A DNA stretch of 63,310 nucleotides, taken from assembly GCA_017648065.1 (NCBI GenBank), contig JAGCJJ010000083.1, positions 1 to 63,310 of the forward strand. The letters run 5' to 3'. Source of the stretch: Kiritimatiellia bacterium. Lineage in GTDB: Bacteria; Verrucomicrobiota; Kiritimatiellia; RFP12; UBA3636. Made by a program: the position numbers and the translations under genes. Positions 1 to 63,310 of this stretch are shown here, one piece after another (positions within the stretch are counted from its first letter, which is position 1; the number at the start of each line of letters is the position of its first letter). The notes below the pieces were generated by a model. That model did no database searches. It saw only the letters and a list, made by a program, of their open reading frames with translations, and was not told the origin of the DNA.

Positions 1-924
1 ATTAAGCTTCTTGTTGACAGAGAAAACCCTAATTTATTTATTTTATGTGGCGACAATACACGTTGCATGGACTCAGAGGAAAAGCTTCGCTCATGCCTGA
101 CATCAATGGTAGGCTATATTGAAGAGAAAAAAATTCCTTGGGCACATGTGTATGGTAACCACGATCATGAGTATGCAGTATCAAAAGAAGAACAATCAAG
201 AATTTACTCATCATATGAGTGGTGCATAACCGAAAATGGTCCAGAAGATCTTTTTGGTGTTGGAAATTGCGTATTACCAGTAAAGTCTTCTAAATCTGAT
301 AAACTTGCTTTCAATGTATGGTTGTTAGACTCAGGAGCTTATATCAGTGGCAGAATTTACAAAGGCGTAGCATTGAAAGTTCTTCCATTCGAAGGTTCTA
401 AGGCTGCATATTATGACTTTATTAAGTTTAATCAAATCAAATGGTATGTTGAAACATCTGAGCAACTCGAAAAGTTTAACGGTGCAAAAATTCCTGGTTT
501 GATGGCTTTCCATATGCCTTTACATGAGGGATTTTTTGCATGGCAAAATAGAGACCAACTAGAGCATGATGGTGTATTTGGAGACAATGCAGTTCATGCA
601 CCACCTGTAAATTCTGGTTTGTTTACTGCAATGCTAGAAAGAGGCGATATTAAAGCTATTGCTAATGGACATGACCATAAAAATACAACTATGGTTAATT
701 ATGTAGGTGTTAAGTTCTGTTTTGTAGGTACACCTTCTACAATGGGTTACCATGATAAAAATTTACTAGGTGGACGTGTTTTCATCGCTAATGAAAATTC
801 ACCAGATGAAATTAAGACATATATGTCATATATCAATCCAGAAGCTGCTGCAAAAGTTGAAGCTGCTGCTCGCGAGGCTGATAAGCCAAAAGAGGAACCT
901 AAAGCAGAAACAACAGCTAAATAA
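1..924 (+). CDS. metallophosphoesterase (calcineurin-like); N-terminus cut by window edge
   Basis: Frame 1 is open from nt 1 (IKLLVDRENPNLFILCGDNT precedes the first Met at 67). GDN, GNHDHE, FHMPLH and GHDH motifs occur in canonical order. Ala/Glu/Lys-rich tail. Confidence 0.8.
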   Translation: MKLLVDRENPNLFILCGDNTRCMDSEEKLRSCLTSMVGYIEEKKIPWAHVYGNHDHEYAVSKEEQSRIYSSYEWCITENGPEDLFGVGNCVLPVKSSKSDKLAFNVWLLDSGAYISGRIYKGVALKVLPFEGSKAAYYDFIKFNQIKWYVETSEQLEKFNGAKIPGLMAFHMPLHEGFFAWQNRDQLEHDGVFGDNAVHAPPVNSGLFTAMLERGDIKAIANGHDHKNTTMVNYVGVKFCFVGTPSTMGYHDKNLLGGRVFIANENSPDEIKTYMSYINPEAAAKVEAAAREADKPKEEPKAETTAK

Positions 925-1003
925 TTATAGCTGATATTAATTATGAATACATTGGCATAGGTTATCATCCTGCCGGTTATAAAAATCTTTTAGGGTGGTA
1001 CCT

Positions 1004-1822
1004 ATGCTTAAACTTCATATTCTCAATGGTGATTTTTCGCTAGAGCTTTGGAAAAAATATAATTTTTCCACAAATTGGCTTGTTTGGAAGGAGACTTATT
1101 TAGAAGGACCACTTCCACAATCCGATGATTTACATGTTTTTAGAAGTGTAAGAGCTGAATTTCTTTCTACTTTTGAAGAATTATCCAGTATTAAAGTAGA
1201 TGCTCTTTATAAGCATTTGCAAAGGATGGATAATGCTCTTCTGGAATTATCAGAATCAAGTGAATTGATGTTGTGGTTTGATGCTTGTATTTTTGATCAA
1301 ACCATTTTAATGCGAGTTCTATATTTGCTAAACCAAAATAGGACGAATCTTCCTAAAATATACTTATATTGTTGTAAAAGTTATTGCTTAACAAATGAAG
1401 ATTTTCAAAAGGGATATTCTGAAAAGGTTCTTTTAGATTGTCATGATGTGGGAATCGCCGCAAAAGCTTGGAGTGCTTTTGTGTGTAAGGACGCCACACA
1501 AATGATAGAGCTGGCAGATTCAGAAGATTTTGCACATATGCCTGCAATGAGAAAAGCGTTGCTACGATGTGCTGAAGATGTTCCCAATGCAAATGGTTTG
1601 TCTCGTACAGAACGCCAAATCTTACAAATATTATCAATAGGGAAACACTCGTTTGAAGAGATTTTTCAAGGATTGGATGCTTTTGAAGAATATCCTTTTC
1701 TTGGTGATACGGCTTGTAAACGTATTTTGAATAATCTTGTTAAAAAAGGGTTGGTTTGTCTAGTTGAGAATAATAATTACCAACTATCCTCTGCATATAA
1801 CTCAGATGTCAGTGAGATTTAG
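1004..1822 (+). CDS. DUF1835-like protein (function unknown)
   Basis: The N-terminus MLKLHILNGDFS resembles the LHI-x-NGD start I remember for DUF1835 proteins. ATG 1004 has a GGGTGG RBS 6-7 nt upstream. The track ORF starts at GTG 995. Confidence 0.55.
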   Translation: MLKLHILNGDFSLELWKKYNFSTNWLVWKETYLEGPLPQSDDLHVFRSVRAEFLSTFEELSSIKVDALYKHLQRMDNALLELSESSELMLWFDACIFDQTILMRVLYLLNQNRTNLPKIYLYCCKSYCLTNEDFQKGYSEKVLLDCHDVGIAAKAWSAFVCKDATQMIELADSEDFAHMPAMRKALLRCAEDVPNANGLSRTERQILQILSIGKHSFEEIFQGLDAFEEYPFLGDTACKRILNNLVKKGLVCLVENNNYQLSSAYNSDVSEI

Positions 1823-1967
1823 TTTATATTTTTAAGTTCTTACACTGTTTTTGTGTGCTTATAATCTGTTGATATGTTGTGTGAAGCATCACCGGAGTTG
1901 TAGGTGGTGCTTTCCCTTTAGTGCTGATCCCCTTGTTTTTAGCTAAGTGAATTAGGTGTAAAATAAA

Positions 1968-1998
1968 AAGAGCGAACTTGTTCAAGCACGCTCTTTTG
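1968..1998. terminator. bidirectional intrinsic terminator between convergent genes
   Basis: Stem aagagcg / cgctctt (1968-1974 / 1989-1995), flanked by an A-run upstream and a T-run downstream. Confidence 0.5.
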
Positions 1999-2023
1999 TA
2001 AATGTTTTAGTTAAGTTTTGGTT

Positions 2024-3820
2024 TTATTTGTTTCCAACAAGTTTTTTGATCACAAATAATGTAGCTAAAAGTAGTGCTACTGTAATTGGGAATACAATAA
2101 ACCAATTATGTACGAAACCAGAAATCAAGAAACCAATAAATGATACTGAAGCAACAGTGATTGCATAAGGAAGCTGTGTTGAAACGTGGCTTACGTGATC
2201 ACATTGTGCACCAGCACTTGACATAATTGTTGTATCAGAGATAGGAGAGCAGTGGTCACCGCAAACAGCACCAGCCAAGCATGCTGACATACCAATGTAC
2301 AATAGTGGGCTTGAAGCATCGAATGTTGCAATAACAATTGGAATCAAAATACCAAATGTGCCCCATGATGTACCTGTTGAGAAAGCAATTACAGATGCAA
2401 TAATAAAGATTACTGCAGGTAGGAAGTTTGCTAGATTAGGTGCAGAATTCTGCATGATTGCTTCAATGAAGCTCTTTGCCTCAAGAGCATTTGTCATGTT
2501 CTTTAAGGATGCTGCCATTGTAAGAATGATAATTGCAGGAACCATTGCACAGAAACCTTCTGGTACACACATCATTGCCTTCTTAAGTGTGAAAATGCGG
2601 CGAATAATGTAGTATGTAATAACAAGTAGTAAAACAATTGTTGCGCCCCATGGCAGACCAACTGTTGCATCTGTGTTACCAAATGCATCAATAAAACCAA
2701 CGCCTTCATCAGCAATTCCACCAACGTGAAGTAGTGCAGCAATACAAATTACAACAAGGAACAGGATTGGTGCAACCAAATCAGCAATTTTACCCTTGCC
2801 CTTTACAGCTAGAATTGTGTTGCTTGTCTCATTTGGCTTTACTGTATATAAATCATCGTTTTCCAATGCATTCTTTTCAAATTTACGCATAGGACCAAAG
2901 TCTAATTTCATTACAATAAGTGCAACTACAAAGATTAGTGTTAGCAAAGAATAGAAGTTGAAAGGAATTGATTTGCAGAATAGGGCAATTCCACTGTAAC
3001 CTGTGCCTTCTGTGTATTCAGAAACTGCAGCTGCCCAGCTGGAAATTGGAGCAATCATACAGATTGGTGCAGCTGTAGCATCAATGATATATGCAAGCTT
3101 TGCACGAGAAATCTTCTTTGTATCTGTGATTGGAGCCATTACGCTACCAACAGTCAGGCAGTTAAAGTAGTCGTCAATAAAAATTATTACACCTAATAAG
3201 AATGTGCAAAGTTGGCATCCAACGCGTGACTTGATGTGTGCTTTTGCCCACTCACCAAATGCATATGCAGCACCACTGCGATTGATTAGGTAAACAAGTG
3301 AACCAAGGATAACTAGGAAGATAAATATACCAGCGGTTTCACTTACAGCAGTGATTAGACCCTCGTTTATAACAAAATCAATTGTTGGAAGAAGAGCAAA
3401 TTCATTTACAAATAATGCACCAACAACAATACCAATAAATAGGGAAGAATATACTTCCTTAGTAATTAGAGCTAGACCGATAGCAAGAAATGCTGGGAAA
3501 AGAGCCCACCAAGTGCCTGTAAAGCGAGATTTTTTGCTTGCTTCTTCTGCAGGTGCTTCTTCAGTAGGAGCTGCTTCTACGATAGGAGCTTCTGCAATTG
3601 TAGCCTCAGCAACAGTTGCTTCTGTAACAACGGCTTCTACTTCTGTAGCAGCTGTTTTTGCAATTGTATTTGCATTCTCTGCAATAGCTTCAACAGTGGT
3701 ATTTATTTTCGTAGCTACATCTTCTATTGCTGTAGCAGATGTGTCTTGTGCGAATAAATTTGCTGATAAAGCCATAATAGCTGTTACAGCAACCAATTTT
3801 AATGTATGATGAATTTTCAT
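2024..3820 (-). CDS. Na+/H+ antiporter NhaC family, with N-terminal signal-like and low-complexity extension
   Basis: Polytopic membrane protein. The GDHCSPISDTTI motif and overall layout are typical of the NhaC family. The first ~100 aa are MKIHHTLKLVAVTAIMALSANLFA followed by an Ala/Glu/Thr-rich tract. Confidence 0.8.
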   Translation of the reverse strand: MKIHHTLKLVAVTAIMALSANLFAQDTSATAIEDVATKINTTVEAIAENANTIAKTAATEVEAVVTEATVAEATIAEAPIVEAAPTEEAPAEEASKKSRFTGTWWALFPAFLAIGLALITKEVYSSLFIGIVVGALFVNEFALLPTIDFVINEGLITAVSETAGIFIFLVILGSLVYLINRSGAAYAFGEWAKAHIKSRVGCQLCTFLLGVIIFIDDYFNCLTVGSVMAPITDTKKISRAKLAYIIDATAAPICMIAPISSWAAAVSEYTEGTGYSGIALFCKSIPFNFYSLLTLIFVVALIVMKLDFGPMRKFEKNALENDDLYTVKPNETSNTILAVKGKGKIADLVAPILFLVVICIAALLHVGGIADEGVGFIDAFGNTDATVGLPWGATIVLLLVITYYIIRRIFTLKKAMMCVPEGFCAMVPAIIILTMAASLKNMTNALEAKSFIEAIMQNSAPNLANFLPAVIFIIASVIAFSTGTSWGTFGILIPIVIATFDASSPLLYIGMSACLAGAVCGDHCSPISDTTIMSSAGAQCDHVSHVSTQLPYAITVASVSFIGFLISGFVHNWFIVFPITVALLLATLFVIKKLVGNK

Positions 3821-3994
3821 GTCTTTCCTTAAATTAGTAATACTGATTTGTTTACCAAATTAAGAATAGATTAACAAAAAAATATGTATTCATCAAGTTG
3901 TAATTTTCTAGGAAATGGTAGTAACTAACTTAATAAACAAAATCATTGCGATAACATAAAATAGTGTGTTATAATTAGTACAAAATATTTTATT

Positions 3995-5785
3995 TTGGAT
4001 TTATACGATATGGATTTTAAATTGTTAACAGAAACACGCACCATTAAACTAGAACTGCCAGATGGCGGATTGACCCTTAAGCATGGTGGTGTTCTAAAAG
4101 AAATTAATGTTGCATACGAAACATGTGGAACATTATCTCCGCAATGTGATAATGTTATCTTTATTGCACATGCACTTACTGGTGATGCACATGTGGCAGG
4201 GTGGCATGCTGGTGATACTAAGCTTACTGGTTGGTGGTCCAACATGGTTTGCCCAGGAGGTGGTATTGATACTGACCGCTTTTATGTGGTTTGTGCAAAT
4301 GTGCTTGGTGGTTGTATGGGTACAACAGGACCATCTTCGATTAATCCAGATACTGGTAAGCCTTACGGTTCTACTTTCCCTGAGCTAACCATATCAGATA
4401 TGGTTGATGTTCATAAACTTTTCTTAGACCAAATAGGTATAAAAAAGTTATATGCAATAGTTGGTGGCAGTTTTGGTGGTATGCAAGCGCTTGATTTTAT
4501 CACTCGCTACCCAGATTTTGTTGAAAATGCAGCCATTATCGCTTCTGGAGCCAGCCTTACTACTCAAGCTCTTGCTTTTGATATTATTGGTAGAGAAGCC
4601 ATTGTTAATGATCCAAATTGGCGTAATGGTGATTATTACGACGATGGAAAATCACCTGATGTAGGCCTCTCCCAAGCTCGTAAATTAGCACATGTGACAT
4701 ATATCTCAAATGAGATGATGAAGGAGAAATTTGGCCGTAGGCGTCGTGATATCGCACAACAAAAGAATTTCCCTAATGCAGAAGAATTTCGCACTAATTT
4801 TGAGGTCGCAAATTATCTTGAACATCAAGGCGAGAAGTTCATAAATCGATTTGATGCAAATTCTTATTTGCATATCACACGTGCTACAGATGAATTTGAT
4901 ATGGGGGCTGAGTATGGTTCTCTGTCTAAGGCATTTGAATCAATAAAATCTAAAGTACTTGTTGTTGCATTAAGTGGTGATTGGCTGTTTCTTCCTAGTC
5001 AGTCAGAGGAACTCACAGAGGCTCTGTTTGAGGCAAAGAAGCGCGTATCATATTTCTGCTTAAATGCACCTGCTGGCCATGATGCATTTTTAACACATAT
5101 AACGGATTTGGTTAAAGTTGTATCGAATTTCTTAACAAAAGAACATCCAGCTTTTGACCCACGGTCACTTACAAGTGATGACCGCAAGGATTATGATCAG
5201 CTTATCAAGATGCTTCCAGAAAATACATCTTCAGTGCTTGATGTTGCTTGTGCAAATGGTATGCTTATGAGTTACATCAAGAGCAAAAACTCGGATGTTA
5301 AATGCACAGGCGTAGATATTGATTTAGAGCAAATAAATCATGCCCTTGCTAAGAATGATAATGCTGTATTAGCTAATGTTGATGCGGGGCTTGAAATCAT
5401 TCCGGATAATGCATTTGATTGTGCTATTTTGAGTGAGAGTTTGCAAGTTATGCGTGAACCAGACAAGGTTTTGTTAGAGCTGCTTCGCATAGCTCCAACA
5501 GCAATTGTTAGTTTCCCTAACTTTGGAATGTGGAGTGTGTTAGCTAGCCTTATGTTCAGAGGTAAAATGCCTAAGACAAAACGCTTGCCTTATGAATGGT
5601 ACAATACACCAAACATTCACTTATGTACAATTCGTGACTTTGTTCAATTGTGTAAAGATAAGAATATAAAGATAGAGAAGGTTTCTTATCAAACAACATT
5701 ATTCTTAAGCAAAGTTTTTGTTGCTCTTGGTATGAAAAATCTCGGAGCTTCACGTGTTCTTGTGAAACTTTCCAGAGGTGAGTAA
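3995..5785 (+). CDS. metX: homoserine O-acetyltransferase MetX fused to methionine biosynthesis protein MetW
   Basis: The N-terminal ~385 aa form an alpha/beta hydrolase with a GGSFGGMQAL nucleophile elbow and a MetX-like start (ELPDGGLTLKHGGVL, AYETCG). The C-terminal ~200 aa carry MetW hallmarks (VLDVACANG; VSFPNFGMW; LPYEWYNTPNIHLCTIRDF). The start may be ATG 4010 rather than TTG 3995. Confidence 0.9.
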   Translation: MDLYDMDFKLLTETRTIKLELPDGGLTLKHGGVLKEINVAYETCGTLSPQCDNVIFIAHALTGDAHVAGWHAGDTKLTGWWSNMVCPGGGIDTDRFYVVCANVLGGCMGTTGPSSINPDTGKPYGSTFPELTISDMVDVHKLFLDQIGIKKLYAIVGGSFGGMQALDFITRYPDFVENAAIIASGASLTTQALAFDIIGREAIVNDPNWRNGDYYDDGKSPDVGLSQARKLAHVTYISNEMMKEKFGRRRRDIAQQKNFPNAEEFRTNFEVANYLEHQGEKFINRFDANSYLHITRATDEFDMGAEYGSLSKAFESIKSKVLVVALSGDWLFLPSQSEELTEALFEAKKRVSYFCLNAPAGHDAFLTHITDLVKVVSNFLTKEHPAFDPRSLTSDDRKDYDQLIKMLPENTSSVLDVACANGMLMSYIKSKNSDVKCTGVDIDLEQINHALAKNDNAVLANVDAGLEIIPDNAFDCAILSESLQVMREPDKVLLELLRIAPTAIVSFPNFGMWSVLASLMFRGKMPKTKRLPYEWYNTPNIHLCTIRDFVQLCKDKNIKIEKVSYQTTLFLSKVFVALGMKNLGASRVLVKLSRGE

Positions 5786-5937
5786 CGTTAGCGGTTGCTT
5801 ATGATTCATTAGTGGGCAAAAGTTAGTGTGCTCATTTTAAGGTTCACTAGTTCATAATATTGTATTCACAATCATTAGATATGTACTACAACGTCTGGTA
5901 TTTCCAGCGGAAACAGATCTTGTAGATAAAACATCGC

Positions 5938-5966
5938 TTGACCAAAACTGTGGTTTTGGGTATAAT
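5938..5966 (+). promoter_or_regulatory. sigma70-type promoter for efp
   Basis: TTGACC (5938-5943), 17-nt spacer, TATAAT (5961-5966). An AGGAG RBS lies before ATG 6003. Confidence 0.55.
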
Positions 5967-6002
5967 ATTCGCCACAAATTTGTTAAATAAATAGGAGCAT
6001 AT

Positions 6003-6575
6003 ATGCCATATACAGCATCAGATCTACGTAAGGGCCTAAAGGTTATGTTCGAGGGCCAGCCTTACGTTATTACAGAATATCAGTTCACAAAGCCAGGTAA
6101 AGGTCAGTCAATCTATACATGTCGTTTGAAGCATCTTCTAACAGATAATACATTTGTTAAGAACTTCCGCGAAAATGATGTATTCGATATTCCTGCTTTA
6201 GAGACAAAGACAATGAACTACTCATATGCAGAGGGCGATGTTTATATCTTTGTTGACGAGAATTATGAGCAGGCAGAAATTCCTGAGTCAGTATTGGGTC
6301 AGCGTAAGTTCTTCCTTGTTGATGATATCGAGTGCGAGGTTCTATACCTAGATGGTAATCCAATTGATATCGAGCTACCATTCTTTATCGAGCGCCAGAT
6401 TATTGCTACAGAGCCAGGTGCAAAGGGCAATACAGCTGCTGGTAAGGTAATGAAGCCTGCAACAGTAGAGGGTGGTTATGAGCTACCAGTACCTATCTTC
6501 GTAAACGAAGGCGATTGGATTCGTATCGATACACGTACAGGCGAGTATGCTGACCGTGTAATGGGTAAAAAATAA
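6003..6575 (+). CDS. efp: elongation factor P
   Basis: 190 aa, collinear with E. coli EF-P. KPGKGQ loop with the conserved Lys. C-terminal DTRTGEYADRV. Confidence 0.95.
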   Translation: MPYTASDLRKGLKVMFEGQPYVITEYQFTKPGKGQSIYTCRLKHLLTDNTFVKNFRENDVFDIPALETKTMNYSYAEGDVYIFVDENYEQAEIPESVLGQRKFFLVDDIECEVLYLDGNPIDIELPFFIERQIIATEPGAKGNTAAGKVMKPATVEGGYELPVPIFVNEGDWIRIDTRTGEYADRVMGKK

Positions 6576-6576
6576 G

Positions 6577-7983
6577 ATGCCAAGCTTTTTGGCAAAACTT
6601 GTTAAAAAAAGCATTATGTTAAAGCTAGCCCTAATTTTGGTGTTGGCACATAGTGCTTTTTTTGCTTTTTCTATCGGGCCTCATGAGCTAGCTGTTCTTG
6701 TAAATGATTCTTCGCTAGACTCAATGATGCTCGCTAATTACTATTGTAAACTCCGTGGTGTTCCTGAGTGCAATATCGTAAAAGTGGAGCTTCCTGAGGA
6801 TGTTTTTAATCCTAAGAAGGAAATTAAAATATCCCACGAGAATTTTACAAAATATATTTGGGAACCTTTTCAAAATGTAATCAAAGAACGAGGCCTTGAT
6901 TCCCAAATCCTTGCAGTTGCTTTGTCTTGCGATTTCCCAACAACTGTTACTACCGATCCAGAAACCTCTGTTACGGGTGTTATTTTTGCTCGAAATGAGT
7001 TGCCGGAGTCGATGAAAATAAAGTCAGGGCAAGCAATATCATCTCTTTTTGCAGGTCCAAAAGATAAAAATAATGCAGTTTTTCTTTCAAAGTCATTAGA
7101 TGAAATGGTTGTAAAACCTGGAGCAGTACAACCTCTGCCTGCAATGATGATAGCATATATTGGTCCTAGAGGTATGACCTACGATGCTGCCCAGCAATTT
7201 GTTATAGAAATGGCGACAGTAGATTATTCTGCACCTAAAGGTACATATTATTTTGAAACGAATGAAGATGTGCGTACAAAATGTCGCCTTTGGGAATATC
7301 CTATAGCAGAGAATATTCTTCATAATGTTACTTTCCCAGGTATAAGCATTATGATTACTAATGCTCCTCCTTCTGTAGATTTGCCAATTATCGGATATAT
7401 GACTGGTAATCGCTATGTTAAACCTCAGCAAATGTTACTTATTCGAGGTGCTTTTGCAGATCACCTCACTAGCTTTGGTGCTGCATTTGGAGAGGGTGGT
7501 CATACAAAAATTACTAAGTGGCTTGAGGCAGGTGCTGGATTTTCTGCTGGTGCAGTGACAGAACCATATGCTATTTGGCAAAAATTCCCATCAGCTGTAA
7601 TTTTTGCTCACTATTTAACTGGATGTACAGCAATCGAATCTTTATATTTATCTGTGGCTAGCCCTTATCAGCTTTTAGCAATGGGTGATCCATTAGTAAA
7701 ACCTTGGGCACAAAAATTTGATGTGGCAATGAATCCAATACCAGAAAAGGTTTCTGGTAAACAAATTCTTTCTGTTGACGAATCTGTTGTTAAGCATGAA
7801 TTAACAAATCGATATTATTGGTTGGTTGATGGTAAACGGTTAGGTTTCGGAAAGAAATTTGCTTGGGATACTAAAAAAGAGAAAAATGGACGACACAAGG
7901 TGCGTCTCGTTGTTGGAAAGACGATAGATGGGGTAGTGCGTCAGCAATGCTTTGTTGAAAAAACAGTGGTAGTTGAAAACTAA
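6577..7983 (+). CDS. exported/anchored hypothetical protein
   Basis: 468-aa ORF. N-terminal hydrophobic segment LKLALILVLAHSAFFAF. The ATG lies 1 nt after the efp stop. I could not assign a family with confidence. Confidence 0.7.
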   Translation: MPSFLAKLVKKSIMLKLALILVLAHSAFFAFSIGPHELAVLVNDSSLDSMMLANYYCKLRGVPECNIVKVELPEDVFNPKKEIKISHENFTKYIWEPFQNVIKERGLDSQILAVALSCDFPTTVTTDPETSVTGVIFARNELPESMKIKSGQAISSLFAGPKDKNNAVFLSKSLDEMVVKPGAVQPLPAMMIAYIGPRGMTYDAAQQFVIEMATVDYSAPKGTYYFETNEDVRTKCRLWEYPIAENILHNVTFPGISIMITNAPPSVDLPIIGYMTGNRYVKPQQMLLIRGAFADHLTSFGAAFGEGGHTKITKWLEAGAGFSAGAVTEPYAIWQKFPSAVIFAHYLTGCTAIESLYLSVASPYQLLAMGDPLVKPWAQKFDVAMNPIPEKVSGKQILSVDESVVKHELTNRYYWLVDGKRLGFGKKFAWDTKKEKNGRHKVRLVVGKTIDGVVRQQCFVEKTVVVEN

Positions 7984-8030
7984 TTTTGGTAATATAAAAA
8001 AAATTTTAATTATTTTAGGTATAGATAGAA

Positions 8031-8798
8031 ATGAATGCAAAAAGCTTAATTTTAACAACATTGTGCATGGCACTTTTTCTAGTGGTTGGTTGTTCAAGAA
8101 ATGCAACTGTGGAAGCATTGGAATCTGCAATGGTTTCTGATGCAGCATTTCAAGAGGCATTGGAACAGCAAAAGTCTGGTGATTTAGTTGGAGCAAGAGA
8201 AAGCTTTGGTAGAATAGTTGCGGTACAACCTACAAATTCTATTGCGCGATTACATTATGCAATTCTTTTGCAGGATGTTCCTCCTGTAGACCCTTATGCT
8301 GCATTGGCTAATTATGAAGCTTATTTGGTGATTGCACCAGATTCAGATAAGGTTTCATTGGTAAATGATCGTATTCAAAAAGCCCGTCAGCAAATTTCGA
8401 AGCGTTTTGATGAATCTTTGATTGAAGATCGTGAAAATAAAATTAATTCCTATATCGTACAGATTAGAGAATTGAATAATAAAATTTCTTCATTGGAAAA
8501 GGATGTTGAACTAGGGAAAAAACTTCTTGCTCAATCCGAAGAATTAAGAAAAGAGGAAGTGTCTCGTAATAAACGTTTAAATTACATTATTGATACTCTT
8601 TCTTCCGGTGGCGTTATAACAAAATTGCCAGAGTCTCCTAATGCTAATCGAACATATATCGTTAAGCGTGGAGACACTCTTTGGTCCATTGCTAGAGAAA
8701 TGTATGGAGATCCAAATAGAAATGTGGATATCGAGGCCGCAAATGGAATCAAAGAAGGTGAGAAGCTTGTTGAAGGTCAAAGATTGATTATTCCTTAA
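8031..8798 (+). CDS. LysM domain lipoprotein with TPR-like and coiled-coil regions
   Basis: Lipobox-like LFLVVGC. C-terminal LysM (YIVKRGDTLWSIAREMYGD...GQRLIIP). The central region has heptad-like character. Confidence 0.8.
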   Translation: MNAKSLILTTLCMALFLVVGCSRNATVEALESAMVSDAAFQEALEQQKSGDLVGARESFGRIVAVQPTNSIARLHYAILLQDVPPVDPYAALANYEAYLVIAPDSDKVSLVNDRIQKARQQISKRFDESLIEDRENKINSYIVQIRELNNKISSLEKDVELGKKLLAQSEELRKEEVSRNKRLNYIIDTLSSGGVITKLPESPNANRTYIVKRGDTLWSIAREMYGDPNRNVDIEAANGIKEGEKLVEGQRLIIP

Positions 8799-8806
8799 TT
8801 TTATAA

Positions 8807-9073
8807 ATGAAGAAAAAGTATAGTGGATTTTTAGGCGAACCTGGCTATTCGGGTGCTCGTAGGAAAAGAACAAAATGCGATTTTTCCAGAGTGCCTAATT
8901 CAATCGAGAGTCGTTTTATGGGCCTCGTCGTGGCAAATAATAATGATTTGCCAGGAAATATTAAGGTAAAAAATCAGCGGGTACGCAGAGTAAGAAATCA
9001 CATAAGATTAGATGTTGTATTTGTGTTTGTCTTACTAATTTTATGGTTAGTTGGATATTATTGTATCGGCTAA
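8807..9073 (+). CDS. small basic C-terminally anchored hypothetical protein
   Basis: 88-aa ORF 8 nt after the LysM gene. A single C-terminal TM segment (VVFVFVLLILWLVGYYCIG). No family recognised. Confidence 0.35.
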   Translation: MKKKYSGFLGEPGYSGARRKRTKCDFSRVPNSIESRFMGLVVANNNDLPGNIKVKNQRVRRVRNHIRLDVVFVFVLLILWLVGYYCIG

Positions 9074-9347
9074 AGCTAAATATATAAAAACAATATTATT
9101 TTGTTTTTGCTGTAAGGCTTTGATTTGCAGGTGTTTTTAATAAGACGTTAATCGTAGTCTTTACCCATAGTATTAAAGAAAAATCATTAAATTTATCTTG
9201 GTCTAAAATTCAGGAAAGTATTGTTTTTTGTATAAAAAATACCTATGTTTTAGACTCATAACAGGTGATTAGGCGAGAGAAAAGTTAAAATGTGTTTTTG
9301 CTTTTTTGTACAGCGCTCTTACTGCCGTTTTTAGGATAAACTTTTTG

Positions 9348-9377
9348 TTGCTAGAATTTTATTAAATATGCTATAAT
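9348..9377 (+). promoter_or_regulatory. putative sigma70-type promoter for smc
   Basis: TTGCTA (9348-9353), 18-nt spacer, TATAAT (9372-9377). Confidence 0.4.
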
Positions 9378-9415
9378 TTATACAAATTATTTACTTATAA
9401 AATTTGAGGTTTTTT

Positions 9416-12400
9416 GTGTATTTACAAGCTCTTGAGATAGTCGGCTTTAAAAGCTTTGCAAATAAGACTCGGTTAGTGTTTGAACCGGGTATTACCGCTA
9501 TTGTTGGACCAAATGGATGCGGTAAGAGTAATGTTTCAGATGCAATTCGTTGGGTTCTAGGTGAGCAGAGACCTACAGAATTGCGTGGCTCTGCTATGAC
9601 AGACGTTATTTTCAATGGTACAGATTCTCGTAAACCATTAGGTATGACTGAGGTTTCTGTAACATTTGCTGATTGCGAGAAGCAGCTCGGTACTGAGTAT
9701 AATGAAGTGACAATTACTCGCCGCGTATTCCGTTCTGGCGAAGGTCAGTACTTTATTAACCGCACCCCATGCCGCTTGCGTGATATTCAGCGCTTGTTTA
9801 TGGATACCGGTGTCGGTACATCCTCTTATTCTGTTATGGCTCAGGGTCAAATTGATGCTGTTTTGTCATCTCGCCCTGAGGACCGCCGTGCAATCTTCGA
9901 AGAGGCAAGTGGTATTACTCGCTTCAGAGCTGACCGCAAGGAAGCAATGCGTAAGCTTGATCAAACAGATGCAAACTTGATGCGCTTAGGTGATGTTATC
10001 CGTGAGTTGCATCGTCAGATTGGTTCATTGCAGCGTCAAGCAGGTAAGGCTCGCCGCTATAAAGAGCTTCAAGCAGATTTACGTAAGTATGATTTGTATG
10101 TAACAATTGAGCGAATTAAAGAGCTGGATGCAAAGGCAAACAGCCTTATTGATAAGCATGACTCAATTGTTGCTTTAGTTCGTGATTTGACAGACCAAGT
10201 TGAAGCAGGCGAAGAAGCTAATGCTGCAGCTCGCGAGCAAGTAATGGAGCTTGAGCGTCAAATTGGTGTTGCAATGGAAGCATCAATGCAGGCTCAGGGT
10301 CGCCGCAATCAGGTTGTTGAATCAATCCGCATCAATGAGCAACGCATTCTTGAATATAAGCGTTGGCATGAGCGTGATAATAGTGAAATTTCAGAGACAC
10401 GTGCAACTCGTGGCATTCAGCAGGAGCGCATCGAGCAGCTTGCTGAGCAGCTTGAGGAAATCGAGGGTAAGCTTGCTGCAGCAGAGGATGTTCTAACAGC
10501 TGCTCGTGCAAACTTTGACGAGAAGCGTAGTGCTTCAGAGGCTACACGTAATGAGCTTCAGCGTCTGCGTAATGAGTCTGTTGATTTAGAGCGTACACAT
10601 GCTCGCTTGCAAAATGAACTTACTGAAGTTCAAGCAGCTGAGCGCGAGAATATTCTAAAGCGTGAAAGACTTGCTTCTGAGCTGGAGTCCGCAAAATCTA
10701 ATATTGCTTCTCTTGAGGATCGCTTAGATACAGTAAGTGGTGAGCTGGAAACTCTTAATGCAATGGTTGATGCAAATGGTGATGCTGTTTCATCAGATCA
10801 ATCAGCAATCAGCTCAATCAATGCTCAAATCCAGCAGCTTCAGCAAGCACGTGCAAGCCTTCAAGCAGATATTGCTGTGCATGAGGCACGAATCCAATTT
10901 CTTACAGATGCTGCTTCCTCTGATGCAGATACACCAAATGGCAATCGCCAGCTGACTGCAGAGAATAATCCACTTGGATTAGAGAGTGGAGCAGTGCTAG
11001 GTTCATTGGCAGAGCGCTTGTCAGCCCCAGCAGAATACAGAACTGCTCTTGAAGCTTCTTTACGTGCATGGTTGGATACAATCGTTGTTAAGGATATGGC
11101 AGTTGCAAAGCAAGCAATTGCAGCTATACTCGCTTCCGATGCACCTGCTTCAACAAGAGTTGTCGCTCTTGCCGGTGCAAATAATAATCAGATTTCAGGG
11201 GAGACTCTGCCACGACTATTGGAATGCATCACATGTACGCCAGATTTTAAGCCAGTTGCTGAGCGTTTGCTTGGTAATGTACTTGTTGTTGCAGATGTTG
11301 CAGAGCTTCCAGCAGAACTAAATCCTGCAGCAATTTATGTTACAAAGAATGGTGCCGTATTTCGTGGCAATGGCTTAGCTGAGCTTTGGGTGCCAGATTC
11401 ATCTGCGTCAAATCCTTTGGCTCGTCATATGCAAATTGAGGACGAAACAAAGCTGCTTGATGAGCTACGTGACCAATTTGATACACTTTTGAATGAGCTT
11501 GACGATTGCGAGGCAAAGCGCACACAGGTAGAGAAGCAGCTTGGTGAACATCGTGCATTGCTGGAGCAGAGCTCTCGTGCTGCTGCTCAGAAGGAAGGTG
11601 AGGAGCGCACAATTGAGCGTGATCTTGCTTCTGCACGTGCACGCTATACACAAGTAGACAGTGAGCTAAAGGCACTTGGTGCTGCAGTAGAAAATGGTTC
11701 CTCTCGCAGTAAGGAGCTTGCTGAGCGCATCAATTCTATGGCAGAGAGCCGCACTCGTATTGCTGATGCTGTTGCTGCATTTTCAACAAATGTTCATGAG
11801 GCTGAGGAAAAATTCCTTGAGGCACAAAGTGCTCTTACAGATGCTCGCTTAGCTCATGCTTCTATTACACAGCAGAATGACAACCTAAAGTCACAGTATA
11901 ACACTGGCATGATGCGTCTGACCGACTTAGACAGACTTATTGAGGGTCGTCTTGCAGGTCTGAAAGCTTATGATGACAGTATTGCTAAGCTGACAGCAGA
12001 GAATCAGCAAAATACAGATGCTCTTGATGTTCTTGAAGAGGATGTTAATGCTAAGAATGTGAAGGTTACAGAGCTACGCTCCGAGCGTACTACTCATCAA
12101 ACAGCTCTTGATCAGGCAGAGCGCATTCTTCACAATACACGTGTTGAGCTTTCAAAAACAGAAGGTGAGCGTAATCAGCTTGAGGTTTCTATTGCAGAGC
12201 AATCACTCCGTAAGCAGAATATCTATGATCGCTTGATGATTGATTGGCACCTGACACCTGAGCAGCTTGTTGCAGAACCTCCAGCAGATTGGGGAGAGGA
12301 GAATCCACCTGACTTGGCAACTGCAGAAGCTCTGATCAAGGATTTACGCCAAAAGATGGATGAGCTTGGCCCAGTAAATCTTGTTGCTATTGAAGAATAT

Positions 12401-13066
12401 CAAGAGATTGAAGAGCGCCATGCATTCCTAGTTGCCCAAGAAGCAGATTTAACAAGTGCTAAAGCTAAGCTTATTGACTTGATTAAGGAAATTGACCAAA
12501 AGTCAACTGAGATGTTTAAGGACACATTTGAAAAGGCAAATGTAAACTTCCAGACAATGTTTACACGCCTCTTCAATGGTGGTACAGCTCAGCTTTCATT
12601 GCTTGATGGTGAGGATATTCTAGAGTGCGGTATTGATATTGTTGCACGTCCACCAGGAAAGAAACCTTTGAGTGTTTCTCAGCTTTCTGGTGGTGAGCGT
12701 ACAATGACAGCGGTTGCACTTCTGTTCGCAATTTACATGATTAAGCCAAGTCCATTTGCTTTGCTTGACGAGTTGGATGCTGCGCTTGACGATTCTAACA
12801 TTGGTCGCTTCGTTGGTGCTCTTAAGGACTTCCTAGAGCTATCTCAATTCCTAATCATTACCCATAACCAGCACACAATTGCTGGTGCAGATATTGTTTA
12901 TGGTGTAACACAAGAGGAAAAGGGTATCTCTAAGATTATTTCAATGCGCTTGAAGCGTATTGGTGTTCAAGAGCTACAGGAAGAGGAGCTTCCAGAGGTT
13001 GCTGCACCACCTCCACCAAGTAAGCGTAAAATGAAGCGCTACGAGAAGCTCGGAGAAGAGGAATAA
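9416..13066 (+). CDS. smc: chromosome segregation protein SMC
   Basis: N-terminal YLQALEIVGFKSF, Walker A GPNGCGKSN, long coiled coils around a hinge, LSGGERT signature, Walker B LLDELDAALD. GTG 9416 is preceded by a GAGG RBS. The track ORF starts at TTG 9404. Confidence 0.95.
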   Translation: MYLQALEIVGFKSFANKTRLVFEPGITAIVGPNGCGKSNVSDAIRWVLGEQRPTELRGSAMTDVIFNGTDSRKPLGMTEVSVTFADCEKQLGTEYNEVTITRRVFRSGEGQYFINRTPCRLRDIQRLFMDTGVGTSSYSVMAQGQIDAVLSSRPEDRRAIFEEASGITRFRADRKEAMRKLDQTDANLMRLGDVIRELHRQIGSLQRQAGKARRYKELQADLRKYDLYVTIERIKELDAKANSLIDKHDSIVALVRDLTDQVEAGEEANAAAREQVMELERQIGVAMEASMQAQGRRNQVVESIRINEQRILEYKRWHERDNSEISETRATRGIQQERIEQLAEQLEEIEGKLAAAEDVLTAARANFDEKRSASEATRNELQRLRNESVDLERTHARLQNELTEVQAAERENILKRERLASELESAKSNIASLEDRLDTVSGELETLNAMVDANGDAVSSDQSAISSINAQIQQLQQARASLQADIAVHEARIQFLTDAASSDADTPNGNRQLTAENNPLGLESGAVLGSLAERLSAPAEYRTALEASLRAWLDTIVVKDMAVAKQAIAAILASDAPASTRVVALAGANNNQISGETLPRLLECITCTPDFKPVAERLLGNVLVVADVAELPAELNPAAIYVTKNGAVFRGNGLAELWVPDSSASNPLARHMQIEDETKLLDELRDQFDTLLNELDDCEAKRTQVEKQLGEHRALLEQSSRAAAQKEGEERTIERDLASARARYTQVDSELKALGAAVENGSSRSKELAERINSMAESRTRIADAVAAFSTNVHEAEEKFLEAQSALTDARLAHASITQQNDNLKSQYNTGMMRLTDLDRLIEGRLAGLKAYDDSIAKLTAENQQNTDALDVLEEDVNAKNVKVTELRSERTTHQTALDQAERILHNTRVELSKTEGERNQLEVSIAEQSLRKQNIYDRLMIDWHLTPEQLVAEPPADWGEENPPDLATAEALIKDLRQKMDELGPVNLVAIEEYQEIEERHAFLVAQEADLTSAKAKLIDLIKEIDQKSTEMFKDTFEKANVNFQTMFTRLFNGGTAQLSLLDGEDILECGIDIVARPPGKKPLSVSQLSGGERTMTAVALLFAIYMIKPSPFALLDELDAALDDSNIGRFVGALKDFLELSQFLIITHNQHTIAGADIVYGVTQEEKGISKIISMRLKRIGVQELQEEELPEVAAPPPPSKRKMKRYEKLGEEE

Positions 13067-13093
13067 TTTTTAATTTAATATATAAAGGATAAT

Positions 13094-13348
13094 ATGAGTG
13101 TATTTGAAATTGGTATGCTTGTTGCATTTGGTTTTAGTTGGCCAATAAGCATTATAAAAACATTACGTGCAAAGCGTGTTTCAGGAAAAAGCCCATTGTT
13201 TTTGGTAATCATAATGCTTGGCTATGTGTCAGGTATCTTACATAAGATATTCTATGCTTATGATTTTGTGCTTTGGCTTTATGTTCTTAACCTATTGATG
13301 GTTGGCTTTGATTTGCTACTTTATCTACACTACAGAAAGCAAGACTAA
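13094..13348 (+). CDS. small 3-TM membrane protein, SemiSWEET/PQ-loop-like
   Basis: 84 aa with three hydrophobic helices. A Pro in TM1 is followed by a basic loop (WPISIIKTLRAKRVSGKS), as in PQ-loop proteins. The comparison is by eye only. Confidence 0.45.
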   Translation: MSVFEIGMLVAFGFSWPISIIKTLRAKRVSGKSPLFLVIIMLGYVSGILHKIFYAYDFVLWLYVLNLLMVGFDLLLYLHYRKQD

Positions 13349-13363
13349 TAGGGACGGTGTAGA

Positions 13364-14110
13364 ATGAATTTATTCGCAATCAAGCGCGTTGATGAACTTC
13401 TAAAGCAAGGAACAAAGAAACCATTTTGTCATGTTTCTGAATTCGTTGATTTTGCTGAATTAGGAGAACGTACAAAGTCCGGCGAAATCAAGCGCGTTAT
13501 TCTTTATGTTCGTCATAGCGAGCGCCCACCAATTGAGGTTGATGATCCAACCTTTGGTGCAAATCTTGGCCTAACAGAGGATGGCGTCAAGCTCTGCAAA
13601 GAGGTTGGTGCCGCACTGCGTGATATCCCAGATTTGCAGGCATATGCCAGCCCAGCTCGCCGCACCATATTAACAGCAGAAGAAATTCTTTCTGCCTATG
13701 GTATAGAGAACCCAAATGTGGCAGAGTCTAAGGAGATTGGTCTTGCTGGATTATATACATCAAACAGCAAGATTCTTCACGAATCTTATTTTAAGCGTGG
13801 TAGTGTAGAGGTAAATGATGCCTACAATAATGGCGATGCTGTGGCAGGGTACATTCCTCGCGATGATGCAGCAATGGCTATGTTTAACTATCTTGTAGGA
13901 CCAGAGTTAAGTGGTAACCTTTTAATGGTCAGCCATGATGTGTTTATCGCTGCATTTATGTCTTCTCTTTCAAATAATGGCTGGGGATTAAGCACAAAGA
14001 ATTGGGTAGGTTTCATTCAAGGTGCTGCTTTGACATTAGAATTTGATGGTTGGCACATGTATCGTGTAGTTCCGAATAAGGTTGCTGCACAAAGCATATT
14101 CATTCAGTAA
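13364..14110 (+). CDS. histidine phosphatase family protein
   Basis: RHSER catalytic motif (YVRHSERPP) and a later SHD histidine (LLMVSHDVF). Confidence 0.7.
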   Translation: MNLFAIKRVDELLKQGTKKPFCHVSEFVDFAELGERTKSGEIKRVILYVRHSERPPIEVDDPTFGANLGLTEDGVKLCKEVGAALRDIPDLQAYASPARRTILTAEEILSAYGIENPNVAESKEIGLAGLYTSNSKILHESYFKRGSVEVNDAYNNGDAVAGYIPRDDAAMAMFNYLVGPELSGNLLMVSHDVFIAAFMSSLSNNGWGLSTKNWVGFIQGAALTLEFDGWHMYRVVPNKVAAQSIFIQ

Positions 14111-14163
14111 TGAATTGTTAATTGCATAAACCTGCTAATCGATAAAATTAAGGACTGATTTTT

Positions 14164-14415
14164 ATGCCAGTATATCACTACGAACCAAAGGAAGAAAACA
14201 CAGGTTGCGAGTTTTGTCGTGATGGATTTGATTATACTCAATCCATTAAGGATGACAAACTGACTCAGTGTCCAGAGTGTGGCTGTGAGATAGTTAAGAC
14301 ACCAGTCGCAGCAGCAATTGGCCGCTCACAATCATGCTTTGATGATAGAGCAAAGGCAGCAGGTTTTTCTAAACTGAAGAAAATTGGTACTGGTGAGTAC
14401 GAAAAACAATACTAA
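14164..14415 (+). CDS. FmdB-family zinc-ribbon protein
   Basis: The MPVYHYEP start and two Cys pairs (CEFC ... CPECG) are typical of the FmdB/CxxC_CxxC_SSSS family. Confidence 0.7.
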   Translation: MPVYHYEPKEENTGCEFCRDGFDYTQSIKDDKLTQCPECGCEIVKTPVAAAIGRSQSCFDDRAKAAGFSKLKKIGTGEYEKQY

Positions 14416-14431
14416 AAAGGGGTAAAAAATT

Positions 14432-15313
14432 ATGAAGGGAATAGTTTTAGCAGGTGGTTCAGGTACACGCTTACATCCAATTACTCTTGCAGTAAGTAAG
14501 CAACTTCTTCCAATTTATGATAAGCCAATGATTTATTATCCAATTTCTGTTCTTATGCTAGCAGGAATTAAAGAAATTCTAATTATTAGCACACCTCATG
14601 ATTTACCTCTTTTTAAGCATTTATTAGGCGATGGTTCACAGTTTGGTGTAAGCTTCTCATATTGTGAGCAGCCAAGCCCAGATGGCCTTGCACAAGCATT
14701 TATCTTAGGTGAAAGCTTCCTTGATGGTGATTCAGCAGCACTTGTGCTTGGTGATAACATTTTCTTTGGAAATGATTTTAAGAAAACAGTCTGTGAAGCA
14801 GCTAAACAAGCAGAGAATGGAGCTTGTGTATTTGGCTATCAAGTAGCAGATCCAGAGCGTTATGGTGTGGTAGAATTTGATAAATCAGGAAAAGTTATTG
14901 GTATTGAAGAAAAGCCTGCTCAACCTAAATCAAATTATGCAGTTCCTGGTTTGTATTTCTACGATAATAATGTTTGCGAATATGCTAAAGCACTTAAGCC
15001 ATCACCTCGTGGTGAACTTGAAATTACAGATTTAAATCTTGAGTATTTGAAGCGTGGAAAACTTCGTGTTCAGTTGTTTAGCCGTGGTATTGCTTGGTTG
15101 GACACCGGTACATATGGCTCTTTGCTTGAGGCTTCTAACTACGTAGAGACAATTCAAAATCGCCAAGGCCTTCAAATTGCTTGTCTTGAAGAAATTGCTT
15201 ACCGTCAAGGCTTTATTACTGCTGATCAGTTGCGTGAGCAGGGTGAGAAGATGAAAAAGAATGCCTATGGAAAATATTTAATTAATGTTGCAGAGGGAAA
15301 ATATGACATTTGA
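14432..15313 (+). CDS. rfbA: glucose-1-phosphate thymidylyltransferase
   Basis: [34 protein letters not shown] and the 293-aa length match RmlA. Confidence 0.95.
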
Positions 15314-15848
15314 GACAACAGATATTAAGGATGTTCTTATTATTCGTCCAAAAACATATCTAGATTCCAGAGGCTATTTTAGAGAACTTACTCGAACAAA
15401 TATTCTTGCAGAGAATGGAATTACAGAAGCATTTGTGCAAACAAATAATTCTTTTTCAACAAAAGGGGTTATTCGTGGAATGCATTATCAGCTAAAGAAT
15501 GCACAATCAAAGCTTGTTTGTGCAACATATGGTGAAATTTACGATGTGATTATTGATCTTCGTAAAGATTCACCAACCTTTGGTAAGTGGGTAGGTGTAA
15601 ATCTTTCTGCTGAACGTGGTGAGTTGTTATATGTTCCAAAAGGCTTTGCTCATGGTTTTCAGGTGCTGAGTGATTTTGCTTCAGTTGTGTATCAATGCAG
15701 CGATTATTTTACACCTACTGATGAATATGGTATCAATTGCTTTTCAAAAGCATTGGGAATTGATTGGAAGGACATTCCATGCGTAATGTCTGATAAGGAT
15801 AAACTTCTTCCAGAATTTTCTGATGTTACGGAAAAACTCTTATTCTGA
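15303..15848 (+). CDS. rfbC: dTDP-4-dehydrorhamnose 3,5-epimerase
   Basis: Cupin fold with RGMHYQ and GFAHGF motifs. ATG 15303 has a GAGGGA RBS and overlaps the rfbA stop by 11 nt. Confidence 0.9.
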
Positions 15849-15877
15849 TAATTTTTTACATTTTTATAAGTAAGTAG

Positions 15878-15935
15878 AACCGAAGATGTGAATAGGATAT
15901 AATCCTAATTTGTATCTTCGGTTTTATTTTATTTC
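15878..15935 (+). terminator. intrinsic terminator after rfbC
   Basis: Stem aaccgaagat / atcttcggtt (15878-15887 / 15914-15923) followed by ttatttt. The loop is long. Confidence 0.5.
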
Positions 15936-16010
15936 GAAGATTTAAGTTTCAAACTTTTTCAATAGCTAAATTTTGGTTTATATGAATGCTTTAATGAAAT
16001 TTACGTTTTG

Positions 16011-16079
16011 GTTGTGAAAATGTATGTAGATTGCAAAACTAAATGCACCAAAAGAGGTGCATTTACTTTTGCAAATTAC
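16011..16079 (+). repeat. left boundary element: 15-nt X box plus 54-nt palindromic element R
   Basis: gttgtgaaaatgtat (16011-16025), then gtagattgcaaaactaaatgcaccaaaagaggtgcatttacttttgcaaattac (16026-16079). Arms 16033-16049 and 16056-16072 form a 17-bp stem with one mismatch. The element recurs at 29546-29656. Confidence 0.85.
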
Positions 16080-16263
16080 AAATTATGCAATTTTCCTTAT
16101 AGTTTTTTCTTGCAAAAGATATCTAGGATAGTTTAATATATGAACGAGTTGTAGTTTTATGCTACTTTAAGTCTTTAGTTATAGTGTACTTTTAGTTTTT
16201 AGATTTCATGTCTATTCAATCTTTTGGTAAAAGAGAAAATATATTTAAATATGGTAGTGAAAA

Positions 16264-17265
16264 ATGCCTAGAGTATCAGTTGTGATGCCTGTTTTTAATA
16301 CGAAAACAGAATATTTTAAAGAATCAATAAATAGTATTCTTGGTCAGTCTTTTAACGATTTTGAATTATTGATTATTGATAATGGCTCTGATTGTTATGT
16401 TGCAGATATAGTTAAAAGTTATAGCGATAAAAAAATTAAATATTTTAAATTTGAAAAAAATCAAGGGCCAGCTATTGCGCGTAATAAAGGGATTGATGAA
16501 GCCGAAGGTGAATATATTGCATTCATTGATTCTGATGATATTTCTTTGTCCCAGAGATTAGAAAAACAGGTAGAATTTTTAGATAATAATTTTGATGTAG
16601 GTTGTTTAGGAACTGCATTTGAAGTTATATGTGAAAATCCTAATAAAATGCGACGATTTAACTCTCTTAGAGAACATTTTGAAATTGAGTGCTATTTGGT
16701 TTTTACTGGTTGTACTTTATGCCAAAGTTCAATTATGATAAGAAAATCTATTTTAGATAAATGTAATATACGTTATAGACCGGAATGGGTTCCGTCAGAA
16801 GATTATGGTCTTTTTATAGATTTAGTAGGCAAAACAAAATTTAAAGTTCTTGATGATATTTTGGTAAAATATCGTTTGCATCGCGATAGTACATCTAATT
16901 TATATAAAAAAGAACAAAGAGAAGAAAGTAAAATAATACAAGCGTTTGCAATTAATAAGTATTGTAATATGTCTACTAAGAATAAGAAACTTTTCTCTCG
17001 ATTTATTTTAGATGGTAATCTTAAAAAAAGGGAATTGGTTGAACTTGCCGGTGTAATAAATGATTTGATTACATATTTGTGTGACCATGGTTGTCCTAAA
17101 AATGATGTTATGTATGCGTTAAAGAGAAAGATAAAAAATGTATACTATCACACTCGTTCTTTTCGTGGTCAATGGAATTTAATGGTGTCTCCTATAAATA
17201 AAATCTTTAATCTTTCGCTATTTTGGCGTTTAATGTGTTTAACAACAAGAGGAATTTTCAAATGA
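16264..17265 (+). CDS. glycosyltransferase family 2
   Basis: VSVVMPVFNTKTEYFKESINSILGQS, IIDNGS and the DSDD motif. Confidence 0.85.
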   Translation: MPRVSVVMPVFNTKTEYFKESINSILGQSFNDFELLIIDNGSDCYVADIVKSYSDKKIKYFKFEKNQGPAIARNKGIDEAEGEYIAFIDSDDISLSQRLEKQVEFLDNNFDVGCLGTAFEVICENPNKMRRFNSLREHFEIECYLVFTGCTLCQSSIMIRKSILDKCNIRYRPEWVPSEDYGLFIDLVGKTKFKVLDDILVKYRLHRDSTSNLYKKEQREESKIIQAFAINKYCNMSTKNKKLFSRFILDGNLKKRELVELAGVINDLITYLCDHGCPKNDVMYALKRKIKNVYYHTRSFRGQWNLMVSPINKIFNLSLFWRLMCLTTRGIFK

Positions 17266-18044
17266 AAACACTTATATTAGCAGGAGGTCTCGGAACAAGA
17301 CTAGGTGAAGAAACTAGCGTAAAACCAAAGCCTATGGTAGAAATAGGAGGATTTCCTATTTTATGGCATATAATGAAAATTTACTCTACTTTTGGTTTTA
17401 ATGATTTTGTGATATTGACAGGATATAAGCAAGAAGTGATTAAAAATTACTTTGTTAATTATTACATGAATAATTCAGATATCACTGTTGATTTATCAAC
17501 AAACGCTGTTGAAGTACATCAAACAAGATGTGTTCCATTTAAGGTTACGATGTTATATACAGGACAAAATACACTTACAGCAGGAAGGATTAAACATGCT
17601 CAAGATTTTATTGGGAATGAGCGGTTTATGTTAACTTATGGTGATGGTATTGGTAATGTTAATATCAATGAGTTAATTAGGTGTCACGAACAATCTGGTA
17701 AATTATGCACATTAACTTCTCATCAGCCTGAAGGAAGATTTGGCGCTTTGGCCATTAAAGAAGATGGAATGATTGAAAACTTCTTAGAGAAACCGAAAGA
17801 AAGTGGAATTTGGATTAATGCAGGTTTCTTTGTATGTGAGCCTGAAATTTTTAACTATATTGAAGGTGATGGAATAAATATGATGTGGGAACATGACCCT
17901 TTAAGAAAATTAGCGCGAGATGGACAGCTAAACGCTTACAAGCATCATGGATTTTGGCGTCCTATGGACATGCTAAAAGATAAAGAAGATCTTAATAAAA
18001 TGTGGTCTAATAATACAGCTCCATGGAAGGTTTGGAATGACTAA
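17262..18044 (+). CDS. rfbF: glucose-1-phosphate cytidylyltransferase
   Basis: MKTLILAGGLGTRLGEETSVKPKPMVEIGGFPILWHIMKIY is near-collinear with Salmonella RfbF. ATG 17262 overlaps the GT2 stop (ATGA) and has an AGAGGA RBS. Confidence 0.9.
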   Translation: MKTLILAGGLGTRLGEETSVKPKPMVEIGGFPILWHIMKIYSTFGFNDFVILTGYKQEVIKNYFVNYYMNNSDITVDLSTNAVEVHQTRCVPFKVTMLYTGQNTLTAGRIKHAQDFIGNERFMLTYGDGIGNVNINELIRCHEQSGKLCTLTSHQPEGRFGALAIKEDGMIENFLEKPKESGIWINAGFFVCEPEIFNYIEGDGINMMWEHDPLRKLARDGQLNAYKHHGFWRPMDMLKDKEDLNKMWSNNTAPWKVWND

Positions 18045-18945
18045 TTTAAAAAAAGTATTAGTAACAGGTGGGACAGGTTTTATAGGTCATAATGTTGTTA
18101 ATGAGTTAATTCAACGAGGTTATGAAGTTCATTCTCTCGTTTTCCCACCATTTATGCCAGAGCAACCTAATTTAATTCAGTATGAAATGAATTTAATGGA
18201 TACGGAGGCATTAAAGAGTTTTTTTATCGACCATCGGTTTGAAAGTCTTATTCATCTTGCTTGGTATGTTGGACCTAAATGTCATGTTCATGATTTGAAT
18301 ATGGATTGGTTGATTAGCACATTAAATTTATTAAAATATTTTAAAGAACAAGGTGGTAAGGTGTTTTTAGGGGCAGGAACATGTTCTGAATATGAATATA
18401 AATACGGATATTTATTGGAAGAAGAGACACCTACAGATACTAAGACACTATATGGAAATAGTAAAAATGCTATCTATAACGTAGCAAAAGTATTTTGTAA
18501 ACAAAATGATATTGCATTTAAGTGGCCAAGAATCTTTAATTTATATGGTCCACATGAAAAGCCTCAACGTTTAATGCCTTTTGTAATCAACTCTTGCATA
18601 AATGGAGAAGATGTTAAAGTTAGTGACTGCGTTAAATTTCAAGATTATCTTCATGTAGAAGATACTGCAAGAGGTATTGTAGATGTTTTTGAAAGTGATT
18701 TACAAGGTGCTGTTAATATTTGTTCTGGACAACCAGTTCAATTAAAAACAATTGTAAATAAAATTGCTGAAATTACAAATTTTCATGGGAAAATTCTCTG
18801 GGGAGCTATTCCTGCAGCATTTGGTGATGATTTGGTAGTTGGCAATAATGAAAAACTTAAATCAATTGGCTGGAGACCAAAATATACATTAGAAGAAGGT
18901 CTTCGTCAAACAATTAACTGGTGGAAGGAACATAAAAATGTATAA
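18037..18945 (+). CDS. NAD-dependent epimerase/dehydratase (SDR), probable CDP-4-keto-6-deoxyhexose reductase/epimerase
   Basis: VTGGTGFIGHNV Rossmann motif and a YGNSK catalytic Y-x3-K. It overlaps both rfbF and rfbG. Confidence 0.7.
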   Translation: MTNLKKVLVTGGTGFIGHNVVNELIQRGYEVHSLVFPPFMPEQPNLIQYEMNLMDTEALKSFFIDHRFESLIHLAWYVGPKCHVHDLNMDWLISTLNLLKYFKEQGGKVFLGAGTCSEYEYKYGYLLEEETPTDTKTLYGNSKNAIYNVAKVFCKQNDIAFKWPRIFNLYGPHEKPQRLMPFVINSCINGEDVKVSDCVKFQDYLHVEDTARGIVDVFESDLQGAVNICSGQPVQLKTIVNKIAEITNFHGKILWGAIPAAFGDDLVVGNNEKLKSIGWRPKYTLEEGLRQTINWWKEHKNV

Positions 18946-20017
18946 TACTGTTTATGAAGGAAAAACAGTCTTAGTAACAGGTCATACAGGATTTAAAGGA
19001 TCTTGGCTCTCAATTTGGTTGACACATATGGGAGCAAATGTTGTAGGTTATTCATTAGATCCTTATTCTAATAAAGGTAATTTTGGCGCATCTCATTTGC
19101 ATGATAAACTTTATGCTGATGTTCGTGGTGATACCCGTGATTTGGTTCATCTAGACGAGGTTGTAAAAAAATATCAACCAGAGATAGTGTTTCATTTGGC
19201 TGCACAAGCTCTTGTTCGTACATCTTATGAACAACCAAGAGAAACTTTTGAAACAAATATTATGGGCAGCCTTAATGTAATGGAAGTTATGCGTAATAAT
19301 GATTGTCTCAAAACAGCTATAATGATTACTTCCGATAAATGTTATGAAAATGTTGAGCAGATATGGGGATATAAAGAGACAGATCGCATGGGAGGCGAAG
19401 ATCCTTATTCAGCCTCCAAAGGTTGTACCGAATTGATGCTTCACGCATATCGTCAGTCTTTTTTCAATCCTGAAAAATATGCTGTTCATGGTAAAGCTGT
19501 TGCCATTGTTAGAGCTGGTAATGTTATTGGCGGTGGAGATTGGTCGGATAATCGTTTGATCCCTGATTGTATCCGTTTCATCGAGGCTGGTAAACCTATT
19601 GAAATTAGAAATCCAATTGCAACTCGTCCTTGGGAACACGTTTTAGAGCCTTTGTCAGGATATCTCAAGGTTGGCCAAAAATTGTTGGAAGATCCTGTAA
19701 AATATGCTACAGCGTTTAACTTTGGACCTCATATTTCAGCTAACAAGACTGTTTTAGAAGTTACCCGTCGTTTGGTTGAATATTATGGTAAAGGCGAAGT
19801 TGTAGATGCATCAGATCCTAATGCTGTACATGAAAATACATTGCTTAATTTGGATGTTACCAAAGCTTATGTAATGTTACAGTGGGAAGCTAAGTGGGGT
19901 TTACAAGAAATGATTGAAAAGACTGTAGATTGGTATAAAGAAGCTCTCACTTCTGATGATATGTGGGATTTTTGTGTAAAACAAATTTTAGATCATGGAG
20001 AACATCTTGCCAAATAA
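18938..20017 (+). CDS. rfbG: CDP-glucose 4,6-dehydratase
   Basis: VLVTGHTGFKGSWLSIWL, YSASK, and a 359-aa length typical of RfbG. Confidence 0.9.
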   Translation: MYNTVYEGKTVLVTGHTGFKGSWLSIWLTHMGANVVGYSLDPYSNKGNFGASHLHDKLYADVRGDTRDLVHLDEVVKKYQPEIVFHLAAQALVRTSYEQPRETFETNIMGSLNVMEVMRNNDCLKTAIMITSDKCYENVEQIWGYKETDRMGGEDPYSASKGCTELMLHAYRQSFFNPEKYAVHGKAVAIVRAGNVIGGGDWSDNRLIPDCIRFIEAGKPIEIRNPIATRPWEHVLEPLSGYLKVGQKLLEDPVKYATAFNFGPHISANKTVLEVTRRLVEYYGKGEVVDASDPNAVHENTLLNLDVTKAYVMLQWEAKWGLQEMIEKTVDWYKEALTSDDMWDFCVKQILDHGEHLAK

Positions 20018-21269
20018 TATAGTTTTGGGTGCCGGAATAGCAGGAATTTCGGCATCCTATCATCTTAAGCAAAAAGGTATAGAAAGCACCATCTATGAAA
20101 AAGATAGTGATTGGGGTGGTTTGTGTGGTTTTTTTGAAATAGAAGGCTTTAGATTTGATCGTTTTGTGCATTTTACGTTTACAAAAGAGGAATACATTGC
20201 TAACATTTTTGAAAAATCATCTCCATTATATGCTCATCCATCAATATCATACAATTACTATAACGGTGCTTGGCTAAAACATCCGGCAATCAATAATCTA
20301 GCTCAATTATCTTCTGAAGAAAAAACTCAAATCATCACTGATTTTGTTAATCGACCTCAAAAAGACGTGTCAGAAATTAAAAACTATGATGAGTGGTTGA
20401 GAGTTCAGAATGGTAATTATTTTGCAGAACATTTTCCTTTTCCATATACTAGAAAATATTGGGGGCAAGAACCAAAGGATATGGAAACAAGATGGATTGG
20501 CAATCGTATTCGTTCTGCGGCACTTGATGAAGTTTTACGAGGAGCTTTTGAAGAGCAAGAACAAAATTTCTATTATACAAGTTACATGAAATATCCGAAA
20601 AAAGGTGGATTTAGGAGTATTCTTAATCATTGCCGTAATGGATTAGATATACACTTTAATAAGAATGTTGTTCGGATAGATTCTCGCAATAAGGCAGTAT
20701 ACTTTGCTGATGGATGTCATGAACAATATGACCGCCTCATCTCATCTTTGCCATTGCCTGAAATTGTCAAGATAATTGATGATTGCCCAGCAGAAGTATT
20801 GGAAGCTGCAGAAAAATTGCATTGGACTAGTGGTTATCAGATATCTCTTGGTTTCAATCGACCTGATGTCGCAAAACATTTGTGGTTTTATATTTATGAT
20901 GAAGATGTAATGCCGGCAAGAGTATATTCGCCAAACTTAAAATCCTCGGATAATGCGCCTGAGGGTTGTTCTTCTTTGCAAGCAGAAGTGTTTTTTGATT
21001 GTAAAGCAGAAATTCCATTATCAAGTGTGGTATTAGAGAATACAATTAGCCGATTAAAGGAAATATGCAATTTTGTCGATAAAGATATAGTGGTTAAAGA
21101 TATCCGTTTTGAAAAATATGCAAATGTTACATTTACTCACGAGATTTATGAAAATCGTCAGATAATTTTAGATTATTTGAAATCTGAAGGAATTGATTCA
21201 ATAGGACGCTTTGGAAAATGGGATTATCTTTGGACGTTTCAAGCGTTTAAAACTGGAATGGAAATATAG
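19995..21269 (+). CDS. FAD/NAD(P)-binding oxidoreductase (amine-oxidase / pyranose-mutase-like fold)
   Basis: N-terminal dinucleotide-binding motif VLGAGIAGISASYHL, then YEKDSDWGG. The C-terminal GRFGKWDY resembles the end of Glf/amine-oxidase-type flavoenzymes. It overlaps rfbG by 23 nt. Confidence 0.6.
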   Translation: MENILPNNIVLGAGIAGISASYHLKQKGIESTIYEKDSDWGGLCGFFEIEGFRFDRFVHFTFTKEEYIANIFEKSSPLYAHPSISYNYYNGAWLKHPAINNLAQLSSEEKTQIITDFVNRPQKDVSEIKNYDEWLRVQNGNYFAEHFPFPYTRKYWGQEPKDMETRWIGNRIRSAALDEVLRGAFEEQEQNFYYTSYMKYPKKGGFRSILNHCRNGLDIHFNKNVVRIDSRNKAVYFADGCHEQYDRLISSLPLPEIVKIIDDCPAEVLEAAEKLHWTSGYQISLGFNRPDVAKHLWFYIYDEDVMPARVYSPNLKSSDNAPEGCSSLQAEVFFDCKAEIPLSSVVLENTISRLKEICNFVDKDIVVKDIRFEKYANVTFTHEIYENRQIILDYLKSEGIDSIGRFGKWDYLWTFQAFKTGMEI

Positions 21270-22433
21270 ATGATAAAAATTAGAGAAATTATTAGCTTCA
21301 AAATATTAAAAATTGCATTTTTAGTATTACAACATTTTTTTAAAAAAACATGTTATATATGTGTTGATAATATGTATGAAAAACATGCAAGTTGTATTGA
21401 TACATATTCTTTATTTGAATATTTACGAGCTAATAAAAAAGAGGCATATTATTTAATATGGAAAGAAAATTTGTCATATAAAACAAAAAAAACAGAGGGA
21501 GTTATTACATTTAATCGTCAGGGGGATCCTGATTCTTCAAGCTATTATTTTTTAAAGAAAACTTTTTGGCAATTGTTAAAATGTAAATATGTTGTTTCTT
21601 CTTTTTATGGTTCATTGCCTACAAAATATAGAAGTTTTTTAAAAAATAACAAATATATTCAACTTGTTGGAGTTGGACATGGTCCAGTTTTTTTAAAAAC
21701 ATTAGTTTTTGATTATCCTTTTTGTCAAGAGCAAGAATGGGATAGATATTTAGTAACTAATGATGAAGAAAAAAATATATTTTTAGCAAATGGTTGGCCA
21801 GAATCAAAGTTAATTTTAAATGGATTACCTAGGTATGATTGTTGTGTAAATACCCCCCATAAACAAAAGAAAATTTTTATATTTTTTACTTGGAGATTGA
21901 CTTTCGAAAAAGAAAGAAATAGTATTTACACATCCAAATATTTAAATAAATTATATAAGTTATTAAATAATACTGAATTAAATATTTATATAAAAAAATA
22001 TGATATAAAAGTTGTTATAGGTCTTCATCATGCATTGATTGATATTGTTAGAATGAAAGTACCAAATTTTCCTTTTGAGGTTGCTGATTCAACAAATTTA
22101 ATTGAAGAAATAAATACATCAGATTTGTTTATTACAGATTATTCATCAATATTTTTTGATTCTGCATATTTAGACCATCCTTGTATTTTCTATAGGCTAG
22201 ACGATAAAGATCGATTTCTAATTGATATAGATATTCAAGATAGAGATAATATGAAAGAAAAAGATAGTCAGTTATATAATGTATTTTATGAAGAGAGTCA
22301 AGTCATAGAAAAAATAAAATATTATATAACAAATGATTTTCAATTAGAAAAAAATAATAAATCTAAAATGAACAAATTTTTTATTCAGAGAAAAAACAAT
22401 ATTCCAACATTTATTGAGACTTTAGAGAAATAA
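21270..22433 (+). CDS. CDP-glycerol glycerophosphotransferase (TagB/TagF) family protein
   Basis: FTWR, GLHHAL and LFITDYSSIFFDSAYLDHPCIFYRLDD match Glyphos_transf hallmarks. The ATG directly follows the upstream stop. Confidence 0.8.
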   Translation: MIKIREIISFKILKIAFLVLQHFFKKTCYICVDNMYEKHASCIDTYSLFEYLRANKKEAYYLIWKENLSYKTKKTEGVITFNRQGDPDSSSYYFLKKTFWQLLKCKYVVSSFYGSLPTKYRSFLKNNKYIQLVGVGHGPVFLKTLVFDYPFCQEQEWDRYLVTNDEEKNIFLANGWPESKLILNGLPRYDCCVNTPHKQKKIFIFFTWRLTFEKERNSIYTSKYLNKLYKLLNNTELNIYIKKYDIKVVIGLHHALIDIVRMKVPNFPFEVADSTNLIEEINTSDLFITDYSSIFFDSAYLDHPCIFYRLDDKDRFLIDIDIQDRDNMKEKDSQLYNVFYEESQVIEKIKYYITNDFQLEKNNKSKMNKFFIQRKNNIPTFIETLEK

Positions 22434-24295
22434 TGAATACAAAAATATTAATCACATATAAAGATAATTACGAAAAAATAGAAAATGAGATATTAACTCC
22501 TATTCAAACTGGGCGTGCCATTTCTAATGAAATTTTTGACGGTATGATAGGAGATGATACAGGAGATAATATCTCTTCTGAAAATAATAAATATAGTGAA
22601 TTAAGTGCTCAATATTGGGCTTGGAAAAATTATGAAGAATTAGGGAATCCTGATTATATTGGGCATATGCAATATCGTAGGCATTTTATTTTTAATAAGA
22701 ATGCAAGTTTTAGTATGCATACACCTAAAGAGCAAATTAATGGGTTTTCGGTTAAATTTGTTGAAAATCTAACAGATGATTATATCAAAAATATAGGTTT
22801 AGATGAGAATACCATTACTTCTGGAATCGAGAATCTAGATATTGTAGTTGTTAAAAAGTCTAATATGAGATATATTGGATGTAAAAATGCTAAAGAAGAT
22901 TTTTTAAAACATGTACCGGGTTCTCAAGAAACAGATTATAATATATTAAAAAATATCTTATTAAAAAATCATCCTAATTATATTAACGTATTAGATAAAT
23001 TAGAAAATGAACCATACAGACATTTTTATCATATGTTTGTAATGAAGCGAGAAATATTTTTTGAGTATTGTTCTTTTATTTTTCCCCTATTAAAAGAAAT
23101 TGATGGATTAATAGATTATTCTTATCGAGGAACTCGAGGTGGTCGTGTTTTAGGATATTTGGGAGAAATGCTCTTATGTTTATTTGTATTTAAGAAACAT
23201 GAAGAGGGTATGCAAATAGGTGAGTATTATTCTACAGTGATATTGAAGAATAAAAAAAATAATACAATAATTAAAAAACAATGTAATGTTTGTGATGAAA
23301 AAAAAGAAGATAGGTGTGTTGTATACAACATTGATAATTTAAATTTTTATCATGCATTAGCTTCTATATTTTCGCTAAATCAATATTTGGTCGATAATAA
23401 ATCCTATGATTTAGTTATTTTGTATAGTAATTTAAATCCAAAACAGTTGAATTATATAAATTCAATGATTATTGATAGGTTTAATAATATTATTATAAAA
23501 AACGATGAAGAGGTTTTTCATGAAAATGAAATTCTTAATAACCATTCTTTTTTGAAATCTCTTTATTTTTTAAAAAATTATAGAAATATTGTTTATATAA
23601 ATTCAAGACTTCGTTTTAATAATATAACTAATTTTTCACAATTTGAAAATGATAAAATTAGGGTTTCTAAACACCCTCAAAATGCAAAAATCATAAATAT
23701 CGAACCGAACACAATGAAGTATATTTCTAATATCTTAGAATTAGACGATCCATACAAATATTTTATAGATGATATAATATTTATTAATACGTGTCTGATA
23801 GACTTTGAAACAATAAATGAAAAAGTAAAAACAGATTTAACTTTTATAACCAAACAAATCGATATACTTAATTATATTTTTAATAAAGAAATAACATATC
23901 TTCCTGAAAATTATGTAATGGAGATTTCTTTGGCAGAACGTAAAAAATATTTTTCAAATGATGAATATGATAATGTTTTCAATAAATGCATTTGTTTCTA
24001 TAAGCCTATAGATGATCATTTGATAGGTGTTTTAAAATATATAAAAAACACTCCTTTTTATGAAGAGATATTGTTTGAATCGATAATAAATATTATTGGG
24101 GAAAAGGAACATGAGACTAAATTGTTATTTGTAATGAATAACATAGTTAAATTTAAGTTAAAAAAAGCATTATATCGCATAAAAAAGAGATTTTATTCCG
24201 GCAGAAAACAAGAAAAATATCAGAAAAAATATGATATAGTCAAAAAACTTATCAAAGAAGCAAAGCATCATAATAAATCTTTATTTAAGTTTTAA
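22433..24295 (+). CDS. DUF4422 domain protein fused to a degenerate GT8-like C-terminal domain
   Basis: The N-terminus (ILITYKD..PIQTGRA..GDNISSENNKYSELSAQYWAWKN..HMQYRRHF) is the DUF4422 signature. The C-terminal 330 aa are collinear with the GT8 half and tail of the 24810-27146 product (TPFYEEI..KKALYRIKK..EAKHH). Confidence 0.75.
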   Translation: MNTKILITYKDNYEKIENEILTPIQTGRAISNEIFDGMIGDDTGDNISSENNKYSELSAQYWAWKNYEELGNPDYIGHMQYRRHFIFNKNASFSMHTPKEQINGFSVKFVENLTDDYIKNIGLDENTITSGIENLDIVVVKKSNMRYIGCKNAKEDFLKHVPGSQETDYNILKNILLKNHPNYINVLDKLENEPYRHFYHMFVMKREIFFEYCSFIFPLLKEIDGLIDYSYRGTRGGRVLGYLGEMLLCLFVFKKHEEGMQIGEYYSTVILKNKKNNTIIKKQCNVCDEKKEDRCVVYNIDNLNFYHALASIFSLNQYLVDNKSYDLVILYSNLNPKQLNYINSMIIDRFNNIIIKNDEEVFHENEILNNHSFLKSLYFLKNYRNIVYINSRLRFNNITNFSQFENDKIRVSKHPQNAKIINIEPNTMKYISNILELDDPYKYFIDDIIFINTCLIDFETINEKVKTDLTFITKQIDILNYIFNKEITYLPENYVMEISLAERKKYFSNDEYDNVFNKCICFYKPIDDHLIGVLKYIKNTPFYEEILFESIINIIGEKEHETKLLFVMNNIVKFKLKKALYRIKKRFYSGRKQEKYQKKYDIVKKLIKEAKHHNKSLFKF

Positions 24296-24296
24296 T

Positions 24297-24623
24297 ATGA
24301 AAAATATTAGAATATTTGTGACCTATCACGATGATCATTATAGGATTAAGTCTAATATCCTTGAACCTATTCAGACAGGTTGTATTAATGCACCAAAATT
24401 GTTTGATGGTATGTTGCGTGATGATATCGGTGATAATATCTCGGATAAAAATGACAAATATTGTGAACTTTCCGCTCAGTATTGGGTTTGGAAGAATTAT
24501 GATAAAGTCGGAGTTCCTGATTATATTGGTTTTATGCATTATCGTAGACATTTTATATCTGATAATTGGCAAGGTTTTCCTGATTGGAGCTGGTTGCCTA
24601 AAGGAAATATGCATTTTTGTTGA
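24297..24623 (+). pseudogene. truncated DUF4422 gene fragment, chimeric at its 3' end
   Basis: 108 codons are ~60% identical to the N-terminus of the 22433 gene. From about 24599 the DNA becomes homologous to the 3' part of the FAD oxidoreductase gene, read in another frame, and stops. Confidence 0.75.
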
Positions 24624-24808
24624 AAACGATATACGTGGTTAAAGATATTCGTTTTGAAAATATGCAAATGTAACATTTATCCACAAGATATTTGAAAACG
24701 ATTAAATAATTTTAGGTTATTTAAAATTGTAAAGAATTGATCCAAAAGGACGCTTCGGGGAATTTGATTATCTCTAGACGTTTCAAGTGTTTAAAACTGG
24801 AATTGAAA
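24599..24808 (+). pseudogene. degraded copy of the 3' end of the FAD oxidoreductase gene
   Basis: Aligns by eye to 21055-21269 (taaaggaaatatgca...gtttaaaactggaat) with substitutions, indels and in-frame stops. Confidence 0.85.
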
Positions 24809-24809
24809 T

Positions 24810-27146
24810 ATGAAAATGAGAAAAAAAATTTATATTAAAGATTTAGGAATATCTATTTCATTAAAAAATAAGCGTAAATATTTTGAATTAATTGAAAAAT
24901 TGCAGAAAGAAGTAACTCAGGACACATATTTGTTAATGGATAATTTGTATGAAGAATCTGCTTCATGTATAGATACATACTCTTTATTTTTATATTTAAA
25001 ACAAAATGGGTATAAAGCAAAATATATTTTATATAAGAAAAATTCTTTATATCAAGAATTAAAAGAAAAAGGTGAATTAGAAGATATTATTGTTGCTGAT
25101 GAATCTTCTTTAACTGGACATGATTTATATGAAAAAATATTTTTTACTTTAATAGTAACAAAGTATATTATATTATCATTCCCTGAATCTTTATATGAAG
25201 ATATTAGAATTTTTGCTTATAAAAATCGTTCTATTCAAGTTTTAATGATTGGACACGGGCCTGTTTTCTTTAAAACATCTTTATTAGATTTTAAAAAAAC
25301 AAATTATTTAGCTCCAGAAAGATTTAATTTATATTTAGTTTCTAGCTTAAAAGAAAAAAACTTATTAGTTCGCGCCGGATGGCCTGCTGATAGAATCTTT
25401 AATATAGGTTTACCTCGCTTTGATTGGTGTAAAAAGAAAAAGCATGCAGAGAAAAATATAGTTATAATGTTTACTTGGAGATTAGATTCGTTTAGAAAAC
25501 TTTCAAATGCAAAAGATTTAAAATATTTTGAAAAGTTTGATTCCCTCCTAAATAATAAAACGCTTCAAGATATTGCAAAAACAAATGGTTATAAAGTAAC
25601 TATAGCATTACACCATTCAATAAAAGATTTATGTAGTATTGATATAAAAGTTCCTAAATGTTTTGAAATCGCCGATACTAATAATTTAATTGAATACATC
25701 AATACAGCGGATTTATTTATTACTGATTATTCAAGTATTGTGCATGATTTTATGTTTTTAAATACTCCTGTAATTTTTTATAGACTTGATTATGGAGATC
25801 CTTTATTGTGCGAATTTGATAAATATGATTTAGAAGAATGTAAAGAAAAAGATTCTCAAATTTTTAATGTTTTTTATGAAGAAAAAGATTTAATAGGAAA
25901 AATTGAATATTACATAAATAATAATTTTACATTGGAACCAGAGTATAAAGAAATCGAAGATTCTTTCTTTACAGAAAAAAAAGATATTTGTAAAAAACTT
26001 GTTGAACAATTAGAATGCTATACACCGACTAATTTTGAAAATATTGTTGTCGAACCAAACTGGAAAGATGTTAAAACTGCAATTTGTGTAAGTTCATCTG
26101 ATGAGTATTTACCATATTTATGTGTGTATTTAAAATCTATAACAAAATATACAGTTGCAAAAAAAGATGTTATAGTTTTCAATCGTTGCATTTCAGAAGC
26201 AAATAAAGAAAAATTGTTAAAATGTTTCTCAGATGATGATAGTTTTTCAATTAGATTTATTGATCCATCGCCTTTATTCAGAGATATAAATTTATATGTT
26301 TCGCATGATTACTTTAAAGAAGAATGTTATTATAGAATTGCTGCACCTAAATTGCTAAACAAATATGACAAAATAGTATTTACAGATTTAGATTTAATTG
26401 TACAAGATGATATTTTAAAGCTTGCAGATATAAATCTAGAAGGTCATCCAATCGCGGCATGCATTGAACCTCTATGGCGAGAGTTATATATGCATAATAA
26501 TAAAATAGAAGGTAGAAGAATTCGCGCTTATTCAAATGATGTTTTGAAATTATCTAATCCATTCAATTATTATAACACTGGTGTTGTTGTATTTGATGTT
26601 AAAGAATATAATAGATTAAATTCATTTGATATAATATGTGATATTGTTAATCAAAATCAGTTGTTATATCAAGAGCAATGTGCTTTAAATATATTATTTA
26701 ATAATAATTTCTATACCCTACCTAATGTTTGGAATTATGAATTAGCTCCTTCGTTAATAAACAATAAATATAATTTTGATTTTTATAATGAATATAAATC
26801 ACAAGAAAAAAATGCTAAAATATTGCATTACCTAGGGAGGTATAAACCTTGGAAAAATCAATTAGAATATAAAGCTGATATTTGGTGGGAATATGCAAGA
26901 AGAACTCCTTTTTATGAAGAAATTTTTGCTCAATTACTAGATGCTAAGATTTCTCAAAATAAAAAGGAAATAAGGTTAAGATGTGTTGCACATCATATGG
27001 CTAAATTTATGTTCAAAAAAGCATTATATCGCATCATGAAAACTTTTTATTTCGGTAAAAAAAATAAAGAATATCAATTAAAATATGATAAAGTAAAAAC
27101 CCTTATTAGAGAAGCAAAGCATTATAAAAAAATATTTAAGTTTTAA
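24810..27146 (+). CDS. two-domain enzyme: TagF-like CDP-alcohol phosphotransferase domain plus GT8 glycosyltransferase domain
   Basis: The N-terminal half is a paralogue of the 21270 gene (FTWR, ALHHSI, LFITDYSSIVHDFMFLNTPVIFYRLD). The C-terminal half carries GT8 marks (FTDLDLIVQDD DxD, YYNTGVVVFDV, HYLGRYKPW). Confidence 0.85.
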   Translation: MKMRKKIYIKDLGISISLKNKRKYFELIEKLQKEVTQDTYLLMDNLYEESASCIDTYSLFLYLKQNGYKAKYILYKKNSLYQELKEKGELEDIIVADESSLTGHDLYEKIFFTLIVTKYIILSFPESLYEDIRIFAYKNRSIQVLMIGHGPVFFKTSLLDFKKTNYLAPERFNLYLVSSLKEKNLLVRAGWPADRIFNIGLPRFDWCKKKKHAEKNIVIMFTWRLDSFRKLSNAKDLKYFEKFDSLLNNKTLQDIAKTNGYKVTIALHHSIKDLCSIDIKVPKCFEIADTNNLIEYINTADLFITDYSSIVHDFMFLNTPVIFYRLDYGDPLLCEFDKYDLEECKEKDSQIFNVFYEEKDLIGKIEYYINNNFTLEPEYKEIEDSFFTEKKDICKKLVEQLECYTPTNFENIVVEPNWKDVKTAICVSSSDEYLPYLCVYLKSITKYTVAKKDVIVFNRCISEANKEKLLKCFSDDDSFSIRFIDPSPLFRDINLYVSHDYFKEECYYRIAAPKLLNKYDKIVFTDLDLIVQDDILKLADINLEGHPIAACIEPLWRELYMHNNKIEGRRIRAYSNDVLKLSNPFNYYNTGVVVFDVKEYNRLNSFDIICDIVNQNQLLYQEQCALNILFNNNFYTLPNVWNYELAPSLINNKYNFDFYNEYKSQEKNAKILHYLGRYKPWKNQLEYKADIWWEYARRTPFYEEIFAQLLDAKISQNKKEIRLRCVAHHMAKFMFKKALYRIMKTFYFGKKNKEYQLKYDKVKTLIREAKHYKKIFKF

Positions 27147-27147
27147 G

Positions 27148-27272
27148 ATGGCAAATATTTAAATATTTGTATTTTCTCATGATGAATATTGTGAGCTTTC
27201 TGTACTATACTAATATATGGAGAATTATGTTAAAACCTAATTACTAATTATGCCAGTTTTATGTATTATCAA
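27148..27272 (+). pseudogene. heavily degraded DUF4422 gene start
   Basis: atggcaaatatttaaatatttgt... aligns to the start of 24297, with an internal deletion of ~100 nt and stop codons. It sits 1 nt after the upstream stop, the same position as 24297. Confidence 0.6.
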
Positions 27273-27412
27273 AAATACTCTTTTGTTTAATAATTTGGTG
27301 ATCTAATAGGTTTATAAGTAAAATTACTTTTTGTGAAAAAGGAGATGTTTAAGAAAAATCAGATGAAGATTTTTATTAGGAACAAAAATTAACATTAACA
27401 GTTTTAGAGTAA

Positions 27413-29179
27413 ATGAAGAATATGAATTTAATAAAAAATATAAAACAATCTAATTTGATTCAAAATTATTCAAAATTTTTCCCTTATGTGAAGCCATATT
27501 TATGGCAAGCGATTCTTGCAATTTTAGTAACATTACCATTAGGAGCTATGGATGCTGTTATCGCTTGGGTTTTGAAGCCCTATACGGATGTTGTAATGAT
27601 AGAGCGAAGTGCAAAAGCAACATCTTTTCTTCCTCTTTTGGTTATTATATTCAGTTTTGCCCAAAGCTTTTTAAATTATGCTGCTACCTATTTAAATACC
27701 TGGGTTGGTCAAAAAATTACAATGGACTTGAAATTAAGTTTATTTAAAAAATTAATGCGTTATGATCCGCGTTTTTTTGACAAGTCAACTTCTGGTGTTA
27801 TAATATATAAATTTAATCATGATGCAGAAATGGCATCTAGTGGATTATTAGCTAATCTTAAAGTGTTTACGACAAGGCTATTCTCATCAATTTCTTTAAT
27901 TGTTGTATTAATTTATAATTCATGGCAGTTGTCAATTATTGCAATAGTAATATTATTTGGTGCTTTATATCCATTAACTAAAGTCAGAAAAAAGATTAAA
28001 GGGATTATGGATAAAACAATTTTCTCTGGAGCCCAAGTAATGACACATTATAATGAGGCGTTTAGTGGGAATAGAGTAATATCATCCTTTAACTTATATG
28101 AATATCAAGAAAAACGTTTTAGTAATACTTTACAATCTGTTTTTAAATTAGGCATGAATATGACTAAGAAAACAGGTATTGTTTCTCCTATGATGCATTT
28201 TATTGTTTCAATAGGAATTGCAGGTGTTATTTGGTTAGGTGGGTGGTTAATTTCACATAATCAATTGACTCCAGGAGGGTTTGTATCTTTTATAACAGCT
28301 TTATTAATGTTATATCATCCTATAAAATCTATTGGTTCTAATTATACAAATGTGCAAATGTCTCTTTTAGCAATGGAACGAGTTTTTTCTTCTTTAGAAT
28401 CTAAACCAAGTATAAAAAATAAAGACACAGCAATTAAATTAGAAGATATTAAATCAGATATCGTTTTTGAAAATGTTTGTTTTGAATATGATGCTAATAG
28501 ACCAATATTAAAAAATGTTTCTTTAAAAATTGCAAAGGGTCAAACCGTTGCGTTTGTTGGAAATTCTGGAGGAGGAAAAACAACTTTAGTAAATTTATTG
28601 CCAAGATTTTATGACGTAAAAAAAGGCGCTGTAAAAATCGATGGGCATGATGTTCGAGATATAGATATTGATTCTTTGAGAAATATGATTTCTATTGTTT
28701 TTCAGGATAATATTTTATTTTCAGGAACAATTAGAGATAATATTTTACTTGGAAAAACCTCTGCTACAAATGAAGAAATATGGAAGGCGGTTAAATCGGC
28801 TTGTTTGGAGGAATTTATTTCATCATTGCCTTTGGGGTTAGATACCGAGATTGGTGAACGAGGTACAAAACTTTCTGGTGGTCAAAAACAACGAGTTGCT
28901 ATTGCTAGAGCTTTTTTGAAAAATGCTCCGATTGTTATCTTGGATGAAGCAACATCTGCATTGGATAATAAATCAGAAGAAATTGTTCAACAAGCAATTT
29001 ATAATCTAATGGAAGATCGAACAGTATTTGTGATTGCTCATAGGTTGTCTACTGTTAAAAATGCTGATAATATTGTTGTAATTGATCATGGACAAATTCG
29101 AGAACAAGGAACACATGAAGAATTGTTGAAAAAAGAAGATTCTGTATATGCAAAATTATATAAAACCCAATTAAAGTAG
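27413..29179 (+). CDS. ABC transporter permease/ATP-binding protein (MsbA-like half transporter)
   Basis: Six-TM N-terminal domain. Walker A GNSGGGKTT, LSGGQKQR signature, Walker B ILDEATSALD. Confidence 0.9.
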   Translation: MKNMNLIKNIKQSNLIQNYSKFFPYVKPYLWQAILAILVTLPLGAMDAVIAWVLKPYTDVVMIERSAKATSFLPLLVIIFSFAQSFLNYAATYLNTWVGQKITMDLKLSLFKKLMRYDPRFFDKSTSGVIIYKFNHDAEMASSGLLANLKVFTTRLFSSISLIVVLIYNSWQLSIIAIVILFGALYPLTKVRKKIKGIMDKTIFSGAQVMTHYNEAFSGNRVISSFNLYEYQEKRFSNTLQSVFKLGMNMTKKTGIVSPMMHFIVSIGIAGVIWLGGWLISHNQLTPGGFVSFITALLMLYHPIKSIGSNYTNVQMSLLAMERVFSSLESKPSIKNKDTAIKLEDIKSDIVFENVCFEYDANRPILKNVSLKIAKGQTVAFVGNSGGGKTTLVNLLPRFYDVKKGAVKIDGHDVRDIDIDSLRNMISIVFQDNILFSGTIRDNILLGKTSATNEEIWKAVKSACLEEFISSLPLGLDTEIGERGTKLSGGQKQRVAIARAFLKNAPIVILDEATSALDNKSEEIVQQAIYNLMEDRTVFVIAHRLSTVKNADNIVVIDHGQIREQGTHEELLKKEDSVYAKLYKTQLK

Positions 29180-29260
29180 GATAATGTTACTTTCGACTAA
29201 AATTTAGGATTTTCACAGGATTTTGAATAAAGAATTTTATGAAAATATTTTATTAGTCAG

Positions 29261-29299
29261 TCTTGCTAGTGTGTTTTAAACACTAGCAAGATTTTTTTA
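29261..29299 (+). terminator. intrinsic terminator after the ABC transporter gene
   Basis: 12-bp stem tcttgctagtgt / acactagcaaga followed by T7. Confidence 0.75.
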
Positions 29300-29545
29300 C
29301 TTTAAGAAGAATGTCTATAATATTCAATAATCTATCAGTGCGGTATAGTAAATTCGTTTCAAATGTACTTTTACAAAATATAACAGGAATTGGCGCGGCA
29401 ACTTCTGGCTTCCTTTTAGCAAAAAATTTCTTCAGGATATAATTTTCTTGTATTGTCAGTTGCTTCTTTTAACTTAAGAAATTTCAGGTTCTATCGTCAA
29501 GTCAGGAGAATTCGTATAACTTAATGTGATTCATTAATTTTAAGT

Positions 29546-29656
29546 GTAGATTGCAAAACTAAATGCACCTTTGTGCGACTAAACGCACCTGTTTTGCGAC
29601 TAAATGCACCAAAAGAGGTGCATTTACTTTTGCAAATTACTGTTGTGAAAATGTAT
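29546..29656 (+). repeat. right boundary element: expanded R (three tandem half-sites) plus X box
   Basis: 29546-29569 and 29611-29640 are identical to the two halves of 16026-16079. The 41 nt between them are two more ~20-nt units ending in gcacc. gttgtgaaaatgtat follows at 29642-29656. Confidence 0.85.
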
Positions 29657-29699
29657 TTGTTTATCATTTTATGATATGATAAAATACTTAGTATTTTAA

Positions 29700-30704
29700 A
29701 TGGGAGACTATTTATATATGTGTAAAGATACTAACAGTAATAATAAAATATCTACAAAAGAATTACTGAAGCGAGGTCTGCTAATCGCTTTGGCAATCGC
29801 CTCTTTATTTGTTTCTTCAGGTTTGGCATTGGCATTTGGTCTTGTATTTGCATTGTTATTCGGCTCTGTATGGAGTAAACCAGTAAAGAAACTATCAAAA
29901 TATTTACTTCAGTTTTGCGTAGTAGGTATTGGCTTTGGTATGAATTTAGTTGAATCACTAAAGTCAGGCAAAGAAGGAATGCTTTTTACGATTGTGTCTG
30001 TTGCAGTAGTAATGGTTGTAGGTATGCTATTTGCCAGAATGTTAAAGGTAGATAGAAAGGCAGGATACCTTGTTTCCTCAGGTACTGCAATTTGCGGTGG
30101 AAGTGCAATCGCAGCTACAGCTCCGGTTGTTAAAGCAAATGACAATCAAATATCTGTTGCGCTTGGTACTGTATTTGTGCTTAATGCAATAGCATTGTTT
30201 ATTTTCCCATATATGGGCTATCATTGGCTTAATATGAATCAACTTGAGTTTGGAGAGTGGGCTGCAATCGCAATTCATGATACAAGCTCTGTAGTAGGTG
30301 CTGCCGCTGCCTTTGATGCAAGTTATTTTGCAAATACATCTACACCTAATGTAGCTTTGGAAACAGCAACTCTGATTAAACTTACTCGCGCTCTTTGGAT
30401 AATTCCTCTTGCTTTAGTAACAATGTTTATCTTCAAAGAAAAGGGTAGTAAAATTTCTATTCCTTGGTTTATCTTGTGGTTTGTCGTCGCTATGATAATC
30501 AATACCTATTGTGGACTTCCAGAGTGTATTTCAAAATTTTTAGTGATGATTAGTAAGCGTGGCCTTGCATTGACAATTTTCTTGATTGGAACTGGACTTA
30601 GCGTAAAGACAATCAAGGAGGTTGGACCTCGTCCACTTGTTCAAGGTGTGCTTTTGTGGTTAGTTATTGGCACAATGAGTGCTGCAGTAATTAAATTGAT
30701 GTAG
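29700..30704 (+). CDS. YeiH/UPF0324 family membrane protein (putative sulfate exporter family)
   Basis: Polytopic, with the SSGTAICGGSAIAATAP motif characteristic of YeiH-like proteins. The start could be ATG 29718. Confidence 0.75.
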   Translation: MGDYLYMCKDTNSNNKISTKELLKRGLLIALAIASLFVSSGLALAFGLVFALLFGSVWSKPVKKLSKYLLQFCVVGIGFGMNLVESLKSGKEGMLFTIVSVAVVMVVGMLFARMLKVDRKAGYLVSSGTAICGGSAIAATAPVVKANDNQISVALGTVFVLNAIALFIFPYMGYHWLNMNQLEFGEWAAIAIHDTSSVVGAAAAFDASYFANTSTPNVALETATLIKLTRALWIIPLALVTMFIFKEKGSKISIPWFILWFVVAMIINTYCGLPECISKFLVMISKRGLALTIFLIGTGLSVKTIKEVGPRPLVQGVLLWLVIGTMSAAVIKLM

Positions 30705-30745
30705 GTGAATTTCGAAACGAAAGTTTTTTAATAAAGGAGTGTTGT

Positions 30746-32092
30746 ATGACTATTAAGGATGTTTTTGAAAATCCAAATAAATATAATTTTAATATATCTA
30801 ATCTGGGAGAGGCTAAGATAGATACTCCTGTTTGTAGAAAGAAGTATGTGGAGGAAAATGAGCGCGTGCTTATTTCTCACGATGTTTCATATTTGTCCAA
30901 AATCGTGCGTCAAAATGGCGTTGTCCCATCTTTTGAAAAGGCAGGTCCACGTAAAAAGATTTTCCATGAGCCAGCATGGTCAAAGGCTGCTATTGTTACT
31001 TGCGGAGGCTTATGTCCAGGATTGCATGATGTTATTAAGGGTATTGTTCAGACGCTTTGGTATGAGTATGGTGTGAAGCGAATTGTTGGAATTCGCTATG
31101 GTCTGGAGGGATTTATTCCTAAATATGGTCATGCACCTATGGAGTTAAATCCTGATGTAGTTGATGATATTCATACAGATGGCGGAACAATATTGGGCTC
31201 TTCTCGCGGAGGTCAGGATACAGAGCAGATTGTTCAGACACTTCTCAACCTCAATATCAATATGCTTTTCTGTATTGGTGGCGATGGTACATTGCGTGCT
31301 GCTCGTGATATTGCTGATGAGATTGAGCGTCGCGGTTTACAAATTAGCGTTGTAGGCGTACCTAAGACTATTGATAATGATTTGGCATTTATTGGAAGAA
31401 GCTTTGGCTTTGAAACGGCTGTGTATGCAACAGATCCTGTGATTACAGCTGCTCATGTAGAGGCTAAAGGTGCTTATAGAGGTATTGGCCTGGTAAAACT
31501 GATGGGACGCGACTCCGGTTTTATTGCTGCTTATGCTTCGCTTGCTAATTCCTTTGTTAATATGTGTCTGATCCCAGAGTCTCAGTTTGAACTGGAAGGA
31601 GAGCATGGTTTGTTTGCAGCATTAGAGCGTCGCTTTAATGCAGGTAAGACCCATGCCGTAATAGTTGTGGCTGAGGGTGCAGGTCAAAACCTGATTGAAG
31701 GAGAAGCAAATGTTGATGCTTCAGGCAATATTCTAAAGAAAGACATTGGTGAATTTCTAAAGAACAAGATTCAAGATTATTTTAAGAAAAAGGGTAATCC
31801 TGTTTCTATCAAATACTTTGATCCAAGCTACAGCATTCGCAGTGTGCCTGCATTAGGTACAGATGCAATACTTTGCCACCTTTTGGCTAAGAATGCAGTA
31901 CATGCAGCAATGGCAGGAAAAACAAATTGCGTAATTGGTAAATGTGCAGATATTTATATGCATGTACCTATTGCATTGGCAACAATTGAGCGTCAGAAGA
32001 TAAATGTGGACGACACTCTATGGCAGGCTGTGCTAGATACAACTTGTCAGGAACGCTACTTTGGCTACGAGCCAATTGTTAAAAGCAAATAA
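30746..32092 (+). CDS. pfkA: 6-phosphofructokinase (long, ~450-aa clade)
   Basis: TCGGLCPGLHDV, GGDGT, VPKTIDNDL and MGRDSG motifs. Confidence 0.85.
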   Translation: MTIKDVFENPNKYNFNISNLGEAKIDTPVCRKKYVEENERVLISHDVSYLSKIVRQNGVVPSFEKAGPRKKIFHEPAWSKAAIVTCGGLCPGLHDVIKGIVQTLWYEYGVKRIVGIRYGLEGFIPKYGHAPMELNPDVVDDIHTDGGTILGSSRGGQDTEQIVQTLLNLNINMLFCIGGDGTLRAARDIADEIERRGLQISVVGVPKTIDNDLAFIGRSFGFETAVYATDPVITAAHVEAKGAYRGIGLVKLMGRDSGFIAAYASLANSFVNMCLIPESQFELEGEHGLFAALERRFNAGKTHAVIVVAEGAGQNLIEGEANVDASGNILKKDIGEFLKNKIQDYFKKKGNPVSIKYFDPSYSIRSVPALGTDAILCHLLAKNAVHAAMAGKTNCVIGKCADIYMHVPIALATIERQKINVDDTLWQAVLDTTCQERYFGYEPIVKSK

Positions 32093-32137
32093 TGCTTATC
32101 TAAGCATCCGGACTCTGCCACAAAGTTAGGTGAAATA

Positions 32138-33094
32138 ATGAAGACAGACTTTGCCACAATAACAATGTCCCCAGCAATAGATACCACGCTGGAAATCGAA
32201 GCATTTCCTTATGATAATGCTGTGATTAAGGCTGGTAAAGAGGTGTATTCTGTTGGTGGTAAAGGGTTGAATTCTGCGCATTGGCTTTCTGTACGAGGTG
32301 CGAGTGTGCTGGTTACAGGTTTGCTTGGCAAGGAAAATGCAGCAGAATTTGAGCGTTTTATGCGAGAGAATAAGCTCGTGGATGAGTTTATTCGTGTTCC
32401 TTTATATTCACGCATCAACGTAATGTTTGTATCACCTTATGGCATGTTCAAGGTCAATCGCTCTGGCTTCCCGGATTTACGTTCTGAAGATTACGATATC
32501 AAGACAATTATAGAGAGCTGCCAAAAGGCACATACCTGCATTATGGCAGGCTCAATCCCTAAGGCAATGCCTGATGATGTGTATGCACAAGTGATTGATG
32601 CAATGCACTCGGTTGGTTCTGCAGCTGTTCTTGATGCATCAGGCAAACCTTTTGCACTCGGTTTAGAAGCTCACCCTGATGTAATCAAACCAAACAGACA
32701 AGAATGCTCTGAATATTTAGGAAAAACAATTTCCACAAAGCATGATATTTATGCTGCACTTGAAGCATTGGGCAAGAAGGCAAAGCTTGTAATTCTTTCC
32801 GATGGTGCAAGTGGCTCTTGGTTCTTTGATGCAGAGGGCTCAGGAGAAATCAAGTTTATGGCAGCACCTGAGGTTGAAGTTGTTGACACAACAGGTGCAG
32901 GAGATGCACTTTTGGCAGAGTTTTCATATAGGTATTTTGGGCTTGCTTCAGATGAGCGAAAATTGACGGAGGAGCTTATGTCCCACGCTGTTGCTGCAGG
33001 CTCTGCAACTTGTACGCTCCCTGGTGCAAGAGCACCTTCTGCCGCATTTGTAGATAATTTAGCAAAGAATTTAATGCTTAAAAAGGAACAATAA
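32138..33094 (+). CDS. 1-phosphofructokinase family hexose kinase (PfkB superfamily)
   Basis: TMSPAIDTT start, GGKGLN, C-terminal DTTGAGDA. The substrate cannot be assigned from sequence. Confidence 0.8.
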   Translation: MKTDFATITMSPAIDTTLEIEAFPYDNAVIKAGKEVYSVGGKGLNSAHWLSVRGASVLVTGLLGKENAAEFERFMRENKLVDEFIRVPLYSRINVMFVSPYGMFKVNRSGFPDLRSEDYDIKTIIESCQKAHTCIMAGSIPKAMPDDVYAQVIDAMHSVGSAAVLDASGKPFALGLEAHPDVIKPNRQECSEYLGKTISTKHDIYAALEALGKKAKLVILSDGASGSWFFDAEGSGEIKFMAAPEVEVVDTTGAGDALLAEFSYRYFGLASDERKLTEELMSHAVAAGSATCTLPGARAPSAAFVDNLAKNLMLKKEQ

Positions 33095-33095
33095 A

Positions 33096-34310
33096 ATGAG
33101 CTCAAAAATTGATAAATCAAAATTATCAAGACTCTCAGATATACTAAAACGAGATTTTGATGATGGACTAATACCTGGTGCCTCTGTAATCCTAATAAAG
33201 GATGGCGAGGAGGTTTTTTATGATGACGTAGGCTATGCTGATATCGAGGAAGGAAAGAAGATTAGCCGCGACACATACTTCCGTATGTATTCACAGACTA
33301 AGCCATACACAGGGCTAGCTGCTGCAATGTGTGTTGAGAGGGGAATCTTTTCTCCTCGTGAGCCTGTTTATAATTATTTCCCGACCTTTGCAAATAAACA
33401 GTATGAGGTTGATGGCTCAGGTGTATTTAAGCCTACACCACGCCCTGTGCTTATTTCGGATCTACTTAATATGACCTCCGGTATCTCGTATCCAAGCGAA
33501 TGGGATGAGGCTTCTCGTCAGGCTGGTAAGCTAGTAGAGGATGCACGCAAGGCTCAAAATGAGGGTGTCCCTTTCACAACGCGCGAGTTTGTTTCACGTT
33601 TAGGTGAAATGCCACTTGCATTTGCTCCAGGTGACCGCTGGGCTTACGGCTATTCTGCCGATGTCACTGGTGGTGTGATTGGGGAGGCAAATGGCTGCAC
33701 CTTTGGCGAATTTATGAAAAAAGAAATTCTTGAGCCACTTGGGATGACTCATACGGGCTTTGATATGCCAAATTCAGAACGCTACAAGCTTGCAAAGACT
33801 TATCGCCTTTATCCAGAGGGGCTACGCCCAGAGGGAGAGATTGCAGATAGGCATCTAGGTTTAAATGCTTACAAAGAGGGTGAGGTTTTCTTTGAGTCAG
33901 GAGGCGCAGGCTTTGTTTCTACTGTCGATGACTTGGCTCAATTCTCTAAGTTTATGATTAATCGTGGCAAATTTGGTGATACAAGGCTTATTTCTGAAGC
34001 TGGCTTTAATTGGTATACCTCTCCACAGCTAACGCCTCATCAGGCACGTACCTTCAACTGGCAGGATTTTCCTGAGCATAACTACGGAAACTTCATTACA
34101 ACGAAGATGATGAAGGGCTGCTACTCAACACCTGACAATGTTGGAACCTTCGGTTGGGGTGGCTGGCTTGGCACAAACTGCTTTGTTGACCCAGTAGAAA
34201 ATATGTCTATGGTATTCCTCGTTCAGCGACTATTTGCGGGAGATCCAAAGGTCAAGGTGACCGAGCTTTATTATCGCTTGCGTTCAGCAGCATATTCAGC
34301 ACTTGTATAA
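33096..34310 (+). CDS. serine hydrolase (beta-lactamase/transpeptidase-like fold), paralogue 1
   Basis: S-x-x-K motif (YSQTKPYTG). No signal peptide. The start codon follows directly on the upstream stop. Confidence 0.8.
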   Translation: MSSKIDKSKLSRLSDILKRDFDDGLIPGASVILIKDGEEVFYDDVGYADIEEGKKISRDTYFRMYSQTKPYTGLAAAMCVERGIFSPREPVYNYFPTFANKQYEVDGSGVFKPTPRPVLISDLLNMTSGISYPSEWDEASRQAGKLVEDARKAQNEGVPFTTREFVSRLGEMPLAFAPGDRWAYGYSADVTGGVIGEANGCTFGEFMKKEILEPLGMTHTGFDMPNSERYKLAKTYRLYPEGLRPEGEIADRHLGLNAYKEGEVFFESGGAGFVSTVDDLAQFSKFMINRGKFGDTRLISEAGFNWYTSPQLTPHQARTFNWQDFPEHNYGNFITTKMMKGCYSTPDNVGTFGWGGWLGTNCFVDPVENMSMVFLVQRLFAGDPKVKVTELYYRLRSAAYSALV

Positions 34311-34331
34311 TTTATAACGAATGAGGTAATT

Positions 34332-35534
34332 ATGAAGCTAGATGTTAAAAAGTTAAATTTACTTTCAGGATTGATGCGCCGTACCATTGATGAGGGGGAA
34401 TTACCAGGTGCATCTGTAATGGTAATCAAGGATGGCGAAGAGGTGTTCTTCGATGCTGCTGGCTATGCAGATATTGAGAATGGCGTGAAGATTGATCGCG
34501 ATACATATTTTCGCCTTTACTCCCAAACAAAGCCTTTTACTGGCTTGGCTGCTGCAATGTGCGTTGACCGAGGAATCTTTTCTCCTCGTGAGCCTGTCTA
34601 TAATTATTTCCCAACCTTTGCAAATAAAAAATGCATAATCAATGGAGAAATACGCCCAGCCCCACGTCCAATTTATATCTCTGATTTGCTCAATATGACA
34701 TCAGGCATTTCATATCCAGGGAATTACGATGAGCCATCACGCGAAATGATGAAGCTCCTTGATGAGGTTAGAAAGGCACAGGATAGGGGAGAGCGCATAA
34801 CAACTCGTGAAATCGTTTCTAAGGTTGGTGAATTCCCAACAGCCTTTGCTCCAGGTGATAGGTGGAACTATGGCTTCTCTGCAGATGTTGCAGGTGCAGT
34901 AGTGGAGGTGGCAAATGATTGCCGCTATGGCGAATTTTTGCAGAAGGAAATCTTTGACCCTCTTGAGATGAAAACCATTGGCTTCTCTATTCCAGATAAA
35001 GAAAGAGGAAAGCTAGCTAAGACATACATCCGCACACAGGAGGGATTGAAGCTCTATGGAGAGCTTGAAAATCGCAATATTGGCATGAATTCCTACAAGG
35101 AGGGACTTGTAGATTTTGAATCAGGTGGAGGAGGACTTGTTGGTACAATCGATTCGCTAGGAAAATTCTCCAAGTTCATTATTGCACGTGGCAGGGTGGG
35201 TAATGAGCGCTTGATTTCAAAGTATGGCTTTGACTGGTACACCTCTCCGCAGCTAACAAAGGAGCAGGCTCGTTCCTTTGACTGGGCAGATTGCTTGAAT
35301 CAGAATTATGGCAATTTCCTCAATATCAAGACAACAATGACAGCTTGCTCAACACCTGACAATGTTGGCACCTTCGGTTGGGGTGGCTGGCTTGGCACAA
35401 ACTGCTTTGTTGACCCAGTAGAGAATATGTCAATGATTTATCTCGTACAGCGTCAGTATGAGGGTAATCCTAAGGTCCACTATACTGACCTATACTACCG
35501 TTTGCGTACGGCATTGTATTCTGCTATAGTTTAG
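34332..35534 (+). CDS. serine hydrolase (beta-lactamase/transpeptidase-like fold), paralogue 2
   Basis: Collinear with 33096-34310 (YSQTKPFTG). Shares near-identical DNA patches with it. Confidence 0.8.
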   Translation: MKLDVKKLNLLSGLMRRTIDEGELPGASVMVIKDGEEVFFDAAGYADIENGVKIDRDTYFRLYSQTKPFTGLAAAMCVDRGIFSPREPVYNYFPTFANKKCIINGEIRPAPRPIYISDLLNMTSGISYPGNYDEPSREMMKLLDEVRKAQDRGERITTREIVSKVGEFPTAFAPGDRWNYGFSADVAGAVVEVANDCRYGEFLQKEIFDPLEMKTIGFSIPDKERGKLAKTYIRTQEGLKLYGELENRNIGMNSYKEGLVDFESGGGGLVGTIDSLGKFSKFIIARGRVGNERLISKYGFDWYTSPQLTKEQARSFDWADCLNQNYGNFLNIKTTMTACSTPDNVGTFGWGGWLGTNCFVDPVENMSMIYLVQRQYEGNPKVHYTDLYYRLRTALYSAIV

Positions 35535-35605
35535 TTAAAATAAATAATTATAATAAATTTCAGCCAATAGCTTTTGGTTCTATTCAATGTTTGGTAGGGT
35601 TTTAT

Positions 35606-37561
35606 ATGAATTCTCATAATTTCACAATTCAGCTTCGTTCAGCCAATGGAGAAAAGCTTTGTCTTTCTGCATCAGATGCGTCTGCTATTAACCAAATTGA
35701 TAATGATGTAATATTCACTGGCTTTGTAGAAGGAATTTCTGTTGTTGCTACAGCTACGCCTGTATCTTCAACGGAAACAGAGTGGAGCATCACTATTGAC
35801 AATCCATCTGATTATGCTATTGAGTGGGTTGATTATCCTTGTGTTAAGTGTGGAAAGCTAAAGCGCAATGGAGGAGATGCTCAAATCCTTTCCTCCTATA
35901 ATGAAGGTATTATTATTGAGGACGCCTTTGCGCGTGATACCTCATCCCCATTTCCTCAAAAGCAAGTAGAATACCCATCGGAGGGTGCATACTATATGTT
36001 CCCTCACATGCTATCGGCTCAGTTTATTGCATACATCGCTCCTGCTGGTAACATATATCTTGGTGCACATGATCCAGCACGTGGACCAAAATCCATTGAC
36101 TACCGTGCCACAGAGGAAGGAGTAGAACTTTTTGTTAAAACCTTTACCGGTGTATCGTATGGTGAAAATTATTCGCTCACATATCCAATAATAACAAAAA
36201 ACTTTGAAGGAGATTGGGAGGACGCTGCCACAATCTATCGCGATTGGTTTGAGGCAAATCTTCCAGCTGGTGCCGTCAAAATTCCTTTGAACTCTCGCTT
36301 GCCCAAATGGTATGAGGATTCTCCTTTAATCATAGCATACCCAGTGCGTGGTATCCATGATATGGATGAGATGACCCCTAATGCACTTTTCCCATATATG
36401 CAAGCAATGCCAATTATTGAAGAGATTGCTCGAGAGACCCAAACTCGCGTTATGGTGCTATTGATGCATTGGGAGGGCACTGCACCATGGGCTCCTCCGT
36501 ATGTGTGGCCGCCTTATGGAGGCGAAGAAAGCTTTAATGAATTTTTAAATAAGCTCCATGAGAAAGGACATCTACTGGGAGTGTATTGCTCAGGCTTTGG
36601 CTGGACAGAGCAGTCAAATCTTATTGCAGAATATGCTCGCTCAGCAGAGAAGGAGGGCTTGCTAGATGCAATGTGTGCTGGCCCTGACGGAAAGATTTTG
36701 CTAAGTAAAATATGCACCTTCCAGCGCTCAGGCTACGATATTTGCCCAGCCGCTGAGAAGGGGCGCAAAATATTGCGTGAGGCATATTCTCCGCTTTTCT
36801 CCTCTGGTGTGGATTATGCACAGATACTTGATCAAAATCATGGTGGAGCACAGTATTTCTGCTATAGCCGCGAGCATGGACATCCTGCAATGCCAGGCGC
36901 ATGGATGACTAAAAACATGCAAGAATTGCTAGGAGAGTGGAATCGCCTTGCTCCATCAATGCTAATGGGATGTGAGTCAGCAGCAGCAGAGCCATTTACC
37001 CCAAATCTATTGTTTAGCGACAATCGATTTGAACTGAACTACTACTTTGGCAAACCAGTACCGCTTTATGCTTTCATCTATCATGAGTATTTACGTAACT
37101 TTATGGGTAATCAGGTATCATGTCCATTCCCAGTACGTGATGGCACCCTATGTATGCGTATGGCACATTCCTTTGTAGCAGGCGATGCACTTACAGTAAC
37201 ACTAATGCCAAATGGAGAGCTGATGCCAAATTGGGGATGTCGTGATTTCTCTGCATTACCAGACAAAGCAATGCATCTAGGATTTATTAAGCGATTGATG
37301 GAGTTTTATCGCGGACCAGCCAAGCCATATCTATTCTCAGGACGCATGGTAAAGCCATTGCCAGTAGAATGTCCATCAATATCAGTAACGACAATCTTCG
37401 GCTACACTCAAGAGCTTCCAGCAGTATTTTCTACTGCTTGGGAATCTGAAGGCAAGCAGGCACAAATATTTGTGAACCACACGACAGAAGCCATCACTTG
37501 CCGATGGAATAATCAAGAAATTACAATCCCAGCCCTATCAGCAGAATTCCGTAATTTTTAA
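35606..37561 (+). CDS. conserved-looking hypothetical protein (651 aa), no signal peptide
   Basis: Long uninterrupted ORF with backbone-like codon usage. No catalytic motif recognised. The track ORF starts at TTG 35591. Confidence 0.7.
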   Translation: MNSHNFTIQLRSANGEKLCLSASDASAINQIDNDVIFTGFVEGISVVATATPVSSTETEWSITIDNPSDYAIEWVDYPCVKCGKLKRNGGDAQILSSYNEGIIIEDAFARDTSSPFPQKQVEYPSEGAYYMFPHMLSAQFIAYIAPAGNIYLGAHDPARGPKSIDYRATEEGVELFVKTFTGVSYGENYSLTYPIITKNFEGDWEDAATIYRDWFEANLPAGAVKIPLNSRLPKWYEDSPLIIAYPVRGIHDMDEMTPNALFPYMQAMPIIEEIARETQTRVMVLLMHWEGTAPWAPPYVWPPYGGEESFNEFLNKLHEKGHLLGVYCSGFGWTEQSNLIAEYARSAEKEGLLDAMCAGPDGKILLSKICTFQRSGYDICPAAEKGRKILREAYSPLFSSGVDYAQILDQNHGGAQYFCYSREHGHPAMPGAWMTKNMQELLGEWNRLAPSMLMGCESAAAEPFTPNLLFSDNRFELNYYFGKPVPLYAFIYHEYLRNFMGNQVSCPFPVRDGTLCMRMAHSFVAGDALTVTLMPNGELMPNWGCRDFSALPDKAMHLGFIKRLMEFYRGPAKPYLFSGRMVKPLPVECPSISVTTIFGYTQELPAVFSTAWESEGKQAQIFVNHTTEAITCRWNNQEITIPALSAEFRNF

Positions 37562-37682
37562 TAATCCGATGTAAATCCTAATGCTGCCACGCTTACTTCA
37601 ACTGCCGTTTTTAGGTTAAAATGAACTTTTTTGTGGGTTGGTTCGTTTAAGCTTATATAATAAGTATAAGAAGAACCAAAAT

Positions 37683-38657
37683 ATGCACGTTTTTTCATCA
37701 AATCACAAAAAAGCAGCTTTTACGCTAATCGAATTGCTCGCAGTATTAGCCATTATCGGTATTGTGGCTACTATCGGTATTGCCAGCTTTAAAGGTCAGC
37801 GCGATAAAGCTACACATACAGCTGCAGAAGCAGATATGCAGGCAATTCGTAGTGCCATCGTTGGCACACAAAATGCCTCTGCTAGCTATTTGAATGATAT
37901 GCAGCACTTGCCTGGCTTTACTCCTGTTTTCTTGCGTACTCACAATTTGCTAAGCAGAACAAATGTTGTTGTACTTACTTGTTCTGATTCCGGCAGTAAG
38001 AGCTTTCGTGTATATGATGATGTTGCAGCAGAAGAACTTACATCTTGCGCAAGCTTCTTTGCTTACACAAATTTTAATGCACAAACTGAGCGTGGCTGGA
38101 ATGGGCCATATGTTCGCAATGTGAAGCCAGTCTTGGTTTTAGGACAGCCTAAAGCTGATTTTATTTTCCCAAAACCAACAGATAAGCGCTTTACTGCCGA
38201 TAAGAGCTTTTATGAGCGTAGATTTTTCCCTGCTGGCTATGAGCAGGAATTGTCAGATGCAGAGGGCAGTGGAACAAGATTTTTCTCCTATGGTATTCCA
38301 GGAGAATTGGCTATGGGCGACCCTTGGGGTAACCCATATGTAATTCAAATTCCTCCTGCTGAGGTGGTTGAGGCTCTTTATCCTGCTTCTGCTGATGAGG
38401 ATGAGTACTCTGCCACAAGATTTAAGTATGCACGCATTGTTTCTGCCGGACCAGATGGTGTGCTTGATACTCCTTGTTTTGTAAATCCAGATCCTGATTA
38501 TTCTGAGGAGCTTTTCAATGCTTTAGACAGCAAAGAAAAGTATCGCATGCTTCTGCTTGCTGGTCGCACTATTGATGATAATGGACTTCCTTGCGTGAAA
38601 GCTCGTGGAGATGACATTGTTCTATTTATTTCCAGGGAGGATGTCTATGAGGAATAA
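37683..38657 (+). CDS. prepilin-type N-terminal cleavage/methylation domain protein (large GspG-like pseudopilin/pilin)
   Basis: MHVFSSNHKKAA|FTLIELLAVLAIIGIV class III signal with Glu+5. SAGPDG and GDDI motifs near the C-terminus, as in GspG. About 312-aa mature size. Confidence 0.8.
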   Translation: MHVFSSNHKKAAFTLIELLAVLAIIGIVATIGIASFKGQRDKATHTAAEADMQAIRSAIVGTQNASASYLNDMQHLPGFTPVFLRTHNLLSRTNVVVLTCSDSGSKSFRVYDDVAAEELTSCASFFAYTNFNAQTERGWNGPYVRNVKPVLVLGQPKADFIFPKPTDKRFTADKSFYERRFFPAGYEQELSDAEGSGTRFFSYGIPGELAMGDPWGNPYVIQIPPAEVVEALYPASADEDEYSATRFKYARIVSAGPDGVLDTPCFVNPDPDYSEELFNALDSKEKYRMLLLAGRTIDDNGLPCVKARGDDIVLFISREDVYEE

Positions 38658-39672
38658 GGGCTTTACTTTAATTGAATTAGTTCTGGTGCTGGTAATCCTT
38701 GCTATTGTAACAAATATTGCAATGGTGAATATGTTGGATTCTGTGCAAAATAAAAAACATGAGCAAGCAGCAAAGGAACTAGAGGCAATCAAAGAGGCTG
38801 TTGTTGGCTCAGAGGCTGGTGCATCTGCTTCTTTTGTTGGTACAATTGGTCGCCTTCCATTATCTCTTTCTGTACTTCTTGAGGGCAAGGACTCTGCCAC
38901 AGAGCGAGTTGCTTACGCTGCCACAGAGCTAATGGAGCAGGGCATGCTTCCTGCATATAAGCAAATTGAGTTGTCAGATAATAATTCCTTTGAGCGTAGT
39001 GCATCATCACCTGCTTATGATTCTGCTATGGATGATTTGGTCCGATTGGGCGTTGGCTGGAGAGGCCCATATCTGAAGTCGTCATCAGCTAAAGCCACAG
39101 CTACAGGTGTGCTTCACGATGCGTGGGGTAATGTGATGGCTGCTCCTGATGCAGCTCTGCTTAATGGACGCCTTGCAGATGTTAATTCAAATGCAGTAGT
39201 TTCTGCTGGGGTTGAGATTGGTGGCATGGTCCACTTTGGTGAGGATGGCCGCCCAGATGCATTTGTTGCTCCTAAAGAGGCTGCACAACGCGATGGTGCT
39301 GCTATGTTTAATGCTTATGCAGCTCTTCCTGTTGAGGTGCAGCTACAGACTCCTGCAGGCGCAGCTGTCCTAGTAGATACACTTTCAAGTGGCGGTTTGT
39401 TTGTTGCGCGCCTTTATTTGCCATGCATTGAAGGTGGCGAAGCAAAGGTGAAAATTGTGGAACAAGACCCTGCCACAACACCAGTAAGTAATTGTGTTCA
39501 ATTTGATTTTTCAAATGTGCCAGTTGGTACACATCCTTTAGTTGTTAAGCATAAGCCAACAGGTAGGGTTTGGTATCAAACTGTTGAGCTTACGCCATTG
39601 TCTTATGGGCAAAACACCTACGAGGCATGTCGTTTGAAGATTACAATTCCATCAACTCTAATTACGCAATGA
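38647..39672 (+). CDS. prepilin-type N-terminal cleavage/methylation domain protein (large pilin-like)
   Basis: MRNKG|FTLIELVLVLVILAIV. A GGGAGGA RBS lies 8 nt upstream of ATG 38647. It overlaps the upstream gene. Confidence 0.8.
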   Translation: MRNKGFTLIELVLVLVILAIVTNIAMVNMLDSVQNKKHEQAAKELEAIKEAVVGSEAGASASFVGTIGRLPLSLSVLLEGKDSATERVAYAATELMEQGMLPAYKQIELSDNNSFERSASSPAYDSAMDDLVRLGVGWRGPYLKSSSAKATATGVLHDAWGNVMAAPDAALLNGRLADVNSNAVVSAGVEIGGMVHFGEDGRPDAFVAPKEAAQRDGAAMFNAYAALPVEVQLQTPAGAAVLVDTLSSGGLFVARLYLPCIEGGEAKVKIVEQDPATTPVSNCVQFDFSNVPVGTHPLVVKHKPTGRVWYQTVELTPLSYGQNTYEACRLKITIPSTLITQ

Positions 39673-40817
39673 AGATAATTTGTAAGAAAAATGAGCAAAT
39701 AATTTTAGAGCTCGGTAGTACAGTAGTTACGGCTTATCTTGCAAAAGAAGGTAAGCTAGTGCAGTTTGCTCGCCCTGCTGCAAATACACAGGCAGAGGTG
39801 CTTGCTGCAATTTTTGCGAATGAGCTGTCAATTCAAAAGAAGGCAGAGCTTGTTTTATTGAGTGCAGATTGCTTTAGCCAGATGGTTGCACTTACAGCAG
39901 CTCAGCAGCAAGGCTTATCTCCACAGGAGCTTCGCGGTGTGCTTGCTTATGAGGTAGAGCCTTTCTCAGGAATTGTTCCTCAAAGTGCTGTGCTTGCTTA
40001 TGCTTCAAGTGGAGCAGAATTTTCTGTGTTAGAAATTGAAGCATCTGAATTTAATAATCTTGTACAAGTGGCTCGTGCTAACTCAGTGGAGCTAAAGGCA
40101 ATCTTGCATGCAGGTAATCAATTTATAGAAGAATCAGAAGAGCAGAAGGAAGCTCGCCTAAAGAAGATAGCTGCTACTGGTCTGGAGCAGCTTGCAAAGT
40201 CTGAACCTGTAATTGTTGCGAAGGATATTACAAGCGCTAACACTGGCTTTTTAGAGCTCTCACCTGAGGCATTTAAGCGCTTACTTCTGCGTGTTGCTGT
40301 TGCAGTAGCAATTCTTTGTGGTCTGCATTATTTGCTTATGGATAAGGTTGTCCTAGAGGAAAAGCAAAGCGAGGTAGCAAAGCTAGAGGAGCCTGTCGCT
40401 AAAATCAATAATGCACGCAATTCTCTTTCAAAACTAAACAGAGAGATTAAAAAGCTTAAGGAAAATGGTGCTGATACAGGTGATAACAGCACAAAACTTG
40501 CTGCACGACATTTTGCTTGGAATGCAATGTTTACAATTGTAGGCTCTTCCTGCGGTGATTTTGCTTTTGTGAAGGGAATAGAGTCACCTGCATCAAATGA
40601 TGTTTGCATAAAGCTGTTCAGTGTACATAAAGATGCTGAGCTGAGATTTTACGAAATGCTCACAAAGAATAAGCTTTGTATGAATGGGTGGGAAATAATT
40701 ACACAAAAATCACGTGCTATGTCACAAAATGAATTTCATGTGTATTTGTCATACAATGAAGCAAATGCAGTAAATGCATATTTAGCTTCTCAGGCTAATT
40801 CAAAGGAGGGTAAATAA
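39669..40817 (+). CDS. bitopic assembly-platform candidate (GspL / PilM-PilN-like architecture)
   Basis: ~210-aa cytoplasmic domain, one TM (LLLRVAVAVAILCGLHYLLM), then a coiled coil and a ~130-aa domain. ATGA overlap with the pilin gene. Assigned by architecture and position only. Confidence 0.45.
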   Translation: MKIICKKNEQIILELGSTVVTAYLAKEGKLVQFARPAANTQAEVLAAIFANELSIQKKAELVLLSADCFSQMVALTAAQQQGLSPQELRGVLAYEVEPFSGIVPQSAVLAYASSGAEFSVLEIEASEFNNLVQVARANSVELKAILHAGNQFIEESEEQKEARLKKIAATGLEQLAKSEPVIVAKDITSANTGFLELSPEAFKRLLLRVAVAVAILCGLHYLLMDKVVLEEKQSEVAKLEEPVAKINNARNSLSKLNREIKKLKENGADTGDNSTKLAARHFAWNAMFTIVGSSCGDFAFVKGIESPASNDVCIKLFSVHKDAELRFYEMLTKNKLCMNGWEIITQKSRAMSQNEFHVYLSYNEANAVNAYLASQANSKEGK

Positions 40818-40820
40818 GCT

Positions 40821-41432
40821 ATGTTAACAATTACAAAGCGTGATAAAATATTTGCCCTCATAGCACTTCCTGTTGCTATAATTGCATTTTATGCTTGGGC
40901 ATTTGGTGCAGAGTTGCATGATACCTGCGGTGCATATAATGAACGCATTGAGCAACTCGGTACAGTGGATGAGCTTGAGTCTGAGCTTGCTTTGATCAAT
41001 AGTCAGATTCGTAAAGCACAAGCAGAGCTTGCGGCATTAAAGAATAATAATGCACCTGTGGTATCAAATAAGATAACAGAAAATGCTTGTGAGATATGCA
41101 ACAAGAATAATTGCCATGGTGGTGCTTTTTGCTCAAATTTAGGTGCAAGACTTGATGCATTCAGAGCTTTATTGGCAGAGCATGATATTAAGCTGTTGGC
41201 AAGCTCACGTATTGCCACAAGTGATTCAGACGCCACATCTATTGGATTACTAAACAATTATCCTGATTGTCAGCGTTGGAATATGTCAATAGAAGCTACT
41301 TATCCTGCATTGACAGATTTATTTAAAAAATGTGCAAATGAAAAGTATCCATTTGTGATTGATTCAATTGGTATGGTGCGCAGTCCAAGCGATAATAAGC
41401 AAAAGCTTTGGACAATTCAAATAATGCTTTAA
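40821..41432 (+). CDS. bitopic protein, PilO/GspM-like by architecture
   Basis: N-terminal TM (IFALIALPVAIIAFYAW), a coiled coil, then a Cys cluster (CEICNKNNCHGGAFC). The start lies 3 nt after the upstream stop. Confidence 0.4.
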   Translation: MLTITKRDKIFALIALPVAIIAFYAWAFGAELHDTCGAYNERIEQLGTVDELESELALINSQIRKAQAELAALKNNNAPVVSNKITENACEICNKNNCHGGAFCSNLGARLDAFRALLAEHDIKLLASSRIATSDSDATSIGLLNNYPDCQRWNMSIEATYPALTDLFKKCANEKYPFVIDSIGMVRSPSDNKQKLWTIQIML

Positions 41433-41463
41433 TAAAGCAATATTATCAAACAGGATTTTTATT

Positions 41464-42540
41464 ATGAAGAACGAAGTTTTATTAAATCTCTTCAAGTGCT
41501 GCGAAGAATTTTCTGCCTCAGATATTCATATTACAAGTGGTGAGGTGCCATATTTGCGCATTCAAGGCAAATTGATACAGGTACCAAATTATGCAAGCAT
41601 TTCTGCAAGCGAGGCTAGAGAGCTTGCTCTTTGCTTGCTACGCGAGATGAATGGAGAGGGTAGCGATGAGGCAAATCAAAAGCAGCTCGCCTCCACACAG
41701 GCAATAGATGGAGCAGTCACCTCTGCTGCAGGCTCACGCTATCGCTTCAATATTTTTAAGCAAAATAATGGCTATGGTGTAGCACTTCGTAGATTGGATG
41801 ATAAATTTCAAACAATCAGCCAGTTAGGCCTTCCTGAGCAGCTGGCTTCTTTTTGTAAGCTTACACATGGCCTCGTGATTGTATCAGGCCCTACAGGTTC
41901 AGGTAAGAGCACCACAATTGCTACACTTCTTGATATGATTAACTCCTCTCGCTCTGGTCATATAATTACAATTGAAGACCCAATTGAATATATACACAAA
42001 TCAAAGCAATGCCTTGTTCAACAGCGCCAGATTGGACGCGATGCATTATGCTTTAATGCAGCATTAGTTGAAGCATTACGCCAAGACCCTGACACAATTT
42101 TTGTTGGAGAAATCCGCGAAATTGAAACAATGCGTACAGCAATTACTGCAGCAGAGACAGGTCATCTTGTTTTTACAACCCTTCATTCTGGCGATACCGT
42201 TGGTGCGATAGAGCGCTTTGTGTCTGTGTTCCCTGAAGGCGAGCAAGACAGCATTCGACAGCAGTTGTCTTTGGTACTTCGTGGCGTATTTGCACAGCGC
42301 TTGCTTCCTGCAAAGGAAGAGGGGGAGCGTCGCGTAGTTTGCAATGAGCTGCTTCTCATAACTCCAGCAGTTTCAAATTTGATTGCTACAGGAAAATCTC
42401 GTCAAATTGCATCAATGATGCAGACTGGCCGTTCATCTGGTATGATTACCTTTGATGAGTCTCTTAATCAGCTATATTCAAGCGGAAAAATTTCCCAAGA
42501 AACCTATAGCTCAATGGCTGTTACTGCAAGTGCCAGATAG
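41464..42540 (+). CDS. pilT: type IV pilus retraction ATPase PilT family
   Basis: 358 aa, collinear with P. aeruginosa PilT: ASDIHI, GPTGSGKSTT, ITIEDPIEY, AAETGHLVFTTLH. Confidence 0.9.
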   Translation: MKNEVLLNLFKCCEEFSASDIHITSGEVPYLRIQGKLIQVPNYASISASEARELALCLLREMNGEGSDEANQKQLASTQAIDGAVTSAAGSRYRFNIFKQNNGYGVALRRLDDKFQTISQLGLPEQLASFCKLTHGLVIVSGPTGSGKSTTIATLLDMINSSRSGHIITIEDPIEYIHKSKQCLVQQRQIGRDALCFNAALVEALRQDPDTIFVGEIREIETMRTAITAAETGHLVFTTLHSGDTVGAIERFVSVFPEGEQDSIRQQLSLVLRGVFAQRLLPAKEEGERRVVCNELLLITPAVSNLIATGKSRQIASMMQTGRSSGMITFDESLNQLYSSGKISQETYSSMAVTASAR

Positions 42541-42556
42541 TGGTTAGGAATTTATT

Positions 42557-44047
42557 ATGAATAATAACGAAGAAAAGATTTCTCTCCAGAATGTACAAAT
42601 AGACCCACGCTGGGCATTGCGCATAAACCCTGCAATTGCTATGCGCAGGCTTGCATTGCCAATTTGCAAGCTAGGTGATGAGCTGGTTGTTGCTATGGCT
42701 GATGGTAATGATAAGCAGACAATTGCAGCAATAGAGGCAGCAGCAGGACTTCGCGTACGCACTATTATTGCAGAGCAAGCAGAATTGCGCCAGGCATTGC
42801 TTCGCGTGTATGGAGATGCACGCAGTGGGGCGACAGACTCTGCCACAGCAATTGAGAGCTCGGACGATCCAGTGGCAATTGTGGATGCATTTGTTCGTGC
42901 AGCAGTGATTCGCCAAGCCTCTGATATTCATGTAGAGCCTACCCGTACAGGATTGCGCATCCGTTTTCGCGTTGATGGCGTGCTAGAAGAATTTGCTGCA
43001 CTTCCACAGAGTGTTCAGGCAGCTGTTTGCAGCCGCATCAAGGTGCTGGCAGGACTTGATATTGCTGAAAAGCGTGCTGCACAGGATGGTTCCTTTACTT
43101 GGCTTCCACCAGCTACAGGTAATTCACGCAGCAAGGTTCCCCCTTATGATGTGCGTGTAGCAACACTTCCTGTACGCTATGGCGAGCGTATTACAATGCG
43201 CTTGCTAGAGACAGGCAATTCACGTATTTTACTAAATGATTTAGGTTTATGTGATGAGCATAATGCTCAGCTGACAAGTGTGCTTGCCCGCCCTCATGGT
43301 CTTGTGCTTTTGACTGGTCCTACAGGCTCTGGAAAAACAACAACACTTTATGCAGCTATCCAGCATTTGCTTGAAACCGCCTCACTAAATATTCTTACAG
43401 TTGAAGATCCTATTGAATATGAGACAGAGGGAATTTCTCAAGTTGAGGTAGACAGCAGCGATAAGGTTAATTTTGCTAAAGCATTGCGCAGCCTTTTGCG
43501 TCACGACCCAGATGTTGTGATGATTGGTGAGATACGTGATGCAGAATCTCTTGATGCTGCAGTAAAAGCCGCGCTTACCGGCCATCTTGTGCTTTCCACA
43601 CTTCACACAAATGATGCACCAAGTGCAGTTACTCGTTTGCGTGATATGGGTCTTGAACCTCATCTTATTGCTGCAACTCTGCGCTTATCTGTAGCACAGC
43701 GCCTTGTTCGCCGTCTTTGTCCTGAATGTGCAGAAAAATATGCACTTACCCAAGCAGAGGCAAATAGCTTGGGCCGCCCAGAGCTCGTTGGCTCTGATGC
43801 ATATAAGCCATGTGGTTGCCTGGCATGCTCAGGCAGGGGATATGTAGGCCGCGTAGGTTTATTTGAATTTATGCTTCCTACAGCAAAGCTGTCAGAACAA
43901 ATAGCTGCAGATGCTCCTCTTGGAGAGCTGATTGCTCAAATGAAGGAAGAAAAGCAGCGCTTGCTTATTGATGATGCAATAGCAAAGATTCAGGCAGGTG
44001 TAACAACTGTTGCCGAAGCAATGACAGCAATTGATTCTGGCAGATAA
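42557..44047 (+). CDS. GspE/PilB family type II secretion / type IV pilus assembly ATPase
   Basis: T2SSE N-terminal domain, GPTGSGKTTT, TVEDPIEY, LTGHLVLSTLHTND, and a tetracysteine CPEC...CGCLAC. Confidence 0.9.
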   Translation: MNNNEEKISLQNVQIDPRWALRINPAIAMRRLALPICKLGDELVVAMADGNDKQTIAAIEAAAGLRVRTIIAEQAELRQALLRVYGDARSGATDSATAIESSDDPVAIVDAFVRAAVIRQASDIHVEPTRTGLRIRFRVDGVLEEFAALPQSVQAAVCSRIKVLAGLDIAEKRAAQDGSFTWLPPATGNSRSKVPPYDVRVATLPVRYGERITMRLLETGNSRILLNDLGLCDEHNAQLTSVLARPHGLVLLTGPTGSGKTTTLYAAIQHLLETASLNILTVEDPIEYETEGISQVEVDSSDKVNFAKALRSLLRHDPDVVMIGEIRDAESLDAAVKAALTGHLVLSTLHTNDAPSAVTRLRDMGLEPHLIAATLRLSVAQRLVRRLCPECAEKYALTQAEANSLGRPELVGSDAYKPCGCLACSGRGYVGRVGLFEFMLPTAKLSEQIAADAPLGELIAQMKEEKQRLLIDDAIAKIQAGVTTVAEAMTAIDSGR

Positions 44048-44117
44048 TTTTTCTGCCAGAGAACAAATTGTATGTGCTATACGTTTATATATAGTGCAAA
44101 AGAAAGAAAAATAATTC

Positions 44118-45344
44118 ATGGCTCAATTTTCATATAAAATCAAAACACGCGCAGGCGTTCTGCAAACAGGAATCCGAGAGGCTGCCTCTTCAGCGATTCT
44201 TGCGGAGCAATTGCGTCTTGATGGAAATATAATTATTGAGCTGACAGAGGTACATAAGCCATTAGAGCAAAGCCCAGCTAATGCACCTTGGTATTCTTTA
44301 GGCTGGCTGAAGCCTGTGCGTTCTCTTGATATTGAATTAGGCCTGCGCGAGCTTGCATATATGCTAAGAAGTGGCGTGCCAATTGTTGCTGCGTTGCAGA
44401 CGGTTGAGGAGCAAGCAGAGAGTCCACGTGCAGCATTAGTGTGGTCACGCGTTCGCACACGTATTTCGCAAGGTGCAAGTGTTTCAGATGCACTTGCAGG
44501 CGAAAAAGGTGTGTTCGCAGACGAGCAAATTCAGCTGGCAATTGCCGGTGAGCATACTGGTGAGCTTGAGCAGGTGTTTACGCGTGCTGCAAATCAATTG
44601 GAGGCGCGACGCAAGCTCCGCATGACAGTAATAAATGCTCTTGTTTATCCTGTGCTTGCATTACTTCTTGCATTTGCTGTTTCCATATATCTTGTTGTTT
44701 CAGTAATCCCAAAAATGGCACAATTTTTGCAACAAGGAAATGCAGAACTCCCAGCATTGACTCAGGTTCTTGTTGATATTTCAGATTGGCTTCATCTTAA
44801 TGCCTTACCTCTCGCAATAGCAATTGGTGGCACAGTGCTCGCATGGATAATTGTTCGTATGTACCCCTTGGGTCGCATACTTGAGGATGCGTTTTTATTG
44901 CGACTCCCAATTGCAGGCAAGGTATTGCGTCTTTCCGCAACAACAAATTTTGCCAGAACAATGTCTCTTTTAATTGAGAGTGGCGTTACTTTAATAGATT
45001 CGCTTCGTGTTTCCGCTAATATGCTAGAGAATCGCCGCTTGAGGGCTAGGGTGGAGGAAGCACGAGAGAGAGTAATAAAAGGCGAGTCGCTCGCTCAGGC
45101 TTTGAGACCAGCTAAGGAATTTATGCCTATGCTTTCTCGTATGACAGCTGTTGCGGAAACTACAGGTGATCTTTCAGAGACTTTTAAAGAAGTGGCAGAG
45201 TTTCACGATACACTTTTGGGTATTGTGGTGCGTCGCTTAAGTGTGGTAATGGAGCCAATTATGATACTTATTACAGGTGTAGTAGTTGGTTTTGTTTATT
45301 TAGCCTTTTTCATGGCTCTATTCACAATGGGCACAATGCAGTAA
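44118..45344 (+). CDS. GspF/PilC family inner-membrane platform protein
   Basis: 408 aa with a duplicated T2SSF domain organisation and three TM segments. Confidence 0.85.
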   Translation: MAQFSYKIKTRAGVLQTGIREAASSAILAEQLRLDGNIIIELTEVHKPLEQSPANAPWYSLGWLKPVRSLDIELGLRELAYMLRSGVPIVAALQTVEEQAESPRAALVWSRVRTRISQGASVSDALAGEKGVFADEQIQLAIAGEHTGELEQVFTRAANQLEARRKLRMTVINALVYPVLALLLAFAVSIYLVVSVIPKMAQFLQQGNAELPALTQVLVDISDWLHLNALPLAIAIGGTVLAWIIVRMYPLGRILEDAFLLRLPIAGKVLRLSATTNFARTMSLLIESGVTLIDSLRVSANMLENRRLRARVEEARERVIKGESLAQALRPAKEFMPMLSRMTAVAETTGDLSETFKEVAEFHDTLLGIVVRRLSVVMEPIMILITGVVVGFVYLAFFMALFTMGTMQ

Positions 45345-45388
45345 ATTTAATCAATCGGAGCAGCCGATATTTTTCAGGTAAATAAATT

Positions 45389-47443
45389 ATGAAAATAAAT
45401 AAAATATTCACATCATTAACAGTATTACTTAGCGCAGTTGTAGTATTTGCAAATGACCCTACTACAGCATCAGAGAAGCTAGCAGACGAAATTAAGTCTC
45501 AGCTCACAGAATTGCAAAGCTTTAAGCTTTCCGCCCTGGTTTGTGGTGAGGCAGATAAAGGAGTAGCGATTATTGTAGCACCTAATGGGAAAGAATATTT
45601 TCTTCGTCCTGATTCATCAATTCAGTATGAATATTCCGGAGTACCAATAAAGCTTGATATTAAATCAATTACAGCAGAAGGTGTTCAGCTGGAGGCTCCA
45701 ACACTAAATGAGAAGCTATGGATTGGTACAAGCTATAAGCTTTCAAATGCAGCAAAGCAAACTGAGAATGATGGCGTTTTATCCCATGTAGAAGCTAATA
45801 ACTTTGAGCTAGGGCAGTTGGTTCGCTTGCTTTCTGAACAGGTAGGAGTAAATATTTCTGCTTCAGAAAATGCTGCAAGCATAAAGGTATCTGTATTTCT
45901 AAGAAATGTACCAATCAATGTAGTTGTTGAAGAAGTATGCAGAGCACATAATTTATGGTATCGCACAGATGAAAAGAGTGGCATTGTCCGTATTACAACA
46001 ATGAAAGAATACGAGGGCAGCCTTCAAACCTTCCGTGAGGAGCAAACTCGTACCTTCACTTTGCTTTATCCAAATGTAATTGAGATCGCATCTGTAATCT
46101 ATGGACTTTATCCTGAGCGCGTATATTTAACTCTTGGCGAGACAGATATTCTTGATGATGAATTGAATGATTTGAGCCGACGCTTTGAGCGTCTTGAAAT
46201 GATTGATTCATCAAGTGCTGGTTCTTTCCTTAAAATTGATCCAGGCAATATTTCTGCTCGTGGTACATCTGGTGATGCATTTAACTCTTCTGACAACAAC
46301 AATCGCAATCTTTCCAGAGATTATTCAAATAAAGAAAACTTTGGAGGAATGACCACAGAAGCAGCTGCCCAACTTGAGGCAGCACGTGGTAACGAAGAGG
46401 AATTTCGTAAAAAGTTGGATTTGTTCCGCAATCAGGCACCAAGCATCTTTGTTACAGTAAGCCGCAAGAATAATATTATCATTGTTCGTACAAGCGATCC
46501 AAAGGTAATGGATGAAATATCCACATTGATTAAAAAGTTGGATGTGGCAACACCAAGTGTAATGCTTGAAATGAAAATTGTTCAAGTTACACTTGATGAT
46601 GAATTTAATTCTACTTTTGAGTATGAAATTAAGTCAGACAATACAATCAATGGAAATGTGTATTCATCACTTGCTGGTTTCCCAGGTTTTAATCCACTAG
46701 CAAATACACCTCGTACAGATTCATTCTCGTATTCATTGATAAGCGATCAATTCAGTGCTCGCATTCAGTTGTTAGAGAAAGATGGCAAGGCAAAGCTAAT
46801 TGCCACACCAACACTACTTATAGCAAACAATGAGGTTTCACGCATCTTTATTGGAGAGGAGAAACCTATTACTACAGGAGTAAAGATGGAGCCAGTTACT
46901 GGTACAATTGATGGAATGACCTCAACAATTGGCTATACAGTAGAGCCTCAGATAGAGATGACACCAATTGGAACTACTCTTGTAATTGCACCAAATATCA
47001 ATGCAGATCGCAGTGTGGTAATTCGTCTTATGCAGGAGGAGTCATCTGTAAAGCAGAATGGTGGCTCAATTCCTTATGGTAATGCAAGTTCATTGCAGAC
47101 ATATAGTGTTGATACCATTCAGTCACGACGCATCAGCGGCACATTTATTACGCAAGATGGAATGTTGGCTGGTATTGGTGGTTTGATTACAGAGACAGAG
47201 ATAGAGCAAATTTCTCGTGTGCCAATTTTGGGTCGCATCCCACTTATTGGATTCTTATTCCGCAGTACAGAGCGCGTAAAGCAGCGTTCTGAGTTAGTAA
47301 TTCTGATTCGTCCACATGTAATTTGCACACCATTGGAGAGCGAGCGCGCAACAACAGAGTTGCTAGAGCGCATTGCACCAAAAACAACAAAAGCATTGGA
47401 TTTGGAGCAACCAGCAGCAGAACCAGAGTTAGGTAATAGATAA
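45389..47443 (+). CDS. secretin (GspD/PilQ family)
   Basis: Signal peptide. C-terminal secretin domain (ATPTLLIANNEVSRIFIGE ... VPILGRIPLIGFLFRS ... ELVILIRPHVI). Confidence 0.85.
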   Translation: MKINKIFTSLTVLLSAVVVFANDPTTASEKLADEIKSQLTELQSFKLSALVCGEADKGVAIIVAPNGKEYFLRPDSSIQYEYSGVPIKLDIKSITAEGVQLEAPTLNEKLWIGTSYKLSNAAKQTENDGVLSHVEANNFELGQLVRLLSEQVGVNISASENAASIKVSVFLRNVPINVVVEEVCRAHNLWYRTDEKSGIVRITTMKEYEGSLQTFREEQTRTFTLLYPNVIEIASVIYGLYPERVYLTLGETDILDDELNDLSRRFERLEMIDSSSAGSFLKIDPGNISARGTSGDAFNSSDNNNRNLSRDYSNKENFGGMTTEAAAQLEAARGNEEEFRKKLDLFRNQAPSIFVTVSRKNNIIIVRTSDPKVMDEISTLIKKLDVATPSVMLEMKIVQVTLDDEFNSTFEYEIKSDNTINGNVYSSLAGFPGFNPLANTPRTDSFSYSLISDQFSARIQLLEKDGKAKLIATPTLLIANNEVSRIFIGEEKPITTGVKMEPVTGTIDGMTSTIGYTVEPQIEMTPIGTTLVIAPNINADRSVVIRLMQEESSVKQNGGSIPYGNASSLQTYSVDTIQSRRISGTFITQDGMLAGIGGLITETEIEQISRVPILGRIPLIGFLFRSTERVKQRSELVILIRPHVICTPLESERATTELLERIAPKTTKALDLEQPAAEPELGNR

Positions 47444-47688
47444 TAGTGAATAACGAAAAGATTAGGTAAAATATTTTTGGGGAGAGCATTTGCTACCTAA
47501 AAGTGCGAAGTTTTAGACAGGATTGACTATAATTTTGTTTGGATTTTGTCGGATGCTGCGTGGTGGCTAGGAGCTGATTTTATTTTGGTTCGTAAATAAT
47601 TTTATTTGCTTGCAATATTCCTATTATGCTAAAATGTTCCTAAATTTAATAAAATCACTTTGTTGAAATATTCTTAAAGGAGAAATTT

Positions 47689-48870
47689 ATGAAACCAGTT
47701 TTATGTGAGCAGACTTGGCGTTGGTATGGTCCAAATGACCCTATTACACTTGCTGATATTAAGCAGACAGGTGTAACAGGCATTGTTAATGCATTGCATC
47801 ATATTCCTAATGGCGAGGTATGGACAGTTGAGGAAATCACAAAGCGTAAGGAAATTATTGAGGCTGCTGGACTTACTTGGTCAGTAGTTGAGAGTGTGCC
47901 TGTACATGAGCATATTAAGACACGCGAAGGCGAATTTCAGCGCTATATCGATAACTACAAGCAGTCTCTTCGTAATCTTGGTGCATGTGGAGTAAAGGTT
48001 GTTACATATAACTTTATGCCAGTTTTGGATTGGACTCGTACTGATCTTGCTTATACAATGCCAGATGGTTCTAAGGGACTTCGCTTTGAAAAGGCAGCAT
48101 TTGTTGCTTTTGAACTATTTATTTTGAAGCGTCCAGGAGCTGAGGCAGCATATACAGAGGCTGAGATTGCAAAGGCAAAGGCTCGCTTTGATGCTATGAG
48201 TGAGGATGAAAAGAATACGCTTGTTCGCAATATGATTGCAGGTCTGCCTGGTTCTGAGGAAAGCTTTACTATTGAGCAGTTCCAGCAGGCATTAGACCGC
48301 TATAAGGATATTGATGCAGATACTCTACGTGGAAATCTAATTGAATTCTTGAAGGAGATTTGCCCTGTTGCTGACGAGGCAGGTGTAAGCTTAGTAATTC
48401 ATGCTGATGATCCTCCATATCCAATTCTTGGCTTGCCTCGCATTATGAGCACAGCCGATGATTTCCAGGCAATTATTGATGCTGTGCCTAATAAGTCAAA
48501 TGGCTTGTGTTTCTGCACTGGCTCATTTGGCGTACGTGCAGACAATGATTTGCCAGATATGATGCGCCGCTTCGGAGATCGCATTAACTTTGTACATCTA
48601 CGCAGCACACAGGGTGATGAGGAAGGTAATTTCCATGAAGCAAATCACCTTGAGGGCGATGTTGATATGTATGGTGTAATGAAGGCTTTGCTTGAGGTGG
48701 AGCAGCGTCGCGGTGTTTCTATTGCTGTACGCCCAGACCATGGACACCAGATGATTGATGACTTGAATAAGAAGACAAATCCAGGTTACTCCTGCATTGG
48801 CCGTATGCGCGGTATTGCAGAGCTTCGCGGCCTAGAGATGGGAATTGCTTATTCTTTGTTCAATAAGTAA
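47689..48870 (+). CDS. uxuA: mannonate dehydratase
   Basis: [39 protein letters not shown] is almost collinear with E. coli UxuA. 393 aa. Confidence 0.95.
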
Positions 48871-48909
48871 TTTTTGCGGTTGATAAAAATTACTGTTTAA
48901 CAAATTTAG

Positions 48910-48945
48910 TGCCGCGAGAGGTTTTGCCTCTTGCGGCATTCTTGT
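48910..48945 (+). terminator. intrinsic terminator after uxuA
   Basis: 12-bp stem tgccgcgagagg / cctcttgcggca (one G-U pair) followed by ttcttgt. Confidence 0.6.
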
Positions 48946-48989
48946 AAGAAGTTTTATAGGAATTTTAACATATAATAGCTTGATTAAAT

Positions 48990-49667
48990 ATGAATAAAGT
49001 AAAATTCCCCTTTGCATGCTTATTTTTCATGCTCCCAAAATTTTTATTTTATGTTGTAGCGGGTTGGCTTTCGTATGTTCATGGGCCTGCGGATGATGTT
49101 GTTTTTTTGTCAACGTATGGTGGAATTTATTTGTTCCTATTTCTTATATTGCTTATCAAAAAAAGAAATATGCTATTGAGAATTGCTATTTTTGGTGTTT
49201 TGCTTTCTTATTTGCCTAGCGTTGTACAATTTGTTGTAGTAGATTACAATGGATACGAAAATTATTGGTATGAATTTATTTGTTATTTTTTAAACCTATT
49301 ATCGATTTCTCTATTGTTTACTTTTTCAATTCTATTGCGTGATAGAGGCGATTTATCTAATAAGTTTGAGCAGTTGAAGGTATGGTGCCGTAGGTGCTTC
49401 TTTCTTCCTGCTTTTATTCTGTTTGCCTCTGAGGTATTGCTTTATTATGTTTGCTTTTATATGTCAGGAGAATATTCCCACAACGACCCTTTTATAGAAG
49501 ACATGGTGCTTTTTGTTTTATATGGAGAAGGATATTTGATAGATGTGCCGATTCTGTTTTTCTTAGCGTTGTGGTTAGCATATCCGTTTAAGAAAAAAGG
49601 CGGAAATGTAAAAACTGGGCTGCAGGTGTGTGGCAATGTTGTTGAGAATATAGATAATATGAATTAG
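48990..49667 (+). CDS. polytopic membrane protein, unknown function
   Basis: 225 aa with about six hydrophobic segments. No family recognised. Confidence 0.6.
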   Translation: MNKVKFPFACLFFMLPKFLFYVVAGWLSYVHGPADDVVFLSTYGGIYLFLFLILLIKKRNMLLRIAIFGVLLSYLPSVVQFVVVDYNGYENYWYEFICYFLNLLSISLLFTFSILLRDRGDLSNKFEQLKVWCRRCFFLPAFILFASEVLLYYVCFYMSGEYSHNDPFIEDMVLFVLYGEGYLIDVPILFFLALWLAYPFKKKGGNVKTGLQVCGNVVENIDNMN

Positions 49668-49693
49668 TTTTTTAGGTATAAAGGTAAATATTT

Positions 49694-50443
49694 ATGAAAA
49701 CATTAAAAGAAGAAAATCTTGTCCGTTATGATAATCAAGGCTTTGAGCAGCTTGAATTTACCTTTTTAGGGAAAAAGTGTATTGTAATTTTACCTAAAGA
49801 AGCAAATCGCAATGGCCGAGCAATTCTTAAAACTGAGTATTTTGGTGCGTTTCCTTCCTTACAGATGGAGTTTGTTCGTCAAGGCTATACTTTGCTTTTT
49901 ATTGAAAATAGGAACCGTTGGGGAACTGCTTCTGAAATAGATGACCAAGCAAAATTCCTTCGATTTGCTTTTGAAGAATTTGATATAGAGCCGGGTGTTA
50001 TTACAATAGGAATGAGTTGCGGAGGAATGATTTCTATCTTTTTAGCGACGAAGTATCCAGAGCTGGTTCTTGGCTTGTATTTAGATGCACCTGTAATGAA
50101 TTTTTTGAGTTGCCCAGGAGGATTAGGTAATGCTCCTGAAACAACTGAGGCTATGTGGCAAGAATTTGAACGTGCTCATGGAATAACTAAGCGCGAGTTG
50201 CTATTATACCGTGAGCATCCAATAGATAAATTGGATTTATTGATATCATCAAAGAAACCAATTTATTTAGCATATGGTACAGCAGATTTGTGTGTGCCTT
50301 TTGAGGAAAATGCGATAGAGCTAGTTCGTAGATGTGAAGGAAAGGATATTCCTTTTGTTGTTGAGACAAAAGAAGGGGTGGGGCATCATCCTCATGGACC
50401 TCTGGATTCAGCCAAGGTAATCGCATTTTTTGAGAACAATTAG
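49694..50443 (+). CDS. alpha/beta hydrolase
   Basis: GMSCGG nucleophile elbow and a C-terminal GVGHHPHG. 249 aa. Confidence 0.65.
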   Translation: MKTLKEENLVRYDNQGFEQLEFTFLGKKCIVILPKEANRNGRAILKTEYFGAFPSLQMEFVRQGYTLLFIENRNRWGTASEIDDQAKFLRFAFEEFDIEPGVITIGMSCGGMISIFLATKYPELVLGLYLDAPVMNFLSCPGGLGNAPETTEAMWQEFERAHGITKRELLLYREHPIDKLDLLISSKKPIYLAYGTADLCVPFEENAIELVRRCEGKDIPFVVETKEGVGHHPHGPLDSAKVIAFFENN

Positions 50444-50801
50444 TTAAAAATCTTCTAGAGACTTAATAGAAGTATTGGAAAAATTCAACATGTAAATATA
50501 TCATCCTCTTGGATTGATATATTGAAATGTGTAATTTTTCTAAATTTATTCCACGATTTAACAAAATTTAGTTTTTTATCTAAATGGTTGTGGGACAGAA
50601 TGTTGTTTTCTCATTATTCGTCATAATAAGTCAATATTATTGGCTGTTTTTATATAAAAATTCGTTATTTAGCCCAATAAAGAATATTTTTCTTTGCAAT
50701 AGTTGGCTAATTATTATATAATTAAAGCGTGTTTTTTAGATATATTTTGCCTATTTTTGTGGCAAAACGATAATTTTTAGAAATATTCGAAAGGTAAAAT
50801 A

Positions 50802-52472
50802 ATGATAATCGCAATTGGTTCAGATCATGGTGGTTTTGCACAGAAGGAATGTGTAAAGAAATTGCTAGAGGCTAAAGGTGTTGAGGTAATAGATTATGGT
50901 TGCTATAGCACAGAATCTTGTGATTATCCTATTTACGCTGAAAAGGTTGCTGTAGCTGTTGAGACAGATAAAGCAGATCGCGGTGTGTTGGTTTGCACTT
51001 CTGGTGTTGGCATGACAATCGCAGCAAACCGCTTCCCACATGTACGTGCAGCTCTTTGCGTTGATGCAGATATTGCAAAGATGTCACGTGAGCACAATGC
51101 AGCAAATGTACTAGTACTTTCAAGCACAGCTCCTGTAGAAGAAATTCTTGAAGTTTGGTTGGCAACACCTGAAGCAAGCGCAGAGCGCCATGTTCGCCGT
51201 GTTGATGAGCTAACAACAGTTGGTAACCGTGTTACAGAGGTTTCTTTCCTTAAGGATTATGACCGCGATGTTTATGATTCAATTATGAAGCATGAAGCAC
51301 AAGAGGCTGCATGCGTAAATCTAATTGCTTCAGAAAACTTGACTTCTCGCGCAGTACGTGCTGCTCAGGGCTCTGTACTAACAAACAAGTATGCTGAGGG
51401 TTATCCTGGTAAGCGCTGGTATAGCGGTTGTAAGTATGTTGATGAGGTTGAGACAATGGCTATTGAGCGCGCTAAGGAGCTATTTGGCGCTGAGGCAGCA
51501 AACGTTCAGCCACACTGCGGTTCTTCTGCAAATATGGCAGTATACCTGGCAGTACTAAATCCAGGCGACACAATTATGTCAATGAGCTTGGATCAGGGTG
51601 GTCACCTTTCTCACGGTTCTCCAGTAAACTTCTCTGGCAGATTGTATAATATTGTTCCTTACACAGTAAATCCAGAGACAGAGGTTTTGGATTATGATCA
51701 GCTAGAAGAGCAGGCAATGCAAGTAAAGCCAAAACTAATTGTTGCTGGTGCTAGTGCATATCCTCGTCGCATAGATTTTGCTCGTTGGCGCAAGATTGCA
51801 GATGCATGCGGTGCAATGCTTCTTGTAGATATGGCTCACATTGCTGGTTTGGTTGCTGGTGGTTCACACGAGAGCCCTGTTCCATATGCTGAGTTTGTTA
51901 CAACAACAACTCACAAGACACTTCGCGGTCCTCGCAGTGGTCTTGTTCTATGCCGCAAGGAATTTGAGGCAGCAATCAATAAGGCTGTATTCCCAGGTAT
52001 GCAGGGTGGCCCTCTAATGCAGGTAACAGCTGCTAAGGCAATCTGCTTCAAGGAAGCAATGAGCCAGGAGTTTAAGGATTATGCACACCAGATTGTTAAG
52101 AACTGTAAGGTGCTTGCTGATGTTATCATGAAGCGTGGCTTCCGCCTAGTTTCTGGTGGTACAGACAATCATCTGCTTCTTGTTGATGTTGCAGCATCTG
52201 GCCTAACAGGTAAGGTTGCAGCAGCAGCTCTTGATGAGACAGGTATCATTGTTAACAAGAACACAATTCCATTTGATAAGAATAGCCCATTCGTTACATC
52301 TGGTATCCGCATCGGTACTGCAACAGCAGCTACTCGTGGTATGAAGGAAGTAGATATGGAATTTATCGGCGATAAGATTTGCACAGTGCTTGAGAACATT
52401 GATGATGTTGAGCTACGTACAAAGATTCGCGCAGAGGTAGCAGATTTTGCTTCCAAGTTTATGGTTCCTTAA
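50802..52472 (+). CDS. glyA: fusion of ribose-5-phosphate isomerase B (RpiB/LacAB) and serine hydroxymethyltransferase
   Basis: aa 1-145: [32 protein letters not shown] (RpiB). aa ~150-556: [19 protein letters not shown] (PLP Lys), full-length SHMT. Confidence 0.9.
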
Positions 52473-52489
52473 TCTATAAAAACATTGTT

Positions 52490-52508
52490 GCCCGTCCATG
52501 TGGCGGGC
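52490..52508 (+). terminator. weak hairpin after the rpiB-glyA fusion gene
   Basis: gcccgtcc atgt ggcgggc stem with a bulge. No clear U-tract. Confidence 0.3.
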
Positions 52509-52539
52509 ATTGAAATTAGAACAAATTTAAAGCATAAAA

Positions 52540-53805
52540 ATGAATATTATTGATACTTTAAAGGAGCGTGGCCTTTTTGATAATTGGACAAATCCAGCAG
52601 TGTATGAAGAGTTAAATAAGCCTATGACAGTATACTGTGGCTTTGATCCTTCTGCAGATAGTTTGCAGGCTGGTAACTTTGTTGCAATTCAGACACTCTG
52701 CCACTTCCAGCATGCTGGTCACAAGGTTGTTGCTCTTGTTGGTGGTGCTACAGGTTTGATTGGCGACCCATCAGGTAAGACTTCTGAGCGCAAGCTTCTT
52801 TCTGAAGAGATGGTAAATCACAATATTGAGGGAATTAAAGAGAACCTATCTCGTTTCCTTGATTTTGGTGATGGTCCAAATCAAGCAATCCTTGTAAACA
52901 ATTACGATTGGCATAAGAATTTTACTTTTATTTCATACCTACGTGATGTTGGCCGTTATTTCCGTATGGGCACAATGCTAGGTAAGGAAAGTGTAAAGCA
53001 GCGCCTTGCTTCTGAGAATGGTATGAGCTTCACAGAGTTCTGTTATCAGACACTACAGGGCTATGATTTCATGCATTTGTATGATAATTATGGCTGCCGT
53101 ATTGAGGTTGGTGGCTCTGATCAGTGGGGTAATATCACAGCTGGTACAGATTTGATTCATCGCCATCGCGATCAAGAGGCTTATGGTGTAACAATCCCTC
53201 TAATTACAGATAGCCAAGGCAGAAAGTTTGGTAAGTCTGAGGGTAATGCAATGTATCTTGATAAGAACAAGACATCAATTTACAGCTTCTATCAATTCTT
53301 TATGCGCTCTGAGGATGCTGATGTTATTCGTTATCTAAAGGCATTTACATTCCTACCACTTGAGCAGATTGCTGAGCTTGAGGAGCAGGTAAGAGTTGCT
53401 CCTGAGAAGCGTGAAGCACAGCGTGTGCTTGCTGCAGATGTTGTTCGTCGCGTACATGGTGAGGAAGGCTTACGTCAAGCTGTTCAGGCTTCAGAGGTTC
53501 TCTTTGGTGGTTCAATTGAAGGTATGTCAGCAGCAGATTTGATTCCTATATTTGCAGATGCTCCATCAGCAGAGGTTGCTGCAGCAGAAGTTATGAATAA
53601 TCAGCTTTCTAAGTTAGCAGTTGCTTCTGGCCTATGCAAGAGCGTTGGTGAGGTTCGCCGCTTGGCAGAAGGTGGTGGCTTCTATGTTAATAATAAGCGC
53701 GCCAGTGGACAGGATATCCTAACAGAGGATATGCTAGTTGATGGTGAGGTGCTTGTTCTACGCTCAGGTAAGAAAAATTATCGCCTTGTAAAGCTACAAA
53801 AGTAA
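52540..53805 (+). CDS. tyrS: tyrosine--tRNA ligase (noncanonical HIGH motif)
   Basis: Collinear with E. coli TyrRS (YCGFDP.ADSL, VALVGGATGLIGDPS, GGSDQWGNIT, KFGKSEG, C-terminal S4-like domain). The HIGH position reads QAGN. Confidence 0.9.
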   Translation: MNIIDTLKERGLFDNWTNPAVYEELNKPMTVYCGFDPSADSLQAGNFVAIQTLCHFQHAGHKVVALVGGATGLIGDPSGKTSERKLLSEEMVNHNIEGIKENLSRFLDFGDGPNQAILVNNYDWHKNFTFISYLRDVGRYFRMGTMLGKESVKQRLASENGMSFTEFCYQTLQGYDFMHLYDNYGCRIEVGGSDQWGNITAGTDLIHRHRDQEAYGVTIPLITDSQGRKFGKSEGNAMYLDKNKTSIYSFYQFFMRSEDADVIRYLKAFTFLPLEQIAELEEQVRVAPEKREAQRVLAADVVRRVHGEEGLRQAVQASEVLFGGSIEGMSAADLIPIFADAPSAEVAAAEVMNNQLSKLAVASGLCKSVGEVRRLAEGGGFYVNNKRASGQDILTEDMLVDGEVLVLRSGKKNYRLVKLQK

Positions 53806-53833
53806 GCAAAATATATTTTCAGAGGAGAGGGCA

Positions 53834-54196
53834 ATGCTATCATTCTTTTTAAAAGCAAAATTACATCACTTAACAGTTACTGCTGCAGAACTGCATTATC
53901 AAGGCAGCATGACACTTGATGTTGATTTTATGGAGGCTGTAGGTCTTCAACCATTTGAAAAGATTCTCGTTGCAAATGTTGAGAATGGCGAGCGTTTTGA
54001 AACTTATGCTATTCCTGGTGAGCGCGGCTCAAAGGTTTGTTGCTTAAATGGAGCAACAGCTCATAAAGGCAAGCCTGGAGATAAGGTTATTGTCTTCTCT
54101 TTCTGTATGCTTTCTGACGATGAAATCGAAGGTCATAAGCCTCGTGTCCTTATTTTCGGAGAAAATAACGAACCTGTTCGTGAGAGCAAAATTTAA
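53834..54196 (+). CDS. panD: aspartate 1-decarboxylase
   Basis: KAKLHHLTVTAAELHYQGS with the Gly-Ser self-cleavage site. 120 aa. Confidence 0.9.
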   Translation: MLSFFLKAKLHHLTVTAAELHYQGSMTLDVDFMEAVGLQPFEKILVANVENGERFETYAIPGERGSKVCCLNGATAHKGKPGDKVIVFSFCMLSDDEIEGHKPRVLIFGENNEPVRESKI

Positions 54197-54227
54197 TTTA
54201 ATTGTTAGCTAACAAAGGGGTTAGGGT

Positions 54228-54716
54228 ATGCAAGTATTAGTAGATTCAATTAAGGTTCCAGACCGTGTGCGTAAAGAGTTGGGTAATTTAGATAGCCTCA
54301 TGGAAAGCTTAAAAACATGTGGTCAGCTTAATCCAATTACAGTTACACGCGATATGCAACTAGTAGCGGGTTTTCGTAGATTAACAGCTGCTAAACAGCT
54401 TGGTTGGAAAATGATTACAGCTAATGTTGTTGAAGCTGCGGATGCTGTGCGTATTCTCCAAATGGAGATGGAAGAAAACTTCTGCCGTAAAGATTTTACT
54501 CCTGAGGAGCTATTGGCAGGTTATAAACGCCTTGAAGAACTTAGACATCCTAAACTATCAAAGCGTATTGGTGATGCATTAAGAAAATTTGCTAGTAAGC
54601 TTGCATTTTGGAAGTGGTTCAAAAAGGACAAGAAAAAGAGCGAGCTTCCAACCACAGCGATAGACTTCGTCCCTCCTGCGCAAGAGGATTCTGATACTTC
54701 TGAATACGGTATCTAA
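54228..54716 (+). CDS. ParB/Srx N-terminal domain protein (no HTH or dimerisation domain)
   Basis: I-x-VPDRVRKELG start, NPITV, LVAGFRRLTAAKQLGW (GxRR box). 162 aa with a basic/amphipathic tail. Confidence 0.7.
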   Translation: MQVLVDSIKVPDRVRKELGNLDSLMESLKTCGQLNPITVTRDMQLVAGFRRLTAAKQLGWKMITANVVEAADAVRILQMEMEENFCRKDFTPEELLAGYKRLEELRHPKLSKRIGDALRKFASKLAFWKWFKKDKKKSELPTTAIDFVPPAQEDSDTSEYGI

Positions 54717-54733
54717 TCAATTTCTTCTTGTAA

Positions 54734-55477
54734 ATGAATAAAGAAGCTTCAGCACGCACTCGTAGGCTAATTGGCGAACAAGCACAGCAACTTTTAGAAA
54801 AGTCTGCTGTGCTTATTGTTGGGCTTGGTGGTGTAGGTGCATTTGCTGCTGAAGCCGTTGCTCGAGCCGGTGTTGGTAAAATAGGCTTACTTGATTTTGA
54901 TTTTGTCTCTATATCTAATATAAATAGACAGCTTTTAGCTACACATTCTACTGTTGGTATGCCTAAGGTAGAGGTAATGAAGGCGCGAATCCTGGATATC
55001 AATCCTGAGGCAGAGGTTGTTTGTTATAATACAAAGTATACCGTTGATTCAGCAGATTCAATACCTATATCAGAATACAATTTTATTGTAGACGCAATAG
55101 ATACAGTAAAGTGTAAGGTTGAGCTTATTGTCAGAGCAAAGCGATGTGGTACTCCAATAATTAGTGCTATGGGCACAGGTAATAAACTTGCTGCAGAGCG
55201 TTTTGAATTGACAGATTTGTTCTCTACTGATAAATGTCATCTTGCACGTATAATGCGCAAGCGTTTACGTAAGTTTGATGTGACAGCACTTCCAGTTGTT
55301 TTTTCCAGTGAGCATGTTCTTGATCCAATTGAAGAGGATGAAAATGCAGAGATTGGGCGCCATGTTGATCCTGGCAGTATTTCGTATATGCCAGGCACAG
55401 CAGGACTTTTGATGGCTTCTTATGTCCTTCGCGAACTAATAAAGCAATATCTTCCTACAAGCGGAGAGCAAATATGA
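54734..55477 (+). CDS. tcdA: tRNA threonylcarbamoyladenosine dehydratase (ThiF/E1-like)
   Basis: VLIVGLGGVGAFAAEAVARAGVGKIGLLDFDFVSISNINRQ and a 247-aa length match TcdA/CsdL. Confidence 0.85.
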   Translation: MNKEASARTRRLIGEQAQQLLEKSAVLIVGLGGVGAFAAEAVARAGVGKIGLLDFDFVSISNINRQLLATHSTVGMPKVEVMKARILDINPEAEVVCYNTKYTVDSADSIPISEYNFIVDAIDTVKCKVELIVRAKRCGTPIISAMGTGNKLAAERFELTDLFSTDKCHLARIMRKRLRKFDVTALPVVFSSEHVLDPIEEDENAEIGRHVDPGSISYMPGTAGLLMASYVLRELIKQYLPTSGEQI

Positions 55478-56208
55478 AGAGTGGAAAAGGGGAGTGGTTT
55501 CTTCTTTTCGTAGTTGGCATTTCGCTTGCTACGCTCTCTCGTTCTTTTATTTTTCAATTAGTCTGTGGTAATTTTCTTGTTGGCCTAATTTTTGTGTCGG
55601 CTTTGTTTATGCCACAATTTATAGAATGGTTATGGCAAATTTTATTAAGGCGTGCAGATATTTTAATTTCATGTGACCCATTAAAGCCCAGTGCATCAGA
55701 GATATGTCAAAATATTCGAGGGGTGTTACGACGCATATATTCTGAAGGTGGAAGATATCTGATTTATATTTCACCAATGCCAAATACAGGTATGAGAATT
55801 GCTTTTAATTTGTCGAAACAAAGCATAGAAGCAAAATGTGGCTCAGAATTATATTCTTTAGATGAAAGTAAATATCAACTTCCTCCTTTTAGATTTGACA
55901 ATAGTCCTGTTGTCTATCATTTAAGTGGAATGCAAGATGAGCCTGTTGATGGAGTATATTTAGTTGCTACAGTTAAGCGAGGGGAGCAAATTAAACTTTC
56001 AAAGTTGAAAGTCTGGACGCATGCTTTAATTTTCGCAGAGATACTTATTTTGATTTTGTCAGTTTTCTTAGATGTATGGCAAGTCATATTTGGAGCAATA
56101 CTTTTACGAAGAACACATTTTTTTGAAAAATATGATATATTGCGCGTCATTATAATGTGCTTCTCAATTATTATTGCTTTATGGCGTATGTGTCATTTTT
56201 ATTGGTAA
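55474..56208 (+). CDS. membrane protein, unknown function
   Basis: ATGA overlap with tcdA. Two N-terminal and two or three C-terminal TM segments flank a ~120-aa soluble region. Confidence 0.6.
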   Translation: MKSGKGEWFLLFVVGISLATLSRSFIFQLVCGNFLVGLIFVSALFMPQFIEWLWQILLRRADILISCDPLKPSASEICQNIRGVLRRIYSEGGRYLIYISPMPNTGMRIAFNLSKQSIEAKCGSELYSLDESKYQLPPFRFDNSPVVYHLSGMQDEPVDGVYLVATVKRGEQIKLSKLKVWTHALIFAEILILILSVFLDVWQVIFGAILLRRTHFFEKYDILRVIIMCFSIIIALWRMCHFYW

Positions 56209-56220
56209 CCTATATTTGTA

Positions 56221-56257
56221 AAAAAAAATATGTCTTGATGTCGCAACATCAAGACAT
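56221..56257 (-). terminator. intrinsic terminator for the minus-strand gene 56287-56820 (may also stop the convergent + operon)
   Basis: 12-bp perfect stem 56230-56241 / 56246-56257 with a 4-nt loop. A8 on the + strand gives U8 on the - strand transcript. Confidence 0.8.
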
Positions 56258-56286
56258 AAATCCCTAAATATCCCTATTAAATTCAA

Positions 56287-56820
56287 TTATTTAGCTTCAG
56301 GTGCTTCTTCTGCAGGAGCTTTGTCCTTCTTAGGACCAAACTTCTCGCGACGATCCTTACGAGCTTTTCTCTTCTTTGCCTCTTTGAATTTTGGACAATC
56401 CTCAGGTTTTACCTTGCAATCTTTGTCGAACTCTGGGCAATCCTCTTTTTTCATATTTTCTGGCTTAGGACCACGACCATTCTTGTGCCATTTGTCTGGC
56501 TTTTTGTCACCAAACTTCTTTTTGCAACCATCGCAGAAAACTGGGCCACGTTCTTTATCTCCCTTTTTCTTTTCAAAGAGTTCTTTAACGTCTTTGCCTT
56601 CTTCCTTAGCCTTTTTTACTTCCTCAAAGAAAGCTTTTCTTTCTTCGCGAGCTTTTTTGCGAAGTTCGAAGCATTTTTCACACTTCTTGAACTTAGGCTT
56701 GTCAGCTTGCTGTTCTACTGTTGTTTCAGGTGCTGCTTCAGGAGCTGGAGCTGCATCTTCAGCATATGCTTGTACAGCTACAAGTGTAGCTGCTAGTACA
56801 GAAAATAAGAATTTATTCAT
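56287..56820 (-). CDS. secreted Lys/Glu-rich protein with spaced Cys pairs
   Basis: Signal peptide MNKFLFSVLAATLVAVQAYA. The mature part is highly charged with C-x2-C-like pairs (KKCEKC, FCDGC, DCPEFDKDC, DCPKF). It has its own terminator. Confidence 0.7.
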   Translation of the reverse strand: MNKFLFSVLAATLVAVQAYAEDAAPAPEAAPETTVEQQADKPKFKKCEKCFELRKKAREERKAFFEEVKKAKEEGKDVKELFEKKKGDKERGPVFCDGCKKKFGDKKPDKWHKNGRGPKPENMKKEDCPEFDKDCKVKPEDCPKFKEAKKRKARKDRREKFGPKKDKAPAEEAPEAK

Positions 56821-57012
56821 AATTTTTCCCTTTTTTATTGTATTAAATACTATCTTTATGGATATTTATCCTCCAGATATTCTTAAAGAACGTAAAAAAA
56901 TAAGAAAATCTACATCTTTTTTTGAAAAAATTAAATTTCCAACATATAAAAAAGTGAGTAGACACTAGATTGATAATTTGGTAGAATATATACTTTAATT
57001 TCAAGGGGTTTT

Positions 57013-58596
57013 ATGCTTACTTCTTTAACAAATAAGAAAAACAAAATATTTTCAATAGCAGATGCCATGCTTTTAATCAAGGATGGTGATACTATTGTGA
57101 CAAGTGGATTTACAGGTACAGGTTCTCCAGAAACGCTTTTTCGTGGCTTAGCCAGAAGATTTAAGGAGACAGGTTCTCCTCGTAATCTTACTTATACTTT
57201 TCCTGCTGCACCAGGCGATGGTAAAGAGCGTGGTGTTAATTGTATTGCTTTAGAGGGATTGGTAAAGCGCGTAATATTTGGTCATATAGGTATGATTCCT
57301 GCGCTTCAAAAGCTTATTGTCGAGAATAAGACAGAAGGTTATAATCTCCCTTTGGGTGTGTTGGCTCAGTTATATCGTGATATTGCTGCAGGTAAGCCAG
57401 GAACACTGACATCTGTAGGATTAGGCACATTTGCTGACCCTGATTTTGGTGGTGGCAAAATGAATGCTTCATCTACTGAAGATTTAGTTAAGAAACTAGA
57501 TGTAGAAGGTCAGCCATATTTGTTATATAAGCGTTTCCCACTTAATATTGCTCTTGTTCGTGGTACAACAGCTGATCCAGATGGTAACGTTTCTCTTGAG
57601 CATGAGGCTCTTAACCATGGTCTACGTGCAATTGCTGCAGCTGTGCATAATTCCGGTGGCAAGGTAATTGTTCAGGTTAAGAAGGTTGTTGAAAATGGTA
57701 TGCTAACAGGCCGTCAAATTCATTTGCCAGCTTGCTTAGTGGATGCTGTAGTAATTTCAGAAGAGCGCGGTGATGATGCGCAAACATATTTAGATTACTT
57801 TAATCCAACTTTCTGCGGTGATATGCGCGTTCCTATGAATGAAATTCCTTTAATGCCACTTACTGAACGTAAGGTGATTGCACGTCGTGGTGCTATGGAA
57901 TTAACTCAGGATGCATTAGTTAATTTGGGAATTGGTATTCCTGAGGGTGTTGCTTCTGTAGCAGCAGAAGAAGGTTTAAGTAAAACATTTACTTTAACAA
58001 CAGAAGCAGGTGTAATTGGTGGTGTGCCTTGTGGTGGTTTGAATTTTGGTGTTTCTTATAATCCTGAGGCATTCTTTGCTATTGGAGACCAATTTGATTT
58101 GTACGATGGCGGTGGTATTGATGCTGCTTTCCTTGGTCTTGCTCAGGTTGATGGAGAAGGAAATATTAACGTTAGCAAGTTTGGTACTAAAATTCCAGGC
58201 TTCGGTGGTTTTATTAATATTAGCCAGAATTCAAAGAAAGTTGTATTTATGGGAACCTTTACTGCAGGTGGTCTGGAGGTAAAGGTTGAGGATGGTAAGC
58301 TTACAATCGTTAAGGAAGGTAAGGCTCGGAAATTTGTTAATAATTTGGAACAACGAACCTTTAATGGTAAGTTTGCTGCAAAGAGAAATGCTAATGTTCT
58401 ATATGTTACAGAACGTTGTGTTTTCAAATTAACAATTGATGGACTAGAGCTAATAGAAGTTGCTCCTGGAATTGACATAGAGCGTGATATTGTTGCAAAT
58501 ATGGAGTTTCGTCCAATAATTAAGAATCCACGAATTATGGATGAACGAATTTTTGTAAATCAACCTATGGGTTTAAAGATTGATAATGTAGGTTAA
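57013..58596 (+). CDS. acyl-CoA:acetate/3-ketoacid CoA-transferase (family I, YdiF/Pct-like)
   Basis: 527 aa. IVTSGFTGTGSPE N-terminal motif. Length and layout match fused alpha-beta CoA transferases. Confidence 0.8.
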   Translation: MLTSLTNKKNKIFSIADAMLLIKDGDTIVTSGFTGTGSPETLFRGLARRFKETGSPRNLTYTFPAAPGDGKERGVNCIALEGLVKRVIFGHIGMIPALQKLIVENKTEGYNLPLGVLAQLYRDIAAGKPGTLTSVGLGTFADPDFGGGKMNASSTEDLVKKLDVEGQPYLLYKRFPLNIALVRGTTADPDGNVSLEHEALNHGLRAIAAAVHNSGGKVIVQVKKVVENGMLTGRQIHLPACLVDAVVISEERGDDAQTYLDYFNPTFCGDMRVPMNEIPLMPLTERKVIARRGAMELTQDALVNLGIGIPEGVASVAAEEGLSKTFTLTTEAGVIGGVPCGGLNFGVSYNPEAFFAIGDQFDLYDGGGIDAAFLGLAQVDGEGNINVSKFGTKIPGFGGFINISQNSKKVVFMGTFTAGGLEVKVEDGKLTIVKEGKARKFVNNLEQRTFNGKFAAKRNANVLYVTERCVFKLTIDGLELIEVAPGIDIERDIVANMEFRPIIKNPRIMDERIFVNQPMGLKIDNVG

Positions 58597-58650
58597 GTTA
58601 TTTTACTTATGTTTGATGCTTTAATTGATATGTGATTTTAATTTATAGTT

Positions 58651-59454
58651 ATGCACAAGGTTACTGTAATAACACCGAGTTTTAACTCAGCTAAATTTAT
58701 AGAAATTTGTATAAAAAGTATCGCCATTCAACGGACAGAAACTTTTAAGGTCCGCCATATCATTATGGATGGTGGCAGTACAGATGGAACTGCTGATGTT
58801 GTGAAACCTTATCTAAACGAGGATACAGAATTTATTTCTAAATCTGATAAGGGACCAGCAGATGCAATAAATCATGGAATCGCACTTTCCAATAGCGAGT
58901 ATGTTTGCTGGTTGAATGCTGATGATGTTTATGAACCAGGAGCTCTTGAAAGAGCTGTTGCTATGCTCGATGCTAACCCTAAAGCATCTTTCTGTTATGG
59001 TTATTGCCCTATTATAAACGAGAATGGTAATGAAATTCGCAAGTTCATTACAAGATTCAAAGAGCTATTTTTCCCTATTGCTTCTTTGGCTATATTTCAA
59101 ACATTGAATTTTATTTCGCAGCCATCTGTTCTTTTTAGATCTTCTGCTGTTCGTGAAATAGGTGAACTTAAATTTGATCTTAAGGCAGCATGGGATTATG
59201 ACTTTTTACTTAGAATATGGAAAGTTGGTTCTCCAGTAAGAGTGAAGGCTATTCAGGCTTATTTTAGATGGACTCCTCAGTCAATTAGTGGACAAAATTT
59301 TGAGGTCCAATTTAAAGAGGCATTTTCTGCAGCAGTTAATCAAGCTGGTTATTGGAAGCCATGGATATGGATTCATTGGATAAGTATAAGATTTATAATT
59401 ATATTGTATTTATTGATGACTTTTAAACATAGGAAAAGGATGTCTAAAGCATGA
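58651..59454 (+). CDS. glycosyltransferase family 2
   Basis: VTVITPSFNSAKFI, MDGGSTDGT, LNADDVY. Confidence 0.8.
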   Translation: MHKVTVITPSFNSAKFIEICIKSIAIQRTETFKVRHIIMDGGSTDGTADVVKPYLNEDTEFISKSDKGPADAINHGIALSNSEYVCWLNADDVYEPGALERAVAMLDANPKASFCYGYCPIINENGNEIRKFITRFKELFFPIASLAIFQTLNFISQPSVLFRSSAVREIGELKFDLKAAWDYDFLLRIWKVGSPVRVKAIQAYFRWTPQSISGQNFEVQFKEAFSAAVNQAGYWKPWIWIHWISIRFIIILYLLMTFKHRKRMSKA

Positions 59455-60680
59455 AAATAGGTATCAATGCTTTGTTTTTAATTCCAGGTGAGGTCGGAGG
59501 AACAGAAACTTATTTGAGAAAGACGCTCATCGAACTCCCTTCTATTGCACCTGAGCATGAGTTTGTCATCTTTGCAAACGAAGAAAATCGTAATTTGTTG
59601 GCTAGAGATTTGGCAGATTTCTCTAATGTGTCAATTATAGATACAAAGGTTCATGCGACTTCTCGTTTGAAGCGTGTTTTACATGAGCAATTTGTTCTTC
59701 CTAAAGTTGTTTTATCTCAAAAAATTGATGTGCTTTGGAATCCTGGCAATATTTGCCCTTTGTATAAGCACACTTGCCCATATGTTACAACAATTCATGA
59801 TATGCAGTATATCTCATATCCAAATGACTTTACAAAGTTAGTGTTTTTCTTTATGAAGCATTTTACTCCTAAGGCAATTCTTAAGAGTGATGCAGTTGTA
59901 ACAAATTCAGAGTTTGCTCGTCAGGAAATAGTTCAATATTCTAAAGTTAAGGTGGATAGGGTACATGTTGTGCTCCCAGGTGTAACACAAAATTTCTCAG
60001 AGCACTTGGAGCCTGAATTTATTAAGGAACGTAAGATAGCTTTGCTTCATTCAAATGACCCTTATCTTTTAGTTGTTGCTAATAGCTATCCTCATAAAAG
60101 TATCGAAACAGCAATTGAAGCTTTTGGTAAACTTAATTTGACAAAACCATTGAATTTAGTAATCCTTGGCCGACCTCGATTAGGCGAGCCAGCGGTTCAA
60201 ACAGCAATTGAAGCATTACAAAATTCAGAGCGAATTATTCGCTTACACCATGTTGTAGAGAGTGATTTACGTGCTCTTTATCAAGGTGCTGCAGCATTTG
60301 TTTTCCCATCTAGATATGAAGGTTTTGGCCTCCCTGTGCTAGAAGGAATGTGTGCAAGAACTCCAGTAATTGCTGCAAGAAATGCTTCAATCCCTGAGGT
60401 AGGCGGCGACACCATTGAGTACTTTAATGGCGGTGATTATGAAGATTTGGCAATGGCTATAAAAAAAGTGCTTAATAAGAGTGAAGCTCAACTTAATGCT
60501 CAAATTACTGCTCAGGCACAACGTGCAACTCGCTTTAACTGGAAAGATACTGCTAAAAATATTCTTGCATTGTTGGTTGATACAGCAAAACTTAACGGCA
60601 ATAAAAATTCTAAGGACAAGCAAGCCGTGTCATCTGATTCTAAGGATGGTGTACCTCTTATTGGTACTTTAGGAAATTAA
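59451..60680 (+). CDS. glycosyltransferase family 4 (GT-B)
   Basis: FVFPSRYEGFGLPVLEGMCARTPVIA E-x7-E motif. ATGA overlap with the GT2 gene. Confidence 0.85.
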   Translation: MKIGINALFLIPGEVGGTETYLRKTLIELPSIAPEHEFVIFANEENRNLLARDLADFSNVSIIDTKVHATSRLKRVLHEQFVLPKVVLSQKIDVLWNPGNICPLYKHTCPYVTTIHDMQYISYPNDFTKLVFFFMKHFTPKAILKSDAVVTNSEFARQEIVQYSKVKVDRVHVVLPGVTQNFSEHLEPEFIKERKIALLHSNDPYLLVVANSYPHKSIETAIEAFGKLNLTKPLNLVILGRPRLGEPAVQTAIEALQNSERIIRLHHVVESDLRALYQGAAAFVFPSRYEGFGLPVLEGMCARTPVIAARNASIPEVGGDTIEYFNGGDYEDLAMAIKKVLNKSEAQLNAQITAQAQRATRFNWKDTAKNILALLVDTAKLNGNKNSKDKQAVSSDSKDGVPLIGTLGN

Positions 60681-60714
60681 AGGAAATATACTTATTTTGA
60701 ATGAAGGAGAATAT

Positions 60715-61299
60715 ATGGATAAAAAAGTATACATAATAAGTATTTTAATCCCAGATAGAATTGGTATTATTCGTGATGTAACAGGATGTGTTACAGAGTT
60801 GGGTGGAAATCTTACTGATTTGCATCAAATTGTTATGGGTGGAATTTTTTCTCTTAATTGTCTTGCAGAATTTAAAGAGGAGGTGTCTGTTTCTTCAATT
60901 AAGGAAAAGTTGAATCAATTTTTTGGAGATTTTCCTGAGGCAGTCCGTATTACCACTGCTAATGCAAAGAATGTTTCTTCAGCTCATAAGGTTGATAATA
61001 GTAAGTACTATGTTGCTGCTGTTTCTGGACCAGATCAGCCAGGACGCATTCATTTGATTACAAAGCTTTTTGCATCACATGGCGTAAATGTAGAAGATTG
61101 GCGCCACGATTTGACTGATAAAAATAATGCATTAACAATTGGTCTTATTACAATACCAGAGGATTGTAATTTAGCAAAGCTACAAGCAGAACTTCGTGAA
61201 ATTATGTCACCTTATGGAGTTAGTTGCAGTATTCGCCACGAAAATATTTTTAGAGCAACTAATGAAGTTGGACCAATTAGCGCATTGCTAACTCGCTAA
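60715..61299 (+). CDS. tandem ACT domain protein
   Basis: Two ACT-like repeats (IISILIPDRIGIIRDVTG; VAAVSGPDQPGRIHLITKLF). GAAGGAG RBS before ATG 60715. It precedes a UPF0210 gene, as ACT proteins commonly do. Confidence 0.7.
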   Translation: MDKKVYIISILIPDRIGIIRDVTGCVTELGGNLTDLHQIVMGGIFSLNCLAEFKEEVSVSSIKEKLNQFFGDFPEAVRITTANAKNVSSAHKVDNSKYYVAAVSGPDQPGRIHLITKLFASHGVNVEDWRHDLTDKNNALTIGLITIPEDCNLAKLQAELREIMSPYGVSCSIRHENIFRATNEVGPISALLTR

Positions 61300-61327
61300 T
61301 ATATGATTTACAAGGAGAAAAGATAAA

Positions 61328-62701
61328 ATGAGAAGTACCTCCGATTTGTCTGCCACATTAAGAATGATTGGCGAAGAGAATTTAGATGTAAGAACAGTTA
61401 CTCTTGGCGTAAACTTAAATGTTTGTGCTGATAGTGATCCAAAGAAAATGACAGAGGCTGTATATGAGCGTATTTGCCGCAATGCAGAGAAGCTTGTAAA
61501 AACAGCAGACGAAGTAGGTGCACAATATGGTGTAGAAATTGTAAATAAGCGTCTTGCTATTTCTCCTGCTTCTATACTACTTGAACGTCATGACCATGCC
61601 ACAGCGGTAGAGCTTGCAAAGGCACTTGACCGTGCTTGTGAGACTGTAGGCATTAATCTTTTGGGTGGCTTTACTGCACTTGTTCAAAAGGGTATGACAA
61701 GGGGAGAGCGTATTCTTATTGAGTCACTTCCTGCCGCATTAGCAGCAACTAAGCATGTATGTGCATCTGTAAATATTGGTACAACAAAGGCAGGTATCAA
61801 TGTTGATGCTGTATATTTGGTAGCAAAGCAGATTGTTGAGGTTGCACAGGCAACAAAAGCAGATAATGGTTTTGGTGCAGCAAAGTTAGTTGTTTTTGCA
61901 AATCAGCCAGAGGATAATCCATTTATGGCTGGTGCATTGCTAGGACCAGGTGAGCCTGAGACAGTGATTAATGTCGGTGTTAGTGGTCCAGGTGTGGTTA
62001 AGCGTGCTTTAGATCGCTTGTTTGCTCGTAAACCAAATGCAACCTTTGATGAGATTGCTGAGGAGGTTAAGCACACAGCATATCGCGTTACACGTGTTGG
62101 TGAGCTTGTTGGTCATGAGGTAGCAGCACGCCTTGGTGTGCGTTTTGGTGTTGTTGATTTGGCTCTTGCTCCTACACCAAAGGTAGGTGATTCCGTTGGA
62201 GAGATTTATCAAGCAATGGGCTTAAGCAAGATTGGTGCACCAGGAACAACAGCTGCAGTTATGATGCTTAATGATGCAGTGAAGAAGGGTGGTTCATTTG
62301 CTTCTGTTGCTGTAGGTGGCTTATCTGGTGCATTTATTCCTGTAATGGAGGATCATGCTTTATCTCAAGCTGTTACTGATGGAACATTGACACTTGAGAA
62401 ACTTGAAGCTATGACAGCAGTATGCTCTGTAGGTCTTGATATGATTATGTTGCCTGGTGATACTACACCAGAGACAATTGCAGGCATTATCCTTGACGAG
62501 GCTGCAATCGGTGTAACAAATCGTAAAACAACAGCAGTGCGTGTTATTCCTGTTCCAGGAGCAAAGGTAGGCGATACTTTTGACTTTGGAGGTCTATTTG
62601 GCGGTGGCACAGTTACAGCTCCTGTTTGTCAGGATGGTAATGAGATGTTCGTTCGCCGCGGAGGACACATCCCAGCACCAATTCATAGCTTAAGCAACTA
62701 A
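61328..62701 (+). CDS. UPF0210 / DUF711 (PFL-like) family protein
   Basis: A 457-aa length and the N-terminus TLRMIGEENLDVRTVTLGVNL are typical of UPF0210 proteins. Confidence 0.8.
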   Translation: MRSTSDLSATLRMIGEENLDVRTVTLGVNLNVCADSDPKKMTEAVYERICRNAEKLVKTADEVGAQYGVEIVNKRLAISPASILLERHDHATAVELAKALDRACETVGINLLGGFTALVQKGMTRGERILIESLPAALAATKHVCASVNIGTTKAGINVDAVYLVAKQIVEVAQATKADNGFGAAKLVVFANQPEDNPFMAGALLGPGEPETVINVGVSGPGVVKRALDRLFARKPNATFDEIAEEVKHTAYRVTRVGELVGHEVAARLGVRFGVVDLALAPTPKVGDSVGEIYQAMGLSKIGAPGTTAAVMMLNDAVKKGGSFASVAVGGLSGAFIPVMEDHALSQAVTDGTLTLEKLEAMTAVCSVGLDMIMLPGDTTPETIAGIILDEAAIGVTNRKTTAVRVIPVPGAKVGDTFDFGGLFGGGTVTAPVCQDGNEMFVRRGGHIPAPIHSLSN

Positions 62702-62731
62702 AACTTTTGTTTGGATTGTCTGTTTTAGAAT

Positions 62732-62771
62732 AGCGAGAGTGGTATGTGCCGCTCTCGCTTATATTTTTTTG
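62732..62771 (+). terminator. intrinsic terminator after the UPF0210 gene
   Basis: Stem agcgagag / ctctcgct followed by tatattttttt. Confidence 0.6.
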
Positions 62772-63072
62772 TAACAGAAGAATTTTGCCAATTCGATAGA
62801 ATGTGGTAATTAAATTACAGTAAATTGCCAAATATGGCACCTATGTCTCGTCTGTTGTATGAATGCTTTTTGCTACAAAAATTTGCTCTTACAACTTTTT
62901 GCATTGTGTTCTTGTCGTATCTTTTTTGAACTTTTGGTTACTACACTTACATTAACCCTTAGTTTTTTATGTTAATTCTCCAAAATGTATTTGATTTAAG
63001 CTGTTTGGTGTTTAAAAAATAATATTATTGTGATAAAATTTATAAATAAAGTTTAAATTAAAGGATTTTTTT

Positions 63073-63310
63073 ATGACAACTCAAGTTCCAGATGCTACAG
63101 CTTATATCCAATCTTTACTTGATAAAGGTGGTGAGGTGATTATTCCTGAGGGAACATATCGCATTACCTCAACATTGAAAATAAATAGCAATACTCATGT
63201 AAAAGCACACAAAAATGCACGTTTGTTCCTTTGTGGCGATACTCCAAAGTATAGAGGTGATTTTCTTTTGGATAATAGCGATCATGTTAATGGTAATGAA
63301 AATATTACTA
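63073..63310 (+). CDS. right-handed beta-helix / pectate-lyase-superfamily protein; C-terminus beyond window
   Basis: Open frame from ATG 63073 to the window end. D-x-T-x2-IQ-x-LL...GGEVIIPEGTYRITSTLKINSNTHV is the typical N-terminus of Pectate_lyase_3/GH28-related proteins. Confidence 0.6.
   Translation, partial: MTTQVPDATAYIQSLLDKGGEVIIPEGTYRITSTLKINSNTHVKAHKNARLFLCGDTPKYRGDFLLDNSDHVNGNENIT

Follow-up and report, generated by a model that had tools for sequence, protein, structure and literature searches.

Enterobacterial rfb and cps loci (O-antigen, capsule) are low-G+C cassettes exchanged through homologous conserved flanking genes. Insertion sequences (ISs) of the IS30 family typically duplicate 2–3 bp of their target. 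Segments flanked by MITEs are mobilizable, as exemplified by class 1 integrons located between identical MITEs in Acinetobacter (PMC10969869). An IS30-family composite transposon, Tn6330 (ISApl1-mcr-1-ISApl1), is described in PMC5821093, and a passage of PMC3317919, citing Calcutt et al. 1999, gives duplications of 16–26 bp for IS1630 of the same family. Mobilization by a MITE pair is already known; what is new here is the setting, a glycan cluster in an uncultured gut Kiritimatiellia. We analyzed a 63,310-nt stretch of this organism's DNA (hereafter, the window), in which a glycan gene block lies between two copies of a palindromic element, R.

The glycan gene block and its flanks

All ORFs between the two R copies lie on the + strand and were glycan-related by Pfam and NCBIfam profiles, confirming the first-pass annotation, which had described a co-oriented, glycan-only block. 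As it had also proposed, the block begins and ends precisely at the two R copies (Table 1). The G+C content was 28.5% for 16025–29641 versus 40.0% in the remaining window, and GC3 was 17.9% versus 30.1%. Within the block, the CDP-sugar genes had 31.5–36.8% G+C and the TagF-like, DUF4422, and GT8 genes 22.7–24.3%, which bears out its earlier description as internally mosaic. The FAD-dependent oxidoreductase gene was also found alongside CDP-sugar genes in loci L391 and L394. The DUF4422 remnant was 77% identical at the amino acid level to the first part of an L394 gene of 318 aa, and a self-comparison of the window identified the fused TagF-like and family-8 glycosyltransferase gene as a diverged duplicate of the 21.0–24.3 kb segment. 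The best cargo relatives, at 47–80% amino acid identity, were on 26–27% G+C contigs of other organisms, and none of the related Kiritimatiellia genomes has the block. The cargo is compositionally foreign, and its glycan-biosynthesis genes, about 13.5–13.6 kb in all, are best read as a cluster acquired horizontally.

Table 1 Coordinates of the R-bounded block and its flanking features in the window
Feature	Position	Strand	Basis
rmlA, glucose-1-phosphate thymidylyltransferase (left flank, outside unit)	14432..15313	+	Pfam NTP_transferase, 251 bits
rmlC, dTDP-4-dehydrorhamnose 3,5-epimerase (last native gene at left)	15303..15848	+	Pfam dTDP_sugar_isom, 205 bits; start from 181-aa gene call on identical contigs
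Target-site duplication, left copy, 14 nt, gttgtgaaaatgta (X minus last T)	16011..16024	+	Exact repeat of 29642–29655; length fits the family's 13–15 nt
Left R, 56-nt minimal MITE (TGTAGA...AATTACA)	16025..16080	+	Two 25-nt inverted arms, 6-nt loop
Family-2 glycosyltransferase	16264..17265	+	Pfam Glycos_transf_2, 117 bits
Glucose-1-phosphate cytidylyltransferase (rfbF-like)	17262..18044	+	NCBIfam TIGR02623, 363.7 bits (> 300 cutoff); start from gene call
NAD-dependent sugar epimerase/reductase	18037..18945	+	Pfam Epimerase, 119 bits; 79% aa identity to L391 gene
CDP-glucose 4,6-dehydratase (rfbG-like)	18938..20017	+	NCBIfam TIGR02622, 474 bits (> 278 cutoff)
FAD-dependent oxidoreductase (amine-oxidase-like)	19995..21269	+	Pfam Amino_oxidase + NAD_binding_8
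TagF-like CDP-alditol phosphotransferase	21270..22433	+	Pfam Glyphos_transf, 59 bits; 80% aa identity to L394
DUF4422 protein (putative glycosyltransferase)	22433..24295	+	Pfam DUF4422, 178 bits; best relatives outside the strain ≤64%
Truncated remnant of second DUF4422 gene	24297..24623	+	Only N-terminal 83/220 profile positions match
Fused TagF-like + family-8 glycosyltransferase	24810..27146	+	Pfam Glyphos_transf + Glyco_transf_8
MsbA-like fused ABC exporter	27422..29179	+	TIGR02203, 546 bits (< 602 cutoff); Pfam ABC_membrane + ABC_tran
Right R, 97-nt MITE	29545..29641	+	Site order three forward, one reverse; last base T, not A
Target-site duplication, right copy, 14 nt	29642..29655	+	Native yeiH-upstream sequence; right X aligns with the sequence preceding yeiH in sister species L196 and L198
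YeiH-like membrane protein (first native gene at right)	29700..30704	+	PF03601; synteny with three related species begins here

A profile search (Pfam/NCBIfam) of the block ORFs returned no integrase, transposase, or recombinase domain, in agreement with the first reading. An integrase-type genomic island was rejected, as the block ORFs encode no tyrosine or serine recombinase and the window contains no tRNA gene.

The Zn-ribbon–rmlA–rmlC module at the left has 79% nucleotide identity to that of a relative with no cassette behind it; a relative with a 94% identical RmlA has no cassette after rmlC. At the right, the sequence upstream of yeiH differs in the three closest species. The same-species contigs we found were 99.9% identical and all filled with the same structure, and the other species lack synteny across the site; no empty site was found among them, nor did its junction pattern occur in JGI metagenomes. 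No different cassette between the same R elements was seen in same-species contigs or cargo-relative loci. Terminator-like hairpins do precede both R copies, one with a T-run 3′ of rmlC (~15876–15930) and one 3′ of the ABC exporter (29259–29293). The claim that R lies just downstream of them is only loosely true, because the gaps are ~100 nt at the left and ~250 nt at the right.

R is a MITE derived from a probable IS30-family insertion sequence

The left R consists of gtagattgcaaaactaaatgcacc + aaaagaggtgcatttacttttgcaaattac at 16026–16079 (54 nt), and the right R, at 29546–29640, has both halves identical to it with 41 nt (29570–29610) in between; the first description of the pair was exact to the base. 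R arms matched at four places in the window and at none in shuffled sequence. The arms, 25 nt each, are 88% complementary with TGT...ACA ends, and folding predicted an imperfect 24-bp hairpin (z = −6.7 to −8.4). Applying the TGT...ACA ends of the family sets the elements at 16025–16080 and 29545–29641 and the duplicated flank at 14 nt. The right R terminates in ACT rather than the ACA of the family. Its 41 extra nucleotides comprise two more degenerate copies of the left-arm core and sit between 12-nt direct repeats (ACTAAATGCACC), so that the left R equals the right R minus one repeat interval. No Rfam match reached the gathering score across the whole window.

An exact-repeat search found the flanking repeat X (gttgtgaaaatgtat, 15 nt) outside each R copy, where it had been reported, and at only these two positions in the window, 16011–16025 and 29642–29656. 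The left X abuts the left R, and the right X begins 1 nt past the right R. Comparing flanks, we found 0 nt of target duplication for the left R alone or the right R alone, whereas the outer ends of the pair have in common a perfect 14–15 nt repeat, X itself. We estimate from the base composition of the window that such sharing would be expected by chance at ~1e-8 per register. X had been regarded as a separate box, but its length and position are those of the R family's target-site duplication. In our best reading, X is the target-site duplication of the R-bounded pair, cut from native yeiH-upstream DNA.

We then searched 185,579 species genomes with a 19-nt R arm and obtained 72 places, 48 of them in six gut Kiritimatiellia, Lentisphaeria, and Verrucomicrobia MAGs. 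R copies in such MAGs were intergenic in 46 of 50 cases, whereas 17 of 24 matches in other taxa fell inside long open frames. Family members measure 56, 76, 97, or 148–168 nt, have TGT...ACA ends, and contain no ORF; the 56-nt form also occurs in MAG loci L148, L157, L161, L162, L164, and L332. Their neighbors are unrelated, including argS, a MarR-like regulator, a tRNA, and large surface proteins. Flanking direct repeats of 13–15 nt were retained by only 8 of the 22 complete copies, and none of the 88 displaced-flank controls had a repeat of at least 8 nt. The targets are non-palindromic, with the duplication nearly fixed at 13–15 bp. In one assembly, a graph overlap of 55 nt falls at R, a hint of further R copies in this organism's genome. 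R is therefore a prokaryotic MITE: it is short and non-coding, with terminal inverted repeats, dispersed copies, ends shared with an IS, and target duplications (in the window, for the R pair only).

The parent IS was represented by locus L357, whose left end reads TGTAGATTGCAAAACTAAATGCACC-ATTGTGCGACTAAACGCACC-TGTTTT, followed by a 456-aa IS30-like ORF. MITE L171, whose terminal sequence is TGTTTTGCGACTAAATGCACCAAAAGAGGTGCATTTACTTTTGCAAATTACA, has an interior 98.6% identical over 71 nt to the right part of L357. The 97-nt right R equals the L357 left end joined to the L171/L357 right end at the common TGTTTT. The host sequence flanking L357 is similar to the CALDQE MAG. Transposases encoded by further full-length ISs that share the arm passed the 80-bit cutoff of the IS30 profile, which comprises an N-terminal HTH and a DDE core, at 102.8 bits (L378) and 115.7 bits (L355). 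L357, which carries the exact ends of R, scored 72 bits (E = 6.5e-20), below that cutoff, and its transposase is 35% identical to that of L378 over the full length. These findings identify R as an internal-deletion derivative of an IS, probably of the IS30 family, carried by gut Kiritimatiellia. What remains of the IS are the terminal inverted repeats and neighboring 20-nt repeats, the latter presumably transposase-binding sites. No IS30 transposase match occurred in the window or in genome-collection loci L001–L311, which include the related MAG loci L121–L198; the scan covered the near-identical metagenome contigs L276–L279, and L192–L195 and L405–L408 duplicate window regions.

The 13–15 bp duplications of the R family depart from the 2–3 bp typical of IS30 elements. 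Three copies of a related IS in Clostridium thermosuccinogenes have perfect 13-bp duplications. Together with the 16–26 bp of IS1630, these lengths therefore fit a long-duplication IS30 subgroup rather than the family norm.

Origin of the R-bounded unit

MITE copies at both ends and a single shared 14-base duplication therefore make arrival as one transposed unit the most likely history. We consider it probable that 16025–29641 is a single transposase-delivered unit, either a MITE-bounded composite transposon or an unresolved cointegrate, carrying the foreign glycan cluster. Working on the outer ends of both R copies, an IS30-type transposase provided in trans by a full-length copy elsewhere would have placed the entire segment in the promoter-proximal region before the yeiH-like gene and, through its staggered cut, duplicated the 14 bp recognized as X. 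The event could have been transposition of R-cargo-R or fusion of a circular donor with one R, as the sequence fits both equally. Later, the left R may have lost 41 nt by slippage between the 12-nt direct repeats, or the right R may have gained them. The two copies would still be a substrate for homologous deletion, and we agree with the earlier proposal that R × R recombination would leave X-R-X.

The two direct R copies around the cargo, with one duplication around the whole and none per copy, are the structure such a unit should have. We counted against this reading the ACT end of the right R, the 72-bit score of L357, and the retention of the duplication in a minority of family copies. The searches also gave neither an empty site nor another copy of the unit, and no transposase in the window or the related MAG loci. 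A search for the unit at another genomic location gave no close copy; the best DUF4422 relatives were at most 64% identical, with no R nearby. Among the loci compared, no other R pair shared an outer duplication.

The same final X-R...R-X structure could also have arisen by a Campbell-type integration, in which a single R first created X-R-X upstream of yeiH and a glycan circle with R recombined into it later. The arms of both copies, identical base for base, suit this order of events. R copies also mark rearrangement points elsewhere (7.4 kb versus 170 nt differ immediately to the left of the orthologous R in L161 and L162), and a MITE review describes MITEs as hotspots for homologous recombination (PMC10969869). 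However, this route calls for two events and for a circular donor with a chance copy of R, the stretches of identity are short (24–42 nt, maximum 42 nt), and neither an X-R-X site nor a circle was found in same-species contigs or JGI metagenomes. We regard it as rather unlikely, though plausible. Under such a scenario, R would serve as portable homology only, close to the recombination site of the first-pass annotation. That annotation had envisaged R as a dedicated border of exchangeable glycan cassettes, acting as a recombination site or shared operator. R is indeed a strong palindrome present at both borders, intergenic, after a terminator and before the next gene. The dispersal of its copies to unrelated loci, their target duplications, and their descent from an IS by internal deletion speak against this role, as do the lack of a recombinase nearby and the fact that no different cassette between the same elements was seen in same-species contigs or cargo-relative loci. 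R is thus the generic dispersed repeat that the annotation itself had listed first among findings against its view, with at least 48 mostly intergenic copies in six MAGs, and a dedicated border is very unlikely and already largely refuted.

Independent insertion of two MITEs around a cluster acquired otherwise, with X a chance match or an unrelated local duplication, draws on the abundance of MITE copies in intergenic DNA of the clade. It is hardly credible given that neither R has its own duplication, that the outer flanks match over 14–15 nt exactly at the element ends, and that X occurs nowhere else in the window. R is also short, palindromic, intergenic, and multi-copy in the manner of REP/BIME palindromes spread by RAYT, an IS200/IS605-like Y1 transposase, and the window copies start with GTAG. 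Yet GTAG is not kept in the family, whose heads read GTAGA, GTTAT, or GTAAT. The 13–15 nt duplications, lacking in REPs, and the match of R ends to a full-length IS encoding an IS30-type DDE transposase already contradict this extremely improbable reading. Overall, delivery of the R-bounded segment as one transposed unit remains our preferred reading.

Comparison with known systems

A wider proposal is that R-family MITE pairs are a general vehicle for the capture and movement of surface-glycan clusters in gut Kiritimatiellia and other PVC bacteria, via a ~14-bp-staggered IS30-subgroup transposase with relatives in gut Firmicutes. We consider it decidedly unlikely in this general form. If true, the phylum would owe its surface-glycan variation to transposition and not to the exchange of homologous flanks. 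Like rfb/cps loci, the block is low in G+C, mosaic, co-oriented, and beside rml genes; unlike them, it is bordered by transposon ends and a target duplication, and no other cassette was seen at this site. REP/BIME elements are likewise short, multi-copy, intergenic, and palindromic, with repeated units sometimes clustered, but they have neither target duplications nor a DDE-type parent IS, whereas the R family has both.

Tn6330 resembles the unit in having IS30-family ends in direct orientation around a cargo, in moving as a whole (as we infer here), and in flanking copies that can later decay or vanish. Its ends are full-length ISs with their own transposase, whereas those in the window are 56- and 97-nt MITEs without one, and its target duplication is reportedly 2 bp, versus 14 bp here. 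IS1630 of Mycoplasma fermentans is an IS30-type element whose duplications, according to the passage of PMC3317919 noted above, are unusually long; unlike this variable range, those of the R family are near-fixed on non-palindromic targets. The C. thermosuccinogenes IS (P0298; L395–L398) encodes a ~430-aa cysteine-rich IS30 transposase, 50% identical to that of L378, and its ends share with the R family an ATTG(A/C)AAAAGT...CAC motif and inner TTTGCAAAAGTAAAT repeats. Unlike R, it is full-length and autonomous, resides in a Firmicute, and has no cargo association.

The MITE-flanked integrons of Acinetobacter differ in carrying an integron or resistance gene rather than a 13.5-kb surface-glycan cluster. 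In our case an uncultured gut Kiritimatiellia is the host, the MITE comes from a probable IS30-family IS, 14 bp are duplicated, one copy is 41 nt longer than the other, and the unit was found at one location only. As in those integrons, two direct short non-coding elements with terminal inverted repeats enclose the cargo, one target duplication surrounds the whole unit, and the transposase is supplied in trans, as we propose for the unit described here.

Borders and content of the glycan gene block

We examined the palindromic element R and the adjoining box X at the two borders of the surface-glycan gene block. Their layout was as the first-pass annotation had described it, including the coordinates, the identical halves of both R copies and the 41 nt between the halves of the right copy; X (gttgtgaaaatgtat) occurred nowhere else in the window. 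R folds into an imperfect 24-bp hairpin (z-scores -6.7 to -8.4). Shuffled sequence contained no R-arm matches, and an Rfam search returned no match. The extra 41 nt in the right R consist of two further degenerate copies of the left-arm core (repeat family D6) and lie between 12-nt direct repeats ACTAAATGCACC, so the left R corresponds to the right R minus one repeat interval. Terminator-like hairpins precede the left R by ~100 nt and the right R by ~250 nt. As had been noted, the site held no integrase or transposase, and no tRNA gene was found there. Two contigs of one assembly have precisely the 55-nt R as their overlap; this shows that the assembly graph branches at R and hints at further identical copies.

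Positions of border elements, block genes and neighbouring features in the window
Feature	Position	Strand
rmlA and rmlC mini-module with Zn-ribbon gene	14164-15848	
Left X	16011-16025	
Left R	16026-16079	
Left element, limits by family boundaries	16025-16080	
Block gene 1, family-2 glycosyltransferase		+
Block gene 2, glucose-1-phosphate cytidylyltransferase		+
Block gene 3, epimerase/reductase		+
Block gene 4, CDP-glucose 4,6-dehydratase		+
Block gene 5, FAD oxidoreductase		+
Block gene 6, TagF-like phosphotransferase		+
Block gene 7, DUF4422 protein		+
Block gene 8, truncated second DUF4422 gene	24297-24623	+
Block gene 9, TagF-like + GT8 fusion protein		+
Block gene 10, MsbA-like ABC exporter		+
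Segmental duplication, first part	21056-24340	
Segmental duplication, second part	24600-27190	
Right R	29546-29640	
Right element, limits by family boundaries	29545-29641	
Right X	29642-29656	
Beta-lactamase-family (PF00144) paralogue 1	33096-34310	
Beta-lactamase-family (PF00144) paralogue 2	34332-35534	

The block is co-oriented, low in G+C and mosaic, as had been proposed from the sequence. Its G+C is 28.5% (GC3 17.9%), against 40.0% (30.1%) in the remaining window, and its CDP-sugar genes (31.5-36.8%) are less extreme than the TagF-like, DUF4422 and GT8 genes (22.7-24.3%). The cargo genes (16264-29179) are foreign to their host; their predicted product is a glycan that contains CDP-6-deoxyhexose and is linked through alditol phosphate. 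None of the related Kiritimatiellia genomes carries the cassette, and its central gene reaches at most 34% identity in the species genomes. Its best metagenome relatives lie on contigs of 26-27% G+C with the same gene set and without R, showing amino acid identities of 69% for the cytidylyltransferase, 79% for the epimerase, 72% for the dehydratase, 64-71% for the FAD oxidoreductase, 61-80% for the TagF-like protein and 47-63% for the DUF4422 protein. When we looked for further copies of the unit, we met only distant homologues, none of them with R.

The cassette also shows internal rearrangement. The 108-aa product of block gene 8 corresponds to the N-terminal third of a DUF4422 protein and is 77% identical to the start of a 318-aa gene on metagenome contig L394, which marks it as a truncated DUF4422 remnant. 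In an old segmental duplication, the FAD-oxidoreductase 3' end, the TagF-like gene and the DUF4422 gene end recur 2.85-3.59 kb downstream at 70-96% nucleotide identity (families D2-D5, D11, D18), the second TagF-like gene carrying the fused GT8 domain. Near position 17600 (~17599-17605, inside the cytidylyltransferase gene), two assemblies made independently from different samples with different assemblers break at the same point, and one contig begins at 25054; strains that differ within the cassette, or sequence common to other community members, could account for these breaks.

R-family copies and IS30-type elements with the same ends

We scanned the arm TTGCAAAA(C/G)TAAATGCACC against a collection with a single genome for each species of bacteria and archaea. 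Of 72 matches, 48 fell in six gut MAGs labelled Kiritimatiellia, Kiritimatiellae, Lentisphaeria or Verrucomicrobia (JAZNPC01, 23; CALDQE01, 9; JAFUOX01, 7; JAFPBK01, 6; two Lentisphaeria MAGs, 3 together). The other 24 were singletons in unrelated taxa, 17 of them inside long open frames; among the gut-MAG copies, 46 of 50 were intergenic. R-family copies come in size classes of 56, 76 and 148-168 nt, always with TGT...ACA termini, and repeat a 20-nt unit as forward-reverse, forward-forward-reverse or longer arrays. Their neighbours are unrelated: a MarR-like regulator with an ABC-F ATPase, argS, a tRNA, very large surface proteins and glycosyltransferases. Flanking duplications of 13-15 nt, such as ataataattttcac and cgtttcgccgaagg, accompanied 8 of the 22 complete TGT...ACA copies; when the flanks were displaced by 25-55 nt, none of 88 control cases reached even 8 nt. 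These dispersed, duplication-flanked copies identify R as a family of MITEs (short non-coding transposon relics mobilised in trans) with a duplication of ~14 bp. A looser core pattern (AAATGCACC N4-8 GGTGCATTT) gave only chance hairpins in unrelated taxa of the genome collection, and viral contigs gave two chance arm matches in coding sequence. No transposase was found in the window or in the loci examined from the genome collection, those of related MAGs included, and the genes beside solitary R ends in loci L122, L126, L155 and L158 all encoded housekeeping or surface proteins.

Variable DNA next to an R copy was seen a second time, at orthologous copies in two related species, but without a second R. 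In JAFUOX01 the stretch directly left of R is 7.4 kb long and holds three ORFs (199, 1504 and 676 aa; L161, 232-7671); in JAZNPC01 it is just 170 nt, with the left target duplication in addition (L162, 1465-1632). Four JAZNPC01 contigs (L128, L134, L153, L170) and many PDWI01/PDWJ01 contigs break off 70-260 nt into R-family elements. Such repeats often interrupt assemblies of gut MAGs from the R-bearing clade, and defining the family aids the annotation of these MAGs.

Applying the arm scan to metagenome contigs yielded many more MITEs and several full-length elements. Contigs L378, L333 and L355 each carry one ~2-kb IS with the same 19-25 nt at its ends and unit copies inside, encoding 429-aa transposases with NCBIfam IS30 scores of 102.8 bits (L378) and 115.7 bits (L355; cutoff 80). 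Most homologues of the L378 transposase come from clostridia, with no Kiritimatiellia label among them; the clade-specific parent, on contig L357, was found by the arm scan and not by this homology. L357, the closest match to R, comprises 433 nt of host DNA resembling the CALDQE MAG, then TGTAGATTGCAAAACTAAATGCACC-ATTGTGCGACTAAACGCACC-TGTTTT, then a gene for an IS30-like protein (456 aa; 72 bits, just below the cutoff of 80; 35% full-length identity to the L378 transposase). The contig breaks off 70-80 nt before the right end of the IS is complete, and its final 74 nt are nearly identical to the interior of the 148-nt MITE L171 (98.6% over 71 nt), which terminates in ...CCCTGTTTTGCGACTAAATGCACCAAAAGAGGTGCATTTACTTTTGCAAATTACA. 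The 97-nt right R of the window is exactly the L357 left end plus the L171 right end, joined at the common TGTTTT, and the 76-nt and 56-nt forms are further deletions between CTAAA(T/C)GCACC repeats. Contig ends in JAZNPC01 extend ~200 nt into the interior of the L357-type IS, and this MAG probably contains unassembled full-length copies. Judged by these shared sequences, R is evidently a MITE whose parent is an IS of the IS30 family.

Target duplications in the IS30 family normally measure 2-3 bp, and we therefore looked for long duplications in IS30 relatives. An IS present in several copies in one Clostridium thermosuccinogenes genome (GCA_002896995) encodes a transposase (P0298) 50% identical to that of L378, and its ends have the common motif GTTTAATTGAAAAAGT...CCAC, with TTTGCAAAAGTAAAT further in. 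Perfect 13-bp duplications (tatccacgcaatt, ccttttatatgct and ttttatattttaa) flank three of its copies. This IS is ~1.78 kb long (L396, L397, L398), and one copy interrupts a LacI-family gene. For IS1630, also of the IS30 family, duplicated junctions of 16-26 bp are reported (PMC3317919). Together, these two cases establish a long-duplication IS30 subgroup, into which the R family fits.

Two other origins were considered for R. A REP/RAYT reading is ruled against by the target duplications and the DDE-type parent. A casposon-like origin, prompted by the 14-15 bp duplications, was dropped once the IS30-type parent with the same ends had been found.

Site and proposed origin of the cassette

The right X is part of the native upstream region of the yeiH-like gene, aligning in sister species with TGATTTGTAAAATATATTTGTTT... 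(L196) and its counterpart (L198), and nucleotide synteny with three related species extends ~7.8 kb downstream from it. Homology between the left flank and sister-species yeiH upstream DNA reached just 5 nt past X, which is not significant. Exact-protein look-ups for YeiH, RmlA and GT2 returned only 99.9% identical contigs, none with an empty or alternative site; the four to five such metagenome contigs of the same strain group all carry the X-R-cargo-R-X structure. YeiH relatives in three species had unrelated upstream neighbours and no synteny across the site, and the junction 24-mer had no match in JGI metagenomes. An organism with a 94% identical RmlA (L382) has only the Zn-ribbon-rmlA-rmlC module in common, followed by an LPG-synthase-like gene instead of the glycan cassette.

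The rmlA-rmlC mini-module has no rmlB or rmlD nearby, and its neighbourhood differs in L382. In every related species, synteny breaks in the DNA upstream of the yeiH-like gene (L196, 9100-9900; L197, 9400-9990; L198, 1-440): JAFUOX01 has a 1965-aa ORF and a simple-repeat tract there (ttcattcttcatt..., ctgtcaaact...), JAZNPC01 a gene for a small secreted protein, and CALDQE01 a tRNA-like sequence. The adjacent PF00144 tandem paralogues (~70-76% nucleotide identity) are kept in three related species.

Examined singly, neither R copy has a target duplication of its own. The 14 nt outside the left R equal the 14 nt outside the right R (gttgtgaaaatgta; 15 nt with the terminal T counted), and a match found only at the outer ends of the pair is the signature of a single insertion of the whole R-cargo-R unit, with X as its apparent 14-bp target duplication. 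Two independent MITE insertions around the cluster cannot explain this arrangement, as they give no account of a perfect duplication confined to the outer ends. No other R pair with a common outer duplication occurred among the loci examined. The first-pass annotation was right about a horizontally acquired cassette with R-defined borders, but it had not recognised R as an IS30-derived MITE or X as its duplication; its reading of R as an operator or dedicated recombination site is contradicted by the dispersal, flanking duplications and IS origin of R.

Transposase-mediated insertion of an R-bounded glycan unit is the best-supported explanation. The unit may have been a composite transposon, or a cointegrate from replicative transposition of a single R on a circular donor, and a full-length L357-type IS would have provided the enzyme in trans. 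The site before insertion would then have read rmlC...ACGTTTTG-GTTGTGAAAATGTA-TTTGTTTATC...yeiH, without R. The main rival is that an R-bearing circle integrated by homology into a resident X-R-X, which would yield the identical final structure.

Surface glycans shape the encounters of gut bacteria with phages, the immune system and neighbours, and next to nothing is known of how uncultured Kiritimatiellia come by them. A glycan cluster with a target duplication and transposon ends suggests, from sequence, that a 13.5-kb pathway was inserted in one step, which would need just two ~60-100-nt relics and a transposase from elsewhere. New here are an undescribed MITE family, the tracing of its IS30-type parent and the documentation of an IS30 subgroup with 13-14 bp duplications. 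The principle of MITE-bounded mobilisation is already known: segments flanked by MITEs can be mobilised (PMC10969869), and composite transposons of the IS30 family include Tn6330 (PMC5821093). Compared with these systems, the R-bounded unit involves an understudied phylum and an unusual cargo.

Follow-up and report, generated by a model that had tools for sequence, protein, structure and literature searches.

A TagF-like/GT8 fusion protein encoded in a low-GC island of a Kiritimatiellia bacterium, a candidate module of a polymerase for a phosphodiester-bridged surface glycan

The DNA analysed here (the window) is a 63,310-nucleotide stretch from a Kiritimatiellia bacterium (GenBank assembly GCA_017648065.1, contig JAGCJJ010000083.1). 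It contains a low-GC island of ~14 kb, which surrounds an open reading frame for a protein of 778 aa (P0001, translated from 24810-27146 of the + strand) and is missing from four genomes of the same genus (Table 1). No DNA match to these four congeners was found between ~15.83 and ~29.79 kb, the GC content is 23-37% inside the island versus 40-46% in the flanks, and the whole is bracketed by two copies of a direct repeat, to which short repeats in many contigs of the four genomes are related. The genes follow one another in the order GT2, RfbF, SDR, RfbG, UGM-like mutase, TagF-like, GT111 (DUF4422) with a dead GT8, scar, TagF-like/GT8 and MsbA-like ABC exporter; neither further ORFs of at least 100 aa nor Wzx, Wzy or ABC-2 genes were found in the island. 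The scar comprises the remnants of two genes. The fragment of a second GT111 gene is 56% identical to aa 2-94 of P0181, the full-length GT111 protein, and matches PF14393 with 99.6 bits over positions 1-83 only of the 220 in the model. The remnant of a second mutase gene is 63% identical to aa 354-424 of the intact mutase (E 2.6e-22; DNA repeats D2 and D9) and its end coincides with the P0001 start codon. We propose that the island is horizontally exchangeable, and, given the deletion scars, a part of the system that it encodes may be decaying.

Table 1. Features of the island and their positions in the window
Feature	Position	Strand	Remarks
Left copy of 42-nt perfect direct repeat (with hairpin)	16038..16079	.	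D6, 100% identical to 29599-29640
GT2 glycosyltransferase, 333 aa	16264..17265	+	PF00535 117 bits
RfbF, glucose-1-phosphate cytidylyltransferase	17223..18044	+	TIGR02623 363.7 bits, cut-off 300.25
Short-chain dehydrogenase/epimerase-family protein (SDR), 302 aa	18037..18945	+	PF01370 119 bits
RfbG, CDP-glucose 4,6-dehydratase	18938..20017	+	TIGR02622 474.1 bits, cut-off 278.45
FAD-dependent pyranose/furanose mutase homologue, 424 aa	19995..21269	+	PF13450 + PF01593
Stand-alone TagF-like phosphotransferase (TagF387), 387 aa	21270..22433	+	PF04464 59 bits, model 26-349
P0181, 620 aa: GT111 (DUF4422) furanosyltransferase domain, degenerate GT8-like region, basic helical tail	22433..24295	+	PF14393 177.9 bits
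Truncated 5' fragment of second GT111 gene, deletion scar	24297..24623	+	108 codons
Decayed 3' end of second mutase gene	24598..24810	+	Five stop codons; tblastn
P0001, TagF-like GT-B phosphotransferase domain	24810..26039	+	aa 1-410; candidate catalytic H149 (GHG), H268 (HH)
P0001, GT8 retaining glycosyltransferase domain	26070..26861	+	aa 421-684; D526-x-D528, Q623, H673, K679-P-W intact
P0001, C-terminal basic, aromatic-rich helical tail	26907..27146	+	aa ~700-778; also in P0181
Fused TMD-NBD ABC exporter (MsbA/HepA/ChvA-like)	27413..29179	+	ABC_membrane + ABC_tran
Right copy of 42-nt direct repeat	29599..29640	.	Brackets island with left copy

The initial annotation described P0001 as a fusion of a Glyphos_transf-type domain with a GT8 domain, and the HMM searches that it suggested placed both families far above their cut-offs. 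PF04464 (Glyphos_transf) matches aa 167-329 with 61.1 bits (cut-off 22.1), spanning only positions 129-297 of the 367 in the model, and PF01501 (Glyco_transf_8) matches aa 425-683 with 121.1 bits (cut-off 24.3). The motifs quoted in that annotation are present in the translation, namely FTWR (221-224), HH (268-269), ITDYSS (304-309) and IFYRLD (322-327) in the first domain, and DLD (526-528) and H673-x2-G-x2-K679-P-W in the second, and all their residues are invariant across 13 aligned fused homologues; the spacing '..F.N.P.' given between ITDYSS and IFYRLD proved only approximate, the intervening sequence being IVHDFMFLNTPV. Pfam found no TPR domain in P0001, which ends instead in a basic tail predicted by AlphaFold to form helices (702-775). 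This tail, whose DNA contains a repeat (D3; 79% to 24138-24277), may contact the membrane or a partner protein.

The AlphaFold model of P0001 has a mean pLDDT of 83.6 and was compared with known structures using Foldseek, which matched it to WbbM (E 3e-23), LgtC (1e-15), the Cps3D multienzyme (8qoy, 8e-12), TagF (3l7i, 1.3e-10 over ~450 columns) and Bcs3 (8a0m, 3e-9); in ESM Atlas, the N-terminal domain shows a structural TM of 0.84 to a PF04464 cluster. According to these predictions, the N-terminal domain is a complete GT-B fold like that of TagF. In a profile alignment H584 of TagF falls on H268, which is kept in 13/13 sequences and whose counterpart in TarL is H433. H149-G150 is likewise invariant (two alignments, 13/13 sequences in both). 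It lines up with QHG in a GT2-GT2-TagF-like protein of 1355 aa encoded by G814, a 93%-complete genome that belongs to this order too; around H149 the alignment with Cps3D by HMM cannot be relied on, and the equivalence of H149 to H444 of TagF and H300 of TarL is by motif only. Both candidate catalytic histidines, as well as TWR and TDYSS, are invariant in homologues down to 30% identity. For the GT8 domain, the best PDB sequence matches are WbbM (6u4b, E 6e-26) and LgtC (E 4e-15); D526/D528, Q623, H673 and K679-P-W align to both of them, Q623 falling on Q189 of LgtC, and Q623 is invariant like the others. By the family model, the DxD motif, the residues equivalent to Q189 and H244 of LgtC and the KPW motif, P0001 belongs to GT8.

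A second, stand-alone TagF-like gene had been noticed at 21270. Its product, TagF387, shares 43% identity with P0001 over aa 33-403 of the latter and is a paralogue of the N-terminal domain, in which GHG, FTWR, HH and TDYSS are kept. The gene at 22433, overlooked earlier, encodes a WbbM-type GT111 protein (P0181), for which WbbM is also the best PDB sequence match (6u4b, E 2.3e-35). GT111 is a family of furanosyltransferases (PMC12269835), and by sequence similarity the GT111 domain of P0181 is classified as a WbbM-type furanosyltransferase. The C-terminal 190 aa of P0181 are 38% identical to aa 573-778 of P0001, and its GT8-like part has lost both DxD and KPW. WbbM of Klebsiella pneumoniae O2a, the D-galactan I polymerase, comprises a GT111 galactofuranosyltransferase and a GT8 galactopyranosyltransferase, and here too GT111 and GT8 modules adjoin a pyranose/furanose mutase gene. 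However, the active GT8 of the island is joined to the TagF-like domain and only a degenerate GT8 remains in the GT111 protein, so P0181 does not unite an active GT111 and an active GT8 in one chain as WbbM does.

The CDP pathway indicated by RfbF and RfbG in the initial annotation is supported by family models for both enzymes. The SDR (18037) and FAD mutase (19995) genes had escaped attention, and with them RfbF and RfbG form a four-gene cassette. Because every alignment of RfbF begins at residue 14, its true start is probably at 17262. The PDB relatives of the SDR are NDP-sugar epimerases, dehydratases and reductases. For the mutase, phmmer against PDB gave the UDP-galactopyranose mutases 4dsg, matched over the full length with E 7.8e-27, and 3ute. 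The mutase gene overlaps rfbG by 23 nt, and an identical 23-nt overlap is found in three further loci (L013, L014 and L075), in which RfbF is 58-74%, RfbG 80-87% and the SDR, at the same position, 61-76% identical. The UGM-like mutase family counts 3094 database proteins at E<=1e-10, and this large unnamed family probably consists of CDP-sugar mutases. The GT2 gene lies directly 5' of the cassette in 3/3 further loci with visible upstream DNA (L013, 55% identity; L075, 38%; L080), and its product is the best candidate user of what the cassette synthesizes.

The same four activities, likened by family (glucose-1-P cytidylyltransferase, CDP-glucose 4,6-dehydratase, SDR reductase and FAD mutase), are encoded in one operon of C. 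jejuni HS:41 (HS41.17-21; Simons, Narindoshvili, Raushel 2025, PMC12369002), whose pathway yields CDP-alpha-D-fucofuranose / CDP-6-deoxy-L-altrofuranose. As the island is devoid of a 3,5-epimerase, the fucofuranose branch is expected, and by analogy CDP-D-fucofuranose is the most likely product. The RfbF and RfbG steps of that pathway are confirmed in the island by TIGR02623 and TIGR02622; for the C4-reductase and CDP-sugar mutase steps the SDR and the UGM homologue are present and syntenic, with predicted roles, the SDR being a candidate C4-reductase of CDP-4-keto-6-deoxyglucose modelled on HS41.18. Tagged HS41.17 has a mass of 46.7 kDa, which would fit a protein shorter than the 424-aa mutase and suggests that the two may be only distant relatives. 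In a further difference from the WbbM system, the island mutase falls within the eukaryote-like UGM branch, its translation is coupled to that of a CDP-glucose dehydratase, and the rest of the genome yielded no Glf (PF03275); for these reasons the furanose of the island is probably a CDP-6-deoxyhexofuranose rather than UDP-Galf.

The fusion could be studied with readable flanks at three independent loci only (the window, L013 and L014, the last being the same as L011). In L013 the TagF-GT8 gene is followed by GT111, in the window a TagF gene is followed by GT111 with the degenerate GT8 (P0181), and a further protein (P0021) carries all three Pfam domains, TagF, GT8 and GT111. From this co-occurrence in three arrangements, the sequences indicate that the TagF, GT8 and GT111 modules belong together.

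The host is a PVC-group diderm and a gut bacterium: its genome contains LpxC and a heptose adenylyltransferase domain, and the named bacteria closest to it by EF-P belong to the PVC group, in agreement with the diderm nature suspected earlier. Among diderms, the TagF-like capsule polymerases of Gram-negative pathogens (Cps1B, Cps3D, Cps7D, Cps12B, Ccs2, CslB; Litschko et al. 2018, PMC5974469) also combine a TagF-like GT-B domain and a glycosyltransferase in one polypeptide, and the resemblance of P0001 to them, suggested from the start, is borne out by the fold matches to Cps3D and Bcs3 and by the conservation of both candidate catalytic histidines, the profile similarity to Cps3D being marginal (E 9e-8). 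Besides, TagF387 resembles CpsA/TagB, the stand-alone TagF-family primer of the capsule systems (PMC11666461). On the other hand, the partner domain in P0001 is GT8, a retaining GT-A, whereas the published partners are a K4CP-like GT-A or a TarM-like GT-B (PMC5974469). P0001 shares with Group 2 of Litschko 2018 the fusion as such, but not the GT-A(K4CP-like)/TagF or TagF/GT-B(TarM-like) architecture, usually with TPR, and it represents a third architecture (TagF-like/GT8) beside the two that are described in the cited part of that work. Group 2 capsule loci encode a KpsMT-type ABC-2 exporter, whereas the island encodes a fused MsbA-like one only. Sequence matches to P0001 at 33-40% identity are GT2 + PF04464 fusions, and the ESM Atlas neighbours of its N-terminal domain include GgaB-type GT2 + TagF-like enzymes of Bacillota (automatic names; feature score 0.97, TM 0.77), which differ in the partner (GT2, not GT8), in the monoderm host and in the TagGH-type export. 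B. subtilis 168 has a minor teichoic acid of the sugar-1-phosphate kind, namely poly(glucosyl-N-acetylgalactosamine 1-phosphate).

The P0001 subfamily lacks three residues that characterize CDP-polyol enzymes of the TagF, TarL and Cps3D type: WHG is replaced by GHG (QHG in distant members), APT(W/F)R by MFTWR with F221 instead of the proline, and the R or K found in TagF, Cps3D and TarL two residues before the second histidine by A266 (A, S or G in the subfamily). GHG and MFTWR also distinguish P0001 from the capsule polymerases, which have WHG and APTWR. WHG has been reported to mark Gro3P polymerases and QHG to mark GT-B hexose-phosphate transferases (PMC11666461), and in TarL W299 stabilises the catalytic His, while P395 accommodates N4 of the cytidine (PMC10901376). 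TagF-like domains are described as transferring glycerol-phosphate or hexose-phosphate, the hexose-1-phosphate coming from nucleotide sugars; UDP-GlcNAc, UDP-Gal and CDP-glycerol have been tried as donors, and fusions with glycosyltransferases polymerise glycosyl-glycerol-phosphate or oligosaccharide-phosphate capsules (PMC5974469). TagD and TarI genes are absent from the annotated part of the window according to Pfam and family models, as noted earlier, and a genome-wide search for these two found none at the family-model cut-off in the 88%-complete genome (102 contigs, 12% unassembled), the best match to the TagD model (TIGR01518) being an RfaE-II-like gene with 55 bits (cut-off 165). Given the hexose-1-phosphate precedent, the lack of tagD poses no contradiction, and use of a sugar-phosphate donor, at first called 'unusual', is less so than supposed. 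Judging from motif differences against two figure legends or passages and from gene absence in an incomplete genome, we commit to assigning the TagF-like domains to the type that transfers sugar-1-phosphate (hexose-phosphate), for which the predicted donor is a sugar nucleotide and neither CDP-glycerol nor CDP-ribitol.

We tentatively favour the view that P0001 belongs to a multi-module polymerase which makes a surface glycan with phosphodiester bridges and uses a sugar nucleotide and not CDP-glycerol as the donor. In the scheme that we infer, from substrates and polymer to export route and user of the CDP-furanose, P0001 would be one module of a multi-enzyme polymerase set at the cytoplasmic face, and the polymer would be a 'poly(glycosyl-X-phosphate)', teichoic-acid-like in that sense. 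The GT8 domain would use a UDP-sugar to add an alpha-linked hexopyranose, and the TagF-like GT-B domain would attack the beta-phosphate of a nucleotide-activated donor to yield a phosphodiester and NMP, with H149 as the base and H268 positioned at the leaving nucleotide. TagF387 would possibly serve for priming or as an additional phosphotransferase, the GT111 protein and GT2 would attach the 6-deoxyhexofuranose made by RfbF, RfbG, SDR and the mutase, and the MsbA-like ABC protein would export the lipid-linked product.

A conceivable but doubtful alternative is that P0001 is an ordinary poly(glycosyl-glycerol/ribitol-phosphate) polymerase that uses CDP-glycerol or CDP-ribitol, whose synthesis genes are unassembled or non-orthologous. 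All biochemically solved relatives by sequence or fold (TagF, TarL, Cps3D, Bcs3) use CDP-polyols, and the incompletely assembled genome does contain a divergent orphan nucleotidyltransferase (PF00483, 33 bits) on contig C91. The IspD family is also close to ribitol-5-P cytidylyltransferases, and NF001183 scores 127 bits (cut-off 166) on the IspD of contig C57; this is a single IspD gene, with SecDF encoded on one side of it and a protein of the metallophosphoesterase family on the other, and has a MEP IspD score of 218 bits vs 181. Nevertheless, this genome has neither TagD nor TarI above cut-off, and the DNA around L013 (5 kb upstream and 3 kb downstream) and L014 contains none either, though genes for the donor usually accompany loci of this kind; G814 is likewise without TagD above cut-off, and the three typical donor-site residues are replaced.

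Less probable again is that the TagF-like domains take a CDP-hexose (CDP-D-fucofuranose, CDP-D-fucose or CDP-glucose), pass on the sugar-1-phosphate and release CMP, which would lead to a 6-deoxyhexosyl-phosphate polymer. CDP-linked donors are central to the TagF family (PF04464; structures of TagF and TarL with CDP-glycerol and CDP-ribitol, PMC10901376), and apart from the RfbF/RfbG cassette no pathway for CDP activation was found in the genome. Moreover, all close members of the TagF subfamily with visible upstream DNA lie directly 3' of a mutase gene (TagF387 at 21269/21270, L013, L014 = L011, and the mutase remnant abutting the start of P0001), and the pyranose:furanose equilibrium of 92:8 (PMC12369002) leads one to expect a dedicated consuming transferase nearby. 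Yet a GT2 gene with an RfbF-SDR-RfbG-mutase block (G489, locus L075; mutase 67% identical) or with an NDP-sugar and mutase block (G374) also occurs without a TagF gene, so that GT2 is the constant partner; D-fucofuranose is 6-deoxy-galactofuranose, for which GT111 and GT2 already provide two natural users; and the proline of TarL that accommodates cytosine N4 is F in the P0001 subfamily. The CDP-furanoses of Campylobacter, including the sugars of HS:41, for which the cited passages describe no TagF-like partner, end in glycosidic, not phosphodiester, linkages (PMC12369002), and no paper in the literature collection searched contains both 'TagF-like' and 'CDP-glucose'. Of the two classes of sugar nucleotide, a UDP-sugar is somewhat more likely to be the donor than a CDP-sugar. 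It is similarly unlikely that the TagF-like domains are CDP-sugar-dependent glycosyl-1-phosphate transferases acting on CDP-D-fucofuranose from the cassette that always precedes them and, together with GT8 and GT111, making a 6-deoxyhexofuranosyl-phosphate-bridged polymer; if true, both donor and polymer would belong to classes that have not been described for the TagF-like family, and the CDP-sugar would come from a eukaryote-like UGM-type mutase, not from a Glf-type one.

It is very improbable that the TagF-like domain acts as a non-catalytic scaffold, or that a decaying island makes only a WbbM-like neutral (6-deoxy)galactan via GT111 and GT8: the two deletion scars, the dead GT8 copy, the restricted Pfam match and the phosphate-free galactan made by WbbM-type GT111 + GT8 pairs (PMC12269835) are outweighed by two intact TagF-like ORFs, a predicted complete GT-B fold, and candidate catalytic histidines, TWR and TDYSS that persist in distant homologues.

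Multi-domain TagF-like polymerases serve the in vitro synthesis of defined phosphate-containing capsule antigens, with CDP-glycerol, CDP-ribitol and UDP-sugars as the donors described. To these the locus adds a set of three modules (TagF-like, GT8 and GT111) that were reshuffled in evolution and occur both singly and fused, a fixed position of TagF behind a CDP-6-deoxyhexofuranose cassette, and a host group, the gut PVC bacteria, with surface glycans of which next to nothing is known; it is also a concrete case in which to test CDP-sugars as donors for a TagF-like enzyme.

The last gene of the island, at 27413, had been regarded as encoding an MsbA-like ABC exporter, and its product scores 546 bits with the MsbA model, below the cut-off of 602 but still the best match to this model in the genome. 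No match at E<=1e-100 was found in the four genomes of the same genus, and the gene lies in the stretch without DNA similarity to these congeners. With a score below the cut-off and no conservation among congeners, the protein is not placed in the MsbA family itself. It is a candidate exporter or flippase of the polymer, and since it is also the top MsbA-model match of the genome, it may have a role in lipid A or another one. An exporter of the MsbA type is unlike the Wzm/Wzt, TagGH or KpsMT types that usually accompany such polymerases.

The gene P0001 is an open frame of 778 aa, in which the initial annotation had recognized a TagF-like domain joined to a GT8 domain. Both assignments are confirmed by Pfam: PF04464 (Glyphos_transf) scores 61.1 bits against a cut-off of 22.1 at aa 167-329, with a match that spans only the middle of the model, and PF01501 (GT8) scores 121.1 bits against 24.3 at aa 425-683. 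The motifs quoted in that annotation are present in the translation and invariant across 13 aligned fused homologues, which are 46-76% identical. Structure prediction, which had been proposed as a check, yielded an AlphaFold model built on the same alignment (mean pLDDT 83.6) with a complete GT-B domain (~aa 1-405), a GT-A domain (~aa 420-700) and a long helical tail. In a Foldseek search of the PDB the model matched the GT111 + GT8 galactan polymerase WbbM (6u4b, 3e-23), LgtC (1e-15), the Actinobacillus serotype 3 capsule multienzyme Cps3D (8qoy, 8e-12), TagF (3l7i, 1e-10) and the Haemophilus type b multienzyme Bcs3 (8a0m, 3e-9); the GT8 domain of WbbM is also the best PDB sequence match for that of P0001 (E 6e-26). 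P0001 is a member of the PF04464 and GT8 families, and its closest functional kin are the TagF-like multi-domain capsule polymerases, a likeness already suggested from the sequence and borne out by the Cps3D and Bcs3 matches. However, it fits neither of their published architectures (K4CP-like GT-A/TagF, and TagF/TarM-like GT-B), Pfam found no TPR domain in it, and its island contains no ABC-2 (KpsMT-type) exporter. The second, stand-alone TagF-like gene noticed earlier indeed encodes a paralogue of the N-terminal domain, 43% identical to P0001 aa 33-403.

When the DNA between 12500 and 32400 was compared with four genomes of the same genus, matches (74-95% identity) were found only at 12500-~15825 and ~29790-32400, and none of the four has a DNA match between ~15825 and ~29790. 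The GC content of this stretch is 23-37%, compared to 40-46% outside, and it is flanked by a perfect 42-nt direct repeat with an internal hairpin. P0001 has no match in these genomes (0/4) and no full-length match in 60 relatives. The missing matches, the low GC content and the bracketing repeat together identify the region as a variable glycan island of ~14 kb, inserted behind rmlA-rmlC. The 42-nt repeat may be a REP/MITE-like element serving cassette exchange; related repeats of ~50-70 nt occur on dozens of contigs of the four genomes, often at contig ends. All genes from GT2 through the DUF4422 protein lie on the same strand, each overlapping or abutting its neighbour.

Features of the glycan island and its bracketing repeat
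Feature	Position	Strand	Evidence
Direct repeat, left copy	16038-16079		42 nt, perfect
GT2	16264	+	Pfam
RfbF	17223	+	TIGR02623, 364 bits vs 300
SDR	18037	+	Pfam
RfbG	18938	+	TIGR02622, 474 bits vs 278
424-aa FAD protein	19995-21269	+	Pfam + PDB sequence match
TagF-like, 387 aa	21270-22433	+	Pfam + paralogy
DUF4422 protein P0181, 620 aa	22433-24295	+	Pfam + WbbM match
Gap of 514 bp	24296-24809		gene remnants
TagF-like/GT8 P0001	24810-27146	+	Pfam
ABC exporter	27413		Pfam + family models
Direct repeat, right copy	29599-29640		42 nt, perfect

The ABC exporter is part of the island. It is a fused permease/ATPase of the MsbA/HepA/ChvA kind, in agreement with its first description as MsbA-like, and has no match at E<=1e-100 in the four congeneric genomes; since it is not conserved there, a housekeeping MsbA was rejected as the main reading. 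An ORF and Pfam scan found no Wzx, Wzy, Wzz or ABC-2 genes within the island. RmlC (15285) was considered as a 3,5-epimerase of the CDP pathway and excluded, because it belongs, together with RmlA, to the conserved flank and its score is that of a true RmlC. The source genome (2.06 Mb in 102 contigs, 88% complete) encodes LpxC and an RfaE-domain-II-like heptose adenylyltransferase, which upholds the view of the host as a probable diderm; the named relatives of its EF-P are labelled Lentisphaerae (75%), PVC group (62%) and Kiritimatiellae (58%).

RfbF and RfbG, the only members of the CDP-sugar pathway listed in the initial annotation, score above their cut-offs, but the SDR and the FAD protein that complete a four-gene set had been overlooked. 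The latter is a full-length homologue of the eukaryote-like branch of UDP-galactopyranose mutases (4dsg, E 7.8e-27; 3ute, 2.8e-25), and no Glf-type mutase (PF03275) was found elsewhere in the 88%-complete genome. The C. jejuni HS:41 pathway described by Simons, Narindoshvili and Raushel (PMC12369002) leads to CDP-alpha-D-fucofuranose through four enzymes, namely a glucose-1-P cytidylyltransferase, a CDP-glucose 4,6-dehydratase, a C4-reductase and an FADH2-dependent mutase; when a 3,5-epimerase joins them, the product is CDP-6-deoxy-L-altrofuranose instead. The four island genes match these four activities by family, and because no epimerase gene was found within the island, its most likely product, by analogy, is CDP-D-fucofuranose. 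The mass of the tagged HS41.17 mutase reported there, 46.7 kDa, would fit a protein shorter than the 424-aa island mutase, and the two, compared by mass, may therefore be only distant relatives. Of 6515 candidates, 3094 proteins belong to the family of the island mutase at E<=1e-10, with identities of 68-85% for many; the few available source names read 'FAD-dependent oxidoreductase' and 'protoporphyrinogen oxidase'. In metagenomes this UGM-like family has very many, highly conserved members. Among species-representative genomes it is rare: at E<=1e-60 it was found in 9/401 of those of the host phylum, including the source genome; of the others, G489 alone is close, and seven show 30-33% identity. 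Within the class of G061, a MAG that carries the fusion on the short contig L011, 1/399 species-representative genomes has it at E<=1e-100.

The 620-aa protein P0181 matches WbbM (6u4b) with E 2.3e-35, by way of its DUF4422 domain. In WbbM, the D-galactan I polymerase, this domain is described as a GT111 UDP-galactofuranosyltransferase and the C-terminal GT8 domain as a galactopyranosyltransferase (PMC12269835). In P0181 the GT111 domain is followed by a GT8-like region (aa ~290-560) in which the DxD and H..G..KPW motifs are lost, and then by a basic helical tail; the last ~190 residues, tail included, are 38% identical to P0001 aa 573-778. Judged by its motifs, the GT8-like region seems to be a pseudo-glycosyltransferase that may have been retained as a scaffold. 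A complex prediction for P0001 aa 415-778 with P0181 aa 290-620, run without controls, asked whether the shared tails or the GT8 and GT8-like regions bind each other and gave no support for it (score 0.25, mark 0.32). The three modules are arranged as TagF-GT8 followed by GT111 at locus L013, as TagF followed by GT111 with the degenerate GT8-like region in this window, and within a single 1108-aa homologue (P0021) that contains all three Pfam domains. Such shuffling argues that the TagF-like, GT8 and GT111 activities would serve one polymer.

The 514-bp gap in front of P0001 is not ordinary intergenic DNA and contains the remnants of two genes. One is the 5' part of a second GT111 gene, 108 codons long (56% identity to the intact copy; PF14393, 99.6 bits). 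Fused to it is the other, the decayed 3' end of a second mutase gene, of which 71 codons with five stops are left (63% identity); it ends exactly at the ATG of P0001. At the other end, ~70 nt around and after the stop codon (27120-27190) are 75% identical to 24269-24339, where P0181 ends and the GT111 fragment starts, and seem to be what is left of a GT111 gene once located downstream, which L013 still has. With the mutase scar at its ATG and GT111-like sequence at its stop, the P0001 gene therefore appears to have once been flanked directly by its own mutase copy on one side and a GT111 gene on the other, the order that L013 still shows. The island looks like two related cassettes that were merged and later trimmed.

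Close relatives of this arrangement are few. A contig scan of genomes for the fusion gave two loci, one of them on a 2.7-kb contig, and L013 and L014 are the only close ones among 31 metagenome loci. L013, whose fusion protein is 67% identical, comprises GT2, RfbF, SDR, RfbG, mutase, TagF-like/GT8 and DUF4422 genes, followed by GT-D and RgpF genes; L014 (56%) comprises RfbF, SDR, RfbG, mutase and TagF-like/GT8. The short contig L011 from G061 gave fusion-protein alignment figures identical to those of L014 and was counted as the same locus, so that the fusion with readable flanks is represented by only three independent loci. The TagF subfamily stands directly behind the mutase in all three, and also at the scar. 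The TagF N-domain was detected in 1/399 scored genomes of the class of G061 (G061 itself; two genomes unscored) and in 2/401 of the host phylum, including the source genome, the other being 28% identical. G061 is uninformative, as this MAG amounts to ~1 Mb only and contains neither a mutase match at E<=1e-10 nor TagD.

The cassette has been also found in other surroundings. Behind the genes for GT2, RfbF, SDR, RfbG and mutase in G489, of the same phylum (L075, 722-13018; mutase 67% identical), come an FkbM methyltransferase gene, an ORF of 121 aa that matches no Pfam model, genes for NeuB, a CMP-sugar synthetase and a HAD phosphatase, and two GT8 genes; the 13-kb contig carries no TagF gene. 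Because NeuB and CMP-sugar synthetase genes lie behind it, the CDP-furanose cassette would be reused there in a nonulosonic-acid-containing glycan locus. In G374 (mutase 49%) the order is GT2, nucleotidyltransferase, DegT-family enzyme, SDR and mutase, again with no TagF gene at the locus. GT2 is the constant partner of the cassette and therefore the leading candidate for using the CDP-furanose; GT111 comes second, as D-fucofuranose is 6-deoxy-galactofuranose.

The donor of the TagF-like domains was approached through the genes available and the residues of the active site. No TagD or TarI had been seen in the window, and the same holds for the whole 88%-complete genome, where the best match to TIGR01518 is the RfaE-II-like gene (55 bits, cut-off 165), and for the flanks of L013 and L014. 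The remaining cytidylyltransferase-like genes are CoaD and NadD, and the sole IspD scores as a true MEP enzyme and has a SecDF gene and a metallophosphoesterase-family gene as its neighbours on either side. Of the other NTP_transferase-type genes, four are RmlA, RfbF, ManC and GalU, and the last is a divergent orphan on contig C91. This orphan (G000:C91:21557-22408; L081 2058-2909, minus strand) is a 283-aa nucleotidyltransferase (PF00483, 33 bits, no NCBIfam name) next to proC and a protein with a Hedgehog-N/peptidase-like domain, and is the sole remaining candidate for making another activated donor.

The lack of TagD/TarI is no paradox, since TagF-like domains of capsule polymerases are known to transfer not only glycerol-phosphate but also hexose-phosphate, the donors being UDP-GlcNAc, UDP-Gal and CDP-glycerol and the products UMP, CMP and UDP (Litschko et al., PMC5974469). 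P0001 also lacks three residues typical of the CDP-polyol subgroup. The Trp before the first catalytic His (WHG) is replaced by Gly in this subfamily (GHG) and by Gln, Asp or Glu in distant members; the Pro of APTWR is replaced by an invariant F221; and the basic residue two positions before the second His (R582 in TagF, R607 in Cps3D, Lys in TarL) is Ala, Ser or Gly. WHG is described as a mark of TagF and Gro3P polymerases, and QHG as that of GT-B hexose-phosphate transferases (PMC11666461); in TarL, W299 is reported to stabilise the catalytic H300, and P395 to break strand pairing and make room for the cytidine N4 amine (PMC10901376). Replacing this proline would restore a backbone N-H, which could pair with uracil O4 instead. 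QHG is found in a 1355-aa GT2-GT2-TagF-like protein of G814, from the same order (L086, G814:C46 7148-11215), a 93%-complete genome with no TagD above cut-off; Wzm/Wzt-type ABC-2 genes lie ~5 kb away on the same contig. We tentatively favour, at somewhat less than even probability, a sugar-1-phosphate donated by a UDP-sugar. CDP-glycerol or CDP-ribitol, used by other TagF-like enzymes, would have to come from an unseen source, and is a rather unlikely donor. In the boldest reading the cassette itself could provide a sugar-1-phosphate from its CDP-sugar, making P0001 a CDP-sugar-dependent TagF-like glycosyl-phosphate transferase. In favour of this, the TagF subfamily adjoins the mutase; against it, GT2 plus cassette occurs without TagF in G489, as does a GT2, NDP-sugar and mutase block in G374, and a literature search found no published work linking TagF-like enzymes with CDP-glucose. 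We regard this reading as unlikely. Other possibilities are together improbable, and a scaffold role among them very much so.

A tentative mechanism can be outlined. The GT8 domain would add an alpha-hexopyranose to a lipid-linked primer at the inner face of the cytoplasmic membrane, and the TagF-like domain of the same chain would join the next unit through a phosphodiester, where H149 and H268, both conserved in the alignment, would activate the acceptor hydroxyl and contact the alpha-phosphate of the leaving NMP, respectively, if their roles follow those in TagF and TarL. GT111 and/or GT2 might insert or branch with 6-deoxyhexofuranose, the 387-aa TagF-like protein might act as a chain primer or form a second phosphodiester, like TagB or CpsA, and the completed lipid-linked chain would be moved by the MsbA-like exporter. 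P0001 and P0181 may be anchored to the membrane or to each other through their basic, aromatic-rich tails. The island would combine a TagF-like/GT8 enzyme with a WbbM-type GT111 module and a CDP-6-deoxyhexofuranose cassette; our search for a published TagF + GT8 polymerase combination in this sense gave a single text match, an unrelated plant paper.

Outside the island, the window also contains a 596-aa ORF (3995-5785) with MetX (homoserine O-acetyltransferase, aa 23-383) and MetW (aa 397-565) regions, and, downstream of PFK and PfkB kinase genes, two tandem PF00144 beta-lactamase-family genes of ~400 aa each (33096-35534).

Follow-up and report, generated by a model that had tools for sequence, protein, structure and literature searches.

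Gene content and surroundings of the locus

The window, i.e., the whole stretch of DNA that was analysed (63,310 nucleotides), belongs to an uncultured Kiritimatiellia bacterium (PVC superphylum), the source habitat of which is the ruminant gut. At 37683-47443, on the + strand, lie eight tightly packed genes encoding two prepilin-type proteins, two bitopic proteins, a PilT, a GspE/PilB-type ATPase, a GspF/PilC protein and a secretin:

37683..38657, + strand, pilin-like 1, 324 aa (class III signal peptide, N_methyl, TIGR02532)
38647..39672, + strand, pilin-like 2, 341 aa (N_methyl, TIGR02532, paralogue of pilin 1)
39669..40817, + strand, GspL-like (PilM-PilN-fusion-like) bitopic platform protein, 382 aa (Foldseek, family profile)
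40821..41432, + strand, GspM-like bitopic platform protein, 203 aa (T2SSM_b and T2SSM matches in family members)
41464..42540, + strand, PilT-family retraction ATPase, 358 aa (TIGR01420)
42557..44047, + strand, GspE/PilB-type assembly ATPase, 496 aa (MshEN and T2SSE)
44118..45344, + strand, GspF/PilC inner-membrane platform protein, 408 aa (T2SSF, twice)
45389..47443, + strand, secretin, 684 aa (Pfam Secretin)

Successive genes are separated by -11, -4, 3, 31, 16, 70 and 44 nt, and the nearest genes beyond the group lie 121 nt upstream and 245 nt downstream. The eight genes form one operon, which encodes a GspE-type hexameric ATPase, GspF, an L-like and an M-like protein, a secretin with a GspD-like core, PilT and two prepilins. 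A preliminary description of this DNA had already reported eight co-oriented, tightly packed genes in this interval, in agreement with the ORF calls and the spacings of -11 to 70 nt; its start for the third protein (39627) was moved to 39669, because of the lengths of the orthologues. It had also taken the locus to be much more GC-rich than its surroundings. The locus has 42.6% GC, compared with 43.3% in the 5 kb upstream and 39.3% in the 5 kb downstream, and GC3 is 27-35% in its genes and 25-42% in the neighbours; since adjoining genes and GC3 show the same values, the idea of a GC-rich island fails. The mean of the window is low (37.5%) because a polysaccharide island at 21-29 kb, with 23-30% GC, drags it down. 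The neighbouring genes (two beta-lactamase-family genes, DUF6259 and UxuA) are unrelated.

Two absences in the window had been described, and both held. No A24 peptidase was found among the polytopic membrane ORFs tested (about half of the ORFs of the window were profile-scanned), nor was a prepilin peptidase found within 10 kb of the five longest related loci; the six-frame scan of the 63 kb gave no class III prepilin signal beyond those of the two pilins, consistent with there being no set of small minor (pseudo)pilins. Profile and six-frame scans of the locus detected neither a GspC/PilP equivalent nor small minor pseudopilins, no PilY1 or minor-pilin set was seen in the window, and no competence genes adjoin the locus among the genes scanned.

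ATPases, GspF and secretin

It is known that the PilT motor normally retracts type IV pili and that it is a hallmark of the type IVa pilus (T4aP). The PilT of this locus scores 385 bits with TIGR01420 (cut-off 319), its best PDB matches are PilT of Aquifex, Pseudomonas and Geobacter (276-253 bits), and it has intact Walker A, Walker B and His boxes. In place of the AIRNLIRE motif, which is important for PilT function in Pseudomonas, it has A[VI][SA]NLIATGK, conserved in six orthologues. [quoted passage not shown]

The assembly ATPase has the length and domain layout of GspE (MshEN, T2SSE), the tetracysteine motif is present, and its catalytic motifs are intact, as are those of PilT. It matches TIGR02533 (GspE) with 471 bits over the full length and TIGR02538 (PilB) with 454 bits, the first ~170 positions missing, both below cut-off. 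Against the PDB it is equidistant from M. xanthus PilB (336 bits) and V. cholerae EpsE (330 bits), a point in favour of the surface pilus discussed below, and its identity is 44% to E. coli GspE versus 37% to HofB. GspF/PilC carries two Pfam T2SSF domains and three predicted hydrophobic segments, and scores 263 bits with TIGR02120 (GspF) and 244 bits with Thermus PilC, likewise below cut-off.

The secretin has a signal peptide and a Pfam Secretin match of 120.6 bits. Its model scores are 165 bits for GspD versus 106 for PilQ and 105 for MshL, and the PDB chains follow suit (GspD 65-80 bits, PilQ 31-60 bits). In hhalign it aligned to residues 311-604 of E. coli GspD with a probability of 99.3% and nothing aligned upstream. 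The N3 domain and the core are GspD-like; the N-terminal ~330 residues have no assignable domain and no alignment with N0-N2, and no AMIN domain was detected by the profile scan. The earlier naming of these components (a clear PilT, a GspE/PilB ATPase, a GspF/PilC protein and a secretin) is thus confirmed by their family and Pfam domains, while profile classification into subtypes is not clean: PilT alone passes its equivalog cut-off, and no other component passes for any classified subtype.

The two bitopic platform proteins

The two bitopic proteins had been described as lacking recognisable motifs. Each indeed has one predicted transmembrane (TM) segment, and the window's own copies have no Pfam/NCBIfam match, but both can be placed. 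In protein 3, an actin-like domain in the cytoplasm is followed by one TM segment at ~205-225, a coiled coil and, in the periplasm, a ferredoxin-like domain. Its AF2 model is of low confidence (pLDDT 55); with this model, the top Foldseek matches of the cytoplasmic part were GspL cytoplasmic domains (4pht_Y, E=4e-4; 5tkw), and those of the periplasmic part were the periplasmic domains of GspL, PulL, XcpY and EpsL. The family (221 representatives in 1.84 billion proteins) gave a profile of 52 members which matched M. xanthus PilN (3jc8, E=1.5e-11), and Pfam PilN matches four of these 52; the TM, coiled-coil and periplasmic region is homologous to PilN. Protein 3 is GspL-like, equivalent to a PilM-PilN fusion.

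Near the N-terminus of protein 4 is a TM segment (10-28), followed by a coiled coil and, at the C-terminal end, an alpha/beta domain; the protein also carries a CxxCx4Cx5C insertion that is restricted to the gut clade. Among 26 family members, 13 match Pfam T2SSM_b (best E=5.9e-6) and five match T2SSM, and on these matches we regard the protein as GspM-like. A PDB sequence search with it gave no match, and hhalign against E. coli GspL and GspM found nothing. With an L and an M platform part accounted for in this way, the machine is less reduced than first read.

Two large pilins

Both FTLIEL-type proteins (324 and 341 aa) pass Pfam N_methyl and TIGR02532, as expected from the preliminary description. 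Pilin 1 has the class III signal peptide MHVFSSNHKKAA/FTLIEL (the slash marks the predicted cleavage site), with Ala at -1 and Glu5 retained. Its match to the GspG model covers the N-terminal helix, the PDB chain most similar to this helix is PilA-N, and hhalign against E. coli GspG was also confined to it. Pilin 1 and E. coli GspG have a DPWGNPYV...SAGPDG motif (DPWGNxYV...SAGPDG) in common, and 93 of 121 family members show a sub-threshold match to Pfam T2SSG. AF2 gave a confident model of pilin 1 (pLDDT 87, pTM 0.86), and no PDB fold match was found for it. The family comprises at least 156 clusters, every one bearing an organism name being Kiritimatiellia, and Ka/Ks is 0.10-0.15. We propose that pilin 1 is a large pseudopilin derived from GspG, and it may be the major subunit.

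Pilin 2 (MRNKG/FTLIEL) is 25-30% identical to pilin 1 over ~146 aa in tblastn and matches it in hhalign with E=4e-24; the two are paralogues, both with a sub-threshold GspG signature (DPWGNxY...SAGPDG). At its C-terminus there is an added beta-rich module of ~110 aa, kept in 10 orthologues together with the GWRGPY, DAWGN and H.G.DG motifs, and Ka/Ks is 0.12-0.18. It could be a minor, priming or tip pilin. A point against the machine proposed below is that pilin heads of 30 kDa would give a thick filament, which might not pass a secretin.

Conservation across relatives

The order pilin-pilin-L-M-PilT-E-F-secretin is found in at least 10 divergent loci (L001-L006, L007-L009, L015, L017/L018 and L019) from Kiritimatiellia and from at least one MAG labelled Lentisphaerae, in line with the earlier suggestion of a PVC-lineage machine. 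In every full locus, down to ~20% L-like identity, pilT lies between the M-like gene and gspE, and in L013 the L-M-PilT trio is found by itself. All eight genes are under purifying selection (Ka/Ks 0.06-0.24), and in at least four species none of the eight ORFs is disrupted. That there are only two pilins, as had been stated, is true of this gut clade; among relatives whose sequence extends past the secretin, most have one to three additional pilin-like genes there, and L019 has a third pilin upstream instead. These extra genes are also large (314-367 aa), not of GspH/I/J size. RNA-labelled runs give thin cover of the contig, and DNA is a possible source of it.

Relation to known systems

The T2SS of Proteobacteria (Gsp/Pul/Eps/Xcp) shares with this locus the length and layout of GspE, GspF, the fused GspL-like protein with a GspM-like one, the single operon, the GspD-like N3 domain and core of the secretin, and the GspG signature of the pilins. 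Unlike it, the locus has PilT, lacks GspC, GspH, GspI, GspJ, GspK and an in-locus GspO, has two pilins of 324-341 aa instead of one GspG of ~145 aa, has a ~330 aa secretin N-terminus not alignable with N0-N2, and attains no T2SS equivalog cut-off. With T4aP (PilABCDMNOPQT) it has in common a PilT above the family cut-off, the PilB/PilT ATPase pair, a PilC-type platform, a secretin and the PilN-homologous region of the L-like protein; unlike T4aP, it shows in the locus and window scans no separate PilM/PilN, no PilP, TsaP, PilY1 or minor-pilin set, there is no AMIN in the secretin, the pilin heads are not PilA-like and the ATPase is without the long PilB N-terminus.

The chlamydial "T2SS", classed as generic and of chimeric origin (Denise et al. 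2019, PMC6668835), is also from the PVC superphylum, with few components, no recognisable minor pseudopilins and a misfit to the T2SS model; it is reported without GspL/GspM, whereas L-like, M-like and PilT proteins are present here, a separation made by description. The Bacteroidetes (Cytophaga) "T2SS", which branches with T4aP (Denise et al. 2019, PMC6668835), is likewise a secretion-associated type IV filament machine between textbook classes, and its major pilin is very divergent; it comes from another phylum and is likened by description only. The toxin-coregulated pilus TCP (T4b) has a major pilin TcpA and one large minor pilin TcpB (PMC5207764). It offers a functional analogy only, a two-pilin logic by which one large minor pilin of several domains could serve both to prime assembly and to set off retraction; TCP is without PilT, its pilins are T4b-type, and its ATPase, platform and secretin come from another clade.

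The PilA-N/PilA-C filament of Geobacter is a secretion pseudopilus rather than a nanowire, according to reports. It too is a filament built from two pilin genes in a machine with PilT, and the sequence likeness does not extend past the N-terminal helix; in Geobacter the pilin is divided between a short helix protein and a separate head protein, whereas both pilins are complete here.

Proposed function and alternatives

Taking composition and inferred mechanism jointly, the best explanation is a T2SS-like type IV filament machine that retains a PilT retraction motor, to which we assign a probability of roughly 0.55. The combination of T2SS-leaning parts with PilT also upholds the preliminary view of a divergent type IV filament machine that is neither textbook T2SS nor T4aP. 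According to Denise et al. (2019, PMC6668835), PilB and PilT arose by a duplication that predates the divergence of T4aP and T2SS, and PilT was later lost in T2SS.

A true retractile surface pilus, i.e., a functional T4aP analogue, is possible if somewhat doubtful: pilin 1 would form an external fibre, the module of pilin 2 would be a tip adhesin and PilT would pull; the pilus would serve in twitching, in DNA uptake or in holding on to mucin or plant particles, rather than in protein secretion. The conserved PilT inside the operon, the match of the C-terminal half of the L-like protein to PilN and the additional pilin-like genes past the secretin in relatives would suit such a pilus, and bimodular pilins with adhesive modules are known, e.g., S. 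sanguinis PilB (PMC8179133). However, the pilin signature is of GspG type, not PilA type, the platform combines a fused L-like protein with an M-like one where T4aP has PilM, PilN, PilO and PilP as separate proteins, and the secretin core is closest to GspD, with AMIN not detected; the lack of a PilY1/minor-pilin set in the window and of adjoining competence genes among those scanned also speaks against it.

An ordinary T2SS, with GspC, GspH-K and GspO in a second operon and PilT as a passenger serving a separate T4aP elsewhere, seems improbable. Genes for prepilin peptidases and minor pilins frequently lie outside the main locus (Denise et al. 2019, PMC6668835), the view of the genome is limited to 63 kb, and Spring et al. 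(2016, PMC5148204) termed the system of Kiritimatiella glycovorans, a genome with many exported sulfatases, simply "a type II secretion system". Against this stand the constant place of pilT in all full loci and its company with L-M alone in L013, the T2SS equivalog cut-offs that no component attains, pilins two to three times the size of GspG and the equally large extra pilins of the relatives. A decaying or silent remnant without present function, to which the several absent canonical parts and the thin, possibly DNA-derived cover by RNA-labelled runs would point, is very unlikely in view of the intact ORFs, the Ka/Ks values, the intact catalytic motifs of both ATPases and a gene order kept over deep divergence.

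In the T2SS-like machine with a retained PilT, a prepilin peptidase encoded elsewhere would cut both prepilins before Phe+1, and GspE, docked on the L-like cytoplasmic domain and GspF, would polymerise pilin 1, giving a helical filament that lies beneath the secretin or passes through it. With its pilin module and beta-rich module, pilin 2 might act as a single priming/tip subunit, substituting for the GspH-K or FimU-PilVWX sets, much as TcpB does in TCP, and PilT would displace GspE at the platform and depolymerise the filament. From the T2SS-like build, PilT and only two unusually large pilins, it is therefore a distinct variant of a well-known machine. In these polysaccharide-degrading gut anaerobes it would most likely serve to export folded exoproteins through the secretin by an actively reset piston or endopilus, with a short retractile surface fibre as the main alternative.

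Class assignment of the locus

Denise et al. 2019 (PMC6668835) have a generic model of type IV filaments (TFF), in which an ATPase of PilB/GspE type and a PilC/GspF platform are encoded together with one or more prepilin-type pilins, and in diderms also with a secretin. The locus corresponds to this definition, with matches over the Pfam gathering cut-off to T2SSE, to Secretin and, two each, to T2SSF and N_methyl, and its eight genes are:

37683..38657, + strand, pilin 1 (324 aa)
38647..39672, + strand, pilin 2 (341 aa)
39669..40817, + strand, protein 3, L-like (382 aa)
40821..41432, + strand, protein 4, M-like (203 aa)
41464..42540, + strand, PilT
42557..44047, + strand, GspE/PilB-type assembly ATPase (496 aa)
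44118..45344, + strand, GspF/PilC platform protein (408 aa)
45389..47443, + strand, secretin (684 aa)

The preliminary description had proposed that these genes fit neither a textbook type II secretion system (T2SS) nor a type IVa pilus (T4aP), and we came to the same view, since class-defining parts of each are absent from the locus. Compared to T2SS, it lacks GspC and GspH-K, and PilT, which is absent by definition from a T2SS, is conserved within the operon. Compared to T4aP, it lacks minor pilins with PilY1 and a PilA-type head, and instead of separate PilM, PilN, PilO and PilP it has one fused L-like and one M/O-like protein, with no PilP. Five of the eight parts lean to T2SS (pilin signature, fused L-like protein, M-like protein, ATPase layout and secretin core), while one, PilT, is a hallmark of the retractile T4aP.

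Denise et al. 2019 (PMC6668835) placed the PilB/PilT duplication before the clade of T4aP, type IVb pili (T4bP), MSH, T2SS and ComM, with a later loss of PilT in T2SS. In the same study, the chlamydial T2SS is a generic, chimeric system lacking minor pilins and GspLM, and the Cytophaga 'T2SS' groups with T4aP. The present system fits as another non-canonical TFF lineage, a T2SS-like build that still has PilT. We found no published description of this architecture; for the Kiritimatiella glycovorans genome, Spring et al. 2016 (PMC5148204) list only 'a type II secretion system'.

Gene layout and surroundings

The genes are co-oriented and tightly packed, as first described, with successive overlaps or gaps of -11, -4, 3, 31, 16, 70 and 44 nt, and they are set off by 121 nt from the upstream gene and 245 nt from the downstream gene. 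Profile scans upheld six of the eight initial gene assignments (two prepilins, PilT, assembly ATPase, platform and secretin). The other two genes had been called bitopic proteins of no recognised family; neither has a family match of its own and each has one predicted membrane span, and they are now read as GspL-like and GspM/PilO-type. The start of protein 3 is placed at 39669 and not 39627, i.e., 14 codons downstream of the long-ORF start, because all orthologues have 382-391 aa and begin with MKI[IN]CKKN; an exact database look-up with the long-ORF start gave no record.

A six-frame scan of the 63 kb returned two prepilin (class III) signals only, which agrees with the reported absence of small minor pilins from the window. 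No prepilin peptidase was present among the ORFs of the window that were scanned, and the polytopic ORFs tested are not A24 peptidases. An A24 peptidase is also not annotated within 10 kb of five related loci (L007, L009, L015, L017 and L019). This enzyme (GspO/PilD) is often encoded alone (Denise et al. 2019, PMC6668835).

Products of the flanking genes include beta-lactamase-family hydrolases, a DUF6259 protein and mannonate dehydratase. The hydrolase genes form a tandem pair of paralogues at 33096-35534 (beta-lactamase family, serine hydrolases, 404 and 400 aa), and directly downstream of this pair come the DUF6259 gene and the pilus locus. On the other side, at 50802-52472, a single 556-aa ORF fuses a LacAB_rpiB ribose-5-phosphate isomerase B domain (3-137) to a full serine hydroxymethyltransferase (150-524). 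In a greedy map of about 48 ORFs of at least 100 aa, all but two are on the + strand (of these two, one is a doubtful call of 109 aa), and GC skew is positive across the whole window, which fits a long leading-strand stretch.

The locus had also been described as much more GC-rich than its surroundings, which does not hold: it has 42.6% GC, compared with 43.3% in the 5 kb upstream and 39.3% in the 5 kb downstream, and the GC3 of its genes (27-35%) is like that of the neighbours. A GC-rich island, or horizontal transfer of the locus, is ruled out, since the adjoining genes have the same GC and their GC3 is equal. The low mean of the window is due mainly to a surface-polysaccharide cluster of 23-30% GC at 21-29 kb. 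The whole biosynthesis cluster (14432-29179) encodes RmlA, RmlC, GT2, a nucleotidyl transferase, two epimerase/dehydratases, an amine oxidase-like protein, CDP-glycerol glycerophosphotransferases, DUF4422 and GT8. Towards its distal end (21270-27146), GC is only 23-24% and GC3 12-17%, far under the rest of the window, and this part is likely a horizontally exchanged serotype-type region.

Rfam gave no match in 37000-48200, and in promoter and terminator scans the promoter matches were no better than shuffled controls. RNA-labelled runs cover the locus with scattered low-depth contigs only, possibly from DNA carry-over, and are too thin to be used as expression. In bovine-gut runs, contig depth rises 5-10 fold over about 80 nt of the secretin-uxuA intergenic region (47497-47576, ...GACAGGATTGACTATAATTTTGTTTGGATTTTGTCGGATGCTGCGTGGTGGCTAGGAGCTG...), with loose ends on both sides, which suggests a multi-copy short interspersed element. 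This element has a single copy in the window and no Rfam match, and strains with about 95% identity seem to have a related copy ahead of pilin 1 (between 37575 and 37588). One contig joint leads from 37575 to 47503, skipping exactly the locus as if from an empty site. Since other strains carry the related repeat upstream of pilin 1, this joint is better explained by the multi-copy intergenic repeat.

Pilins

Both pilins pass N_methyl/TIGR02532 and keep Phe+1 and Glu5, and position -1 is Ala in all pilin 1 orthologues and Gly in pilin 2. They are paralogues, with 25-30% identity over about 146 aa (tblastn) and a hhalign E-value of 4e-24. Only their N-terminal helices resemble solved pilins by sequence, with Geobacter PilA-N as the best match, and the heads gave no match to the PilA chains in PDB, either by sequence or by fold (fold search with the pilin 1 model).

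The head of pilin 1 carries the motifs GWNGPY, DPWGNPYV and SAGPDG, the last two of which make up a signature in common with E. coli GspG (...DPWGNDYV...LLSAGPDGEMGTEDDI). Pfam T2SSG is reached sub-threshold in 93 of 121 members of the pilin 1 family; for pilin 1 of the window the score is 15.4 bits (cut-off 21, E=0.02), over residues 211-229, which are exactly the DPWGN stretch. The GspG model TIGR01710 scores 41 bits (cut-off 89) over the helix only, and hhalign against E. coli GspG also aligned the N-terminal helix alone. In the AlphaFold model of pilin 1 from a deep alignment (pLDDT 87, pTM 0.86), the long helix at the N terminus is followed by a large head rich in coil. Foldseek with this confident model returned nothing from PDB with E below 2, so the head fold is not tied structurally to GspG, and the pilin 1 head is at best a strongly elaborated GspG derivative.

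Pilin 2 has the corresponding core motifs GWRGPY, DAWGN and H.G.DG. Behind this core lies a beta-rich module (about 110 residues), which ten orthologues keep. Neither prepilin reaches the GspH cut-off, the GspI, GspJ and GspK models have no match, and none of these four is present elsewhere in the 63-kb window. FimU, PilV, PilW, PilX and PilE minor pilins with PilY1 are absent from the same 63 kb.

Motors, platform and secretin

PilT scores 385.1 bits on TIGR01420 (cut-off 319.1), i.e., within the T4aP retraction ATPases. Its nearest PDB matches are Aquifex, Pseudomonas and Geobacter PilT (276-253 bits), with PilU behind, and it has kept intact Walker and His boxes. In place of AIRNLIRE, the window protein reads AVSNLIAT, and the pattern in all six orthologues aligned is A[VI][SA]NLIATGK.

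The assembly ATPase (496 aa) consists of MshEN and T2SSE domains. It scores 470.9 bits over the full length of the GspE model TIGR02533 (cut-off 630), and 453.9 bits on the PilB model, where the match covers only model position 172 onwards. Among PDB structures it is equidistant, with 336 bits for M. xanthus PilB and 330 bits for V. cholerae EpsE, and its sequence identity is 44% with E. coli GspE and 37% with HofB. The platform protein (T2SSF) leans slightly to GspF over PilC.

The N3 domain and core of the secretin are nearest to GspD, with 165 bits on the GspD model over both (cut-off 351), and hhalign aligned them to E. coli GspD residues 311-604 with 99.3% probability; in that alignment nothing matched the first approx. 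330 residues of the secretin, or N0-N2 of GspD. The PilQ model gives 105.8 bits (cut-off 284), which does not make the protein a PilQ, and no AMIN domain, a common feature of PilQ, was detected in it. GspC, PilP and HR-domain models had no match among the eight proteins or the flanking proteins tested; in a T2SS, GspC connects the platform with N0 of the secretin.

The L-like and M-like proteins

The AlphaFold model of protein 3, built from a shallow alignment, has a pLDDT of 55 overall and about 80 in the C-terminal domain. Its best Foldseek matches are to the GspL cytoplasmic domain (4pht chains X and Y, E=4e-4; PulL 5tkw), and its C-terminal part matches the periplasmic domains of PulL, XcpY and EpsL, as well as PulM. 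Across both GspL domains, this low-confidence model matches 4pht_Y, 5tkw, 5hl8, 5n7l, 2w7v and 8a9w. An exhaustive profile search placed 221 representatives in the protein 3 family. A 52-member profile matches M. xanthus PilN (E=1.5e-11) from the TM segment through the coiled coil into the periplasmic region, and Pfam PilN is present in 4 of these 52 members. Because of the Foldseek matches to GspL, the PilN profile match and the four members with Pfam PilN, protein 3 is a predicted GspL-type protein, equivalent to a fused PilM-PilN. A GspL is bitopic: its actin-like domain binds GspE in the cytoplasm, and its periplasmic domain is ferredoxin-like; protein 3 corresponds to this on topology and low-confidence predicted fold, and its GspE-binding role is putative.

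Protein 4 begins with a membrane span, continues as a coiled coil and ends in an alpha/beta region, a topology that fits GspM. GspM similarity in its 26-member family stays under the curated cut-offs (T2SSM_b in 13/26, best 5.9e-6; T2SSM in 5/26), and protein 4 of the window itself matches neither model. PDB sequence searches with the single protein and with the 26-member profile returned coiled-coil noise only. We read protein 4 as the GspM/PilO-type partner. Since hhalign found no sequence similarity of protein 3 to E. coli GspL and no signal of protein 4 to E. coli GspM, the L/M assignment rests on fold, topology and family-level profile matches; such negatives are unsurprising, as these parts are fast-evolving.

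Protein 4 has an inserted cysteine cluster, CxxCx4Cx5C, on its periplasmic side (residues about 90-104 in the window; also in L004-L006). It occurs only in the gut clade, that is, the window locus and its closest relatives, and is absent from the orthologues in L007, L009 and L010. It could be a metal or disulfide site.

Conservation and relatives

In the word-indexed protein collection, close relatives of protein 3 number only six, which a genome scan placed in uncultured Kiritimatiellae/Kiritimatiellia metagenome-assembled genomes (MAGs) from cattle and roe-deer rectum, with one further MAG labelled 'uncultured Verrucomicrobia'. The contig of the window has 98% identity with JAFPBK010000018.1 (RGIG990). 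DNA of the locus is present in bovine, pig and other gut metagenomes. The order of the eight genes is unchanged in four MAG species and two metagenome contigs, where the flanking genes are different. Identity to the window is 81-86% for the secretin in other species (99% in L003, a near-identical strain), 79-86% for GspE, 75-81% for PilT, 65-81% for the pilins, 48-62% for protein 3 and 41-47% for protein 4.

The pilin 1 family comprises at least 156 clusters of 280-320 aa with 35-45% identity, and every organism-named cluster is from Kiritimatiellia. In distant members the order is pilin, pilin, L-like, M-like, short T2SSE, long MshEN-T2SSE, T2SSF and secretin, and it is complete in L007/L008, L009, L015/L016, L017/L018 (from a MAG named Lentisphaerae bacterium) and L019. 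The short T2SSE ATPase of L007 is also over the PilT cut-off, and in L013 the L-like protein, the M-like protein and PilT (over the cut-off) stand alone together. Since the order is kept in distant loci, the PilT cut-off is passed in L007 and this trio exists in L013, PilT belongs to the system as a conserved, integral component and is not beside it by chance.

The gut clade has two pilin genes only; in several relatives, the secretin is followed by another one to three large genes of prepilin type (314-367 aa). In L010, pilin, pilin, L-like and M-like genes stand alone together; this is a split copy of the pilin-pilin-L-M module, and a second operon of minor pilins is ruled out there. In L019 (16016-16477 and 7390-10004), which among the full loci is the most distant, the L-like protein has 489 aa and its gene is preceded by three pilin-like genes, where other relatives have further ones after the secretin. 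An additional ORF of 153 aa separates gspF from the secretin gene there and may encode a GspC/PilP-like or pilotin-like component which the window lacks. At the same position in L015 (14653-15326), and also in L016, a DUF6364 and PIN-domain pair looks like a toxin-antitoxin module.

Proposed mechanism and alternatives

We propose that a peptidase encoded elsewhere would cleave both prepilins, after which GspE, on a platform of GspF and the L-like and M-like proteins, would polymerise pilin 1. Pilin 2, which is bimodular and the sole other pilin of the locus, may prime or cap the filament, replacing the four-protein tip complex; the single large minor pilins of T4b pili (PMC5207764) offer an analogy for this role. 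PilT would then depolymerise the filament. The whole package would thus be protein export by an actively reset endopilus of a T2SS-like machine with PilT, to which we give a probability of about 0.55. Export is favoured because of the T2SS-like parts and because these glycan degraders depend on exoenzymes.

The main rival is a retractile adhesive surface pilus. PilT speaks for it, and the T2SS-like lean of the other parts speaks for export; we regard the surface pilus as less probable than export. The same five parts could belong to a canonical T2SS beside an unrelated PilT, which is quite unlikely given the conserved place of PilT in the operon. A dead remnant, which the absence of several canonical parts might suggest, is very improbable, with Ka/Ks of 0.06-0.24 for all eight genes against two species (rough values, as synonymous sites are near saturation).

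Beyond the proposed export function, and tentatively, the system may be a distinct TFF class across much of the PVC superphylum (Kiritimatiellota, Lentisphaerota, possibly beyond), with both halves of the ancestral PilB/PilT pair and T2SS-type G, L, M and D parts. It might then be a living T4aP-T2SS intermediate, with a PilT-retracted filament of just two large GspG-derived pilins. If so, PilT would power the 'piston reset' which canonical T2SS manage with no dedicated motor.

Biological significance

How the T2SS endopilus is disassembled with no retraction ATPase, and how T2SS originated from pilus machines, are open questions. On both, a conserved system found in nature that joins an in-operon PilT to G, L, M and D parts of T2SS type gives a comparative handle. 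The minimal two-pilin set bears on the fewest pilins needed to prime and build a filament, and the cultured relatives Kiritimatiella and Pontiella would make the system testable. Kiritimatiellia, abundant in guts and sediments as degraders of sulfated and complex glycans, are reliant on exported enzymes, and this operon is an obvious candidate for the principal device of export or attachment at their outer membrane.
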